In this document: piece by piece, positions 1-64,000 of the stretch | Layout of the letters: the number at the start of each line of letters is the position of its first letter | How positions within the stretch are numbered: the stretch's first letter is position 1 | NCBI GenBank assembly: GCA_964016885.1 | Contig: OZ024753.1 | Span: 1,984,001-2,048,000, forward strand | Reading direction: 5' to 3' | DNA from: Eledone cirrhosa | Lineage: Eukaryota | DNA: 64,000 bases | Notes under the pieces: generated by a model | Databases searched by the model: none | Seen by the model: only the letters and a program-made list of their open reading frames with translations | What the model was told of the DNA's origin: nothing | Position numbers and translations under genes: made by a program

Positions 1-1596
1 AGAATATATATTGCATTTGGTTATTTAAAATAGATGCTTTTTTTTAGTTGTATGATAATGATGATGATGATGATGATGGTTGAGATAACAATGCTGGATG
101 TTCTGTCTCAATAGCTTGATCTCTTACTTTTCTGAGTTCAACTGAATGGATGTAACTTTATGCTCAATAAATTAAGTTGCTGTATTATGCTGGGTTTGTT
201 TTAATGGATTGCCTCCTGTAGTTATAAATTTAGGCCCTGACTCTAAAAAAGAAATAATTTTTAAGTTGCAGAGATTGAAATCAAAATGCATTCTAAGCCC
301 TCTAAGTGTAAGAGACTTTTAACGACAGCTTTTTATCACTAATACAAGGAAAGTTAGAGCATTAGTTAATAACATGTTAGATTCTTAGATGACCCGACTT
401 CTTTTCTCAATAGACTATTGAACCTGGAATTAAACATACTATATAGTCTTGATAAGGGGCAATAACTCTGAAACAATCATCAACTATTTTCCCTCTCTAC
501 TGCTGGAACAAAAGGACGACGTCAGTCATCTAGAAAACACACATGGTGTTAAGAGGTTGTTTGCTTGCAAATGAACCTAATATTAATAATATCATTATAA
601 CATCATTCTTATTAACTCACAAATACATTTAGGTATCCACCATGTTAGAACAAAAACAAATTTTGTTTTCACTCTTTTATTGGTTTACAATTGTGGAAGA
701 GGATTTGACCATGGTCTTTGCAGGCCTATGAAGACAGATAAAACTAACAGTGAGAAAATATACAATAAAATACATTCAGTAATTTTGAAAGGTAAAAACC
801 TTTGCACACATACTACAAGACTCACTTCTAGGCTAAACTGTAAGCAACTTTTAGAGGCCAGTGTTTAGATCTGCTTTTATGACATTAAACAACGGATTTA
901 AATTCAGGACATAAGCCTCTCCTAACCCTCAAACAACATTTAGTGGGTAGTTCTTATGTCTGCTTTATTAACATTAAGCAGACATTTGAAACTTAAGACT
1001 TCTGAGCTGATAATCCAGCACTCTCTCCAAACAGATATTGTTGTTTCTTCTACATTCAGATAAATGATAATAATATCATAGGAAATATTATGATGCATAA
1101 ATGATTCATCAATGATAACTGCTCTGAAAAGTCTTTGGATTTTTCCAATATATTTATATTCATTTTTCTCTTTGCTTTTAATCTTATTCACTAAAATGGA
1201 TGCCATCTTTCATTCATTTACTCATTGCCAAGTGGACATGTTCTTTGTTTGGCAACTTCTTGTGTCTTTTATTCTGGTTTTAAATGACAAAAACAATATT
1301 GTCTTGCAGATATTGTTCTCAATATCTATAGAGAACTATCTTCCTCTTTCTTTGTTAATATTCAGCGTTTTCTAAGTAGGAGGATCTTCCTAATGCTTTC
1401 ATTTGTTTGAATAGTTTTTGATTTTTTGTTTTTTATAATGTATTTTTTATGGTTAAAATTATTTCTTTCTTGTTGGCTTCCTTTTATGAAACTCTCATTA
1501 GTCATTAATACATATTGTTTCTTCTTCAAATTGGTTTCTACTTTATATTCCTCCATCACTGAAAAGTTTTAAAGACCAACCCACATATGCTCCTAC

Positions 1597-1633
<37 letters not shown>

Positions 1634-1637
<4 letters not shown>

Positions 1638-1779
1638 GAATTTTAAGAAAGCCAAGGATAGGATATTATTATTTATTTATTCATCTCTACGAATGTTTCA
1701 ATGCAGCTAGAAACGTTCGTAGACGTGTATAAATAAATAAATAGTAATATTTTATCCTTGGCTTTCTTAAAATTTGAAT
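1634..1779. repeat. Fold-back inverted repeat (~65-bp arms) containing the 3' half of a hammerhead-like motif; Penelope-associated
   Basis: attcgaattttaagaaagccaaggata...ctacgaatgtttc / gaaacgttcgtag...tatccttggctttcttaaaatttgaat; lies directly upstream of a Penelope ORF remnant. Confidence 0.8.
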
Positions 1780-1839
1780 TTTAAATGCTCTGCTACCTGA
1801 ACTGCCCTAAATTCAAACAGTTTCTTTTCACTCCTGAAA

Positions 1840-2800
1840 ACAATGAAAACTGATCATTTATTAGCTATCAGTCTAACCATCCTGAATCTATAATTAATTC
1901 TATAGTAGGAAATGTATCACTTAGGATATCCTGCCTATCATTTTCTCAAGAAATATTTAGGGAACATGCTGAGTATTATAACGATGCATTATGAAAGGCA
2001 GGGCATAACAGGGAGCTCAGATACATGAGTGAAAGCAAAAGATGTAGATCTGTTACGCATCACTGTACGTGAGGTAACCCATATTCTAGAAATAATTTTA
2101 ACTACACTTATCACAGGCAAAATACCAATAATAATGAACAACAAAAAGGTAAGATTTCTCTTAATCCTGATGTAAGAGCCACATAGAATAACATCACAAG
2201 AAAAACTAGAAACAAAACATACCTTTGGTATAATCCAATACACAACACGGCAATTAAGTTTAAACTACCCTTCATAGTTTTTAACCTAATCGACAAACAT
2301 TTCACACAGTCACACACATATCATAAGATAATAAACAAAAATACTATTAGGTTATCTTACTCAACCTCGATGAATCTGGATGGTTACATAAATAAGTTAA
2401 ACAAGAAATGCTTCAGTACCTATGATACTAAATAAAATTCTAATGTTGATAAAAAGCCCATGGGATGTTCTCAACAAGTGAAAGTAAACAAACCCAAGAC
2501 AGTAAATAGAAAATTAAATCTATCACAACCTAATTTAATACCTACCACATCTAATAGCAACGATAATAATAAAGAACCATCCCATAGAAAAGAGCTAAAC
2601 TGTAATTGCCTGCAGCAAGAAAAATGTCCCCTACAAAATATGTAAATGTGGACCAGTCTGAGATTAGTGTAAACAAATTAAATATATAGGAGCTACTTCA
2701 ACTGACTCTAAGAAAAGAGGGTATGTTCACATACATTCTTTCAAAAATCATAAACTTAAAAATTCTACCACTTTAGCCAACAAAATATGGGAATGGGAGA
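1840..2800 (+). mobile_element. Degenerate Penelope-like retroelement, RT C-terminus through GIY-YIG endonuclease
   Basis: Interrupted translation gives FISYQSNHPESIINSIVGNVSLRIS, QEIFREHAEYYNDAL, RNKTYLWYNP...LIDKHF...NKNTIRLSYS, CNCLQQEKCPLQN and YIGATSTDSKKR...HSFK...STTLANKIWE, matching Penelope motifs (SNHP, WFNPP, CNC..CPL, YIG); stops and frameshifts present. Confidence 0.85.
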
Positions 2801-4049
2801 GGAATGGAACTAGAAATGACATTTTATAGCCTATCCTAGGGTTCACCGACCAGTATAAACAAGATAGAGGTTGAACCTAGCTCAGGTAGAAGACTTTTTC
2901 CAAAACATGCCATGAAGTGGAATTGAACCCAGAACAAGATGATTGCAAAGTGAACTTCTTAACCACATGGCCACGCCTGTATCATATTACTGATGATGAT
3001 GACAGCATAGAATAATTTTAAGTTGCTCCAAATACATTGAAGAGCTTTATCTGGCTGCTTTATTACTCTTCTCTATTCAATTTAATTTTATGATCCTTGC
3101 TTTCATAATTACTCTTCTATTCAATTTAATGAGCTTTAGTTTCATTCATCCAGCAATTTTATTGTTAAAATTGCTTTAAAAAATGCAATAAAAACGTTAT
3201 AGAGATTGTAGTTAGGAAGTTGAGAATATTTTACAACAGTTATTAGAAAAATAATTTCAATATAAACTATTTTTACTTTTCAAATCGAAGCTAATAATAA
3301 AAGTGTATAGAAAATTGAGGTTGGTTGTATCATGTAAGAAAGAGCAGGAGGGTCGGTTAGGGAAAGATCATGGAGTATTTTATCTGTCTATAGTTTTTTT
3401 TTAAAGTTTGTCTCAAGCCTAGAGTCTCACCAGGATACAGCATATCCAGGTTTCATGAAGTGTTAAATTAAGAATACAAAATTTCACCCTGGATGGGGTG
3501 TCAGTCTAGTGAAAAGTGAACTCACAGCTGCTGATATTTGATTTTTTTTTTTTTTTTTTTTCAGCTATGTGAATTAAAGCAATATGAGATGAAGAACCTT
3601 GCTCAAGGGCACACTGTAAGGTGGTTGATGTTAAGAAGGGCATCCAGCTAGAAAACCAAGCCAAAAATGGAGCATATGAGCAAAATGTGGTCACCTGACC
3701 TGTGTGGCTTCATAATGTACAATCTATCTAACCAATGCAAGCATGGAAAATAGATAGTAAAAGATGATGATGATGATGATATATACTAAATACACCATTA
3801 GAAAGGTTAATAAAGCTTAATAACATGTCTGTTTCATTTAATATTTACATACAAGAGACAAATTGTGGTGCATGGTTCCTAAATTAGCTTTTATGATCTG
3901 ATCTTTTAAAACACAAGTCATGCAATATCAATAACTCTGCACAAACTCATAAATTAAATCTTTTTGTAGATTACAGCATCTGATATACTACCCGTCTTTA
4001 AACATAAGTCATTGCACATAGCTCAGAATTTCGACCTTCTTTTTCTTTG

Positions 4050-4375
4050 CTCACTTATTCCTGGGAAGGTCTTGGGGGCAGGGTCCTCAAACACACCTTC
4101 CAGTGGGTCCTGTCAGAAGCAACCATCTTCAATTGATTGAGCTGAATCCCCAAGTAAGACCAGCCAAGTTCATGGATGTTATACAACCATCTTCCTCAGG
4201 GTTTACCCCTGGGTCTCCTGCTAGCTAGTTGTGCACATAAAATCTGTCCAGCGGTTCTTTCCAGAGATGTTCTAACCTAACCACATGCCCATAGTATCAG
4301 TCCTGTGATCTTTTAATTAGGAGAAGTAACAGCTCTACCTGAAGCGACTTTCTGATCTCTGAACTACTTGCACTC
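4050..4375 (-). mobile_element. RTE-type LINE 3' fragment
   Basis: Same sequence family as 14585-14785 and 24765-25260; minus strand reads like an RTE ORF C-terminus (GHVVR...RRPRG). Confidence 0.6.
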
Positions 4376-4379
4376 AATC

Positions 4380-4545
<166 letters not shown>

Positions 4546-4764
4546 ATACTCATAAACACACTCAGATTTCTAACAGAAATCAACCTTATCAAAAAGCCTA
4601 ATAGAGTTGCATGAAAAACTTTCATGATAGCAACTTCAATAGCTGGTGGTTAATTTTATCTTCATTAACGAATTATCAATCTTTTTTAAATATCACTATC
4701 AGATTTTTTACTCATTCTAATTCTTATTTGCTAATTTAGTACATTGATATTGTTGTTTCACTAA

Positions 4765-4993
4765 ACACACCACCACCACCACCAGCCCTGTGTTACTGCC
4801 ACCACCATCCACCTCACACCACTACAGAATAAACAACCAAAGCAGTGCACCTCAGCTTAGCTTCTGGAAGGTCAATGTAATCACTATCACCACCACTACG
4901 ACCACTACTACTACTATAGATATCACCACCACCTATAATACTACTACTAATACTACCACCACCACTACTACTACTACTATAGATACAACCACC

Positions 4994-5024
<31 letters not shown>

Positions 5025-5062
5025 GATACCACCACCACTATTACTACCACTACCACCATCAC
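4765..5062. repeat. (ACC/ACT)n trinucleotide low-complexity tract
   Basis: Direct reading; explains the poly-T and poly-S ORFs. Confidence 0.9.
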
Positions 5063-5586
5063 AATATCATTTATTTATCATATATTTATTTAACTAATTT
5101 TTTTAAACTTTGTTCATTCATTTATTCTTTCTAATCAAACTGAAATTTTTTTTCTTTGGAAAAATCAGAATCATTTCTTTTATTTCTTTTATATGAAGAA
5201 TATTCTAGAAGTTATCCAAGACTAAGAACACAAACTACATTTTAAGAATATGACCTTTTTTGTTTTGTTCATGTCTGATTTTCTACATAGCTGCACAAAA
5301 TTGTAACAGCTAAATCCCCTTACCCCCTAGTGGAAGAGTTTAAGGGGGAAATGGCAATTTAATGAATGAAATATTGATTTTTAAATACAAGCACATGTCA
5401 CATTGTACAAGAGACAAGACCACAAAGTTGTTCGGGAATGGGTAATAGTAAAAGACTGGTACCTATTGTTATGGGATGAAAGGAGGGTGATGGAGTTATT
5501 GAAGCATTGGACAAATGTTTAGCAGTTTTTGTTCCTGCTCTTTATAGTACTGGGATTGATTTAACTAACCAACCTTCATCTTATTC

Positions 5587-6005
5587 AGGCAACATGCTTC
5601 GCAGCACGGAGTTACGGCCCTTTGCGTTCTGAGTCCAAATCCTGCCAAGGTTAGCTTTGCCTTTTATCCTTACAGGGTCGATAAAATAAAGTACCGGTAA
5701 TGCACTGGGGTTGATTTAATCAATTTTCCTCTTCCCCCAAAATTGATGGCCTTGTGCCTAATATAGAAACAATTATTATTATTAAGGGCAGTGGATTGGC
5801 AGTATCGGTAGAGCATCGGGCAACATGCTTTGCAGCATAGAGTATATGGCCCTTCACATTCTGAGTTCAAATCTCACCATGGTTAACTTTGCCTTTCATC
5901 CTTATGGGATTGATAAAATAAAGTACCAGTAATGCACTGAGGTCAATTTAATTGACTTTCCCCTTCCCCCAAAATTGTTGGCCTTGTGCCTAAATCAGAA
6001 ACCAT
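5587..6005 (+). mobile_element. Two tandem copies of a tRNA-derived SINE (central ctttgcctttcatcc...gataaaataaagtacc domain)
   Basis: B-box-like gagttcaaatc followed by a conserved central domain; further copies near 9130-9240, 10045-10215, 15098-15310, 23420-23560, 25826-25940, 31120-31292 and 32960-33090 (-). Confidence 0.8.
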
Positions 6006-6580
6006 TGGTGGTCAAATAAGTACAGGAGGAGATCAACTATAATTCTACCTCAACATTTTTGTGCATCTTGGTGCCAATGTTGTTGTTATTGTGGTAGTGG
6101 TTGTTGTTGTTGTTGTTGTTGTTTGTTTAACCCCAGGTTAGACCTGATCAAATCAGATCAATGATTAAAGATATACCAGCCATAACCTTTCCATATAGGG
6201 CTGTTATCTAACATATCTTTCCTGGTCTAAAATGGTAGGAGTGCAATTTCATTAAGATTTTGCTGCTTGTTGGCCTCTAAACAGAAACTTACCAATTTTA
6301 CTACATAATAGCATTACAGGAAGAAAAGGCTTTGAGCATGAACACGTTTGTTTCTGTGTGTGTATATGTGTTTGTGTGTGTGTGAGCATGTATGTATGTG
6401 TGTGTGTTTGTTTGAGTGTGTGAATGTCTTTGTGTGTGTGTGTGTGTGTGTGTTCGTTCGTTCCTCAGATCAAGGCTGAAATATTTCCAATATAATGCAG
6501 TTTAGCTCAGCTTAACTTAACTTGTCTAACAGCTGACAGCTTTGAATATAGCTTCTTCACAAATCACCATGCTAATATTG

Positions 6581-6897
6581 TTGATGATGATGGTGGTGAT
6601 GACGATGACGATGATGATGATGGTGGTAATGATGACGATGGTGATGATAATGGTGATGACGATGATGATTATGGTGATTATGGTGGTGATCATAATCAGG
6701 ATCGTAAAGATAAGAGCGAGGATGATGATTACTACCGCCATCACCACTACCACTATCAGTACCACCATCATTACCATCACCATCACCACGATCACCAATA
6801 TCACCACCATCATCACTACCCTCACCACCATCACCACCATCGCCACAATAACTACCTCCACACCACCATCATCATCACCATCACCATCATCATCATA
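6581..6897. repeat. (GAT/GGT)n tract followed by complementary (CAT/CAC)n tract
   Basis: Direct reading; polarity switches near 6730. Confidence 0.9.
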
Positions 6898-7239
6898 AAC
6901 ATCACTGTCATTAGTGGTTTGATGTTTGATGAAAAGCTTTCCTTTTTCCCTCCAGATTCAGAGTTGTTTCCTGTCAGTAGATTCACCATCAACTCCACAG
7001 TTCTATAATCCCACAATTCTTTGCCATCTTTCACCATCAGGGAGCTCTTTGATTTCCTGTTCTATTTCAAACATGATCTTTTCATTTGAAAATATAACTC
7101 TTCTCTGTAAGGTGATTTTGGATATTTTTTTTTTTGGTGGAGGGATTGTTTTCTTCTTTCAGTTTCTTTGTTTTAAGTATATTTTGGAAGATTTGGAAGT
7201 GAAGCTGACACATTTCTTAATCATCTCATATATATATAT

Positions 7240-7326
7240 AAGTTTTAATATAGATGAGATTCTACAGGACTAGAACTGTTTCATTCTTTACTGTGGTTAC
7301 CTCCGATTCAACCCAGAATAACGTAC
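7240..7326. mobile_element. Rearranged copy of the short hammerhead-bearing element (inverted partial plus direct tail)
   Basis: ~7241-7290 is the reverse complement of ~14098-14147; 7291-7325 matches 14182-14215 directly; flanked by (TA)n. Confidence 0.75.
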
Positions 7327-7557
7327 CTATATATATATATATATATGCCTGTAATGTGGCCGTGTAGGCAACACGGTTAAAACCTCCCAGACCCACACTG
7401 TAAATGTGGTTGGTGTTAGGAAGGGCATCCAACTGTAGAAAACCTGCCAGACAGTCCTATGCGAGCAAGACAATCACTCTTGCCTCAAGTGGGACTACCC
7501 CCGTCCAAACCCATGCAAGCGTGGAACACGGACGTTAAACGTTGATGATGATGATGC

Positions 7558-7870
7558 ATTTCATTTTACGTCCGCTTTTTCCCTGCTTGCAAGGGTGAGA
7601 CGGGAACTGATTCTGGCTTGATTTCTACAGCTGGATGCCCTTCCTAACACCAACCTCATTTACAGTGAGTGCTGGGTGATTTTTTTTTTGCCGTGGCGCC
7701 TCCATGACCACTTTGCAGTCCCTATCATCTCATTTCTACAGCTGAGTAAACTGGAGCAATGTGAAATAAAGTGCCTTGCTCAAGGAAACAACACATCAGC
7801 CAGTCTGAGAATTGAACTCACAATCTTTTGATTGCAAGGCCAATGCTCTAACCACTAAGCCATGTGCCTC
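7558..7870 (-). mobile_element. tRNA-headed SINE with RTE-like tail
   Basis: Reverse complement of 13733-14062; head ggcacatggcttagtggttagagc...gagttcaattctc. Confidence 0.8.
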
Positions 7871-7872
7871 AT

Positions 7873-7917
<45 letters not shown>

Positions 7918-7922
7918 ATATA

Positions 7923-7954
<32 letters not shown>

Positions 7955-8103
7955 ATATAATATATAATATATATATATATATATATAATATAATATATTA
8001 TATATATATATATATAATATAATATATATATATAATATATAATATAATATAATATATAATATATATATAATATAATATATATATATATATAATATAATAT
8101 ATA

Positions 8104-8142
<39 letters not shown>

Positions 8143-8280
8143 ATATATATATATATATATATAATATATAATATATATATATATAATATATATATATATA
8201 TAATATATAATATATATATATATATATATAATATATAATATAATATATAATATATATATATATATATAATATATAATATA

Positions 8281-8321
<41 letters not shown>

Positions 8322-8368
8322 ATATATAATATATATATATATATATATTATATTATATATAATATATA
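7871..8368. repeat. (TA)n/(TATAA)n AT-only expansion
   Basis: Direct reading. Confidence 0.95.
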
Positions 8369-8482
8369 TGTGTGTTGACGAGGTTATAGTATCAACTATA
8401 ATCTTGCTTTCGCACATAACTCACTCAATGAATTATGGAATGGATTTTTAAGGAACAAAACCTGTCTCAGAGTGCTTACCAA

Positions 8483-8487
<5 letters not shown>

Positions 8488-8519
<32 letters not shown>

Positions 8520-8652
8520 CATACATACATACATACATACATACATACATACATACATACATACATACATACATACATACATACATACATACATACATAC
8601 ATACATACATACATACATACATACATACATACATACATACATACATACATAC
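8488..8652. repeat. (TA)n followed by a perfect (TACA)n microsatellite
   Basis: Direct reading. Confidence 0.95.
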
Positions 8653-9299
8653 AAAATAGTAGTAGTAGTTTGGTTACCAGCATTTAAGCTATTAATATCT
8701 AAGGATGTTAATATTGATGATATTCAGAATATTAGTAGTGGGTATATCAACTGATGATATTGGTATTCTAGATATCCACATAATATATCATTATTGATAT
8801 TTAAGATATCAATATTTTAGTCTCACTATCAGCTTCTAAGACATTGATATTTTCTATATCAACATTGGCAAAGTTGTTAAAACATAAGATAGAATGCTTT
8901 GTAGTATTCGTTCTGGCTTTCTGCATTCAGTTAAAAAAAAACAGTCAATTTTGTCTTTTGAGGTCAATGAAAAACATATCCATCATATACAAGGGTCAAT
9001 CCTTTCACTGTATCCCTTTCTTACTTCTTCTCTATCACTCTTTCTCTGGAAGAAGTTGTGTTCAGTCTAAGAGAGGTTTAAAATTGCTCAAGACACAGGA
9101 GTGGTTGGCATATACATATTGGCTGTTGGATTGGCAATATTGGTAGAGAGTTGGACGCCATGCTTTGCAGCATAGAGTTACGGCCCTTTACGTTCTGAGT
9201 TTAAAGCTCACCAAGGTTAACTTTGCCATTCATCCTCAGCAGTCACAGAAGATTAAAAGGCTAAACCAATCCTGGTGGTGTGGTTTGAAACTGAATACA

Positions 9300-9490
9300 T
9301 TAACTCTTCAGCATTTACTATTATATTTTCATGGTAAAGGCTTTATCTTACATACTATCGAATCTACAAAATTGTTGATGTTATTTATTTTGAGAACAAT
9401 ACCTTAACGTCTGTATAAGCAGCTGGTTTGAACAGAAAGCAGTGAGAGAATTCTGGCCAGACGCAGCTAGTTTAAATGCTAAAAGGTTAA
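9300..9490. mobile_element. TTAA-bounded MITE (piggyBac-like ends)
   Basis: ttaactcttcagcattt ... aaatgctaaaaggttaa terminal inverted repeats; related to 11230-11456 in opposite orientation. Confidence 0.6.
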
Positions 9491-11229
9491 AACATCTGAT
9501 GTTTAGCCATTTCTGTTTCATTTAGCTTAATATTGTTACACTCAACATAGCCATCACTATACAGGAGACAGACGAGGTGATTACCTAGAGTGCTACAATC
9601 TTAAGGTGCCACAATGGCTTCTGGCTGTATTCATCATGCAATCATAATTGGGAGTAGAAGGTAGATGTACTAGAACTGGCCTAAGGCAGACAATATCAGC
9701 CCTAGTTACAATATTAATTGCATCAACATTTAATATTGTTTTTCTTACTTTGTTATTTTTTATTTTTCACATTTTATTTAGATATTTCTTTCTTTAAGCT
9801 ATTATATTTACATTTATTTATCTGTTTTATTTTATTTTGTGTTTTGTTTTGTTTTTCCTTTCAAACCAGGAACGGAAGTTTAGGCAAGGAATGAATAATT
9901 GGATAAGCACAATTGGATAAACAAAACTGGAGGAGAAGAGAAGTAGAAAAAGAAGTCAGCACTAAACATATACACCATATCCACGAGGGAACTGACCTGG
10001 GCTTCATCGTTTCGATAAAGCTTTCATCCTTGAATAATAAGTGGTTAGAGTTACAACCCTTGATGTTCTGAGTTCAAATCCCACTGAGGTTAGCTTTACT
10101 TTTCATCCTTACGGGGTTGGTAAAATAAAGCACCAGTAACATACTAGGGTCGATTTAATCAACTTTACACCCCCACCTCCAAAATTGCTGATCTTGTGCC
10201 TAAATCAGAAACCACTGTTATTATTATTATATTATTAAGTTGGTATAAGCTGTGGTGAACAGGATTGCACTAATGTTAGTAATTATTATTATGAGAGAGA
10301 GAGAGAGAGAGTACTGTTTCCTCTAAGTCGTGCTAGTGTTCAGCTGCACACACACACATGCGCACACACGTGCACACATTTTGCAGCCATCTCACAATCA
10401 GAAACCAATGTGAGCACGAAAACTTAGTTTTCTCTTAATTAATAATCATACTTATAAAAAATAATCTCTATTTCTGTTAACTATAAAATATAACAGTAGA
10501 TATAAACTTAATCTTCATCATCACCACCATCTTCATCATCATCACCAACACCATCATCATCATCATCATCATTTAACATGTAATATTTTCCACACTTACA
10601 TTGGTCGGATGGGTTTTTACATTCTGAGACTAGACCAGTCAGGTGACCTTATCTTGCTCATATATTCTGTTTTGGGTTTGATTTCTATGGCTCAATGCCC
10701 TTCTTAATGCCAACCATATTACAGTGTTTACTAAGAGCATTTTTCATAGCGCCAGCATTACCACCTTACAGGGTTGACAGAGTAGTATTTGTTGAGGTAT
10801 CAGCACTAACACGTTACAGAGTTGATTAGGTGCTTTTTGTCACATCACCAGCACTTCTACCTCACAGAACTTTCCTAAAGATGTCATAAAAGAATGGTCT
10901 ACTTTTTCACTGTTGGCAATAATTAAGTTAATGCCTTATGCATAAAATTCTGTGACTTCAAGTATAGATTTGCACAAGCATTCTATGCCAATATACTTTT
11001 GTCACAGGAAGAACATTATACACAATAACATTTTCAAATATTTTAGAACAACATTTTAAAAAAATGGAAGAAATAGAATAGAAAATTAAGTAGAGGAGAG
11101 AGGAGGTGAAATAAAAGAAGAGAGGAATAAATGTTGAGAAAAGACAGCTCTGATCCAATAGATCAATGATCAAAGGCATTCTGGCCATAGCCGTTTCATC
11201 TTTTATTTTTATATATATTTCATCTAAAT

Positions 11230-11456
11230 TTGACCCTTTAGCATCTAAACTGGCCTTATCTGGCCAGAATTCTCTCACCTCATTCTGTTCAAACCAACTG
11301 TAACCAGTCACTCATACTGATGTTAAGTTATTGTTCTCAAAATAAATATCAAAATCTCATTGATTCGATATTATGTGAGATAATTATGTGAGGTAAAGCT
11401 TTTAACCATGAAAATATAATAGTAAATATAGAGTAACGGAAATGCTAAAGGGTTAA
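11230..11456. mobile_element. MITE with piggyBac-like ends
   Basis: ttgaccctttagcat ... atgctaaagggttaa TIRs; shares tctggccagaattctctcac with the 9300-9490 copy (inverted). Confidence 0.6.
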
Positions 11457-12192
11457 ATAATCCAATGTGTCCTTCTTTTTAGATGGCATTGTATAATTCA
11501 GGGAAGATTTAACAACTATTTCTGGCTGGATGTGCAACTTTGATAGTGATTATGGTGGTAGTTGTGGTGTTAATTATAATGATTATGATGATGCTAATTA
11601 TGATTTAAAAAATAGTTTTTGAGAATATAGTCAATTATTTCTTAACAAAATTTCCAGTTACTGGAAGTCTCCTATTTTTAGATAATTATTAATAATCAAT
11701 TCTCTTTTCCTTTGTCTCTACCTTAATTTTTTTATTTCTCACCATTCCATCATTCCTCTCTAGTAAATTAGTCCATCATATGTCTTGTTTTCCTGAACTA
11801 TTTACATTAATCTTATACATTTTTTTGCTATGTATTTATTTAATGTTACAATGGTGATTTTATGGTAATTTTCTAATTGCAGTTCTCACTTCTGCTTTGT
11901 TATCATGTCAAATATAACTCACCAATGTCTGCTTTTAGCTTTTATACCCGAAAGGTAAATTGGTAGTCATTAGAACATCAGATAGAATGCTTTGTGGTAT
12001 TTGTTCCAGATCTCTGCACTCCAAGTTCAAATTCCATCAAGTTCAACTTTGCTTTTCAAGGTTAATAAAAAAAATGTACCAGTCTATAACTGGGGTTTAT
12101 TGTTACCCCTCCTCCCCTCTCTCTCTAGAGAGAGAGAGAGATACGTCTAACCCCTGCTAGCATGGAAAAATGGATGTTAAACGGTGATGATG

Positions 12193-12588
12193 ATTTGAAA
12201 AAAAAGGAAAAGAATGACTTCACTTGTAGTGTTAAAAAATTTGATTTAATTTTATAATATTATAATATGAGTTGGTAGATCTAGTAAGTTCTTTGTTAAC
12301 TTTGGTGGGAAGAATTTTAAAGATTCCTGGTTAACTTTGGTTGGAGAACTTTCTCACATTCGCCTGTGGCGATTGTCAAATATCTGTTTGTCAAACATCT
12401 CAGTTTGACAATCGCCACAGACAAATGCGAGAAAGTTCTCCAGGAAAGTTAACCAGGAATTTTTAAAATTCTTCTCACCGAAGTTAACAAAGAACTTACT
12501 AGATCTACCAACTCATAATATTATATTATAAAATTAAATCAAATTTTTTAACACTACAAGTGAAGTCATTCTTTCCCTTTTTTCAAAT
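12193..12588. repeat. Long near-perfect inverted repeat (~187-bp arms, ~23-nt loop)
   Basis: 12193-12380 is the reverse complement of ~12402-12588 with scattered mismatches. Confidence 0.95.
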
Positions 12589-12844
12589 ATACCTAACTGT
12601 ACCAAGATCTCACACATTTTCCAATATATATCATCATTCATCATTTCATTTTACGTCCGCTTTTTCCCGTTAATACTCGTTTGTTTTCAGCTGAATATAC
12701 TGGAGCAACATGAAATGAAGTGTTTTGCTCAAGGACACAACATACAACCCAGTCCAGGAATTGAACCTACAACATTATGATTGTAAGTGCAACATCATTA
12801 CTACTAGGCTTCCACATGTATAAACATGTTTATATATATATCTA

Positions 12845-12884
<40 letters not shown>

Positions 12885-12889
<5 letters not shown>

Positions 12890-13255
12890 GTGTGCGCGTG
12901 CATGTGTGTATGCATGATTGTGTATGCATGTGTGCATGTATTTATATGTATGCATGTATGGATGAAGTGTGCGTACATGTGTGTGGGAGTGCGCGTGCAT
13001 GTGTGTATGCATGATTGTGTATGCATGTGTGCATGTATTTATATGTATGCATGTATGGATGAAGTGTGCATGCATGTGTGTGTGGGAGTGCGCGTGCATG
13101 TGTGTATGCATGATTGTGTATGCATGTGTGCATGTATTTATATGTATGCATGTATGGATGAAGTGTGCGTGCATGTGGGAGTGCGCGTGCATGTGTGTAT
13201 GCATGATTGTGTATGCATGTGTGCATGTATTTATATACATGTATGTATGGATGGA
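12885..13255. repeat. ~95-bp (TG/ATGC-rich) minisatellite, about 3.5 copies
   Basis: Repeated gtgcgcgtgcatgtgtgtatgcatgattgtgtatgcatg unit. Confidence 0.85.
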
Positions 13256-13528
13256 TGAATGTAGGTAGGTAAGTATATATGCACCAAGCACCAAAGCGAA
13301 GATAGCAAAGTTGTAAAGCCTTGAATCTCTAACAGGGATTGGATTTTCATAAATAGCTATTTCCCATATATCATGAATGGCCTGAGGTGATGTGACACTT
13401 TTAGTGATTCCCTCTCAATCCCCTATCATCTCTGAAAATATATAGAGTTGATCACTTATTGAGTACTGACTGCTGGCTATGATAGGTCTCTCTATGTATA
13501 TACACACATACTCATACACATACACTCA

Positions 13529-13569
<41 letters not shown>

Positions 13570-13622
13570 CACATGGATATGTGTATATGTAATGTAATGT
13601 TTGTTGTATGTATGCGTGAATA

Positions 13623-13672
<50 letters not shown>

Positions 13673-13732
13673 AATATAAATAAATATAAATATATATATA
13701 TATATAAATAAATATATATATATATATATATA

Positions 13733-14062
13733 TGGAGGCTTAGTGGTTAGACCATTGGCCTTGCAATCGAAATGTTGTGAGTTCAATTCTCAGACCGGGT
13801 GATGTGTTGTTTCCTTGAGCAAGACACTTTATTTCACATTGCCCCAGTTTACTCGGCTGTAGAAATGAGATGATAGGGACCGGGGTCCCTATCATTCCAC
13901 TGCAAAGTGGTCGTGGAGGTGCCACAGCAAAAAAGCACCCAGCATGTAAATGAGGTTGGTGTTAGGAAGGGCATCCAGCTGTAGAAATCAAGCCAGAATC
14001 AGTTCCCGTCCCACCCTTTCAAGCAGGGAAAAACGGACGTATGATGATGATGATGATGATGA
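13733..14062 (+). mobile_element. tRNA-headed SINE with RTE-like tail ending in (GAT)n
   Basis: A/B-box-like head, ccttgagcaagacacttt domain, ggaagggcatccagctgtagaaa tail, (GAT)n end. Confidence 0.8.
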
Positions 14063-14082
14063 TTATATATATATATATATAT

Positions 14083-14129
14083 ATTCCTGATGATTTCTAA
14101 AGAATGAAACAGTTCTAGTCCTGTAGAAT
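14083..14129 (+). ncRNA. Type I hammerhead ribozyme motif (Penelope-type) within a ~135-bp element (14081-14216)
   Basis: Stem I ATTC/GAAT; core CTGATGA 14087-14093; stem II TTC/GAA with U.U closing pair; GAAA 14106-14109; stem III ACAG/CTGT; GTA cleavage triplet 14123-14125. Confidence 0.7.
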
Positions 14130-14584
14130 CTCATCTATATTAAAACTTTTATACTCTGCAATGTATTGAGTACCTTACTTACTGTGGTTACCTCCGATTC
14201 AACCCGGAATAACGTATATATATATATATATATATAATGTGTGTGTGTATATATATATATATATACACACACGTGGAAGATGGACATTAAACGATGATGC
14301 TAACGATGATGATATATATACATATATTATAGAGAAGAAATATGACAGGATAATGAGACACCATCAGCTGCTAGTAATTCAATGTAACTAGAGACATGTG
14401 TGAGTTGTAATGAAGGTGAAAACAAAATAACAAATTCATTATTTGTTAATGACTTAAATAACAATTCACTTGTGAGTTGTACAACAGATAGCACATGACC
14501 TAGTACATCTTGCGTGTTTCATAGTTGAGTACTCAGTAACTAAACCAAGTACCTCCACTAAGTCTGCTTGATAAGGAGAGTGAT

Positions 14585-14785
14585 TTTTTGACCTGGACAC
14601 CCAATAGAATCTTCTTCTTTGCCCCTACGATCCCCTCTGGAATAAGTGAGCAGAGTCCACAAAGAATCCTCCCAGCGGGTCCTGTCAAAGGCAAGCATTT
14701 CCAATTGATTCAGCTGGATCCCCAAGTAAGACCAGCCAAGCTCATGGATGTTATTCAACCATCTTGCTTGGGGTCTACCTCTACA
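14585..14785 (-). mobile_element. RTE-type LINE 3' end fragment
   Basis: Minus ORF LGWSYLGIQLNQLEMLAFDRTRW resembles the RTE C-terminal A.DR..W motif; same family as 4050 and 24765. Confidence 0.6.
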
Positions 14786-16289
14786 GAATGAAAAACAAAA
14801 CTTCTAGATTCTAGAGAGTCAATAACTATCCAATAGTATGTACCTCATCATCATCATCATCACTGTTTGTATGTCTATTTTCCATGCTTACATGTGTTAA
14901 ATAGGTTATCACATTCTATGACTAAACTGGTCAGATGACCACACATTGTCCGTATAAGCACGTTGAACCCTTTGATTACTATATTTCTAATGTAAAACAC
15001 AGATTATGATTTTCAAATAAATTTGAAAATAATCAAGAATTTGGAAGGATTTAGTACGACAACATTCTCCTTATTAAGCTGGTAGGGGGGGGGGGGAGGC
15101 AGTGGATTGGCAGAACCATTAGAGCATCTGACAAAATGCTTGTAGTATTTGTCTGGCTCTTTATGTTCTGGGTTCAAATCCTGCTAAGTTCTAGTTTGCC
15201 TTTCATCCTTCTGTAGTTAATAAAATATAATACTAGCCAATACTATGGTTGATATAATCAACTTCCCTTTTCCCCCAAATTCCTAGTATTTATGCTGAAA
15301 TTAGAAACCATTTTAAAGCTAAGGTTTAAAACATGAGTTAACAATCCTTTTTCTATAAAATTAGGAAGGAAGTTTTTTTATCTTAAAACAAATAAATGTA
15401 TCGTTTGTGTGTAGCTATATATATGTGTGTTGGTGTGGAGTTGTGTATAAGTGCAGCTTTGTGTTACTGCCTTTGTGTGTATTTGTGTATGTGTGTAGCT
15501 ATGATAACTTTGTATATTTGTAGCTTTGTATCTATTTACCTATCTGTGTGTATAGTTTGGTACCAAAAGTATTAAGACATATACCAAGACTTGATTTTCT
15601 GTTGATTATGTAAAAGAAAAAAGTGACAATGGATAGAAAGGTGATATCCTGAAAGGAAGCAGTGGGATATGTTACTTGGAGTTTGGTAAGACATATAAAT
15701 CACTCTGGTCATCTCACTACAACCCTGATAGTTTCTCAGTTGTCTTGGTCACACCTTGTTACAGGACCTTAGATGAGAGAGGGAAACTGGCCATTCAGTG
15801 TAGCCTTTCTTCAATATCTTCTAGTCAGGAAAATTCCTGTCTTGATAGAATCATGAGGTGAGACTCAAGTTGAAACTGCTAACCTGCACAGAGATAGCTC
15901 AAGCCATACGGTCATTCTTTATGAAACTGAAACAGTAGCTGTTCTGTAAACCCTTGAGCAAACAAACAGCCCCTTTTTAGGTTGTTGCTGCTTGGTTCCT
16001 CAATCTGTGGGCTAAAAAAAGTCCATCAAACACAGACTGTTATTGTGAGCCATCTACACAGTTAAATAAAAACAAGATGGTGTAGGACAAACAAAGGAGA
16101 GACACAAAATAACCACAAAGGTAGTCACTGAGGAGGTCACAGAATGTGTGACAAAAGAGTATTGACAATCAACAGCTAAACAACCATCTAGTAAACTAAC
16201 CGACTGGGAGTTTATAATAAATTGAAGTGAAAACCAACATGTGCGTGTGTTTTTATTCGAAGCATAATCCTCTCAAAGTATAACAATAT

Positions 16290-16634
16290 ATATATTGTTA
16301 TATATACGTATATATATATATTGTTATATATACATACATATATACATACATATATATATATATTGTTATATATACATACACACATATATATATATATTGT
16401 TATATATACATACACATATATATATATATATATACATATATAAGTATGCATACATGGTCATATTGATAAATAGATATCAACATACATGTGCATCTGTGTT
16501 TAAAGAGATTTATAAGACTGTTTATATTGTATTTTGTCTGAAGAAGGCATAACATATTTTTAATGATATCCCTGAAATATATATAATGAAATAAATATGG
16601 TTTTATAAATATAGTTTCCATTTATTTAATATCG

Positions 16635-16665
<31 letters not shown>

Positions 16666-16730
16666 CATATAATATATATATATATATAATATACATCATC
16701 ATCATCATATAATATACATATATATATATA

Positions 16731-16794
<64 letters not shown>

Positions 16795-17096
16795 CATATA
16801 ATATACATATATATATATAATATACATATAATATACATATATATATATAATATACATATAATATACATATATATATATAATATACATATAATATACATAT
16901 ATATATATATATATATAATATACATATAATACATATATATATAATATACATATAATATATATATATATATAATATACATATAATATACATATATATATAT
17001 AATATATATATAATATACATATAATATACATATAATATACATATAATATACATATATATAATATACATATAATATACATATATATATATATATATA

Positions 17097-17136
<40 letters not shown>

Positions 17137-17756
17137 CATATAATATATATATATATATAATATACATATAATATATATATATATAATATACATATAATAT
17201 ATATATATATATAATATACATATAATATATATATATATATAATATACATATATATATATATAATATACATATAATATACATATATATATATATATAATAT
17301 ACATATATATATATATAATATACATATAATATACATATATATATATATATACATATATACATATATATATATATATACATATATACATATATATATACAT
17401 ATATACATATATATATACATATATACATATATACATATATATATATACATATATACATATATATATATATACATATATATATATACATATATATATACAT
17501 ATATATATACACATTATATATATATATAGATGTGGCCGTGTAGGCAACACGGTAAAAACCTCCCAGCCCCACACTGTAAATGTGGTTGGTGTTAGGAAGG
17601 GCATCCAACTGTAGAAAACCCGCCAGACAGTCCTATGCGAGCAAGACAACCACTCTTGCCTCAAGTGGGAAAACCCCCGTCCAAACCCATGCAAGCGTGG
17701 AACACGGACGCTAAACCTGATGATGATGATGATGATGATGATATAGATATTTTTCT

Positions 17757-17802
<46 letters not shown>

Positions 17803-17994
17803 CACACGCATACACTGAGTTATGTGTGTGCGGGGTGTGTATGTTTGTGTTCATCATCATATATATGAGTGTGTACATATATGTGTATATATATATGTAT
17901 GTGTGTATAGATATAGATAGATATATATATATATGTGTGTATATATATATATATATATAGATATATATATATATATATGTACATAGGTATGTAT

Positions 17995-18025
<31 letters not shown>

Positions 18026-18069
18026 TATATATAAATATATATATATATATATATGTACATAGGTATGTA

Positions 18070-18144
<75 letters not shown>

Positions 18145-18160
18145 GTACATAGGTATGTAT

Positions 18161-18222
<62 letters not shown>

Positions 18223-18237
18223 GTACATAGGTATGTA

Positions 18238-18275
<38 letters not shown>

Positions 18276-18336
18276 TATATATAAATATATATATATATGT
18301 ACATAGGTATGTATGTGCATATATATATATATATAA

Positions 18337-18368
<32 letters not shown>

Positions 18369-18390
18369 GTACATAGGTATGTATGTGCAT

Positions 18391-18423
<33 letters not shown>
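16290..18423. repeat. Large AT-rich micro/minisatellite block (TATAATATACA units; tgtacataggtatgtatgtgca units) interrupted by an RTE-tail repeat at ~17530-17740
   Basis: Direct reading; all long I/Y/M/C ORFs here are repeat artefacts. Confidence 0.9.
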
Positions 18424-18821
18424 AACAGAAAAATTGACTAGATACACATACAAAATATAGTTTTTAAAATGAGTAGCTAGAATAAATGTTTATATAGAAA
18501 GTGAAAGACAAGAAAAGAGAGAAAAAGAGAGAGAGACAGAGCAATAAAGACTAAAAGCTAGCTAGATAGATAAACAGATATACAGAAAGACAGACAAATA
18601 TAAATAAGAGAACTTACATTGTCATAGAATACAGTGGTTTGTGTTAGCCATCACTCTAGTGGTTTGGTCTCTGGTGTCTTGCTGCTGCTGCTAATGGTTG
18701 GTTTCTTATAGTGGGCGGCAGCTGGGCTTGGCTCTATGTAGTTGTCTCTTGTTTAACTGTGTGTGAGTATGAGTGTGTGAGTGTGTGTGAGTATAGTAGT
18801 GAAAATGTGTAGCTTTGTCCA

Positions 18822-19440
18822 TGTCTTTAGATGTAGTGTGTGTGTGTGTGTGTGTTTTTTGTGTCTTTAGATGTATGTGTGTGTGTTTGTGTCTTTAGAT
18901 GTATGTATGTGTGTGTTTGTGCCTTTAGATGTATGTATGTATGTGTGTGTTTGTGTCTTTAGATGTATGTATGTGTTTGTGTCTTTAGATGTGTGTGTGT
19001 GTTTGTGTCTTTAGATGTATGTATGTATGTGTGTTTGTGTCTTTAGATGTATGTATGTATGTGTGTGTTTTGTGCCTTTAGATGTATGTATGTGTGTGTT
19101 TTGTGTTGTTAGATGTATGTATGTATGTATGTATGTGTTTGTGTCTTTAGATGTATGTGTGTGTGTCTTTAGATGTATGTATGTGTGTGTGTCTTTAGAT
19201 GTATGTATGTGTGTGTGTCTTTAGATGTATGTATGTGTTTGTCTTTAGATGTATGTGTGTGTGTCTTTAGATGTATGTGTGTGTGTGTGTGTCTTTAGAT
19301 GTATGTGTGTGTGTGTTTGTGTCTTTAGATGTATGTATGTGTGTGTGTTTGTTTGTCTTTAGGTGTATGTATGTGTGTGTTTGTGTCTTTAGATGTATGT
19401 ATATGTATGTGCGTGTGTGTTTGTCTTTAGATGTATGTAT
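18822..19440. repeat. ~25-bp minisatellite (gtgtctttagatgtatgt...)
   Basis: More than 20 copies of gtctttagatgta separated by variable (TG)n. Confidence 0.9.
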
Positions 19441-19882
19441 GAATGTGTCTATGTATGAATGTATATATGTATGTCTGTGTGTGTATGTGTGTATGTGTGT
19501 GTAACTGTTTATATGTGTATCTATCTATGTAGTTATGTATGCTGTGTGTATGTGTAGTTCTGTGTAGGTGTGGAACTGTCTCTGTGTGTGTATATGTGTG
19601 TAGGTGTAGATTTGTGTATATGTGTGTAGGTGTAGATTTGTGTATATGTGTGTAGGTGTAGCTGTGTGTAGCTATGTATAGATGTAGACTCGTGTATATG
19701 TGTGTAGCTATCTATGTGTGTGTATCTGCCTCAGTCTGTGAGTGTCTATGTAAATGTCTTATGTGTGTCGGTTAGTGTAATGTGTGTAGCTTGTAGCTAT
19801 GTATATGTGGAACTTTATATATGTTTAGCTCTGTGTAACTATGTTTATATGTTTAGCTTTGTGTAGTTATACATGTGTGCAG

Positions 19883-20167
19883 CAGGGGCGAAGGGTGCGT
19901 GCATGCAACACATGCAGTGCATGCGTTATAGAATCTTGAGTTGATCAATTGTGTCGGTTGAAGCAAGCAGAATTTTGGCTGCTTACTAAAACGTATAGAC
20001 ATATAAAAAGATAACACACACACACACACACTAGATAACAGTACATGTGGCTTTGACCGGGAGGGTCATTTAGAGGGAATTGGGGGCGGGTAAGGCTTGC
20101 ACAGCCCCACTTTCCGGCATGGCGATTGGACTGCATGCCCTGCTTTCCAGGTTACCCTTCGCCACTG
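19883..20167. mobile_element. hAT-like MITE
   Basis: TIRs caggggcgaagggt / acccttcgccactg; 8-bp flanks gtgtgcag / gtgtgtag (7 of 8 match) consistent with a TSD. Confidence 0.75.
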
Positions 20168-20464
20168 GTGTGTAGCGATGTATATGTGTAGTTCTGTGTA
20201 GGTGTAGAACTGTGTTGTGTAGCTTTGTATAGCTATCTGTGTGTCTCATTGTGTGTGTGTAGTTGTGTGTGTGTGTGTAACTATGTATATGTGTAGCTTT
20301 GTATAACTATCTATGTGTGTCTCATTGTGTGTGTAGTTGTGTGTGTAGTTGTGTGTGTGTGTGTAACTATGTATATGTGTAGCTTTGTATAACTATCTAT
20401 GTGTGTATCATTTTGTGCGTAGATATGTATGTGTGTGTGGGTGTAAATATGTATATGTATATAA

Positions 20465-20677
20465 TGGAGGCACATGGCTTAGTGGTTAGAGCATTGGCCT
20501 TGCAATCGAAAGGTTGTGAGTTCAATTCTCAGACCAGGTGATGTGTTGTTTCCTTGAGCAAGACACTTTATTTCACATTGCTCCAGTTTACTCAGCTGTA
20601 GAAATCAAGCCAGAATCAGTTCCCGTCCCACCCTTGCAAGCAGGGAAAAGCAGACGTAAAATGATGATGATGATGAT
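20465..20677 (+). mobile_element. tRNA-headed SINE, internally deleted, RTE-like (GAT)n tail
   Basis: Same head and tail as 13733-14062. Confidence 0.75.
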
Positions 20678-20884
20678 AGCTTTGTATAGCTATCTATGTG
20701 TGTATCAGTTAGTGTGTAGATATGTATGTGTGTAGACATGTATCTGTGTAGTCCTGTCTAGGTGTGCAACTGTAGAAGTATCAATGTATTAATTTGTGTG
20801 AGTATGTATGTAGTTAAGCAAGTGTAACTTTGTATATGTTGAACCTGTGTTACTGTTTATGTGTATGACTGCTTATATGTGCAA

Positions 20885-21195
20885 TAGCCTATATCTGTAT
20901 CTACGGTGAAGGCGCATGGCTTAGTGGTTAGAGCATTAGGCTTGCAATCGAAAGATTGTGAGTTCATTTCTCGGACCGGGTGATGTGTTGTTTCCTTGAG
21001 CAAGACACTTTATTTCATGTTGCTCCAATATACTCAATATACTGAAAATGAGTACCAGCAATAGCTGGAGGTTTACCTCTGCGATGGACTGGCGTCCTGT
21101 CCAGGGGCGAGTCTTGTACTCTCTGTCGCTTCACGCCATGAAACCGGGATAAGCACCGGCCAAATGAACCTTCTGGCTTAAGACAGTCTTTAGAC
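20885..21195 (+). mobile_element. Apparently full-length tRNA-derived SINE with a different 3' half
   Basis: ggcgcatggcttagtggttagagc head, ccttgagcaagacacttt, aaaatgagtacc, ctgcgatggactggcgtcctgtccagggg, gaaaccgggataagc. Confidence 0.75.
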
Positions 21196-21251
21196 TTGTT
21201 AGTATCTATGTGTGTAGTTATGTACACATGTAGTCCTGTGTATGTGTAGTT

Positions 21252-21591
21252 CTAGCTTCCGTCAGGTAAATATCGGCGAATGATGATTGGAATTTTTCTT
21301 GCTTTGAGTTACTTCATAGCTATCTGTAAGGGGTCAGTTTCACCCTCCAGTTCAACCATAACTGGAGCACACATTGCTATTTGTAGGGCCCTTGTACCAA
21401 GTACCCGAGCCCTTTCATATTTCGTCATGAATGATGTGGTGATTCTTTTATCATGATCCACTTTAAGGGATGCTTCCCCACTAGGGAGGATGTCAATATT
21501 CTCTGATTCCTCAGGGTTTTCAATTGATTCCATCATCAGCAGTGTCTAAATCTTCCAATTGTTCAGTGGCATCGTTTTCGTCATCAGCCAT
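21252..21591 (-). pseudogene. POLR2F: Processed pseudogene of RNA polymerase I/II/III subunit RPABC2 (RPB6)
   Basis: Intronless MADDEND...DILPSGE...[64 protein letters not shown]; frameshift near 21525, E-to-stop at 21309-21311, C-terminus (YEDW...) missing. Confidence 0.92.
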
Positions 21592-21884
21592 TTTTCAAAA
21601 AAGGGTGTGGGTGTGGAACTGTGTATATGTGTAGCTTTGTGTAACAGCCTGTGTGTGTATTTGTCTTTGTGTAGATATGTGTGGGTGTAGATTTGTGTAG
21701 GTGTATATTTGTGTGTGTGTTTGTGGCATATACAGCCATCTATATGTGTATCGCTTTGTGTGTGTAGCTGTAAATGTATGTAGCTATGTATATGTATAGT
21801 TCTGTGTAGGTGTAGAACTATGAATATGTGTAGCTGGTGTTCTGTTTATGTGTTATATATGTGTGACTGTCTTTGTAGGTATCT

Positions 21885-22277
21885 ATCTACAACAATTGAT
21901 TCCCTTCTTTAAGTATCACTTTAGAAGGAGAATCAGGGTGGAGAGAGAGGCACTGCACCCCAGTAAATTTACTGAAAGGTGGGTGAATGAAGCGAAAATG
22001 GCCCGAGTGATTGGACCTTCTCTGTTTATAAGCCTGTAGGTTAAAGAAGAGAGCAAAAGGAAGAAGGGAGCACTTGCACAACACACTCCTGAAGTTGAGG
22101 ATTTTTTATCGACGGGGTATTAAACAAGCCATTTGTGGCCCCTCCCCCCTATTGGGGATTTCGATTGTTGTAATTGTTTGTTTTTATATATTTTACACGA
22201 CTGTATGTAATATCACCGGCATGTGTCTTTGTATTGTCCCCTTTTCTTGTGCGCCCTTGTGGCAAATAAAGAAATAT
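21885..22277 (+). mobile_element. 5'-truncated Tx1/L1-clade LINE 3' end
   Basis: QQLIPFFKYHFRRRIRVEREAL...FTERW C-terminal peptide, 3' UTR with aataaa, then (TATC)n; tatctatct also at the 5' junction. Confidence 0.55.
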
Positions 22278-23063
22278 ATCTATCTATCTCTCTGTCTGTC
22301 TAATAGTTTCACTATCTATCAGTTTTTTCTCTCTTTCGCTCTCTATCTATCTATCTGTCTAATAGTCTCACTGTCTATCAGTTTTTTTCTCTATCTCTCT
22401 CAATCTATTTGTTTGTATGTCTAACAGTTTTCACTAAAACTTTTTTATACATCAATCTCAACACAGATATAACTCCCACCCTGCTCCCCTTTCCCAACCC
22501 ACACAAACCTGTATTATGTATACAAACGCCTACAGGGGCGCATGCAATTACATTCATCAAAAACAAACACAAGTGCATGTGCATGCATTTAACCATCAAC
22601 AGATTGAGAATTGAAGGGAGGTGGGGGAGTAAATACTCTTCATCATTCTTAAAATGTGGTTCATATCATTGCATACTCAATTCATCAAAGCTGTGTGTAA
22701 CTGTATCAGCCTAAATCTGTTTCAACAAGAGGCAATGATTTCTTAAGTCTTAACATCCTGTACCACATGAAACCACATTAGTAAGATATTCTTTAAAAGT
22801 ACAAAACAACACTATGACTGAATCCCATTGAAAATTTTAGTTTCTACTAAAGTCTAATACTGCAAATTTTCATGACAAACTGTCCACTAGTAAATACACT
22901 ATAAACATTTGAATTAACAAGCTGATTTTTTAAAAATATTTTCTGCTTAATCATTACAAAATGTTAAAAGAAGGCTTCATACTCTTTCATTGCCATATTT
23001 ATAATGAAAGACAGTATTTATGATCTCAATTAATCTTGAAAATAATTAAGAATTAGTAAGGAT

Positions 23064-23230
23064 TTCACTCCACCTGCCTATCTACCTTAACTTCTGCCTG
23101 TGTGTGTCTATATCTATCTGCCCGAGTGTCGTTCACTCCACCTGCCTATCTACCTTAACTTCTGCCTGTGTGTGTCTATATCTATCTGCCCGAGTGTCGT
23201 TCACTCCACCTGCCTATCTATCTTAACCTC
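23064..23230. repeat. 66-bp tandem repeat, ~2.5 copies
   Basis: ttcactccacctgcctatctaccttaacttctgcctgtgtgtgtctatatctatctgcccgagtgtcg repeated. Confidence 0.9.
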
Positions 23231-24764
23231 TATCTGTGTCTGCCTATCTGTCAATACATATATTTATTAAAACAAATTTCCCAGATTGTTTGATTGTTCA
23301 TATATCCAGTAGTACTGGTATATATTACATAACAACCCTGGGTTCCAAAACCTTAATACATTCAATGCTATTGCCCTCATCATTGACAGCACTGGTCCAC
23401 TAGTAACATTATAATACATTCTGAGTTCAAATCCTGTCGAGGTTAGCTTTGCCTTTCATCCTTACGCGGTCAATAAAATAAAGTACCAGTAATGCACTGG
23501 GGTAGATTTAATCAACTTGCCCTACCCAAAAACTGTTGGCAGTGTGCCTAAAAAAGAAACCAATATTATAATATAGAATTCTATTTTCTGTAATTTGGTA
23601 ATAGTTTTTTTTTAATGGTGGGTTCACTGGTAAATACTGTGACCAACACTTTTCCTAATCAGTTTTGTCAGTAATTCAATGAAGTCCCAGCTTTGTCACT
23701 CACACTGCATCACATTGATTCTTCCAATGATTATATTAAGGGTACATGTGTTAGTAGAACATTCATCTCTCTACATACTAATACAATTATCAGGTTGTAC
23801 ACTTGAACAAATAACTAGAATACTTATTACTGAATCCAACAGAGGATCCATTGACTTTTTTATTTACTCATGTAAGATCCTCAATAAAAATGGCGATGAC
23901 AGCAGTAATCATGACAGTGATTATAACGTTTTTTTTTCATTGCCCAAATTTTCTAGATGAATTATTAGAATTTTTTTTTAATACACTATATCAAAATCAT
24001 TTAGTCTTCATTTCTAAATCAACTGTCATAGAAATATACATGTACAAACAAATGCCCTCTCTATCTCTCTCTTGCCCACACATACACAAACACATACATG
24101 CTTATATTCTTTTATTCTTTAAGAGTCAAGTCATTGGACTGAGGCCATACTGGAGCATCACATTGAAGGGGTTTTTAGTCAATCATATTAAACCCAGTAC
24201 TTAATTTTTAAGTCTGGTACATATTTCATCAATTTCTATTTGTCTTAGACAATTAAATTGATATCAGTAGATTTTTGGTACTTTATTTTATTGGCCCTGG
24301 AAGGATGTGAAGCAAAACTGGATGTGGCTGGCTTTGAGCTCAGAATGTAAAGAGCTAGAAACATACAAGGAATTTTGAATGAAACTGAATATAGAAACAG
24401 ATTTTGAATGACAATTAAGACCATAGCACTATGTAGTTTTGATACTTTATTGATGTATATATAGCATTATCACCATCTAGCATCCATTTTGCTGTGCTTG
24501 CATGGGTTAGATGGGTTGTCTCCGTTGGGACATGCCATACCTTGCTCTGAGGACTGTAAATTTAACCCGGGGATTTTACAGCAGGATGCCCTTCCTTACA
24601 CCAACCACATTCACGGTGTGGAAATGGATGGCACCGTTATGAGGAGGGACAGGCCAGTTGGCTGCACCAAACCCATCTCAGTTTAGTACCAAAAGGATTA
24701 AAGGTGTTTGTTTTTACCTTTGTAGAATGCCATTTTTAAGACAATTCAAAAAGAGAGCTTTTTC

Positions 24765-25260
24765 TTCTCCTTCGCTCATTTATTCCTGAGAGAGACATGG
24801 GGGCAGTCCTCAAACACTCCTTCCAGTGAGTTCTGCCAGATGCAACCATCTCCAATTGATCTGGCTGGGTCCCTAAGCTAGACCAGCTGAACTCATTGAT
24901 GTTATCCAACCATCTTGCTCAGGGTCTACCCCTGGGTCTCCTGCCAGTTGATTTTGCCCATAAAATCTGTCCAGTGATTCTTTCCTGGGACATTCTAACC
25001 ACATACCCATAGTATCTCTCAATTCGGAGAAGTAGCAACTCTAACTGGAGTGACTCTCTGATCTTCAAATTATGCATTCTATTGAGCAACATTACTCCAA
25101 AGACCCTTCGGAGGAACCACTTGATTCACGAACATATTCTTCCAGGTATTACTCAAGATTCATGACAATAGGTAAGGGTTGGCACAAATGCAGAATTGAA
25201 GACAAGTTTGGCTTTTATACCTACTTCCCTTTTGATTACTGAATGCTGAAGATGGTGCAT
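24765..25260 (-). mobile_element. RTE-type LINE 3' fragment
   Basis: Minus strand LRYYGYVVRMSQERITGQILWAKSTGRRPRGRP matches the RTE C-terminal LRW.GHV.R...GRRPRGRP motif. Confidence 0.7.
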
Positions 25261-26004
25261 TAGAGCATTTGTAATATTAATGAAGTGCAAGTTTAATTTG
25301 TAAAAAAAATACTCTCTACCCCAACAGCCCTACCTTATAATTTCATTATTAAATCAATTCAAGTATACTGCTTGGTTATTATTTCATTGAAGGTTTGGGG
25401 ATTGGTCAAATCATCAGTGGCAGATAAAATGCTTTGTGGTATTTGTTTCAGCTCTTTACATTCTGCGTTCAAATCCTGCCATGGTCAACTTTACTTTTCA
25501 TCCTTTAGGGAATATAAAGAATCAGCCATATCGTGAAATGCGCATCAATATGTTTTGCTGACCTCTGACAAGATGGCAGCTCATGAGGATTCTCATATGG
25601 TGTTTAATGAGAGGGGATCCAGTCCTATTATGAAATGAAGAGTTTTACTCAAGAACACAATGCATCACCTGTTCCAGAAACTGAACTCACAACCTTATAA
25701 TTGTGAGCCTACAACTATAACTAAGCCATGTGCTCTCACCAACCATATTCTGAATTTAATTTAATTAACTAACCACTTTCTCTTAATTTGTAGACTTGTG
25801 CCTATGTTAGAAATCATTATTTTATTGAGTTCAAATCCCGCCGAGGTTAACTTTGCCTTTCATCCTTCCGGGGTCGATAGAATAAAGTACCAGTAATGCA
25901 TTGGGTAATTGCTGGCCTTGTGCCAAAAGTAGAAACAATTATTTTATTGAAGTATTAAAGGCATTGTCATTCTTAGTAAAATATAGAATTAGTACATATC
26001 AACA

Positions 26005-26325
26005 TAATTTCTATGTCCCCTTTTCCATGGGTTGGATAGGTTCTCTTCAACACAGCCTCCCTCCATTTGTAGTATTCATCATCCCCACTGTGTGGTCCAG
26101 CATTTTGAGATCAGGTCTAACTATATCTACCCATGTTTTTCGCGATTTTCCTCTCATATAGCTTCCTTTCACTGGCATTACCTGGCACCACTTCACCCAA
26201 CATTCATCATCCATATGCATCACATGTCCATACCAGTGCAGTCTACTCTCTTGCACACTACATCTGATTCCTCCTATACCTAGTTTTCCTCTCAGTTCAT
26301 CCACACCCTGTCATTCATGAACACC
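26005..26325 (-). mobile_element. RTE-type LINE 3' fragment
   Basis: ORF RLHWYGHVMHMDDECWVK...RGKSRKTW; related copy on + at ~34660-34905. Confidence 0.75.
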
Positions 26326-26387
26326 ACATAAAATGATAAAATTAATAAGTCTGAAGCACCAATGACTTTAACAAAAATATTTCTGGT

Positions 26388-27480
26388 TTATTCACTAAGT
26401 GGCACTCTGTACAAAAATTCACCATTCTCATCATAATATGCATCATCCTTTTTGTAGACAGTACCTTTTCCCCGTTTAGCATGTTCAGGAATATTTATAG
26501 AATCTTGAACAGTAAAGCCAGAAAAATCAGGCCTTCTGTTAGGATTATCTGTAGTAGATGTAACACGATATCTTGACTTGGGTAGTAATTCCTCTAACAG
26601 ACAATTTTCCGAATTTTCAGAGTTTTCTTTGTCTTTGTGAACATGGTCAGTCTGTAATTTTGTATTGGCATTCTTTACCTTTTTAGTACCAATCAACTGA
26701 TAGGCTTCAAGGTAAGTAAGGTCAGAGAAGGTAATTTGGCCACTCTTTATTTCTCTCCGTATTTTTCTAGGAACCTTTTTCAGATGTTCTTCTGTTATTT
26801 GAACAACTAAACTTTGAGAAGGTTCTAAGCTAGAACTAGTTTGGCTAACATCCTTCTCTTTTATATTGTAATTAATTGACGACAAATCTATCTCTGACTG
26901 CTCACTTTCCTCTTTAGGTATCTTTTGGTTTGATGTTAGAAGCTTAACTGAAGCTTGCTTGACAACTGTATCACAAATATAGTTTGGATTTTCAGAAAAT
27001 CTTTTATAATTTTGTAAAATACTTTCAAATCTACCAACTTTCTCCTCAGAATTTATCTTTGATTTGCTAACCATTTCAGAAGACATTTTTGGAGCTTCCA
27101 CTAAACCGCCAGCATTTTTTAGTAATTCCAATTTACCAGAATCTACCAGTTGTTTGAATTCAAGACTAACTGGTCCTTCATTTAAGGAAAGTTCTTCCTT
27201 CAATCTCTTCAATCTCATTTTTATTTTGGAATCATGTTTCAAAATTTCCTCAGGAGATGTTCTCATATAACTGGATCCTAGCAATTTAAGGATGCCTTCT
27301 TTACTAATAGGAAAGCTCTGAGACAGTCGCTCTGCTGTCCATTCTTCAGGATATTCAGAATTTAAGAAACGAATTTGTTCTTTAGCTTTCCATGTTAAGA
27401 AGTTTACTTCGAGGGGTTTTTTGAAGTATTTGCGCTCTAAGATCTTTAGCTTCAGTTTTTTGTTACCTTGTTTAATTAAT
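26388..27480 (-). CDS. NGRN: Neugrin-like mitochondrial protein, coding exon 2 (last)
   Basis: Acceptor ttttctttcag at 27481; LTWKAKEQIRFLNSEYPEEWTAERLSQSFPIS...LKLL matches the neugrin motif; C-terminal YYDENGEFLYRVP; stop 26388-26390. Confidence 0.88.
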
Positions 27481-28482
27481 CTGAAAGAAAACAAAGGTAG
27501 AAAAAAAAAAATGAAATTCTCAGATTGTTACAATTTTACTGAGGCCCTAATCTTTGCTTACAATAATATCTTGATTTCAAACTTTATTCCATACCAGTAT
27601 ATTAATCCTTTTGTTATATTTCTAATGAAATATACTGCTTGTGTGTCTCAATTAATTTTGAAAGTAATCAAATATTTGCATGAATTTAATAAAATAGCTC
27701 ACTTTTTCACGAGTAAGCTGATATTTAGAACATTGCTTAACAAAAATTTATTTAATGAGGTCATGAGGGAATAATTTAATAAAAGTATAAATATTTTAAA
27801 ATGTGTCCAAACAGTTTCCGTCTACACAACTAAATTTACAATAATTCACAAGAGTTTATAGTAAATGGAATTTGCCTAAAATCCCATGCAGTGGGATCAA
27901 AGTCGGGGCCTGATGATCGAGAAGCTATCTTCTTAAACATTTAGTCATGTTGCGTCCACAATGCCCACATATTGAACGATTGAGAATCCGTTAAGTCTGC
28001 CAATCAAAAAAGTTTCAACAGATCATTAATCGATTTATATACCACAATCACTAGAGTATGACACGGTACCCTCAGATCAGGTGCTGACAGCACCTACTCC
28101 TCGATATGACATAATACTAAACCCTCACTCCCACATCAGAATAACCTTGTTAGATATTACTTTACAACTAAGTTGAAATCGGTGGCCAGTATCCCGTCTT
28201 AAAGATTACAAAGCTGGTTGTTTCGTGATCCAAAGAAAAAAATAATGTATCCTCACACGTTGGGGTTTTTCCCATGGACCCTCACCCTTAGAAAAACTAT
28301 GGACAACTTTACCGTTAAATTTAGATACACCCCTTATATTTAGTTACCTATAAAGCATTTGTTCTGAAGGCCGACGTCAATTCAATTAAAAGTCATCTCT
28401 CTCTCTCCCTCACACACAGGTACACAAACACACACATAGGTACACAAACACACACACGTAGGTACACAAACACACGTATTAC

Positions 28483-28736
28483 CTTTCAAAGTCAAATTTA
28501 GATCGAAGATTGTTTTCGCGACTGTTAAAATAATCATCAAAACATTCCTCTGAATTATCAGGATCCAAAATCGTCATTTCGTGATTTTCAATTGGTATTT
28601 CAAGAGAGTTTAATGGTACTTTATGTCTCCTTGCATAACCACGATTAAAACCAATAGTTGATGGGTACAAATAGAAGAACTTATTATATCTTGGAGACAA
28701 GACTTGACTAGAGAGAATATACAAACACTTGGACAT
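28483..28736 (-). CDS. NGRN: Neugrin-like protein, coding exon 1 (mitochondrial-presequence-like N-terminus)
   Basis: ATG 28736 MSKCLYILSSQVLSPRY...; donor AG|gtaat phase 2 matches exon 2; joined CDS 1347 nt (448 aa). Confidence 0.8.
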
Positions 28737-29298
28737 GGTTAATTTACCCTTTGCGAGAGAGTTCACTGATGCAACACCGTCGGTGTAAACCTAAATTATG
28801 TCAATGTTGTAGTGTTGGTTTTTTGCTAAGTTATTTTCTAAGTTTCATCAACATACTTGTATAAAAAATTATAATAATATAATATTTACAGAACGAAAAT
28901 ACAAACACAAATGATATATGCAAATATAAACGCATAAAAGGAAAATAAAAAAGTATTTCACATATTGTGATGTCTCATCTTTCTTAAAAGTTAGAATGAT
29001 ATAATTAAGTTGTTCACGAAGAGAGAGGGACAGTGGTGTTGTAGATGCGTTGTGGTTATTTATTTCTATGTTTACCCATATCGAGATAACCTACAGTCAA
29101 AAATATTCTAGCCGAAACCGTTTTGTCCGTCCCTCAAGACAGAATATTTAGAATGACATCATTTAATTTGTCCTGTATTTTTAAGTTTAGTGGCTGCTCA
29201 ACCTACTATCACTCGTAGGTTGAGCGGCCACATAATTTTAGATTTGTGTGTGTGTTTATAGTCAAGTCCGATGCATATTTTATATATATAATTATTTT

Positions 29299-29465
29299 TT
29301 CCAGCCTGTGGTGTTCGAGACGTTTAGTGGAGGTGGGCCGCTGACAGAGAAGTTCTTGTCATCACTGAGGTGTTATGTGATGCCCATGAGGGTGCCTGAT
29401 TATTTCAGCGTCTTAGCCTCGCCATCACTCGTGGTAATGCTGCGAGCGTGCTGGAATGCCTCAAA
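29299..29465 (+). mobile_element. CRE-clade non-LTR retrotransposon C-terminal (restriction-like endonuclease) fragment
   Basis: FQPVVFETFSGGGPLTEKFL ... LFQRLSLAITRGNAASVL (frameshifted) resembles the CRE consensus F.P.A.ET.G..G...QRLS.AIQRGNAAS. Confidence 0.7.
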
Positions 29466-30887
29466 GTGTTTAGTTAACCCCTAAGATGTGAGGTGCGACC
29501 AATTGTCGCGCTTGGTGGTGAATTTCCCCTCCCCTTTTTTTCCTTTATTATTATTGTTCAATGAGTTATACAAATGCTATTTTCATAATAAAAAAACGCA
29601 CCTTTAATCCTTTTATATACACATGTATACTAATTTAATTGTCGACATAACCATCGTCATAATATTACAAATAAAAAGGGAAAGGAAAAAAGCAACAGAA
29701 GCAGATAATACCCACATCTAGGACCACATACAACAAAAGGCAAGCGAAGGGGGTGAACAAACGAACCTCTGCCAGTACAATGGATAAGGATATCGCGAGG
29801 AGCACTTGAAAACCTCTAATAATTTTTAATTAATAATTTAATTTAAAATTAAAACTAACTAATTCTTCAAAGCACATAATGTTGCTATTAAAAAAACGAA
29901 ATGACATTTAAATGTATACATAATATATACGTATGTATATGTACACGAATCGAACATGCTTCGCTAGATTTATAACGTACGAGTAATTGAACAACGAACT
30001 CCAGATTTGAGAGAAAATCTGGGCATTGGAAGATAAATGCGTGTGTGCAGATATTTGGTTCAAATGTAGTCCAGGGGAGATAATCAAAGTAAGTCGTGTG
30101 CAGTCAACTGTCGTCTGCTGAGTAGTACTGAACCAGTTTAAATCTTCTTAAAACTAATAACATGCATTTGCAGCAATAGTACGAATTAAGAATGGTGGAG
30201 TGTTAATAGTGGATGGTTAGAGACTCGGTAATTTTACCATTTACCCTTGCGTTAGAGGTAGAAAGCCCATATAACACACCAGTCAGTGACTCTTGACTTT
30301 TCGTACATCCGAGATTAACAGAATAAACAACTAAAATAAAATGTTTTATAAAACTACCACATAATTATAATTATTTTTACCTATATAAAATTACTTTAAA
30401 AATATATACACTGCCCAAATTTACCCGTTTTATGACGAGTTACACGCGATTGTACATACACACAAATCTTCCTAAAAAATAAACACCTAAATGTCTTTAA
30501 ATAAATATAAACGTTAACACAGGGAACTTACCTTGGATGTATTCCATCATAACAGCACATTCGGCTTCCCAGCATCTTGTATAGTCAAAGGTGAAATATA
30601 TATATAGCAGTTCAAAATCCGGATGCTGGTTAATCCATGGTAATCCATGTTGAGAGTAATTATCCAGGTTCGAATGGCAGGTTGGCCGCGTAAGCATAGG
30701 AAAATAGTTGATAAATGAAACAAAACAAACACAGTCGTATTAGGTTCATTCTTGGAGGAAGTGGAGGTGTGTTTGAATTTTAAAAGACTAATTGTTTATT
30801 TGCTTGGTTTAAGATATGTCTATAGTACTAAAACATCACTGCGTTTCTCCACCTTTTTAACATTAACAACAAACGAGTTGAATTAAC

Positions 30888-30970
30888 TGATGCCCGTGAA
30901 GGTGCTTGGCTGTTTCAGCGCATCAGCCTCGACATCACCCGAAGTAACGCTGCGAGTATGCTGGTGGCCT
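30888..30970 (+). mobile_element. Second CRE-clade 3' fragment
   Basis: DAREGAWLFQRISLDITRSNAASMLVA*. Confidence 0.65.
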
Positions 30971-31119
30971 AAAAAATTATTAGAGGTTTTCCAGTGCTCC
31001 TCGCGATACAGTTATCTTTTGCTCTGGCAGCGGTTCGTTTGTCCACCCCTTTCGCTTGCCTTTTGGTGTATGTGGGCCTGCTGGTGTGTGCGCGCGTATT
31101 ATTTGTTTGTAATATTATG

Positions 31120-31292
31120 GCAGTATCGGTAGAGGGTCGCACGCCATGCTTTGCAGCATAGAGTTACGGACCTTACGGTCTGAGTTCAAATCTCGCCGAG
31201 GTTAACTCTGCCTTTCATCCTTACGGGGTCGATAAAATAAAGTACCAGTAATACACTAGGATAATTGCTGGCATTGTGCCAAACGTAGAAAC
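31120..31292 (+). mobile_element. tRNA-derived SINE with target-site duplication
   Basis: aatattatg at 31111-31119 and 31293-31301; the inverted paralogous site near 29655-29670 is empty. Confidence 0.85.
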
Positions 31293-32147
31293 AATATTAT
31301 GATGACGGTTATGCTAACATAAAATTGACTATTGTATGTATTTGACAATATTTTAACGTATGTATCTAATATTTTAGAGTGAAATTCTTCTTTAAATAAA
31401 CATTGATTATTTAAAAAAATTTAAACTTCACCATTAAATTGTGTTTAAAACATTTGTGGCTTTATATACACGAAATCAACATTTAGAATGTATGCAACCT
31501 AACATGACATTCAACTAAAAGCCTCTGTGGAAACTATGTTTCTTTCCTCGTGTATAATATCATATCCGGTTGGATTATTTTGATTTTACCGCTCACATTT
31601 CATAGTCTTCTTCAACTAATATTTATGAATTCTGCAATTTAAATTTATTAATATCAGGTATTCCAATAATCCTTTTGGTGTAACTACAGTTTAGTTACTC
31701 CTCTAAATTTATGTCCTTATAACTTTCATAAGAATGCATTTTATGTAATAGATTTTGCAGGGATACGTTTTCGAATGAAGAGATTACTGTTTTTGAAAGA
31801 ATGTTTTTATTTTACGTAATTCATAGTTGTAGAAATGATATTATCCTATTTAAAAAAAACATCTGACATTATCGGAATTGATATTGTTTATTATCAACAT
31901 GAAATTATAAGGTGTGATGAAAAATAATGTCCAACGTTATGTTTACATATTACAAACAGATCGAAAGATCGAACTTTACAATAATGGAAGTATAATAAAC
32001 TAATTATACCGGCATTTATTTTTATTTTCTCTTAAAAGTGTTTCGTATTGACCGAACACAAATTTATCGTTTTGTTTATGTTTATATATTTATAATGTGT
32101 TCTGCAATTTGTGTTGTACACTTACTATATATATATATATATATACA

Positions 32148-32348
32148 ATTATAGGTGGATTCGGGTAGTGATCACAATAAAAAAAACGTACTGAATACAT
32201 TTGTAGAGTATAGGCATCTTTATTTTATATAGAAATCTTTTCTACTGGACTAGAACTGTTTCAGTTCATTTAGAATCATCAGGAAAGGACTTTCATGGTG
32301 ATTTCATACGAATGAAACAATTCTAGTCTTGTAGAAATCATTTCTATA
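32148..32348. mobile_element. Head-to-head pair of hammerhead-bearing elements (full - copy, partial + copy)
   Basis: Minus copy has CTGATGA (32276-32282)...GAAAC...GTA plus the same tail as 14150-14215; plus copy 32291-32337 has a mutated core (ATGGTGA); flanked by (TA)n. Confidence 0.7.
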
Positions 32349-32382
32349 ATATATATATATATGTGTGTGTGTGTTGGTGATG

Positions 32383-32413
<31 letters not shown>

Positions 32414-33457
32414 ATGTAAATGATCTAGCACTTATTGTTTACGTTGCTAAGACCTAAGACGGAAGACCACCTACTTGTATATTATGTAAAATATATAACA
32501 CTTGTTACTGTATTTGTACAAATATTGCAACATTTTCTTTACAGTCCAAGCTACATTTCAAAAGGCAAACATAAAATGATAATACTTGTACAATAGAAAA
32601 GTAAGTACAATAACATGGTTACATATAACACATTAGTCCCCTATAATATAATACTTGACTGGTATTTATTTTATCAACCCCAGAAGGATGAAATTGAAAG
32701 GTTACATTAACAGAATTTGGACTCAGAACATAAAGAGGCAGTACAAATACTGCAATGACATTTTATCTGATGGTCTACTAATTCTGTCAATCCACCACCC
32801 TTGATATATGCATGGTCCCATAACTTCTCATGGGGTCATAGGGACGCTGTAATGGCGTTTCTATGGCATATTAAGCCTGGTGGAGCCCACCCGCCTCCGG
32901 GTCTGAATAAAGCATATTTCTTCCAGAGAAGGATAGAAAGTGAGAAAGAGATATTAGAGGAAGAATTGGCCCCAGTACTTGACTGGTACTTTTTATTATC
33001 AAACCCGAAAGGATGAAAGGCAAAGTTGACCTCGCTGAGATTTGAACTCAGAGAGCAGAAAGCCAGAACGAATACTGCAAAGTATTGTATCACCCTTGAT
33101 ATATATTATTACTAAAACAATAAAGAAAGTGTTAGGAAAGCTGGTATTGGGATAAAATGGATAAACACAGAAAAACAAAGTTTTCTGTTCTCATCATCTT
33201 TGCCTGTGTTGTGTGTGTGGCATGAGCAGACCAATTATAACAGCTGTTCTGCTTCATCTACCTCTGATCTATTATTTGATGCTTGACTTATGCCTGTTTG
33301 TTTTATTTTGTCATCCTTTTTACCCTAGTTCCCCATTGTACTGACTTTCTCAACACTCTTTATTGTTTATTACATACCTCACAATACTTCATATCAACTA
33401 TACTGTTTTATTACTATTCTTTTTTTAAATTTTAAATTTTTTTTTTCAAATATCTAG

Positions 33458-33664
33458 ATGTCAATCATGGCAGAGCCAGTTATTGAGTTTAAGTTGAAAA
33501 ACCCACCTACTGATGGTATTTCAGCTGTAAAATTTGGACCAAATTCTAATCAGTTTTTGCTTGTGTCATCATGGGATACCAGTGTTCGCCTTTATGATGT
33601 TGTTACAAACAACATGAGAATGATGTATAACCACAGTTGTGCTGTTTTGGATTGTTGCTTTCAT
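33458..33664 (+). CDS. BUB3: Mitotic checkpoint protein BUB3, coding exon 1
   Basis: MSIMAEPVIEFKLKNPPTDGISAVKFGPNSNQFLLVSSWDTSVRLYDV...LDCCFH; donor gtgagt; AG immediately before the ATG implies an upstream UTR exon. Confidence 0.95.
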
Positions 33665-33840
33665 GTGAGTAAAATGCTACAATCACTGTTTAACTTTTTT
33701 CATACCAAGCTTCCTGAAACTGCCCCTATAATAACAAGACAGTTTGTTTTACAGTGTTTATGCTTATTTTAAAACTTTCTATCATAATTTTATGGAAGAA
33801 CCATACTACTGGTGTGTTGGTTATGTGCTAGGCACATAAC

Positions 33841-33871
<31 letters not shown>

Positions 33872-34403
33872 ATGTAAAATACAATTAAAAAAAGGAGCGT
33901 CTGCTGCGAAGTGGGGACGAATAGGTCGGAGAATACATTATATTGTTATTAATAATTTAGCATTAAAAAATATATATATTGCCACGAAAAAAGCCATAAA
34001 ATCACAGAAGATATTTACGATTCCGTGAATGCCAGGTGTACACTGTATGTATATATATATTATATATATATACACAGAGAAAGAAAGACAGACAGAGTGA
34101 GAGAAACAGACATACAAAGAAAAAGAGAAAGAAACAGAGTGAGAGACTCTGGTTCTATGAAATAAAATCATCCATTTTAAAGGTTTCCAATTTATATTAA
34201 AATCGTCCAACATTTTATATAAGAACCTTACATTAAGTTAGTAATGAAATAATTAATATATATATATGTGTGTGTTTGTGAAATCCCTAACCCTATTTAG
34301 TTATCTAACAGTTATTGCTATCTTCTCTAGAAACAAATATTTTTATGAAAGCAACAGATGCAGATGGTTTGAGTCTAATGTTAAATTTTCATTTTTATCT
34401 TAG

Positions 34404-34473
34404 GATTCGGTACATGTTTACAGTGGTGGCATTGATAATACATTGAAATCCTTTGATTTCAATGCTAATGCAG
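34404..34473 (+). CDS. BUB3: BUB3 coding exon 2
   Basis: ttag|DSVHVYSGGIDNTLKSFDFNANA|gtgggt; phases consistent. Confidence 0.93.
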
Positions 34474-34659
34474 GTGGGTATTATTTTTTGTTGGATATAG
34501 TAAAACATAACATCTTAACTCTCAATAAGATTTATAGTATTATTACATATAATGTATCCTTGCTATTTTATATTGATTTAATTTTGGGCTCTATTTCTTA
34601 TGCTTGTCTTACTACTTACTGCTGTATATATCTTCTGTTAGTTTGCATAAATGGCAGGG

Positions 34660-34905
34660 CATGGATGAACTGAAAGAAAAACTGGGTATAAGAAGAATTA
34701 GATGTAGTGTGTAAGAGAGATGAGAAGACTGTACTGGTATAGTCATGATGCCTATGGAAGGTGAACACTGGGTGAAGAAGTGTGATGTGATGTAGTTGGA
34801 AGGAAGCTGTGTTAAAGGAAGACTGAGAAACATGTGGGTACACAGGTGGCGATAGCTGATATCAAAACACTGAGCCTCACAGTGAATGGAGGCTGTGCTG
34901 GAAAG
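34660..34905 (+). mobile_element. RTE-type LINE fragment in BUB3 intron
   Basis: Homologous to 26005-26325 (gatgaactgaaagaaaactggg...gactgtactggtat). Confidence 0.65.
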
Positions 34906-35053
34906 GATAGTTTACTCTACTGCACCTTCTGACACTTCTTCAGTCTAAATAAAAAGTGATTTTTATTTGTATGCAGTTTTCCTTGTTTGATGGACTGTGC
35001 TTTTGAGTTTTATAATTTTACTTTTACACATTTGTACTTCTCTTTATTTACAG

Positions 35054-35205
35054 AGACTATTGTTGGTAAACATGATGCACCGATACGTTGTGTAGAGTAT
35101 TGTTCCAGTGTGAATGTTATTGTGACTGGAAGTTGGGATCATAGTGTCAAACTCTGGGATCCTCGATCTCCAGCAAGTTCTGGGGGACTTGCACAACCAG
35201 ATAAA
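35054..35205 (+). CDS. BUB3: BUB3 coding exon 3
   Basis: ETIVGKHDAPIRCVEYC...VTGSWDHSVKLWDPR...QPDK|gtaagt. Confidence 0.95.
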
Positions 35206-35409
35206 GTAAGTCAATTTATTTTAGAATCCTCTACTTAGATTACTGCTAAAATTTAAGGTTCATGTATTGTTCATTTTTTTAACTCTTTCACTTGTTTCAG
35301 TTATTAAACTGCTACACCATCTTCATTTAGTTGATCTTATTAACTCTTGAATATTATTCAAGTCTGGTACATATTTTATCGATCTCTTTCCTGTTGAACT
35401 GTTAAGTAA

Positions 35410-35545
35410 CAAGACCTAAATACAAACAGACATGTGGCACAGGACATAAATACAAACACAGACATGTGGTACAGGACCTAAATACAAACACAGACATCTG
35501 GTACAAGACCTAAATACAAACACAGACATGTGGTACAGGACATTA
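35410..35545. repeat. ~31-bp tandem repeat, 4 copies
   Basis: gacctaaatacaaacacagacatgtggtacag. Confidence 0.85.
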
Positions 35546-35766
35546 AGAGTTAATATTTTGATAAAGGTGTCCTGTAATGATTTAGTTGAAGATATCTAAA
35601 TCAGGTTTGTTAATTCAAATGTTTATAGTATCTTTACAAGAATTTTTAGTGCAAACATTTTAAAATGGGCAGTTTTGTATCATAAAAGGGTTGTTTCAGG
35701 CAGTTTGATATTAAATGGGTTAAAGTTTAGAAATGTATAAAAATGTTATATACATTACATTTTTAG

Positions 35767-35950
35767 GTATACACCTTAGCTGTATGTGGTGACAGGTTGG
35801 TTGTTGGCACTGCTGGAAGAAGAGTTCTTGTTTGGGATTTGCGAAACATAGGCTATGTACAACAACGAAGAGAATCAAGCTTAAAATTTCAAACTCGATG
35901 TATTCGATGTTTTCCAAACAAACAAGGATATGTCTTAAGCTCAATTGAAG
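35767..35950 (+). CDS. BUB3: BUB3 coding exon 4
   Basis: [27 protein letters not shown]...[28 protein letters not shown]|gtcagt. Confidence 0.95.
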
Positions 35951-36524
35951 GTCAGTTTTTGTTTTCTTCTCTAATATATTCAAGTTTCAATAATGTGGGG
36001 GAAAGATAGTCCAATATCTTATCCACTCAACTATCAACTCATAGATACTTTTAATAATAATTTTTTCACATTTTTGTAATAATTCAATGATGGAAGCTTT
36101 TAGTATTGAGTGTAAACATTTTAAAATAGGCAGTTTTGTGTCATAAAAGTAGGGCAGTTTCAGGCAGTTTGATATTAATGGGTTAAATTATAGAAATGTA
36201 TAAAAATGATATACATTTCTAAAATTTAACCATTTTAATATCAATCTCTCTAGTGTTGATACCATGAAAAATGTACCTAGTACACTGGGTAAGGTGTTTA
36301 GCAAGAGGAATGGCATCTAGCTGTAAAAACCTTGCTAAACAAAAGACCAAGAGGATTCTTCAGTTGTGTCATCTTTAGCCATGTCTTCCTTGGTCTTGCC
36401 CTTCCTCTACTTCCATATACATAAAGAGTATGTAAATCAACTTACTATTAGATGAAAATTAACCCCTCGGTTAGTAACTAGTTTATACTTATTTTTTAAT
36501 ATATGCTCTACCGATCTTTTTTAG

Positions 36525-36744
36525 GCCGAGTTGCAGTTGAATACCTTGATCCTAGTCCTGAAGTGCAGAAAAAGAAATATGCTTTCAAATGTCATCGAAT
36601 TAAAGAAAATGGTGTTGAGAAAATTTATCCTGTGAATTCCATTGCATTCCACAACACTCATAACACATTTGCAACTGGTGGGTCTGATGGGTTTGTAAAT
36701 ATCTGGGATGGTTTCAACAAGAAAAGACTCTGTCAGTTTCATAA
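36525..36744 (+). CDS. BUB3: BUB3 coding exon 5
   Basis: [25 protein letters not shown]...[26 protein letters not shown]|gtaagt. Confidence 0.95.
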
Positions 36745-36878
36745 GTAAGTTCATGCAAAATTTTATGCAGATTGCAATTTTAATAATTTCAATTTTAGTT
36801 TGCAGGTTAAAACATAAAACTATTATAGTACTTGGTGTGTTTTATATATATTTGTGTACTGGGTGTGTTTTATATATA

Positions 36879-37066
36879 CTAGATGAGGGCGACGTCTCTC
36901 TCTCTGTATAGATGAGGGAGACATCATAACTTTCTGTTGCCTAAAAAACACACGGAGTTCCCTTTTCTCTCTATCTATGTACATATATCTCACTTGACAC
37001 TCCCACTCTATATAAAGTGAGCATGACAGACGAACAAACAGACAGACAACGCTCTTATAATATAGA
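36879..37066 (-). mobile_element. Short non-autonomous Helitron in BUB3 intron 5
   Basis: Minus strand begins TCTATATTATAAGAGCG..gtctgtctgtttgtt and ends CTAG, inserted between A and T with no TSD; 3' hairpin unclear. Confidence 0.6.
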
Positions 37067-37191
37067 TTTATATGTGAAGAGAAAGGACTACTGATAATTC
37101 TTGCTACATAAGTGCATGACAGCAAATGTTTGTAAAAATCAAATCAAATGCTTAAAAGAAATCTAAAGTAAATATTTTTATTGTTTTTTAG

Positions 37192-37351
37192 ATATCCAAC
37201 AAGTATATCTTCATTGGCTTTCAGTCATGATGGTAGCACCCTTGCCATAGCCTCTTCATATATGTTTGAGTCTGATGAAATGAAGGAATACCCTGAAGAC
37301 ACTGTATTCATCCGTAATGTCACTGATCAAGAAACAAAACCTAAATCATAA
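37192..37351 (+). CDS. BUB3: BUB3 coding exon 6 (last)
   Basis: YPTSISSLAFSHDGSTLAIASSY...FIRNVTDQETKPKS*; joined CDS 993 nt (330 aa). Confidence 0.95.
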
Positions 37352-37744
37352 GATGTATATTTTCTTCATTTTCATTTGAAATTTTAATTATATTAAATTA
37401 ATAAAATATATATTGTTGTGGATTTTATTCTTTTGTTGGGAGAGAGAGAGAGAGAGAGAGAGAAAGAATTTATAAGCTGAGTCTGTAAAAAATTTAGGAA
37501 AAATTGTAAACATATGTTGCTCCCTTTTTTCCCTGACCATATAAAAAACAAAAAACGAGTTGTAGTTTCTTTGAAGCATTGTGGAAAATGAGCCACACAC
37601 AGGACTAGATATGTCCTCTCTGAGGTTCTCATTGGTTCCCTTGATAATGGATGTTACATGAGAAATATATTGGAACTAATAAATATATCCAAAGTAACAT
37701 CTTGTTGTCTTCCTCTTTCCACTGAACCTCACTCCTCACGTTCG

Positions 37745-38160
37745 CCACCATCATCATAACTGTTTAACGTCCATTATTCCACACTAGCCTGGGTTAGACG
37801 AGTTGCTCTGTTGTGAACAAGCCAGATCAGCTGTGTCTTGCTTGGTTTCTACGGCTCGATGTCCTTCCTAATGCCAACCACATTTACAGTGTGGACGGTG
37901 CGTTTTATTATGGGACCAAAACGCCCACTTTACAGTGGACGGTGCTTTTTATCATGACACCTACTTGACCACTTTACAGTGTGAGTTGGGTGCTTTTTAT
38001 CATGACACCTACATGACCATTTTACAGTGAGTTGGGTGCTTTTTATCATGACACCTACATGACCACTTTACAGTGAGTTGGGTGCTTTTTATCATGACAC
38101 CTACATGACCACTTTACAGTGTGAGTTGGGTGCTTTTTATCATGACACCTACATGACCAC
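37745..38160 (-). repeat. RTE-tail repeat with an internal ~44-bp minisatellite expansion
   Basis: ttacagtgagttgggtgctttttatcatgacacctacatgaccac repeated ~5 times after a ccttcctaatgccaacc tail motif. Confidence 0.75.
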
Positions 38161-40184
38161 TCTTCTCCCAAATGTGTTGCCTTCAAAAGTGGCTTCCAAA
38201 ACATAGCCAAAAAATAAAAAATAACCTGCTAGCAGTTTCCTTCCGACTAGAAGGTCATTATTACTAAGAGGTTAGTAATAATGACCTGCCTCATACAAGA
38301 CCCACATCCTAGAAACCTAGGACCGGGAAGAATAGCAAGAGGACTCCTACCATATTCCATCCTGTATCCAAGCACAAGTATGATTTAGGACTCGGGTACA
38401 ACTCAGTCGCACCGAGCAAAATATTAAAAATATTAGGCAAATGCCGGTTTATAGACCAAAAGATGAATTATATGTCTTTTAGTACATTCTTAGTCAACCT
38501 AGTGATTAAATTGCAAACCCCCAGTACCTAGAGGATAATAACCCTCTCGTGCCCCTACACTACACCTGTGATGCCAGTCACCACACCACAATCAATCACT
38601 GAGTAATCAAGCTCTTAAACCAAACAACAGTCATAGTTACTCCTGTAGTTTACTTGCACTTAGTTGAATTTCTTGAGTTTGACATTTGGAACACTAAGCA
38701 GAAATGACATCATGTCTGGGCTTGGTTGACTATGAGATGCTCTGTTTTAAGTTGGATTCCCCCGGTTTGTACCAGTTCTGAGTCAACAGTTTGCCGCCTG
38801 CTGTGCATCACGGCAACCCTGCCACCACCTACGAGGAAGGGAGTAGGGAGAAAAACCGACATACCAGCATGTCTGAAGTCATGTCCTGGGTGTGGAGCCA
38901 TGTTCACATCCACTAAGACCCATACATCACAAAAAAACAACAGCCACTGCCATTCCCTCCTCAAAGAGAAAATGTTTGTGTAGCCACTGCCAATATGAAA
39001 GACTACAATTTGAAGAAACAGCCAGGCAACAAAAGGACCGCCACATGCATTCTGTGCTTCCTTTCTCTCCACCATTTCGGTCTCCAAAGGTCTCATTTGA
39101 ATATTTGCTACTACTACCTAGATCTACACCTGCGGTTGGCTTCACCCAGGCTGCATGTACAGCACGTGCAGCGCCCTTCTACTTGACCAGACAGGTCTAA
39201 CTCCTGTAGCAGATAGGATGAAATGGTCACCAAAGAAGAGATAGAAGAGCTCCCGATAAGCCCACCAAGCAAAGTGGTAGAGCTGTAGGGCTCTCTCCTT
39301 TATTGATAGAACTAAAGGCTTTCTTGAGATCAAGTTTGAGAATAACCTTATAATAATACATGGATCCAGGAAGAAAACACTCACAGGAAAAGGTCACAGA
39401 CGAAATGTCACAACACCCTTACCATAACCCTCTGAGTTGTGGATTCATTTTTCTCTTATTTTATTTATATATTTTTTACTTGAGGTTTTATTACCGGTCA
39501 TCTATTAAATGTTTTTTATAACCCTCTTGTTTCTCTCCATGTGAAAACCGGTTCCCTCACATTTTCCCTAAAACAGCTCCCGGGTCGGTGACCACCACAG
39601 CTCTCAACATTGGACGATCACCAAACTTAAAGAAAGCTGTCAATGCCAAATTTGACATTAAAAGGGCTGTTCACCCCCTCTCGTCTCCCTCGCACAGTGT
39701 AATTCAAACTCTCTCAAACGGTGCTTTTATCAGCAGTGGTTCCTTTAATAACATATACACACACCCAAACGCGCGATGTGCGTGTATGAAACAAATATTT
39801 TCTCTCGTCAAATTTTAATTATGTTTATAATCTACAAACACTTAAAGATTCCACTCTGACTGCTCTTCAAATAAATGAAATACATGTTTTTTTTTTCTTT
39901 TGTTTTTGTTATTCGAAAGTATTTCTTTCTTGTGGTTTAGCTCCAGGTCAAACCTTATTAAACAAACTTATGATCAAAGGCATTCCAGCCATGACCATGC
40001 GGTCTTTTAGTATATCTATAACCACATTCTTCGATGGAGCTTTCACGTTTTTAAGATGTAGCGGTTCCACTTACTTGCTTGTCTTTTGATACGTCAGCTT
40101 GCATTGTTGTTCGTCTGAAGCATCAAATGTGGCAAACTGGTCTAAGTAATTACTACACGCCAACAAAAGTTGTCTGCATTGAAA

Positions 40185-40359
40185 ATGGCGGTGTTAAGTG
40201 TTTACATTATTAACAAGGCTGGTGGACTTATCTATCAATATGATCAGAATTCAAACAGACCTGAAGTTGAGAAAACATTTGGTTTCCCTCTAGATATTGT
40301 TCTGAAAGTTCATGATGATAAAGTAGTAGTTTCTTTTGGTGAACGAGACGGCGTTAAAG
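40185..40359 (+). CDS. TRAPPC4: Trafficking protein particle complex subunit 4, exon 1
   Basis: [20 protein letters not shown]...[11 protein letters not shown]...[11 protein letters not shown]|gtttgt. Confidence 0.95.
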
Positions 40360-42326
40360 GTTTGTGTAACTTCCTACTAAATCGTTGTATCTTTCATCTC
40401 TTATACTATGATCTAATTTATTGATATTTCACTCCTTAATTTATTGTACATATAACGTAAACTCTACTTCATATTATACTCTAACGTCTCTGTCTGCCTC
40501 TCTTTAAATTTACATTTACAAGTGTACCTAAAATTTGAAATTCAAATCAATATTATGATAGGCGTTACGGTGTTTGTAAGTGTAGATAATGGTAAGACGG
40601 ATATTTGTAAGCTGGGAGTTGCTTCTGATTTTTATTCCATAGTTATTATTAAACCGAACAGAAAACTATTTCATTTCTGCTGTTTTTAAAGTGTTTAAGA
40701 ACAACGAGAAATGTTTTCTATTTATTGTCTTATTGATTATATAGGATAAGATACAATTGTTCTTTTACTGGTTCAGTCACTAGACTTGGGTACCGCCTTG
40801 AAAGGATTTAGTCTATCATATCGACCACAGTATTTATTTATTCAAGACTAGTACTTAATTTGTCGATTTCTTTTTGACTAACCTTTAAGTTACCGGACAT
40901 AACCAGCCAGTTAACGTAAACACATTCACACATCATCATCATCGCCGTCTTACGACTATTTTCCATGCTTGCATGGGTTAGACAGATTGTCATATTCCGA
41001 AGCTAGATAGGTCATATGACCGTATCTTGCCCATACGTTTCATTTTGGCATGATTTCTTCTGATGGATGCCCTTCCTAACACCAACTAGTATACCGTTCG
41101 TTTTCTCTTGGTACAAGCACTAGTAGACTGGGTGCATTTTATCGACACTAGCATTACTACTTTACAGAGTAGGATGGGTGCATGTTATTGTGACACCATC
41201 AGTGCTACTTTACAGAATAGGATGGGTGCATTTTATTGTGACACCAGCACTACCACTATACAGTGGGATGAGTGCATTTTATTGCGGCACCAGCTCTTGT
41301 TAGTCTAGATGGACTCTTGTACATTTGCATAGGTGAACCTGAGGCTATAGCAGAAGACACTTTCTCAATGTATCATACAGTAGGACTATATCCAAAACCA
41401 GAGGGTTGTGACGCAAACTCCTTAACTATATGAGGAATTTTTATCTAACAATTTATGATTAATTTTCCCATTGTAATCTGTTCTGTAGTCATATGTAGTC
41501 TAAGACAGCATAGAAATTGTCCATGGAATGGATGGTACTAGCGGTTGACTTATGAAGTGTTGGGATAATTTGAAATGTGTGCATCCCATCGCAAATAATC
41601 ACAATAATAATTGATCACTGAAAATAATAGTTGCTCTACTGGTACTGCCAATCCACTGCCCTGGATAGAAAAAAAAAAAAAATTTCAGAACTGGGGTTGA
41701 TTCTTCCTCTATATCACTTACTCATTCTCTTCTTTGGAAGAAATCAGTTGTGTTTAGATCTGCCAGGTTTAAAGGGCCCAAGACGGTACACCTACGACTC
41801 CATCAGGACTATGGGGTCCATACATACATATAACCTTCTCAGTAAAATCAGAATAACAACAGCAGTCCATCTGAGGAAGGAGCCCTGCGAGGTGGGGTGG
41901 CTGTTGCAGAGGGTGTTGTTGGTCATTGTCTGCAGAAATATCTTTACCATTTTGTCCATGGGGCATAGCCAAAACACTGGTCTGTCCTAAGGATAGCGTT
42001 TGTCACCCTCTCCCTTTCTTTCTTCCATTGCCTAATAGTCCTTGCTCTTTCCCCATTTTTCTTCTCATTTATAGCATTTATAGTCCTTTCCAATACTGCT
42101 TTCCTTTTTTGTATGTTTGACTAAAAATTCTTCATTATTTTTATGTAATTTTACCCTCAAAATATATTTGAGTAATTTGAAATAAAAACAGTTAACTAAA
42201 AAAAAAAAGTCATTTTCATTAAGATGAAATATAAAACAAACCAACACAAAAACAATAATGTACACTTGTTGTTGTTGTCCTCAAAATGGCTACATGGTTC
42301 TTCTATTTCATTTTCTCTTTGTCCAG

Positions 42327-42501
42327 TTGGACATACTGTACTTAGTATTAATGGCATTCCTGCTGAAGGTCGATATCTCAAAGATGGCCGAGACATTCTG
42401 GAGCTATTAGCTTGTGAAGAAAATTACCCAATCAACATAAAGTTTGGTCGCCCAAAATTGACAACAAATGAAAGGATTATGCTTGCTAGTATGTTCCACT
42501 C
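42327..42501 (+). CDS. TRAPPC4: TRAPPC4 exon 2
   Basis: [12 protein letters not shown]...[27 protein letters not shown]|gtaagt. Confidence 0.95.
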
Positions 42502-43038
42502 GTAAGTTCACAAATTTATTTCCTCTCTATGTAAATCTAAATTGTGTTTTGCACCGTCTATGAACTTTCAGTATTTCTAGATGTAAGACAATTTTCTATG
42601 ATGGATAAAAACTTATGTGAAAAATTCCGATATATGGGAGTATGCATGAGTGAATCATATAATTATTGTAATAATGTAGTGCTATCTTACTTAAATATTG
42701 TCTTTATGGAAAAGGAGCATTAAATGAGGTAGCTGTGGATACACAGGTGAAACTCCAGAGTAGCAGGACTCAATAAAGAAAATGTTGACACAGGATCAAA
42801 ATTTGTATTATGCAGTAATACAGAAGACTCGCACATGGTCTTAATTAATATGATGGACCTGACTCCAGTATCAGTCTGATCATGACATTAGACTAAAATT
42901 GAACAGATGAACTTTTATGCTTGGTTATAATACTCTTATTATGTGCAGTGAATTGGTAGAGTCATTAGAACTTGTACAGTGAGTAGGTTGAGCAACTACT
43001 TTCGAATTCCATTGTTTGATTGATTTATTTCTTTGTAG

Positions 43039-43142
43039 GCTGTATACCATCAGCTGCCAACTTTCCCCTGAACCTCGTTCTTCTGGAATTGACCTGATAG
43101 AAACAGATACATTTAAACTGCATTGCTTTCAAAGTATGACAG
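43039..43142 (+). CDS. TRAPPC4: TRAPPC4 exon 3
   Basis: [34 protein letters not shown]|gtaagg. Confidence 0.95.
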
Positions 43143-43768
43143 GTAAGGCAACAGCTAAGAGATTTTTGAAGTTTGAACTTGGTAAAGCACTGGAATGTTT
43201 GTAAGCACGATGATGCAAGCCATCCCAGCTTGTTTGATTATGGCAATATTTGTAAACAAGATGCAGATCTTCTGGTCTGCTTGAACATGGTAATACAAGT
43301 ACACAAAATGCAGACTCCTTAATTGATCTGAGAGGTCAATAGCTCAGCTTGTAATTGTAATGACCTACCCAACCATTGTTAGCATGGAAAATGAATGATG
43401 ATGATGACATATCTGGAAAGATACTCCCTTCATATCAACTGTAGATCTTAGTTTTCATGTTTCTCTCAAAGACTGTTTTAATTGATATAACTTTTGGTCA
43501 ACTTCAGATGCTCTAATCCTTCATATACGTTTCAACTCAGAATGGATGTGCATGTTTGGTGTTAGAAAGGGCATCCAGCTGTAGAAACCAAGCCAAAATA
43601 CAGATCTGTATGAGCAGAATGCGATCTCCTGGCCCAACTTGTCTCTTAATGAACATTAAAGATTCCATGCTTTGCCATACTTGCACATTAACATCTCGCT
43701 TCATTTCTCTCCAACCACAAACATTAGAAAGATGATAATTACATTTATTAAATATATTCTTATTTCAG

Positions 43769-43895
43769 GCCTCAAGTTTTTAGCACTAACAGATTTGCGA
43801 CAAATTGGAGTGGAACAGCTACTTAGGAAAATGTATGAAGTCTACTCGGACTATGCATTAAAAAATCCATTTTATTCACTGGATATGCCAATCAG
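43769..43895 (+). CDS. TRAPPC4: TRAPPC4 exon 4
   Basis: GLKFLALTD...[26 protein letters not shown]|gtgagc. Confidence 0.95.
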
Positions 43896-44150
43896 GTGAG
43901 CTAGATAATTATTTTAAGCTTATATGTTTATATTAATATAAAGAATGGCGTGCTTATGAATAGATGCTACAAAATAGGGTGAAGACACTTAAAAGACAAA
44001 GAAGTTGCTCTTGGTTGCTATAGAATAGCATCTTCACACATAAGCACACCATTCTTTATATTAAATTCACCCACTCAGCACTTAATAAAAGTCTGAGAGA
44101 TTAACTACGTATACACAATTTATTTTGTGTTTTTATCTTTTTCATTTTAG

Positions 44151-44220
44151 GTGTACTCTTTTTGAAACCTATCTTCAGGCTTGTATCGAGCAGTCAGAAC
44201 GTGTAGGCATGGGAATGTAA
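44151..44220 (+). CDS. TRAPPC4: TRAPPC4 exon 5 (last)
   Basis: ttttag|CTLFETYLQACIEQSERVGMGM*; joined CDS 651 nt (216 aa). Confidence 0.92.
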
Positions 44221-45272
44221 GAAGACAACACAACATCTATTTCACAAAGAACTAGAATTTGTCAAAAGTAATTTTGTATGTTTGACATTAAAAATGTCTC
44301 ACCTGCTGGATTGGCACTCGAAATAATAATATGTAAGACAATTTAACAGAAAATAGTGTTTTATTAGAAATATATAGTGATACCAAAGATGTTTGGAGTT
44401 GTTTAAAAACTCTAAGGTAACACCCTAATTTCTTTGTCATCACTATATATTACAGTTAATGTCCCATTTGCATTGTGGTAGCTTTCTAATAAAACACTAT
44501 GTTCTATACTTGACACAATGTTTCAAGCAAACTACAACACCCTCTTATATTATCCAGAATACTTATGCTCTTGAACATTCCCAGAGGAGAAAATGTAAAT
44601 AACAAATAAAATATATTGTATTTAATATAGCCAAGATGGTTTGAAGCATGCCTCATTTGTTTTTATTATTTTGCTTTGGCAGTATTGTTAGAACATGCTT
44701 AATTTGTTTTTATTATTTTGCTTTGGCAGTATTGTTAGAACATGCTTTGTGTCATATAGCTATATTCCTTTACTCCTTATGGGATCGCTTTAATTGACTC
44801 CGTGCATAAATCAGAAACCATTATTTGATTTCCCTTACTTTAAAATATGTTTGTAATCAACAGAATACACTTTAATATCTTTTTATTGCTTATTTCAACT
44901 ATAATAAAACACCCAGTAAAGTAGTAATGCTGGAGTCACAATTGATAGTGTTGGTGCTATGACAAAAGCATGCTAGTCATGATAAAATGTTTCCAGTACA
45001 TCATTATTTGGATAAACAAGGAATCAATTGACAAGATCCCACACCTCATTCGCTTACTGAGTGGGGTGGAACTCATCAAATCAGACCAAGAAAACAATGT
45101 TCCATTCCATCTGCCAGTTGCAACATGAAATAAAGTGTCCTGCTCAAGGAATCAACCTCGTGATTGTGAATCCAATTCTCTAACCACTAAGCCACACACC
45201 TTGGATATATAACAGTAATAATGTTTCATAGTGAAGAATAAATACACAATCAAAGGTCTGTTTTAAATTACT

Positions 45273-45391
45273 TTAATTCATTAATTCGTTTAAATAAAAC
45301 TTTCTAGTTATTTCAGAAACATTTATATCATAAATACTAGGTATGGAATCTTCTGAAACTTTTTCTTCACTTTTACTTAAGGCATATTTGT
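45273..45391 (-). CDS. PIGP: GPI-GlcNAc transferase subunit P, last coding exon
   Basis: ttttgcag|DKYALSKSEEKVSEDSIPSIYDINVSEITRKFYLNELMN* matches the PIGP C-terminus (D.YA...IP...DI.ISEV...F); not in the ORF track. Confidence 0.88.
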
Positions 45392-46989
45392 CTGCAAAAG
45401 AAAAATTCAAATAAGGTTTCTTTTAATATCATTTGCTGTAACAAAATATATATAGATTGTTTATACGAGGGTCAGCTGAAAAGTTCATAAATTGACCACA
45501 TGAGGTTTATTTTCCAACCTAGTACCATGAAAGAAACAATGCAGTTAAAATTAATACGTGCAAGATTTCACAGCTCTAGCATCACACCTTCATAGTCAGC
45601 CTGTAAACTTCCAGCTGACCTTTATAAGTTGAATATAATAAATATATAGAATTGACCTCTGTTGGTTTCTATAATGCATGTTCCAGTTCTTTCTTAGTTT
45701 TCTCTGTACTTTAACAGACACCATATCTAATGAGTTAGTTTTATAACAAAAGCTTAAATGATCTTTCAGATATCACAAATTGTTACATCTCTTTGCAAAC
45801 ATATATGGTGGACAGAATAGAGTAGGATGGTGAGGGAGAGCCACTCAGCTCACGAGGCTGAGTGTTCCCATTGTTCAATCAGCCTGCTAGTATAATTAAC
45901 TGAGCAGTCCACAGACACAAGTACCCTTAATATATTATTCTGAAGGTGATTCAATGTAACAGACAAGGCTGGCTCTTTGAATTACAGGTACAGTCCTTCC
46001 AAACAGTTTCTGCCTACCAAATTTCACTCCCAAAGCATGGGTCAACTCAAGACTATGTTAAATGACATTTGTCCAAGCTGCTACACAGTCTAATCAGTGG
46101 ACCTAATGGTTGTGAAATGAACCCCTTAACTATATTCAGCCATGATAAAAAAACAAATACACAATAATATATTGATGTACAGGTGGAAAATTACCAGGAG
46201 CTTTATTAGGGTTCCATGCATTCTGAGTCCAAATCCCACAGGTCAATTTTGTCTTTCATTCTTCCAGGATTGGTATACAAAATGCCAGTTTAAGGTGGTG
46301 GATTGGTAATATTTATTCCAGCATTTTGCATTTCTAGTTAAAGTCCAGCCAAGTTTATTTGGGTGGTAGATTTAACTCTGCCACCTGGCCCCTGAGTGTC
46401 ATTAACAGAGCCTATGCTGTTGCAATTTTTGTGTTAAGTCTTCCACCCACAAAAAGGGTTAAGAGGACTCTAATGTTAGTGATATATCGACAGTTGATCA
46501 ATGTTTCCATTGGTCTTTCCAATTGCTAATACTATCTACCGGTCGTAAATCCAAGTAGAAGGAGCAACGTGAAATAAGGTGTCTTGATCAAGGACATAAC
46601 GCATCGCCCAGCCTGGGAATCAGACTCTCTAACCACTCAGCCATGTGCCTTCACAAAGTGATCTATAAGATAAACAATTCCAGTATACTCTGTGGTTGAG
46701 GATAGAAAACTTACCAAAGAAAAAAAACAAGAGTTGGGAGAGCTCATCAACTGTGTTAAAGACATGACAACCTCTCAAGTGCTGATGCACCTGGTAGAGT
46801 AAGTATGGGCTCAATGAACCCTTGTTACCAGGGAAACAGATGTTAGCCTCCAAAGATGTGATGATATTATCAATACTGAATAGTGTATAATATCTGACAC
46901 ATCATTCATGTCACTAATGGCAACATCAATGATTGTTGCTACAATATTAATCATTTGTGATGATGCTGAGGTATAGCAGTCTTACTTAC

Positions 46990-47108
46990 CAGTAATAGTA
47001 TTGAGAGAATCAAAGCTTTGAGTGTTAAGAAAAACACTGGCAAAATATGCCAAATATCCCAGGAGGACAGCCACTATCAAATAGGCAGGAATAGCAACAG
47101 CCCAATAT
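46990..47108 (-). CDS. PIGP: PIGP penultimate coding exon (upstream exons not in window)
   Basis: tttttgtacag|YWAVAIPAYLIVAVLLGYLAYFASVFLNTQSFDSLNTIT|gtaagt matches PIGP YWAVALP...PLDSIHTITD. Confidence 0.9.
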
Positions 47109-47378
47109 CTGTACAAAAAAAAAACATAACAAAAATTTAAAAGAATATTGTATAATAATAACTTAAGATTTTGTTTCTTCAATCCAAAAGCAATGCCAAT
47201 TGAATCTTCTTGTTCTATTGATATTGCTGCTGATGTTGATAGCAGTAAATTGTACCAGTCCATAAAACAAAACAATGTGTGTGTGTGACGTTAGGAAGGG
47301 TAGCCATGGATACCCGGCCCAAATCAGTTCTGTGTAAGCGAAACATGGTCCTTCGACCTGGATCTCTTATAAGAAGAT

Positions 47379-50300
47379 AACCAAATATAAACACTCTCTC
47401 ACCAACCAAATATAAACACGCTCACCTCTCCTGGAATGAAATTGCGGGTGTGCAAAGTCAGATTAATTTTACAGTCCAGGGGGAAGTAATTGTGTAAACA
47501 AACAGAAACAGAAAGTCCGTACTTGGGCGCTCTACCGGGTCAAAAAATCTCGAACAAAATTAATTACTTAATAACACACGACTATGAAACTTCAACATAT
47601 TCGCCATAAAACATTCACAACTTTATAATAAAACATTGATAAATAAAAAATAACGAAGTAAAGGTAAGACTTCGTGAAATTCAGTTAATGCTCTTCGTGT
47701 TGTTTTGGCAGACTATGTTTGTGTATATATATATGTAAATATACCTGTATACTTGTACATATTTATGTATGCATATACCTATATATAAATTATTGTCTTA
47801 TTTACAAAAAATGTTTATGTTTAATGTTTCATATTGAGTCGTATGGTTTTCTTCCATTTAATCACGACATAACTCTCAATACATGTGTCTCTCTCTGTCT
47901 TTCTTTCCCCTCTCTTACTCTCTCCCATTGTCCCTTCTTTCCTCTCTCTGCCTTACCTTTTATTCACTGAACATACCCCTCTCTCTATCAGTCTGCTTCT
48001 CTCTTCACATGTTACTCCCCTCCTTCCACTACACTATCTCCTTTCTCTCTCTCTTCTCACCAACCAAATATAAACACGCTCACTCCTGGAATGAAATTGC
48101 GGGTGTGCAAAATCAGATCAATTTTACAGTCCAGGGGCAAGTAATTGTGTAAAAAATCTCGAACAAAATTATTTACTTAATAAAATACGACTATGAAACT
48201 TCAACATAATCGCCATAAAAGATTCATAACTTTATAATAAAAAATCGATGAATAAAAAATAACGAAGTAAAGATACGATTGAACACTAAACTTCGTGAAA
48301 TGCCGTAAAAACTATTCGTGAAGTCTTGACAGACGATGTGTGTCTATATATATATACCTGTAAGCATGTATAAATGATTGACTTATTTACAAAAAATATT
48401 TATCTAATATCGTGTTTAATATTTCATATTGTATCGTCTGGTTTTCTTCCATTTAATCACGACATAACTCTCAATACACTTCCCTTCATTTACATGTGTC
48501 TCTCTCTGTCTTTCTTTCCTCTCGCACACAACCTCTCCTTCTCTCTCTCATTGTCTCTTCTTTCCTCTCTCTGGCTTTTATTCATTGAACATACCCCTCT
48601 CTCTATCAGTCTGCTTCTCTCTCTTCTTCTCTGCCTTTCTCTCTTCACCTGTTACTCCCCCCTCCTTCCACTACGCTATCTCCTTTCTCTCTCTCTTCTC
48701 ACCAACCAAATATAAACACGCTCACCTCTCCTGGAATGAAATTGCGGGTGTGCAAAATCAGATCAATTTTACAGTCCAGGGGGAAGTAATTGTGTAAACA
48801 AACAGTAAGACAGGAAGTCCCTACTTGGGCGCTCTACCGGGTAAAAAATCTCGAACAAAATTAATTACTTAATAAAACACGACTATGAAACTTCAACATA
48901 TTCGCCATAAAACATTCACAACTTTATAATAAAACATTGATAAATAAAAAATAACGAAGTAAAGGTAAGACTTCGTGAAATTCCGTTAATGCTCTTCGTG
49001 TTGTCTTGGGAGACTATGTTTGTGTATTATATATGTAAATATACCTGTACACTTGTACATATTTATGTATGCATATACCTATATATAAATTATTGTCTTA
49101 TTTACAAAACTGTTTGTGTTTAATGTTTCATATTGAGTCGTATGGTTCTCTTCCATTTAATCACGACATAACTCTCAATACATCTCCCTCATTTACATGT
49201 GTCTCTGTCTTTCTTTCCCCTCTCTCTATCAGTCTGTTTCTCCGCCGCTCTCTCTTCACATGTTACCCCCTCCTTTCTCTCTCTCTCTTCTCACCTCTCC
49301 TGGAATGAAATTGCGGGTGTACAACTATGAAACTTCAACATAATCACCATAAAACATTCACAACTTTATAATAAAAAAAATAATAAATAAAAATGTAAAC
49401 ATGTATATATTTATGTATGCATATATAAATTATTCTCTTATTTACAAAACTATTTAACTAATATTGTGTCGTCTGGTTTCCTTCCATTTAATTACGACGT
49501 AACTCTGAACACACCTCCCCTTCATTTACATACGGTCTTACTCTCTGTCTCTCTCTCTCCTTACATCTTACCCTCTCTTGTTCTCTCTATTTCTCACCAA
49601 CCAAATATAAACACGGTCACCTCTCACTTCTCTCTCCTAGAATAAATTTGCGGGTGTGCAAAATCAGATCAATTTTACGGTGCAGGGGGAAGTAATTATG
49701 TAAAAAATCTCGAACAAAATTAATTACTTGATAAAATACGACTATGAAACTTCAACATAATCGCCATAAAACATACACAAATTTATAATAAAAAATTAAT
49801 AAATAAAAAATAACGAAGTAAAGGTAAGATTGAACCCTAAACTTCGTGAAATTCCGTTAAAGCTATTAGTGTAGTCTTGGCAGACGATGTGTGTGTGTGT
49901 ATATATATAAATATACCTGTAAACATGTATATATTTATGTATGCATATATAAATTATTCTCTTATTTACAAAACTATTTAACTAATATCCTGTCGTCTGG
50001 TTTCCTTCCATTTAATTACGACATAACTCTGAACACACCTCCCCTTCATTTACATTCTCTCTCTCTCCCCTCTCACGCAGCCTTTACTCTGTTTTTTCTC
50101 TCATTGTCCCTTCTTCGTTCCCTCTCTCTCCCTGTCCTTACATCTGACCCTCTCTTGTTCTCTCTCTTTCTCACCAACCAAATATAAACACGCTCACCTC
50201 TCAGTTCTCTCTCCTAGAATAAATTTGCGGGTGTGCAAAATCAGATTAATTTTACAGTCCAGGGGGACGTAATTGTGTAAACAAACAGAGTGACAGGAAG

Positions 50301-53300
50301 TCCCTACTTGGGCGCTCTACCAGATAGAAAAATCTCGAACAGAATAAGTTAATTAATAAAACACGACTATGAAACATTCACAACTTTATAATAAAACATT
50401 GATAAATAAAAAATAACGAAGTAAAGATACGATTGAACACAAAACTTCGTGAAATTCCGTAAAAACTTCGTGAAGTCTTGATAGACGATGTGTGTCTCAT
50501 CATCATCATCATCATCACCGTTTTACGTCCGTTCTTCCACGCTAGCATGGGTTAGACGGGTTGTCCTGTTGTGGGCAGTGTCTGGTCGGCTGACCATGCC
50601 TTGCTCATACAGGAACTGATCTGGCTTGATTTCTACAGCTGGATGCCCTTCCTAACACCAACCTCATTTACAGTGAGTGCTGGGTGCTTTTTCGTGGCGC
50701 CTACACGTCCACTTTACAGTGTGGGCTGGGTGCTTTTTTGCCGTGGCACCTCCACGACCACCTTGCGGTGGGGGGGGGGGGGGCATATTGTTTATATGCT
50801 TCAGCATGTACCCATGGGAGGTCGGGTACCCTGTATTACTGCGTGACGCCAGAAGTCACGGTCGTGTGTCTATATATATATATACCTGTAAGCATGTATA
50901 TATTTATGTATGGATGTATAAATGATTGTCTTATTTACAAAAATGTTTATCTAATATCGTGTTTAATATTTCATATTGTGTCGTGTAGTTTTCTTCCATT
51001 TAATTACGACATAACTCTCAATACACCTCCCTTCATTTACATGTCTCCTCTGTCTTTCTTTCCTCTCTTTCTCTCTCTGGCTTTTATTCACTGAACATAC
51101 CCCTCTCTTCTTCTCTGCCTTTCTCTCTTCACATGTTACCCCCTCCTTCCACTACGCTATCTCCTTTCTCTCTCTCTTCTCACCAACCAAATATAAACAG
51201 GCTCACCTCTCCTGGAATGAAATTGCGGGTGTGCAAAATCAGATCAATTTTACGGTCCAGGGGCAAGTAATTGTGTAAAAAATCTCGAACAAAATTATTT
51301 ACTTAATAAAATACGACTATGAAACTTCAACATAATCGCCATAAAAGATTCATAATTTTATAATAAAAAAATCGATAAATAAAAAATAACGAAGTAAAGA
51401 TACGATTGAACACTAAACTTCGTGAAATTCCGTAAAAACTATTCATGAAGTCTTGACAGAAGATGTGTGTCTATATATATATACCTGTAAGCATGTATAT
51501 ATTTATGTATGCATGTATAAATGATTGTCTTATTTACAAAAATGTTTAATATTTAATATTGTGTCGTCTGGTTTTCTTCCATTTAATCACGACATAACTC
51601 TCAATACATCTCCCTTCATTTACATGTCTCTCTCTGTCTTTCTTTCCTCTCTCACACAACCTCTCCTTCTCTCTCTCATTGTCCCTTCTTTCCTCTCTCT
51701 ATTCTACTCTGCCTTTCTCTCTTCACATGTTACCCCCTCCTTCCACTACGCTATCCTCTTTCTCTCTCTCTTCTCACCAACCAAATATAAACACGCTCAC
51801 CTCTCCTGGAATGAAATTGCGTGTGTGCAAAATCAGATTAATTTTACAGTCCAGGGGGAAGTAATTGTGTAAACAAACAGAAAGACAGGAAGTCCCTACT
51901 TGGGCGCTGTACCGGGTAAAAAATCTCGAACAGAATAAGATAATTAATAAAACACGACTATGAAACATCAACATATTCGCCATAAAACATTCACAACTTT
52001 ATAATAAAACATTGATAAATAAAAAATAACGAAGTAAAGGTAAGACTTCGTGAAATTCCGTTAATGCTCTTCGTGTTGTCTTGGCAGACTATGTTTGTGT
52101 ATATATATATGTAAATATACCTGTACACTTGTACATATTTATGTATGCATATACCTATATATAAATTATTGTCTTATTTACAAAAATGTTTGTGTTTAAT
52201 GTTTCATATTGAGTCGTATGGTTTTCTTCCATTTAATCACGACATAACTCTCAATACATCTCCCTCATTTACATGTGTCTTTTTCTCTGTCTTTCTTTCC
52301 CCTCTCTCTATCAGTCTGTTTCTCCGCCTCTCTCTCTTCACATGTTACCCCTCCTTTCTCTCTCTCTCTTCTCACCAACCAAATATAAACACGCTCACCT
52401 CTCCTGGAATGAAATTGCGGGTGTGCAGAATCAGATTAATTTTACAGTCCAGGGGGAAGTAATTGTGTAAAAAATCTCGAACAAAATTAATTACTTAATA
52501 AAATACAACTATGAAACTTCAACATAATCACCATAAAACATTCACAACTTTATAATAAAAAAAATAATAAATAAAAAATAACAATGTAAAGGTAAGATCG
52601 AACCCTAAACTTCGTGAAATTCCGTTAAAGCTATTCGTGTAGTCTTGACAGACGATGTGTGTGTGTGTATATATATAAATATAACTGTAAACATATATTT
52701 ATGTATGCATATATAAATTATTCTCTTATTTACAAAACTATTTAACTAATATCCTGTCGTCTGGTTTCCTTCCATTTAATTACGACGTAACTCTGAACAC
52801 ACCTCCCCTTCATTTACATACGGTCTTACTCTCTGTCTCTCTCTTTACCCTCTCACACAGCCTTTACTCTGTTCGTTCCCTCTCTCTGCTTTACCTCCTA
52901 TTCACTCAACATCCCTCTCTCTCTCGCTCTCCTTACATCTTACCCCCTTCTTCCACTACACTATCTTCTTGCGCTCTCTATTTCTCACCAACCAATTATA
53001 AACACGGCCACCTCTCAGTTCTCTCTCCCAGAATAAATTTGCGTGTGTGCAAAATCAGATCAATTTTACAGTCCAGGGGGAAGTAAATGTGTAAAAAAAT
53101 CTCGAACAAAATTGATTACTTAATAAAATACGACTATGAAACTTGAACATAATCGCCATGAAACATTCACAAATTTATAATAAAAAATAACGATGTAAAG
53201 GTAAGATTGAACCCTAAACTTCGTGAAATTCCGTTAAAGCTATTCGTGTAGTCTTGGCAGACGATGTGTGTGTGTATATATATAAATATACCTGTAAACA

Positions 53301-56300
53301 TGTATATATTTATGTATGTATATATAAATTATTCTCTTATTTACAAAACTATTTAACTAATATCCTGTCGTCTGGTTTCCTTCCATTTAATTACGACATA
53401 ACTCTGAACACACCTCCCCTTCATTTACATTCTCTCTCTCTCCCCTCTCACGCAGCCTTTACTCTGTTTTTTCTCTCATTGTCCCTTCTTCGTTCCCTCT
53501 CTCTGCTTTACCTCCTATTCACTCAACATCCCTCTCTCTCCCTGTCCTTACATCTTACCCTCTCTTGTTCTCTCTCTTTCTCACCAACCAAATATAAACA
53601 CGGTCACCTCTCAGTTCTCTCTCCTAGAATAAATTTGCGGGTGTGCAAAATCAGATTAATTTTACAGTCCAGGGGGACGTAATTGTGTAAACAAACAGAG
53701 TGACAGGAAGTCCCTACTTGGGCGCTCTACCAGATAGAAAAATCTCGAACAGAATAAGTTAATTAATAAAACACGACTATGAAACATTCACAACTTTATA
53801 ATAAAACATTGATAAATAAAAAATAACGAAGTAAAGATACGATTGAACACAAAACTTCGTGAAATTCCGTAAAAACTTCGTGAAGTCTTGATAGACGATG
53901 TGTGTCTATATATATATATACCTGTAAGCATGTATATATTTATGTATGGATGTATAAATGATTGTCTTATTTACAAAAATGTTTATCTAATATCGTGTTT
54001 AATATTTCATATTGTGTCGTGTAGTTTTCTTCCATTTAATTACGACATAACTCTCAATACACCTCCCTTCATTTACATGTCTCCTCTGTCTTTCTTTCCT
54101 CTCTTTCTCTCTTTGGCTTTTATTCACTGAACATACCCCTCTCTTCTTCTCTGCCTTTCTCTCTTCACATGTTACCCCCTCCTTCCACTACGCTATCTCC
54201 TTTCTCTCTCTCTTCTCACCAACCAAATATAAACAGGCTCACCTCTCCTGGAATGAAATTGCGGGTGTGCAAAATCAGATCAATTTTACGGTCCAGGGGC
54301 AAGTAATTGTGTAAAAAATCTCGAACAAAATTATTTACTTAATAAAATACGACTATGAAACTTCAACATAATCGCCATAAAAGATTCATAACTTTATAAT
54401 AAAAAAATCGATAAATAAAAAATAACGAAATAAAGATACGATTGAACACTAACTTCGTGAAATTCCGTAAAAACTATTCGTGAAGTCTTGACAGAAGATG
54501 TGTGTCTATATATATATACCTGTAAGCATGTATATATTTATGTATGCATGTATAAATGATTGTCTTATTTACAAAAATGTTTAATATTTAATATTGTGTC
54601 GTCTAGTTTTCTTCCATTTAATCACGACATAACTCTCAATACATCTCCCTTCATTTACATGTCTCTCTCTGTCTTTCTTTCCTCTCTCACACAACCTCTC
54701 CTTCTCTCTCTCATTGTCCCTTCTTTCCTCTCTCTATCAGTCTGCTTCTCTTTCTTCTACTCTGCCTTTCTCTCTTCACATGTTACCCCCTCCTTCCACT
54801 ACGCTATCCTCTTTCTCTCTCTCTTCTCACCAACCAAATATAAACACGCTCACCTCTCCTGGAATGAAATTGCGTGTGTGCAAAATCAGATTAATTTTAC
54901 AGTCCAGGGGGAAGTAATTGTGTAAACAAACAGAAAGACAGGAAGTCCCTACTTGGGCGCTGTACCGGGTAAAAAATCTCGAACAGAATAAGTTAATTAA
55001 TAAAACACGACTATGAAACATCAACATATTCGCCATAAAACATTCACAACTTTATAATAAAACATTGATAAATAAAAAATAACGAAGTAAAGGTAAGACT
55101 TCGTGAAATTCCGTTAATGCTCTTCGTGTTGTCTTGGCAGACTATGTTTGTGTATATATATATGTAAATATACCTGTACACTTGTACATATTTATGTATG
55201 CATATACCTATATATAAATTATTGTCTTATTTACAAAAATGTTTGTGTTTAATGTTTCATATTGAGTCGTATGGTTTTCTTCCATTTAATCACGACATAA
55301 CTCTCAATACATCTCCCTCATTTACATGTGTCTTTTTCTCTGTCTTTCTTTCCCCTCTCTCTATCAGTCTGTTTCTCCGCCTCTCTCTCTTCACATGTTA
55401 CCCCTCCTTTCTCTCTCTCTCTTCTCACCAACCAAATATAAACACGCTCACCTCTCCTGGAATGAAATTGCGGGTGTGCAGAATCAGATTAATTTTACAG
55501 TCCAGGGGGAAGTAATTGTGTAAAAAATCTCGAACAAAATTAATTACTTAATAAAATACAACTATGAAACTTCAACATAATCACCATAAAACATTCACAA
55601 CTTTATAATAAAAAAAATAATAAATAAAAAATAACAATGTAAAGGTAAGATCGAACCCTAAACTTCGTGAAATTCCGTTAAAGCTATTCGTGTAGTCTTG
55701 ACAGACGATGTGTGTGTGTGTATATATATAAATATAACTGTAAACATATATTTATGTATGCATATATAAATTATTCTCTTATTTACAAAACTATTTAACT
55801 AATATCCTGTCGTCTGGTTTCCTTCCATTTAATTACGACGTAACTCTGAACACACCTCCCCTTCATTTACATACGGTCTTACTCTCTGTCTCTCTCTTTA
55901 CCCTCTCACACAGCCTTTACTCTGTTCGTTCCCTCTCTCTGCTTTACCTCCTATTCACTCAACATCCCTCTCTCTCTCGCTCTCCTTACATCTTACCCCC
56001 TTCTTCCACTACACTATCTTCTTGCGCTCTCTATTTCTCACCAACCAATTATAAACACGGCCACCTCTCAGTTCTCTCTCCCAGAATAAATTTGCGTGTG
56101 TGCAAAATCAGATCAATTTTACAGTCCAGGGGGAAGTAAATGTGTAAAAAAATCTCGAACAAAATTGATTACTTAATAAAATACGACTATGAAACTTGAA
56201 CATAATCGCCATGAAACATTCACAAATTTATAATAAAAAATAACGATGTAAAGGTAAGATTGAACCCTAAACTTCGTGAAATTCCGTTAAAGCTATTCGT

Positions 56301-59300
56301 GTAGTCTTGGCAGACGATGTGTGTGTGTATATATATAAATATACCTGTAAACATGTATATATTTATGTATGTATATATAAATTATTCTCTTATTTACAAA
56401 ACTATTTAACTAATATCCTGTCGTCTGGTTTCCTTCCATTTAATTACGACATAACTCTGAACACACCTCCCCTTCATTTACATTCTCTCTCTCTCCCCTC
56501 TCACGCAGCCTTTACTCTGTTTTTTCTCTCATTGTCCCTTCTTCGTTCCCTCTCTCTGCTTTACCTCCTATTCACTCAACATCCCTCTCTCTCCCTGTCC
56601 TTACATCTTACCCTCTCTTGTTCTCTCTCTTTCTCACCAACCAAATATAAACACGCTCACCTCTCAGTTCTCTCTCCTAGAATAAATTTGCGGGTGTGCA
56701 AAATCAGATTAATTTTACAGTCCAGGGGGACGTAATTGTGTAAACAAACAGAGTGACAGGAAGTCCCTACTTGGGCGCTCTACCAGATAGAAAAATCTCG
56801 AACAGAATAAGTTAATTAATAAAACACGACTATGAAACATTCACAACTTTATAATAAAACATTGATAAATAAAAAATAACGAAGTAAAGATACGATTGAA
56901 CACAAAACTTCGTGAAATTCCGTAAAAACTTCGTGAAGTCTTGATAGACGATGTGTGTCTATATATATATATACCTGTAAGCATGTATATATTTATGTAT
57001 GGATGTATAAATGATTGTCTTATTTACAAAAATGTTTATCTAATATCGTGTTTAATATTTCATATTGTGTCGTGTAGTTTTCTTCCATTTAATTACGACA
57101 TAACTCTCAATACACCTCCCTTCATTTACATGTCTCCTCTGTCTTTCTTTCCTCTCTTTCTCTCTTTGGCTTTTATTCACTGAACATACCCCTCTCTTCT
57201 TCTCTGCCTTTCTCTCTTCACATGTTACCCCCTCCTTCCACTACGCTATCTCCTTTCTCTCTCTCTTCTCACCAACCAAATATAAACAGGCTCACCTCTC
57301 CTGGAATGAAATTGCGGGTGTGCAAAATCAGATCAATTTTACGGTCCAGGGGCAAGTAATTGTGTAAAAAATCTCGAACAAAATTATTTACTTAATAAAA
57401 TACGACTATGAAACTTCAACATAATCGCCATAAAAGATTCATAACTTTATAATAAAAAAATCGATAAATAAAAAATAACGAAATAAAGATACGATTGAAC
57501 ACTAACTTCGTGAAATTCCGTAAAAACTATTCGTGAAGTCTTGACAGAAGATGTGTGTCTATATATATATACCTGTAAGCATGTATATATTTATGTATGC
57601 ATGTATAAATGATTGTCTTATTTACAAAAATGTTTAATATTTAATATTGTGTCGTCTAGTTTTCTTCCATTTAATCACGACATAACTCTCAATACATCTC
57701 CCTTCATTTACATGTCTCTCTCTGTCTTTCTTTCCTCTCTCACACAACCTCTCCTTCTCTCTCTCATTGTCCCTTCTTTCCTCTCTCTATCAGTCTGCTT
57801 CTCTTTCTTCTACTCTGCCTTTCTCTCTTCACATGTTACCCCCTCCTTCCACTACGCTATCCTCTTTCTCTCTCTCTTCTCACCAACCAAATATAAACAC
57901 GCTCACCTCTCCTGGAATGAAATTGCGTGTGTGCAAAATCAGATTAATTTTACAGTCCAGGGGGAAGTAATTGTGTAAACAAACAGAAAGACAGGAAGTC
58001 CCTACTTGGGCGCTGTACCGGGTAAAAAATCTCGAACAGAATAAGTTAATTAATAAAACACGACTATGAAACATCAACATATTCGCCATAAAACATTCAC
58101 AACTTTATAATAAAACATTGATAAATAAAAAATAACGAAGTAAAGGTAAGACTTCGTGAAATTCCGTTAATGCTCTTCGTGTTGTCTTGGCAGACTATGT
58201 TTGTGTATATATATATGTAAATATACCTGTACACTTGTACATATTTATGTATGCATATACCTATATATAAATTATTGTCTTATTTACAAAAATGTTTGTG
58301 TTTAATGTTTCATATTGAGTCGTATGGTTTTCTTCCATTTAATCACGACATAACTCTCAATACATCTCCCTCATTTACATGTGTCTTTTTCTCTGTCTTT
58401 CTTTCCCCTCTCTCTATCAGTCTGTTTCTCCGCCTCTCTCTCTTCACATGTTACCCCTCCTTTCTCTCTCTCTCTTCTCACCAACCAAATATAAACACGC
58501 TCACCTCTCCTGGAATGAAATTGCGGGTGTGCAGAATCAGATTAATTTTACAGTCCAGGGGGAAGTAATTGTGTAAAAAATCTCGAACAAAATTAATTAC
58601 TTAATAAAATACAACTATGAAACTTCAACATAATCACCATAAAACATTCACAACTTTATAATAAAAAAAATAATAAATAAAAAATAACAATGTAAAGGTA
58701 AGATCGAACCCTAAACTTCGTGAAATTCCGTTAAAGCTATTCGTGTAGTCTTGACAGACGATGTGTGTGTGTGTATATATATAAATATAACTGTAAACAT
58801 ATATTTATGTATGCATATATAAATTATTCTCTTATTTACAAAACTATTTAACTAATATCCTGTCGTCTGGTTTCCTTCCATTTAATTACGACGTAACTCT
58901 GAACACACCTCCCCTTCATTTACATACGGTCTTACTCTCTGTCTCTCTCTTTACCCTCTCACACAGCCTTTACTCTGTTCGTTCCCTCTCTCTGCTTTAC
59001 CTCCTATTCACTCAACATCCCTCTCTCTCTCGCTCTCCTTACATCTTACCCCCTTCTTCCACTACACTATCTTCTTGCGCTCTCTATTTCTCACCAACCA
59101 ATTATAAACACGGCCACCTCTCAGTTCTCTCTCCCAGAATAAATTTGCGTGTGTGCAAAATCAGATCAATTTTACAGTCCAGGGGGAAGTAAATGTGTAA
59201 AAAAATCTCGAACAAAATTGATTACTTAATAAAATACGACTATGAAACTTGAACATAATCGCCATGAAACATTCACAAATTTATAATAAAAAATAACGAT

Positions 59301-62300
59301 GTAAAGGTAAGATTGAACCCTAAACTTCGTGAAATTCCGTTAAAGCTATTCGTGTAGTCTTGGCAGACGATGTGTGTGTGTATATATATAAATATACCTG
59401 TAAACATGTATATATTTATGTATGTATATATAAATTATTCTCTTATTTACAAAACTATTTAACTAATATCCTGTCGTCTGGTTTCCTTCCATTTAATTAC
59501 GACATAACTCTGAACACACCTCCCCTTCATTTACATTCTCTCTCTCTCCCCTCTCACGCAGCCTTTACTCTGTTTTTTCTCTCATTGTCCCTTCTTCGTT
59601 CCCTCTCTCTGCTTTACCTCCTATTCACTCAACATCCCTCTCTCTCCCTGTCCTTACATCTTACCCTCTCTTGTTCTCTCTCTTTCTCACCAACCAAATA
59701 TAAACACGCTCACCTCTCAGTTCTCTCTCCTAGAATAAATTTGCGGGTGTGCAAAATCAGATTAATTTTACAGTCCAGGGGGACGTAATTGTGTAAACAA
59801 ACAGAGTGACAGGAAGTCCCTACTTGGGCGCTCTACCAGATAGAAAAATCTCGAACAGAATAAGTTAATTAATAAAACACGACTATGAAACATTCACAAC
59901 TTTATAATAAAACATTGATAAATAAAAAATAACGAAGTAAAGATACGATTGAACACAAAACTTCGTGAAATTCCGTAAAAACTTCGTGAAGTCTTGATAG
60001 ACGATGTGTGTCTATATATATATATACCTGTAAGCATGTATATATTTATGTATGGATGTATAAATGATTGTCTTATTTACAAAAATGTTTATCTAATATC
60101 GTGTTTAATATTTCATATTGTGTCGTGTAGTTTTCTTCCATTTAATTACGACATAACTCTCAATACACCTCCCTTCATTTACATGTCTCCTCTGTCTTTC
60201 TTTCCTCTCTTTCTCTCTTTGGCTTTTATTCACTGAACATACCCCTCTCTTCTTCTCTGCCTTTCTCTCTTCACATGTTACCCCCTCCTTCCACTACGCT
60301 ATCTCCTTTCTCTCTCTCTTCTCACCAACCAAATATAAACAGGCTCACCTCTCCTGGAATGAAATTGCGGGTGTGCAAAATCAGATCAATTTTACGGTCC
60401 AGGGGCAAGTAATTGTGTAAAAAATCTCGAACAAAATTATTTACTTAATAAAATACGACTATGAAACTTCAACATAATCGCCATAAAAGATTCATAACTT
60501 TATAATAAAAAAATCGATAAATAAAAAATAACGAAATAAAGATACGATTGAACACTAACTTCGTGAAATTCCGTAAAAACTATTCGTGAAGTCTTGACAG
60601 AAGATGTGTGTCTATATATATATACCTGTAAGCATGTATATATTTATGTATGCATGTATAAATGATTGTCTTATTTACAAAAATGTTTAATATTTAATAT
60701 TGTGTCGTCTAGTTTTCTTCCATTTAATCACGACATAACTCTCAATACATCTCCCTTCATTTACATGTCTCTCTCTGTCTTTCTTTCCTCTCTCACACAA
60801 CCTCTCCTTCTCTCTCTCATTGTCCCTTCTTTCCTCTCTCTATCAGTCTGCTTCTCTTTCTTCTACTCTGCCTTTCTCTCTTCACATGTTACCCCCTCCT
60901 TCCACTACGCTATCCTCTTTCTCTCTCTCTTCTCACCAACCAAATATAAACACGCTCACCTCTCCTGGAATGAAATTGCGTGTGTGCAAAATCAGATTAA
61001 TTTTACAGTCCAGGGGGAAGTAATTGTGTAAACAAACAGAAAGACAGGAAGTCCCTACTTGGGCGCTGTACCGGGTAAAAAATCTCGAACAGAATAAGTT
61101 AATTAATAAAACACGACTATGAAACATCAACATATTCGCCATAAAACATTCACAACTTTATAATAAAACATTGATAAATAAAAAATAACGAAGTAAAGGT
61201 AAGACTTCGTGAAATTCCGTTAATGCTCTTCGTGTTGTCTTGGCAGACTATGTTTGTGTATATATATATGTAAATATACCTGTACACTTGTACATATTTA
61301 TGTATGCATATACCTATATATAAATTATTGTCTTATTTACAAAAATGTTTGTGTTTAATGTTTCATATTGAGTCGTATGGTTTTCTTCCATTTAATCACG
61401 ACATAACTCTCAATACATCTCCCTCATTTACATGTGTCTTTTTCTCTGTCTTTCTTTCCCCTCTCTCTATCAGTCTGTTTCTCTGCCTCTCTCTCTTCAC
61501 ATGTTACCCCTCCTTTCTCTCTCTCTCTTCTCACCAACCAAATATAAACACGCTCACCTCTCCTGGAATGAAATTGCGGGTGTGCAGAATCAGATTAATT
61601 TTACAGTCCAGGGGGAAGTAATTGTGTAAAAAATCTCGAACAAAATTAATTACTTAATAAAATACAACTATGAAATTTCAACATAATCACCATAAAACAT
61701 TCACAACTTTATAATAAAAAAAATAATAAATAAAAAATAACGATGTAAAGGTAAGATTGAACCCTAAACTTCGTGAAATTCCGTTAAAGCTATTCGTGTA
61801 GTCTTGACAGACGATGTGTGTGTGTGTATATATATAAATATAACTGTAAACATATATTTATGTATGCATATATAAATTATTCTCTTATTTACAAAACTAT
61901 TTAACTAATATCCTGTCGTCTGGTTTCCTTCCATTTAATTACGACGTAACTCTGAACACACCTCCCCTTCATTTACATACGGTCTTACTCTCTGTCTCTC
62001 TCTTTACCCTCTCACACAGCCTTTACTCTGTTCGTTCCCTCTCTCTGCTTTACCTCCTATTCACTCAACATCCCTCTCTCTCTCGCTCTCCTTACATCTT
62101 ACCCCCTTCTTCCACTACACTATCTTCTTGCGCTCTCTATTTCTCACCAACCAAATATAAACACGGCCACCTCTCAGTTCTCTCTCCCAGAATAAATTTG
62201 CGTGTGTGCAAAATCAGATCAATTTTACAGTCCAGGGGGAAGTAAATGTGTAAAAAAATCTCGAACAAAATTGATTACTTAATAAAATACGACTATGAAA

Positions 62301-64000
62301 CTTGAACATAATCGCCATGAAACATTCACAAATTTATAATAAAAAATTAATAAATAAAAAATAACGATGTAAAGGTAAGATTGAACCCTAAACTTCGTGA
62401 AATTCCGTTAAAGCTATTCGTGTAGTCTTGGCAGACGATGTGTGTGTGTATATATATAAATATACCTGTAAACATGTATATATTTATGTATGCATATATA
62501 AATTATTCTCTTATTTACAAAACTATTTAACTAATTTCGTGTCGTCTGGTTTCCTTCCATTTAATTACGACATAACTCTGAACACACCTCCCCTTCATTT
62601 ACATTCTCTCTCTCTCCCCTCTCACGCAGCCTTTACTCTGTTTTTTCTCTCATTGTCCCTTCTTCGTTCCCTCTCTCTGCTTTACCTCCTATTCACTCAA
62701 CATCCCTCTCTCTATATCTGTCTGTCCGTCTCTCTCTCTCCTTACATCTTACCCTCTCTTGTTCTCACCAACCAAATATAAACACGGTCACCTCTCAGTT
62801 CTCTCTCCTAGAATAAATTTGCGGGTGTGCAAAATCAGATTAATTTTACAGTCCAGGGGGAAGTAATTGTGTAAACAAACAGAAAGACAGGAAGTCCCTA
62901 CTTGGGCGCTCTACCGGGTAAAAAATCTCGAACAAAATTAATTACTTAATAAAACACGACTATGAAACTTCAACATATTCGCCATAAAACATTCACAACT
63001 TTATAATAAAACATTGATAAATAAAAAATAGCGAAGTAAAGGTAAGACTTCGTGAAATTCCGTTAATGCTATTCGTGATGTCTTGGCAGAGTATGTTTGT
63101 GTATATATATATGTAAATATACCTATATATAAATTATTGTCTTATTTAAAAAATGTTTGTGTTTAATGTTTCATATTGAGTCGTATGGTTTTCTTCCATT
63201 TAATCACGACATAACACTCAATACACTTCCATCCATTTACATGTGTCTCTCTCGGCCTTACCTTTTATTCACTGAACATACCCCTCTCTCTATCATTCTG
63301 TTTCTCCGCCTCTCTCTTCTCACTAACCAAATATAAACACGCTCACCTCTCCTGGAATGAAATTGCGGGTGTGCAAAATCAGATCAATTTTACAGTCCAG
63401 GGGGAAGTAATTGTGTAAAAAAACTCGAACAAAATTATTTACTTGATAAAATACGACTATGAAACTTCAACATAATCGCCATAAAACATTCACAACTTTA
63501 TAATAAAAAAATCGATAAATAAAAAATAACGATGTAAAGGTAAGATTGAACCCTAAACTTCGTCAAATTCCGTTAAAGCTATTCGTGTAGTCTTGGCAGA
63601 CGATGTGTGTGTGTGTGTATATATATAAATATACCTGTAAACATGTATATATTTATGTATGCATGTATATAAATTATTCTCTTATTTACAAAACTATTTA
63701 ACTAATATTTTGTCGTCTAGTTTCCTTCCATTTAATTACGACATAACTCTGAACACAGCTCCCCTTCATTTACATACGGTCTTTCTGTCTCTCTCTCTTT
63801 CCCCCCTCACACAGCCCTTACTCTGGTTTTTCTCTCTCATTGTCCCTTCCTCGGTCCCTCTCTCTGCTTTACCTCCTATTCACTCAACATCCCTCTCTCT
63901 CGTTCTCCTTACATCTTACCCCCTTCTTCCACTACACTAACTTCTTACGCTCTCTATTTCTCACCAACCAAATATAAACACGCTCACCTCTCCTGGAATG
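47379..64000. repeat. Tandem satellite, ~600-bp monomers (~27 copies) with a 3053-bp five-monomer higher-order repeat core; continues past window end
   Basis: Anchor ctcctggaatgaaattgcg / ctcctagaataaatttgcg recurs every ~600 bp; near-identical ORFs at 52145/55198/58251/61304, 53254/56307/59360, 53888/56941/59994 and 54560/57613/60666 are spaced exactly 3053 bp. Confidence 0.97.
50498..50863 (-). mobile_element. 5'-truncated RTE-tail retroelement inserted in one satellite monomer
   Basis: (GAT)n tail; 8-bp TSD gtgtgtct at 50490-50497 and 50864-50871; 5' end reads DRDFWRHAV (RTE C-terminus-like). Confidence 0.85.

Follow-up and report, generated by a model that had tools for sequence, protein, structure and literature searches.

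A tandem array with a 3,053-bp five-monomer higher-order repeat, likely in the upstream intron of an octopod PIGP gene

A tandem array of ~610-bp non-coding monomers, including a 3,053-bp higher-order repeat (HOR) of five monomers, was identified next to PIGP in a 64,000-nt stretch of octopod DNA (referred to here as the window). An intact PIGP gene is the likely host, with the array in its upstream intron. Unequal crossing-over, occurring repeatedly, would likely have expanded the array, which is taken to have no role at the centromere; as a whole, we consider this account probable. Under such an account, the array is most likely an intronic macrosatellite with an HOR, a kind of locus that is already known.

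Organization of the array

In the assembled sequence, 27 monomers of ~610 bp and a partial 28th extend from 47,379 to the end of the window (64,000). They occupy 16.6 kb of the window, all head to tail and in one orientation. The anchor TTGCGGGTGTGCA was detected in the 27 monomers (47,442-63,363), with the partial 28th from 63,960. Being composed of head-to-tail non-coding units in an array of >10 kb, the locus in this respect fits the macrosatellites/VNTRs. Its main features are as follows.

47,379-47,398, plus strand: left edge of the array, where part of the monomer head is duplicated over a short length (direct repeat of 20 nt, spacing 25)
47,398-48,055, plus strand: outermost monomer (m01), A-like, closest to monomer m26 of the right flank (95%)
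48,056-51,772, plus strand: older copy of the core 5-mer, consisting of E', A', a deleted B' and C' (1.7-3.2% diverged), then D (0.16%) and E'' (0.6%)
50,498-50,863, minus strand: SINE-like insertion of 366 bp with a (CAT)n tail, in only one D monomer, with an 8-bp target-site duplication (GTGTGTCT) at 50,490-50,497 and 50,864-50,871
51,702-62,347, plus strand: homogeneous HOR core, defined by ungapped identity at offset 3,053 (3.49 units, 10.6 kb, as assembled)
54,826-57,878, plus strand: one HOR unit, comprising A 54,826-55,423 (598 bp), B 55,424-56,036 (613 bp), C 56,037-56,632 (596 bp), D 56,633-57,267 (635 bp) and E 57,268-57,878 (611 bp)
62,348-64,000, plus strand: right flank, comprising the rest of C', a chimeric m26 (C/D head, A body), a B/C-like m27, and the partial 28th monomer running off the window

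The commonest offset in the self-comparison was 3,053 (6,985 12-mer pairs), followed by 6,106 and 9,159, and the lengths of the five classes sum to the same value (598 + 613 + 596 + 635 + 611 = 3,053 bp). In a tree of monomers, the core monomers fell into five position-specific classes. Self-comparison and monomer phylogeny, both proposed as checks by an earlier sequence-only reading of this DNA, thus agree with its description of five variants repeated about 3.5 times as a near-identical 3053-bp block. The differences that it had listed among monomers were all found: a 47- to 48-bp insert (given as ~45 bp) in classes A and D, heads with CCTGGAATGAAATTGC in A, B, and E versus CCTAG/CCCAGAATAAATTTGC in D and C, and CT tracts that differ from class to class. 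Its limits for the repeat (~51.8-62.7 kb) required adjustment to 51,702-62,347. A 15-bp insertion near 62,338 is followed by a class-C-like monomer (97% to class C) that reaches ~62,760, which accounts for the earlier 62.7-kb limit. No conserved ORF was found in the array monomers; a 17-codon ORF in some monomer heads was rejected, being missing from classes C and D.

Successive HOR copies are 99.7 to 100% alike, versus 84 to 95% between monomer classes. Units 1 and 2 differ by 2 substitutions (51,940 and 53,603), units 2 and 3 at none of 3,053 sites (microsatellites included), and unit 3 and the partial unit 4 at 5 of 1,487 sites. The 10.6-kb core is without indels in any TG/TA, CT, or poly-A tract. 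Around the core, divergence is layered. Aligned with the core in the order E-A-B-C-D-E, the left flank showed 60 substitutions in 3,328 columns (3.2, 2.2, 1.7, 3.2, 0.16, and 0.62% per segment), the outer four monomers being more diverged than those beside the core. The right flank extends for ~2.7 monomers before the window ends, and the far end of the array lies beyond 64,000. The earlier description of divergent, deleted, and transposon-interrupted monomers on both sides of the core therefore stands in part: divergence occurs on both sides, large deletions and the mobile element occur on the left only, and the left flank is an ordered, older 5-mer. The SINE-like element, which has relatives (69-94% identical) elsewhere in the window, is a very recent retroposon insertion.

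The near identity of the core copies raises the alternative that the monomers are real and the homogeneous core is partly an assembly product, i.e., a 3,053-bp unit that was looped or made identical by polishing, or a longer run that was collapsed. We consider this unlikely. The identity of units 2 and 3 over 3,053 bp, which an assembler or polisher could also yield, and the lack of any tract indel across 10.6 kb are as this alternative would have it. However, variants in units 1 and 4 recur in flank monomers. Three of the five differences in the terminal copy (61,742, 61,758, and 62,155) match the state of flank monomers, while the three core copies share the derived state, and the G at 53,603 is found again in two flank monomers; these recurrences indicate a pattern of descent rather than random error. 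Moreover, the D copy at 50.2 kb differs from the core D at only 1 of 635 columns, yet it carries its own insertion and target-site duplication. An older full 5-mer also exists, and a pure duplicate is possible for at most one unit (2 versus 3), although a longer run may have been collapsed. In a search of sequencing runs with 42,001-52,000, seven runs were listed, none of them RNA: three from one sample contained 0.64 to 0.67 of the words, one contained 0.15, and three RAD-seq runs were included by species label. The matching runs belong to one study and may derive from the sample that was assembled; they were given no weight here.

The monomers themselves are recombinant mosaics. Among 13 distinct monomers, 280 of 861 pairs of informative sites were incompatible, and neighboring sites were less incompatible than shuffled sites (0.133 versus 0.325, P = 0.0002, PHI-like test). 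Mosaic monomers and layered divergence are both traces of unequal exchange between units. The divergence within the core (0-0.34%) resembles the size of the standing polymorphism in two-spot octopuses. Judged only from this unit divergence, the copy number of the array likely varies between individuals.

The PIGP locus and CpG content

One subunit of the first GPI-anchor enzyme is PIGP, whose gene is usually single-copy. The following gene features adjoin the array.

40,185-44,217, plus strand: TRAPPC4, matched over five exon stretches and arranged tail to tail relative to PIGP
45,273-45,391, minus strand: last coding exon of PIGP (D-KYALSKSEEK...ELMN-stop), with a canonical acceptor and, in 41 aligned residues, 63% identity to the PIGP of O. 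vulgaris/sinensis (P0097)
46,990-47,108, minus strand: middle coding exon of PIGP (YWAVAIPAY...LNTIT; 119 nt), with AG/GT sites, a match to Pfam PF08510 (PIG-P) positions 43-81 (E value, 3.4e-10), and 74% identity to P0097
47,109-64,000, minus strand: putative upstream intron of PIGP (>16.9 kb), codons 1-54 being encoded by one or more exons outside the window

The acceptor AG ends at 47,109 and the array begins at 47,379, in keeping with the spacing of ~270 bp reported previously. Also as reported, N-terminal exons are absent: the first 54 residues of PIGP had no credible match anywhere in the 64-kb window. The two exons in the window are intact, encode the PIG-P domain, and occupy a syntenic position, as judged by accession order. 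With synteny assessed by accession order only, PIGP and TRAPPC4 are adjacent in O. vulgaris (CAI9730879/80 and 81), Argonauta (GAB1605978 and 77), and O. bimaculoides (XP_014785452 and 57). The host is itself an octopod, as one TRAPPC4 exon is 95% identical to that of Argonauta (best of 59 matches). Because two intact 3' exons stand beside TRAPPC4 as in three other octopods, PIGP here is probably a working orthologue whose first 54 codons would lie beyond the window. The 74% exon identity to O. vulgaris makes relaxed selection on this PIGP formally possible. Counting against the intronic model is intron length, since the median intron of O. vulgaris is 2,467 bp (PMC10700109) and the putative PIGP intron would be at least 7 times as long.

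The sequence-only reading had left two options, namely, that PIGP is transcribed through more than 16 kb of satellite or that this copy is decapitated. The former is likely the better of the two. A decapitated PIGP, through rearrangement or a mis-join, with the array as intergenic DNA beside a gene remnant, has in our estimation hardly any likelihood, even though no part of the window encodes the first 54 codons and the array is without the CpG decay of the adjoining gene bodies. Both exons are open with canonical splice sites, the adjacency to TRAPPC4 is conserved, and the PIGP exon shares residues with a distant cephalopod-like homologue (P0090) at positions where Octopus and Argonauta differ.

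The CpG observed/expected (o/e) ratio is 0.88 in the array, versus 0.16 to 0.30 in the bodies of PIGP, TRAPPC4, and BUB3; it is 0.96 at 28-32 kb, and the 3' intron of PIGP is strongly depleted (0.16). The retention of CpGs in the array suggests that it likely escaped germ-line methylation. Among 13 monomers (without the heavily deleted m04, the insertion-bearing m06, which is of the same class as D, and repeated core copies), CpG transitions were found at 4 of 24 sites, versus 22 of 96 at other C/G sites (P = 0.59). In dispersed SINE copies, the corresponding counts were 57 of 173 and 99 of 860 (P = 6e-11), in a control that was polarized on one young copy and that counted overlapping alignments. 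CpG conservation, suggested by 0 of 24 transitions in a first subset of 8 monomers (P = 0.04), was abandoned when the fuller set of 13 gave 4 of 24, and our claim is restricted to the absence of hypermutation.

In octopus, methylation is found on gene bodies, and the transcription start site or first third of many genes is spared (PMC9476566). Satellites of O. bimaculoides are relatively more methylated than other repeats (PMC9476566), which speaks against an unmethylated satellite being typical. An apparently unmethylated 16-kb segment inside a gene with a CpG-depleted 3' intron would be unlike a long-resident intron and fits equally a position outside the transcription unit or a recent arrival.

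Proposed growth of the array and alternative origins

In the history that we propose, the array began with the head-to-tail duplication of a 600-bp AT-rich, CpG-retaining piece containing both a TG/TA and a CT tract. That its CpGs are kept suggests a source in the unmethylated, promoter-proximal part of the gene. The copies would then have diverged by 5 to 16% and exchanged segments, giving three lineages (A, B/C, and D/E) and chimeras such as D, which would combine a C head, an A middle, and an E tail. Subsequently, a five-monomer block would have become the unit of out-of-register exchange, with at least one early round of copying, represented by the E'-C' flank, and a very recent one that added 2 to 3 further copies. 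PIGP is predicted to be transcribed through the array, which would be spliced out whole and is most likely neutral.

Alternatively, the array could be the internal tandem repeat of a dispersed non-autonomous transposon resembling the Helentron/HINE elements of oysters; the monomer would then belong to a genome-wide family, with an insertion in the intron. Molluscan satellite-like arrays often lie inside HINEs (PMC7492417), and Helitrons are numerous in O. vulgaris (PMC13282606). The CpG content of the array would also be accounted for, since octopus transposable elements are rich in CpG and for the most part unmethylated (PMC9476566). However, oyster HINE monomers are mostly 140 to 180 bp and form short arrays (PMC7492417), versus at least 28 units of 610 bp here; the left edge shows neither a subterminal repeat nor a clear hairpin (inverted arms reach 73-83% or 8 nt at best); and outside the array, the HOR unit matches only one 35-bp stretch (at two query places) in the other 47 kb of the window. 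We therefore regard a HINE origin as quite improbable. No monomer copies were found in that 47 kb, and a search elsewhere recovered an 18-base motif in 17 metagenome loci, the longest match to the HOR unit being 18 to 21 bp, as expected by chance.

The monomers could also be functional cassettes, serving as alternative promoters, small-RNA genes, or micro-exon/recursive splice points that aid the processing of a long intron. The CpG content is promoter-like, each monomer head has a CT tract and TATAAA, the head on the PIGP strand reads YAG-GAGAG-GTGAGC or a variant of it in each monomer, and the TG/TA tract folds into hairpins (z scores down to -5.2). Yet the splice motif is unconserved: its spacer is 2, 5, or 16 nt long, 4 of 27 monomers have lost the acceptor, and 1 of 27 has no donor. 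It is also at chance level, since 7% of shuffled monomers contain such a motif and its frequency elsewhere is 0.11 per 610 bp and strand. Hairpin folding is weak, at -12 to -22 kcal/mol per 80 nt, and class dependent. We give this idea almost no weight. Rfam models at gathering score had no match in the array (the sole match in the window was a weak tRNA at 7,797-7,869), and ARAGORN predicted 0 tRNAs. A relaxed Rfam scan of 47,200-55,000 gave 26 matches, all to TG/TA-repeat miRNA models and at 19 to 41 bits versus cutoffs of 81 to 100, and these were rejected. Structured RNA was likewise set aside: in 306 folded window-strands of one unit, z was below -2 in 29 and below -3 in 11, and the top ones, mostly at or near the TG/TA tract, represent low-complexity self-pairing. 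A promoter scan with a bacterial model, not apt for an animal, gave chance-level results.

Relation to centromeric and non-centromeric arrays

The sequence-only reading had called the array alpha-satellite-like. A homogeneous core with diverged outer layers is indeed present, as is the HOR of position-specific monomers whose copies are far more alike than the monomers; identity with alpha satellite did not hold up. Self-identity at offsets 170-172 was 0.30 to 0.33, i.e., background, with monomers of 596 to 635 bp and thus no 171-bp unit. No other sub-period (best identity, 0.35) or clear 10-bp AA/TT phasing was found in the monomers, and no CENP-B box with one or fewer mismatches was found in the array (2.09 expected by chance; best, 7 of 9 positions). 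The primate host of alpha satellite is ruled out by the TRAPPC4 match to Argonauta. Primate HORs such as the pentameric SF3 (PMC8122249) resemble the array in having five position-specific monomers as a near-identical block with diverged outer layers. They differ in monomer length (171 bp versus 610 bp), monomer similarity (about 70% versus 84-95%), and extent (megabases versus 3.5 copies in 10.6 kb), and the octopod array has no CENP-B box and has gene-dense surroundings.

A centromeric or pericentromeric satellite domain carrying CENP-A, with the array at its edge, appears very unlikely. The layered HOR architecture, the AT-rich composition (35% GC), and the continuation of the array past the window would suit such a domain; CENP-A-bound satellites can be hypomethylated (as in maize, PMC8122249), and no cephalopod centromeric satellite was found in the literature for sequence comparison. 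Against it, the core is only 10.6 kb, with divergence resuming at 62.3 kb; a sub-period, clear phasing, and a CENP-B box are lacking; four housekeeping genes lie within the adjacent 26 kb, versus an O. vulgaris mean of 8.36 genes per Mb; and HORs are documented in human non-centromeric arrays. The earlier proposal of a centromeric domain is thus not upheld. We place similarly little credence in its boldest form: a far larger satellite domain, unmethylated and recruiting CENP-A within an essential gene's transcribed intron, of which the array would form the inner border.

As a probable intronic macrosatellite with an HOR, the array can also be compared with several other known systems. The CpG-rich macrosatellites D4Z4 and DXZ4 share with the octopod array a ~3-kb unit, retained CpGs, and an expected variability in copy number. 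Their units are GC-rich and not made of five related monomers, and D4Z4 carries a gene, whereas the octopod array has 35% GC and no conserved ORF. For human non-centromeric VNTR/megasatellite arrays, HORs, locations within introns, and unequal crossing-over are documented by Warburton et al. (2008, PMC2588610). These arrays resemble ours in being locus bound and >10 kb, with kilobase HORs in a monomer array and some intronic cases, in having a transposable element inserted in one monomer, and in the presumed driver, unequal crossing-over. They differ in that ours is an octopod array of unrelated sequence with a 610-bp monomer, and its insertion is present in a single copy, having failed to spread with the HOR. 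The oyster Cg_HINE (Helentron) arrays (PMC7492417) are likewise molluscan tandem arrays outside obvious heterochromatin that contain microsatellites. They are short and dispersed, with subTIR, IR, and palindrome flanks, none of which was convincing at the left edge of the octopod array, the one readable edge.

Our literature search recovered no account of a satellite HOR or satellitome from any cephalopod. The sequence is thus probably undescribed, though its kind is known; the search also found nothing on non-centromeric intronic HORs in invertebrates. HOR architecture alone is no sign of a centromere. If the monomer were present on every chromosome or bound by CENP-A, the importance of the array would be much greater; a CENP-A domain in this intron would open cephalopod centromeres to study by sequence for the first time and would be a natural case of an HOR centromere within a gene. 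As it stands, the array is a small record of HOR formation, in which 16 kb contain mosaic monomers, an older layer of the 5-mer, and a recent 3.5-fold expansion, and it is likely a length-polymorphic marker in this octopod.

Organization of the array and its core

Beyond 44 kb, 12-mer self-matches were dominated by an offset of 3,053, the length of the higher-order repeat (HOR) unit in the core of the array of ~610-bp monomers that runs from 47,379 to the end of the window. Base-by-base identity at this offset was ~0.3 up to 51.7 kb and 0.99 to 1.0 from 51,702, and it returned to background past the partner position at ~62,347. The homogeneous core measured 10,646 bp, or 3.49 units, in agreement with the near-identical block of five monomer variants in ~3.5 copies described in the sequence-only reading. 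Units 1 and 2 differed at two sites, units 2 and 3 at none, and unit 3 and the partial unit 4 at 5 of 1,487 sites. An anchor motif marked 27 monomers (47,442 to 63,363), and a partial 28th started at 63,960. Monomer lengths were obtained by cutting the HOR unit at the head motif.

Monomer classes of the HOR unit
A, 598 bp
B, 613 bp
C, 596 bp
D, 635 bp
E, 611 bp

A maximum-likelihood tree of all 27 monomers placed those of the core in five position-specific groups, as had been proposed, and the variant features previously named as diagnostic were found in the monomers. The related class pairs (B plus C and D plus E) were 94 to 95% alike, and the three monomer lineages were 84 to 91% alike between lineages. 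Tandem Repeats Finder overlooked the array because of its period limit of 500. No Rfam family or tRNA was detected in the array, no conserved open reading frame in the monomers, and no conserved hairpin other than at the TG/TA tract. A micro-exon-like motif in the monomers was rejected, since its frequency was at chance level.

The array had no 171-bp sub-period and no CENP-B box; CENP-B is a mammalian protein, and the missing box therefore counts against alpha-satellite membership, not against octopod centromere function. The suggested likeness to alpha satellite thus holds for the HOR layout, which is common to both, but not for the defining features of alpha satellite as outlined in PMC8122249. 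A centromere role for the array is very improbable: the core spans just 10.6 kb, the neighborhood is gene-dense, and no clear 10-bp phasing was seen.

Flanking layers and array history

The left flank from 48,040 to 51,820 followed the order E-A-B-C-D-E in an alignment of 3,328 columns that held 60 substitutions (3.2, 2.2, 1.7, 3.2, 0.16, and 0.62% by segment). The old layer consists of its outer four monomers; the two that adjoin the core are close to being core monomers themselves. The flanking B monomer has lost ~300 bp through several deletions. The flanking D copy, a single site away from core D, holds a 366-bp SINE-like insertion that ends in (CAT)n and is bounded by an intact 8-bp target-site duplication (50,490 to 50,871). 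The first 274 bases of the insertion have at least 20 relatives in the window among the matches listed (69 to 94% identical), and the last ~100 bases have none within the window. This insertion is very young and may be present in some individuals and absent from others.

Other repeats in the window include short minisatellites with units of 46 to 48 bp (37,966 to 38,170 and 41,122 to 41,294), the first of which is made of a segment internal to this SINE family. A weak Rfam tRNA match at 7,797 to 7,869 (30.9 bits against a cutoff of 29), which ARAGORN did not confirm, adjoins copies of that family and is probably a SINE head. Broken reading frames at 2,436 to 2,826, with no Pfam match at an E value of 0.01, presumably resemble the end of a Penelope-type GIY-YIG retroelement.

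The monomers are of mosaic make-up. Class D has its head nearest C, its 47-bp insert region nearest A, and the remainder nearest E; a right-flank monomer combines an A body with a C/D head. The four-gamete test was failed by 280 of 861 informative site pairs, and incompatibility between neighboring sites was below that in shuffled order (P = 0.0002). The terminal copy differs from the core at five sites, at three of which it matches the state in flank monomers, the private change being common to the three core copies. Such mosaics, layering, and shared variants are the expected marks of out-of-register exchange, which would have operated at the monomer scale first and at the five-monomer scale afterwards. 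The identity of units 2 and 3 would allow for one core unit being a duplicate made by the assembler, or for the collapse of a longer run. The five-monomer organization itself cannot be an artifact, because the older layer, the variants shared between copies, and the insertion-bearing D copy are present.

At a mutation rate of 2.4e-9 per generation, used in PMC13669787 and measured in another octopus, the core units split within ~1 to 7 x 10^5 generations; for the outer layer, the split dates to 3 to 7 x 10^6 generations ago. Both dates are approximate, since clocks of this kind are reset by conversion. The core diverges to about the extent of the nucleotide diversity reported for two-spot octopuses (0.07 to 0.26%; PMC13669787), and we therefore expect the array to be polymorphic in length.

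PIGP and its neighbors

Genes to the left of the array
21.3 kb, POLR2F (Pfam Rpb6)
33.5-37.3 kb, BUB3-like WD40 gene (Pfam, WD40 only)
40.2-44.2 kb, plus strand, TRAPPC4
47,108-46,990, minus strand, PIGP exon
45,391-45,273, minus strand, PIGP exon

These four genes, including the WD40 gene that we take to be BUB3, all lie inside 26 kb (21,312 to 47,108), which is very dense for an octopod. A 47-bp tandem duplication (2.3 copies; 44,639 to 44,747) occupies the 3' region shared between TRAPPC4 and PIGP. Among 59 matches to a TRAPPC4 exon, the top one was from Argonauta (95%), followed by a cuttlefish (88%); the PIGP exon was 74% identical to that of O. vulgaris/sinensis. These matches mark the host as an octopod, though probably neither O. 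vulgaris nor O. sinensis. PIGP and TRAPPC4 have neighboring accession numbers in O. vulgaris, O. bimaculoides, and Argonauta. We read this order as conserved adjacency in three other octopods, and on this reading the PIGP gene in the window is probably the orthologue.

PIGP has an essential role. A tBLASTn search, a profile search, and a 10-mer scan gave no credible match within the window for its first 54 residues, which upholds the earlier remark that the N-terminal part is missing there. The simplest reading is a PIGP intron of >16.9 kb that spans the array; the median intron of O. vulgaris is 2,467 bp (PMC10700109).

CpG content, origin, and comparison with known arrays

The CpG observed/expected ratio was 0.88 in the array and 0.29, 0.30, and 0.16 in the gene bodies of BUB3, TRAPPC4, and PIGP, respectively. 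Among 13 distinct monomers, transitions showed no excess at CpG (4/24 versus 22/96 at other C/G sites), whereas dispersed SINE copies showed a clear excess (57/173 versus 99/860). The array was thus likely unmethylated in the germ line all through its growth. In octopus, 5mC lies on gene bodies, sparing the transcription start site or the first third in many genes; levels are low on transposable elements and relatively higher on satellites (PMC9476566). We favor a reading in which the array would stem from the unmethylated 5' portion of PIGP. An array of transposable-element origin, or one outside the transcript, would predict the same CpG signal, which is the main weak point of this reading. 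Separately, the 4 kb between POLR2F and the BUB3-like gene (28,001 to 32,000) had a ratio of 0.96; a promoter region free of methylation, or a further young element, likely lies there.

The CpG-rich macrosatellites D4Z4 and DXZ4 served as a comparison. Noncentromeric human VNTR/megasatellite arrays, for which HORs, intronic locations, and unequal crossing-over are described (Warburton et al.; PMC2588610), work in a similar way, whereas oyster HINE arrays differ in monomer size and flanks (PMC7492417). HORs have also been published for beetles. For cephalopods, we found no satellite HOR or satellitome paper in a search whose coverage of subscription papers was thin, and repeat libraries in supplements may hold the monomer. 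In the passages covered, a paper on the Sepia genome names centromeres a single time, as a target for staining (PMC13218726), and a repeat annotation of O. vulgaris takes up neither satellites nor centromeres (PMC13282606). The array sequence is probably undescribed so far. The array is a real, young, and probably intronic macrosatellite with a five-monomer HOR in an octopod PIGP gene, and the mechanism behind it is quite likely an ordinary one.
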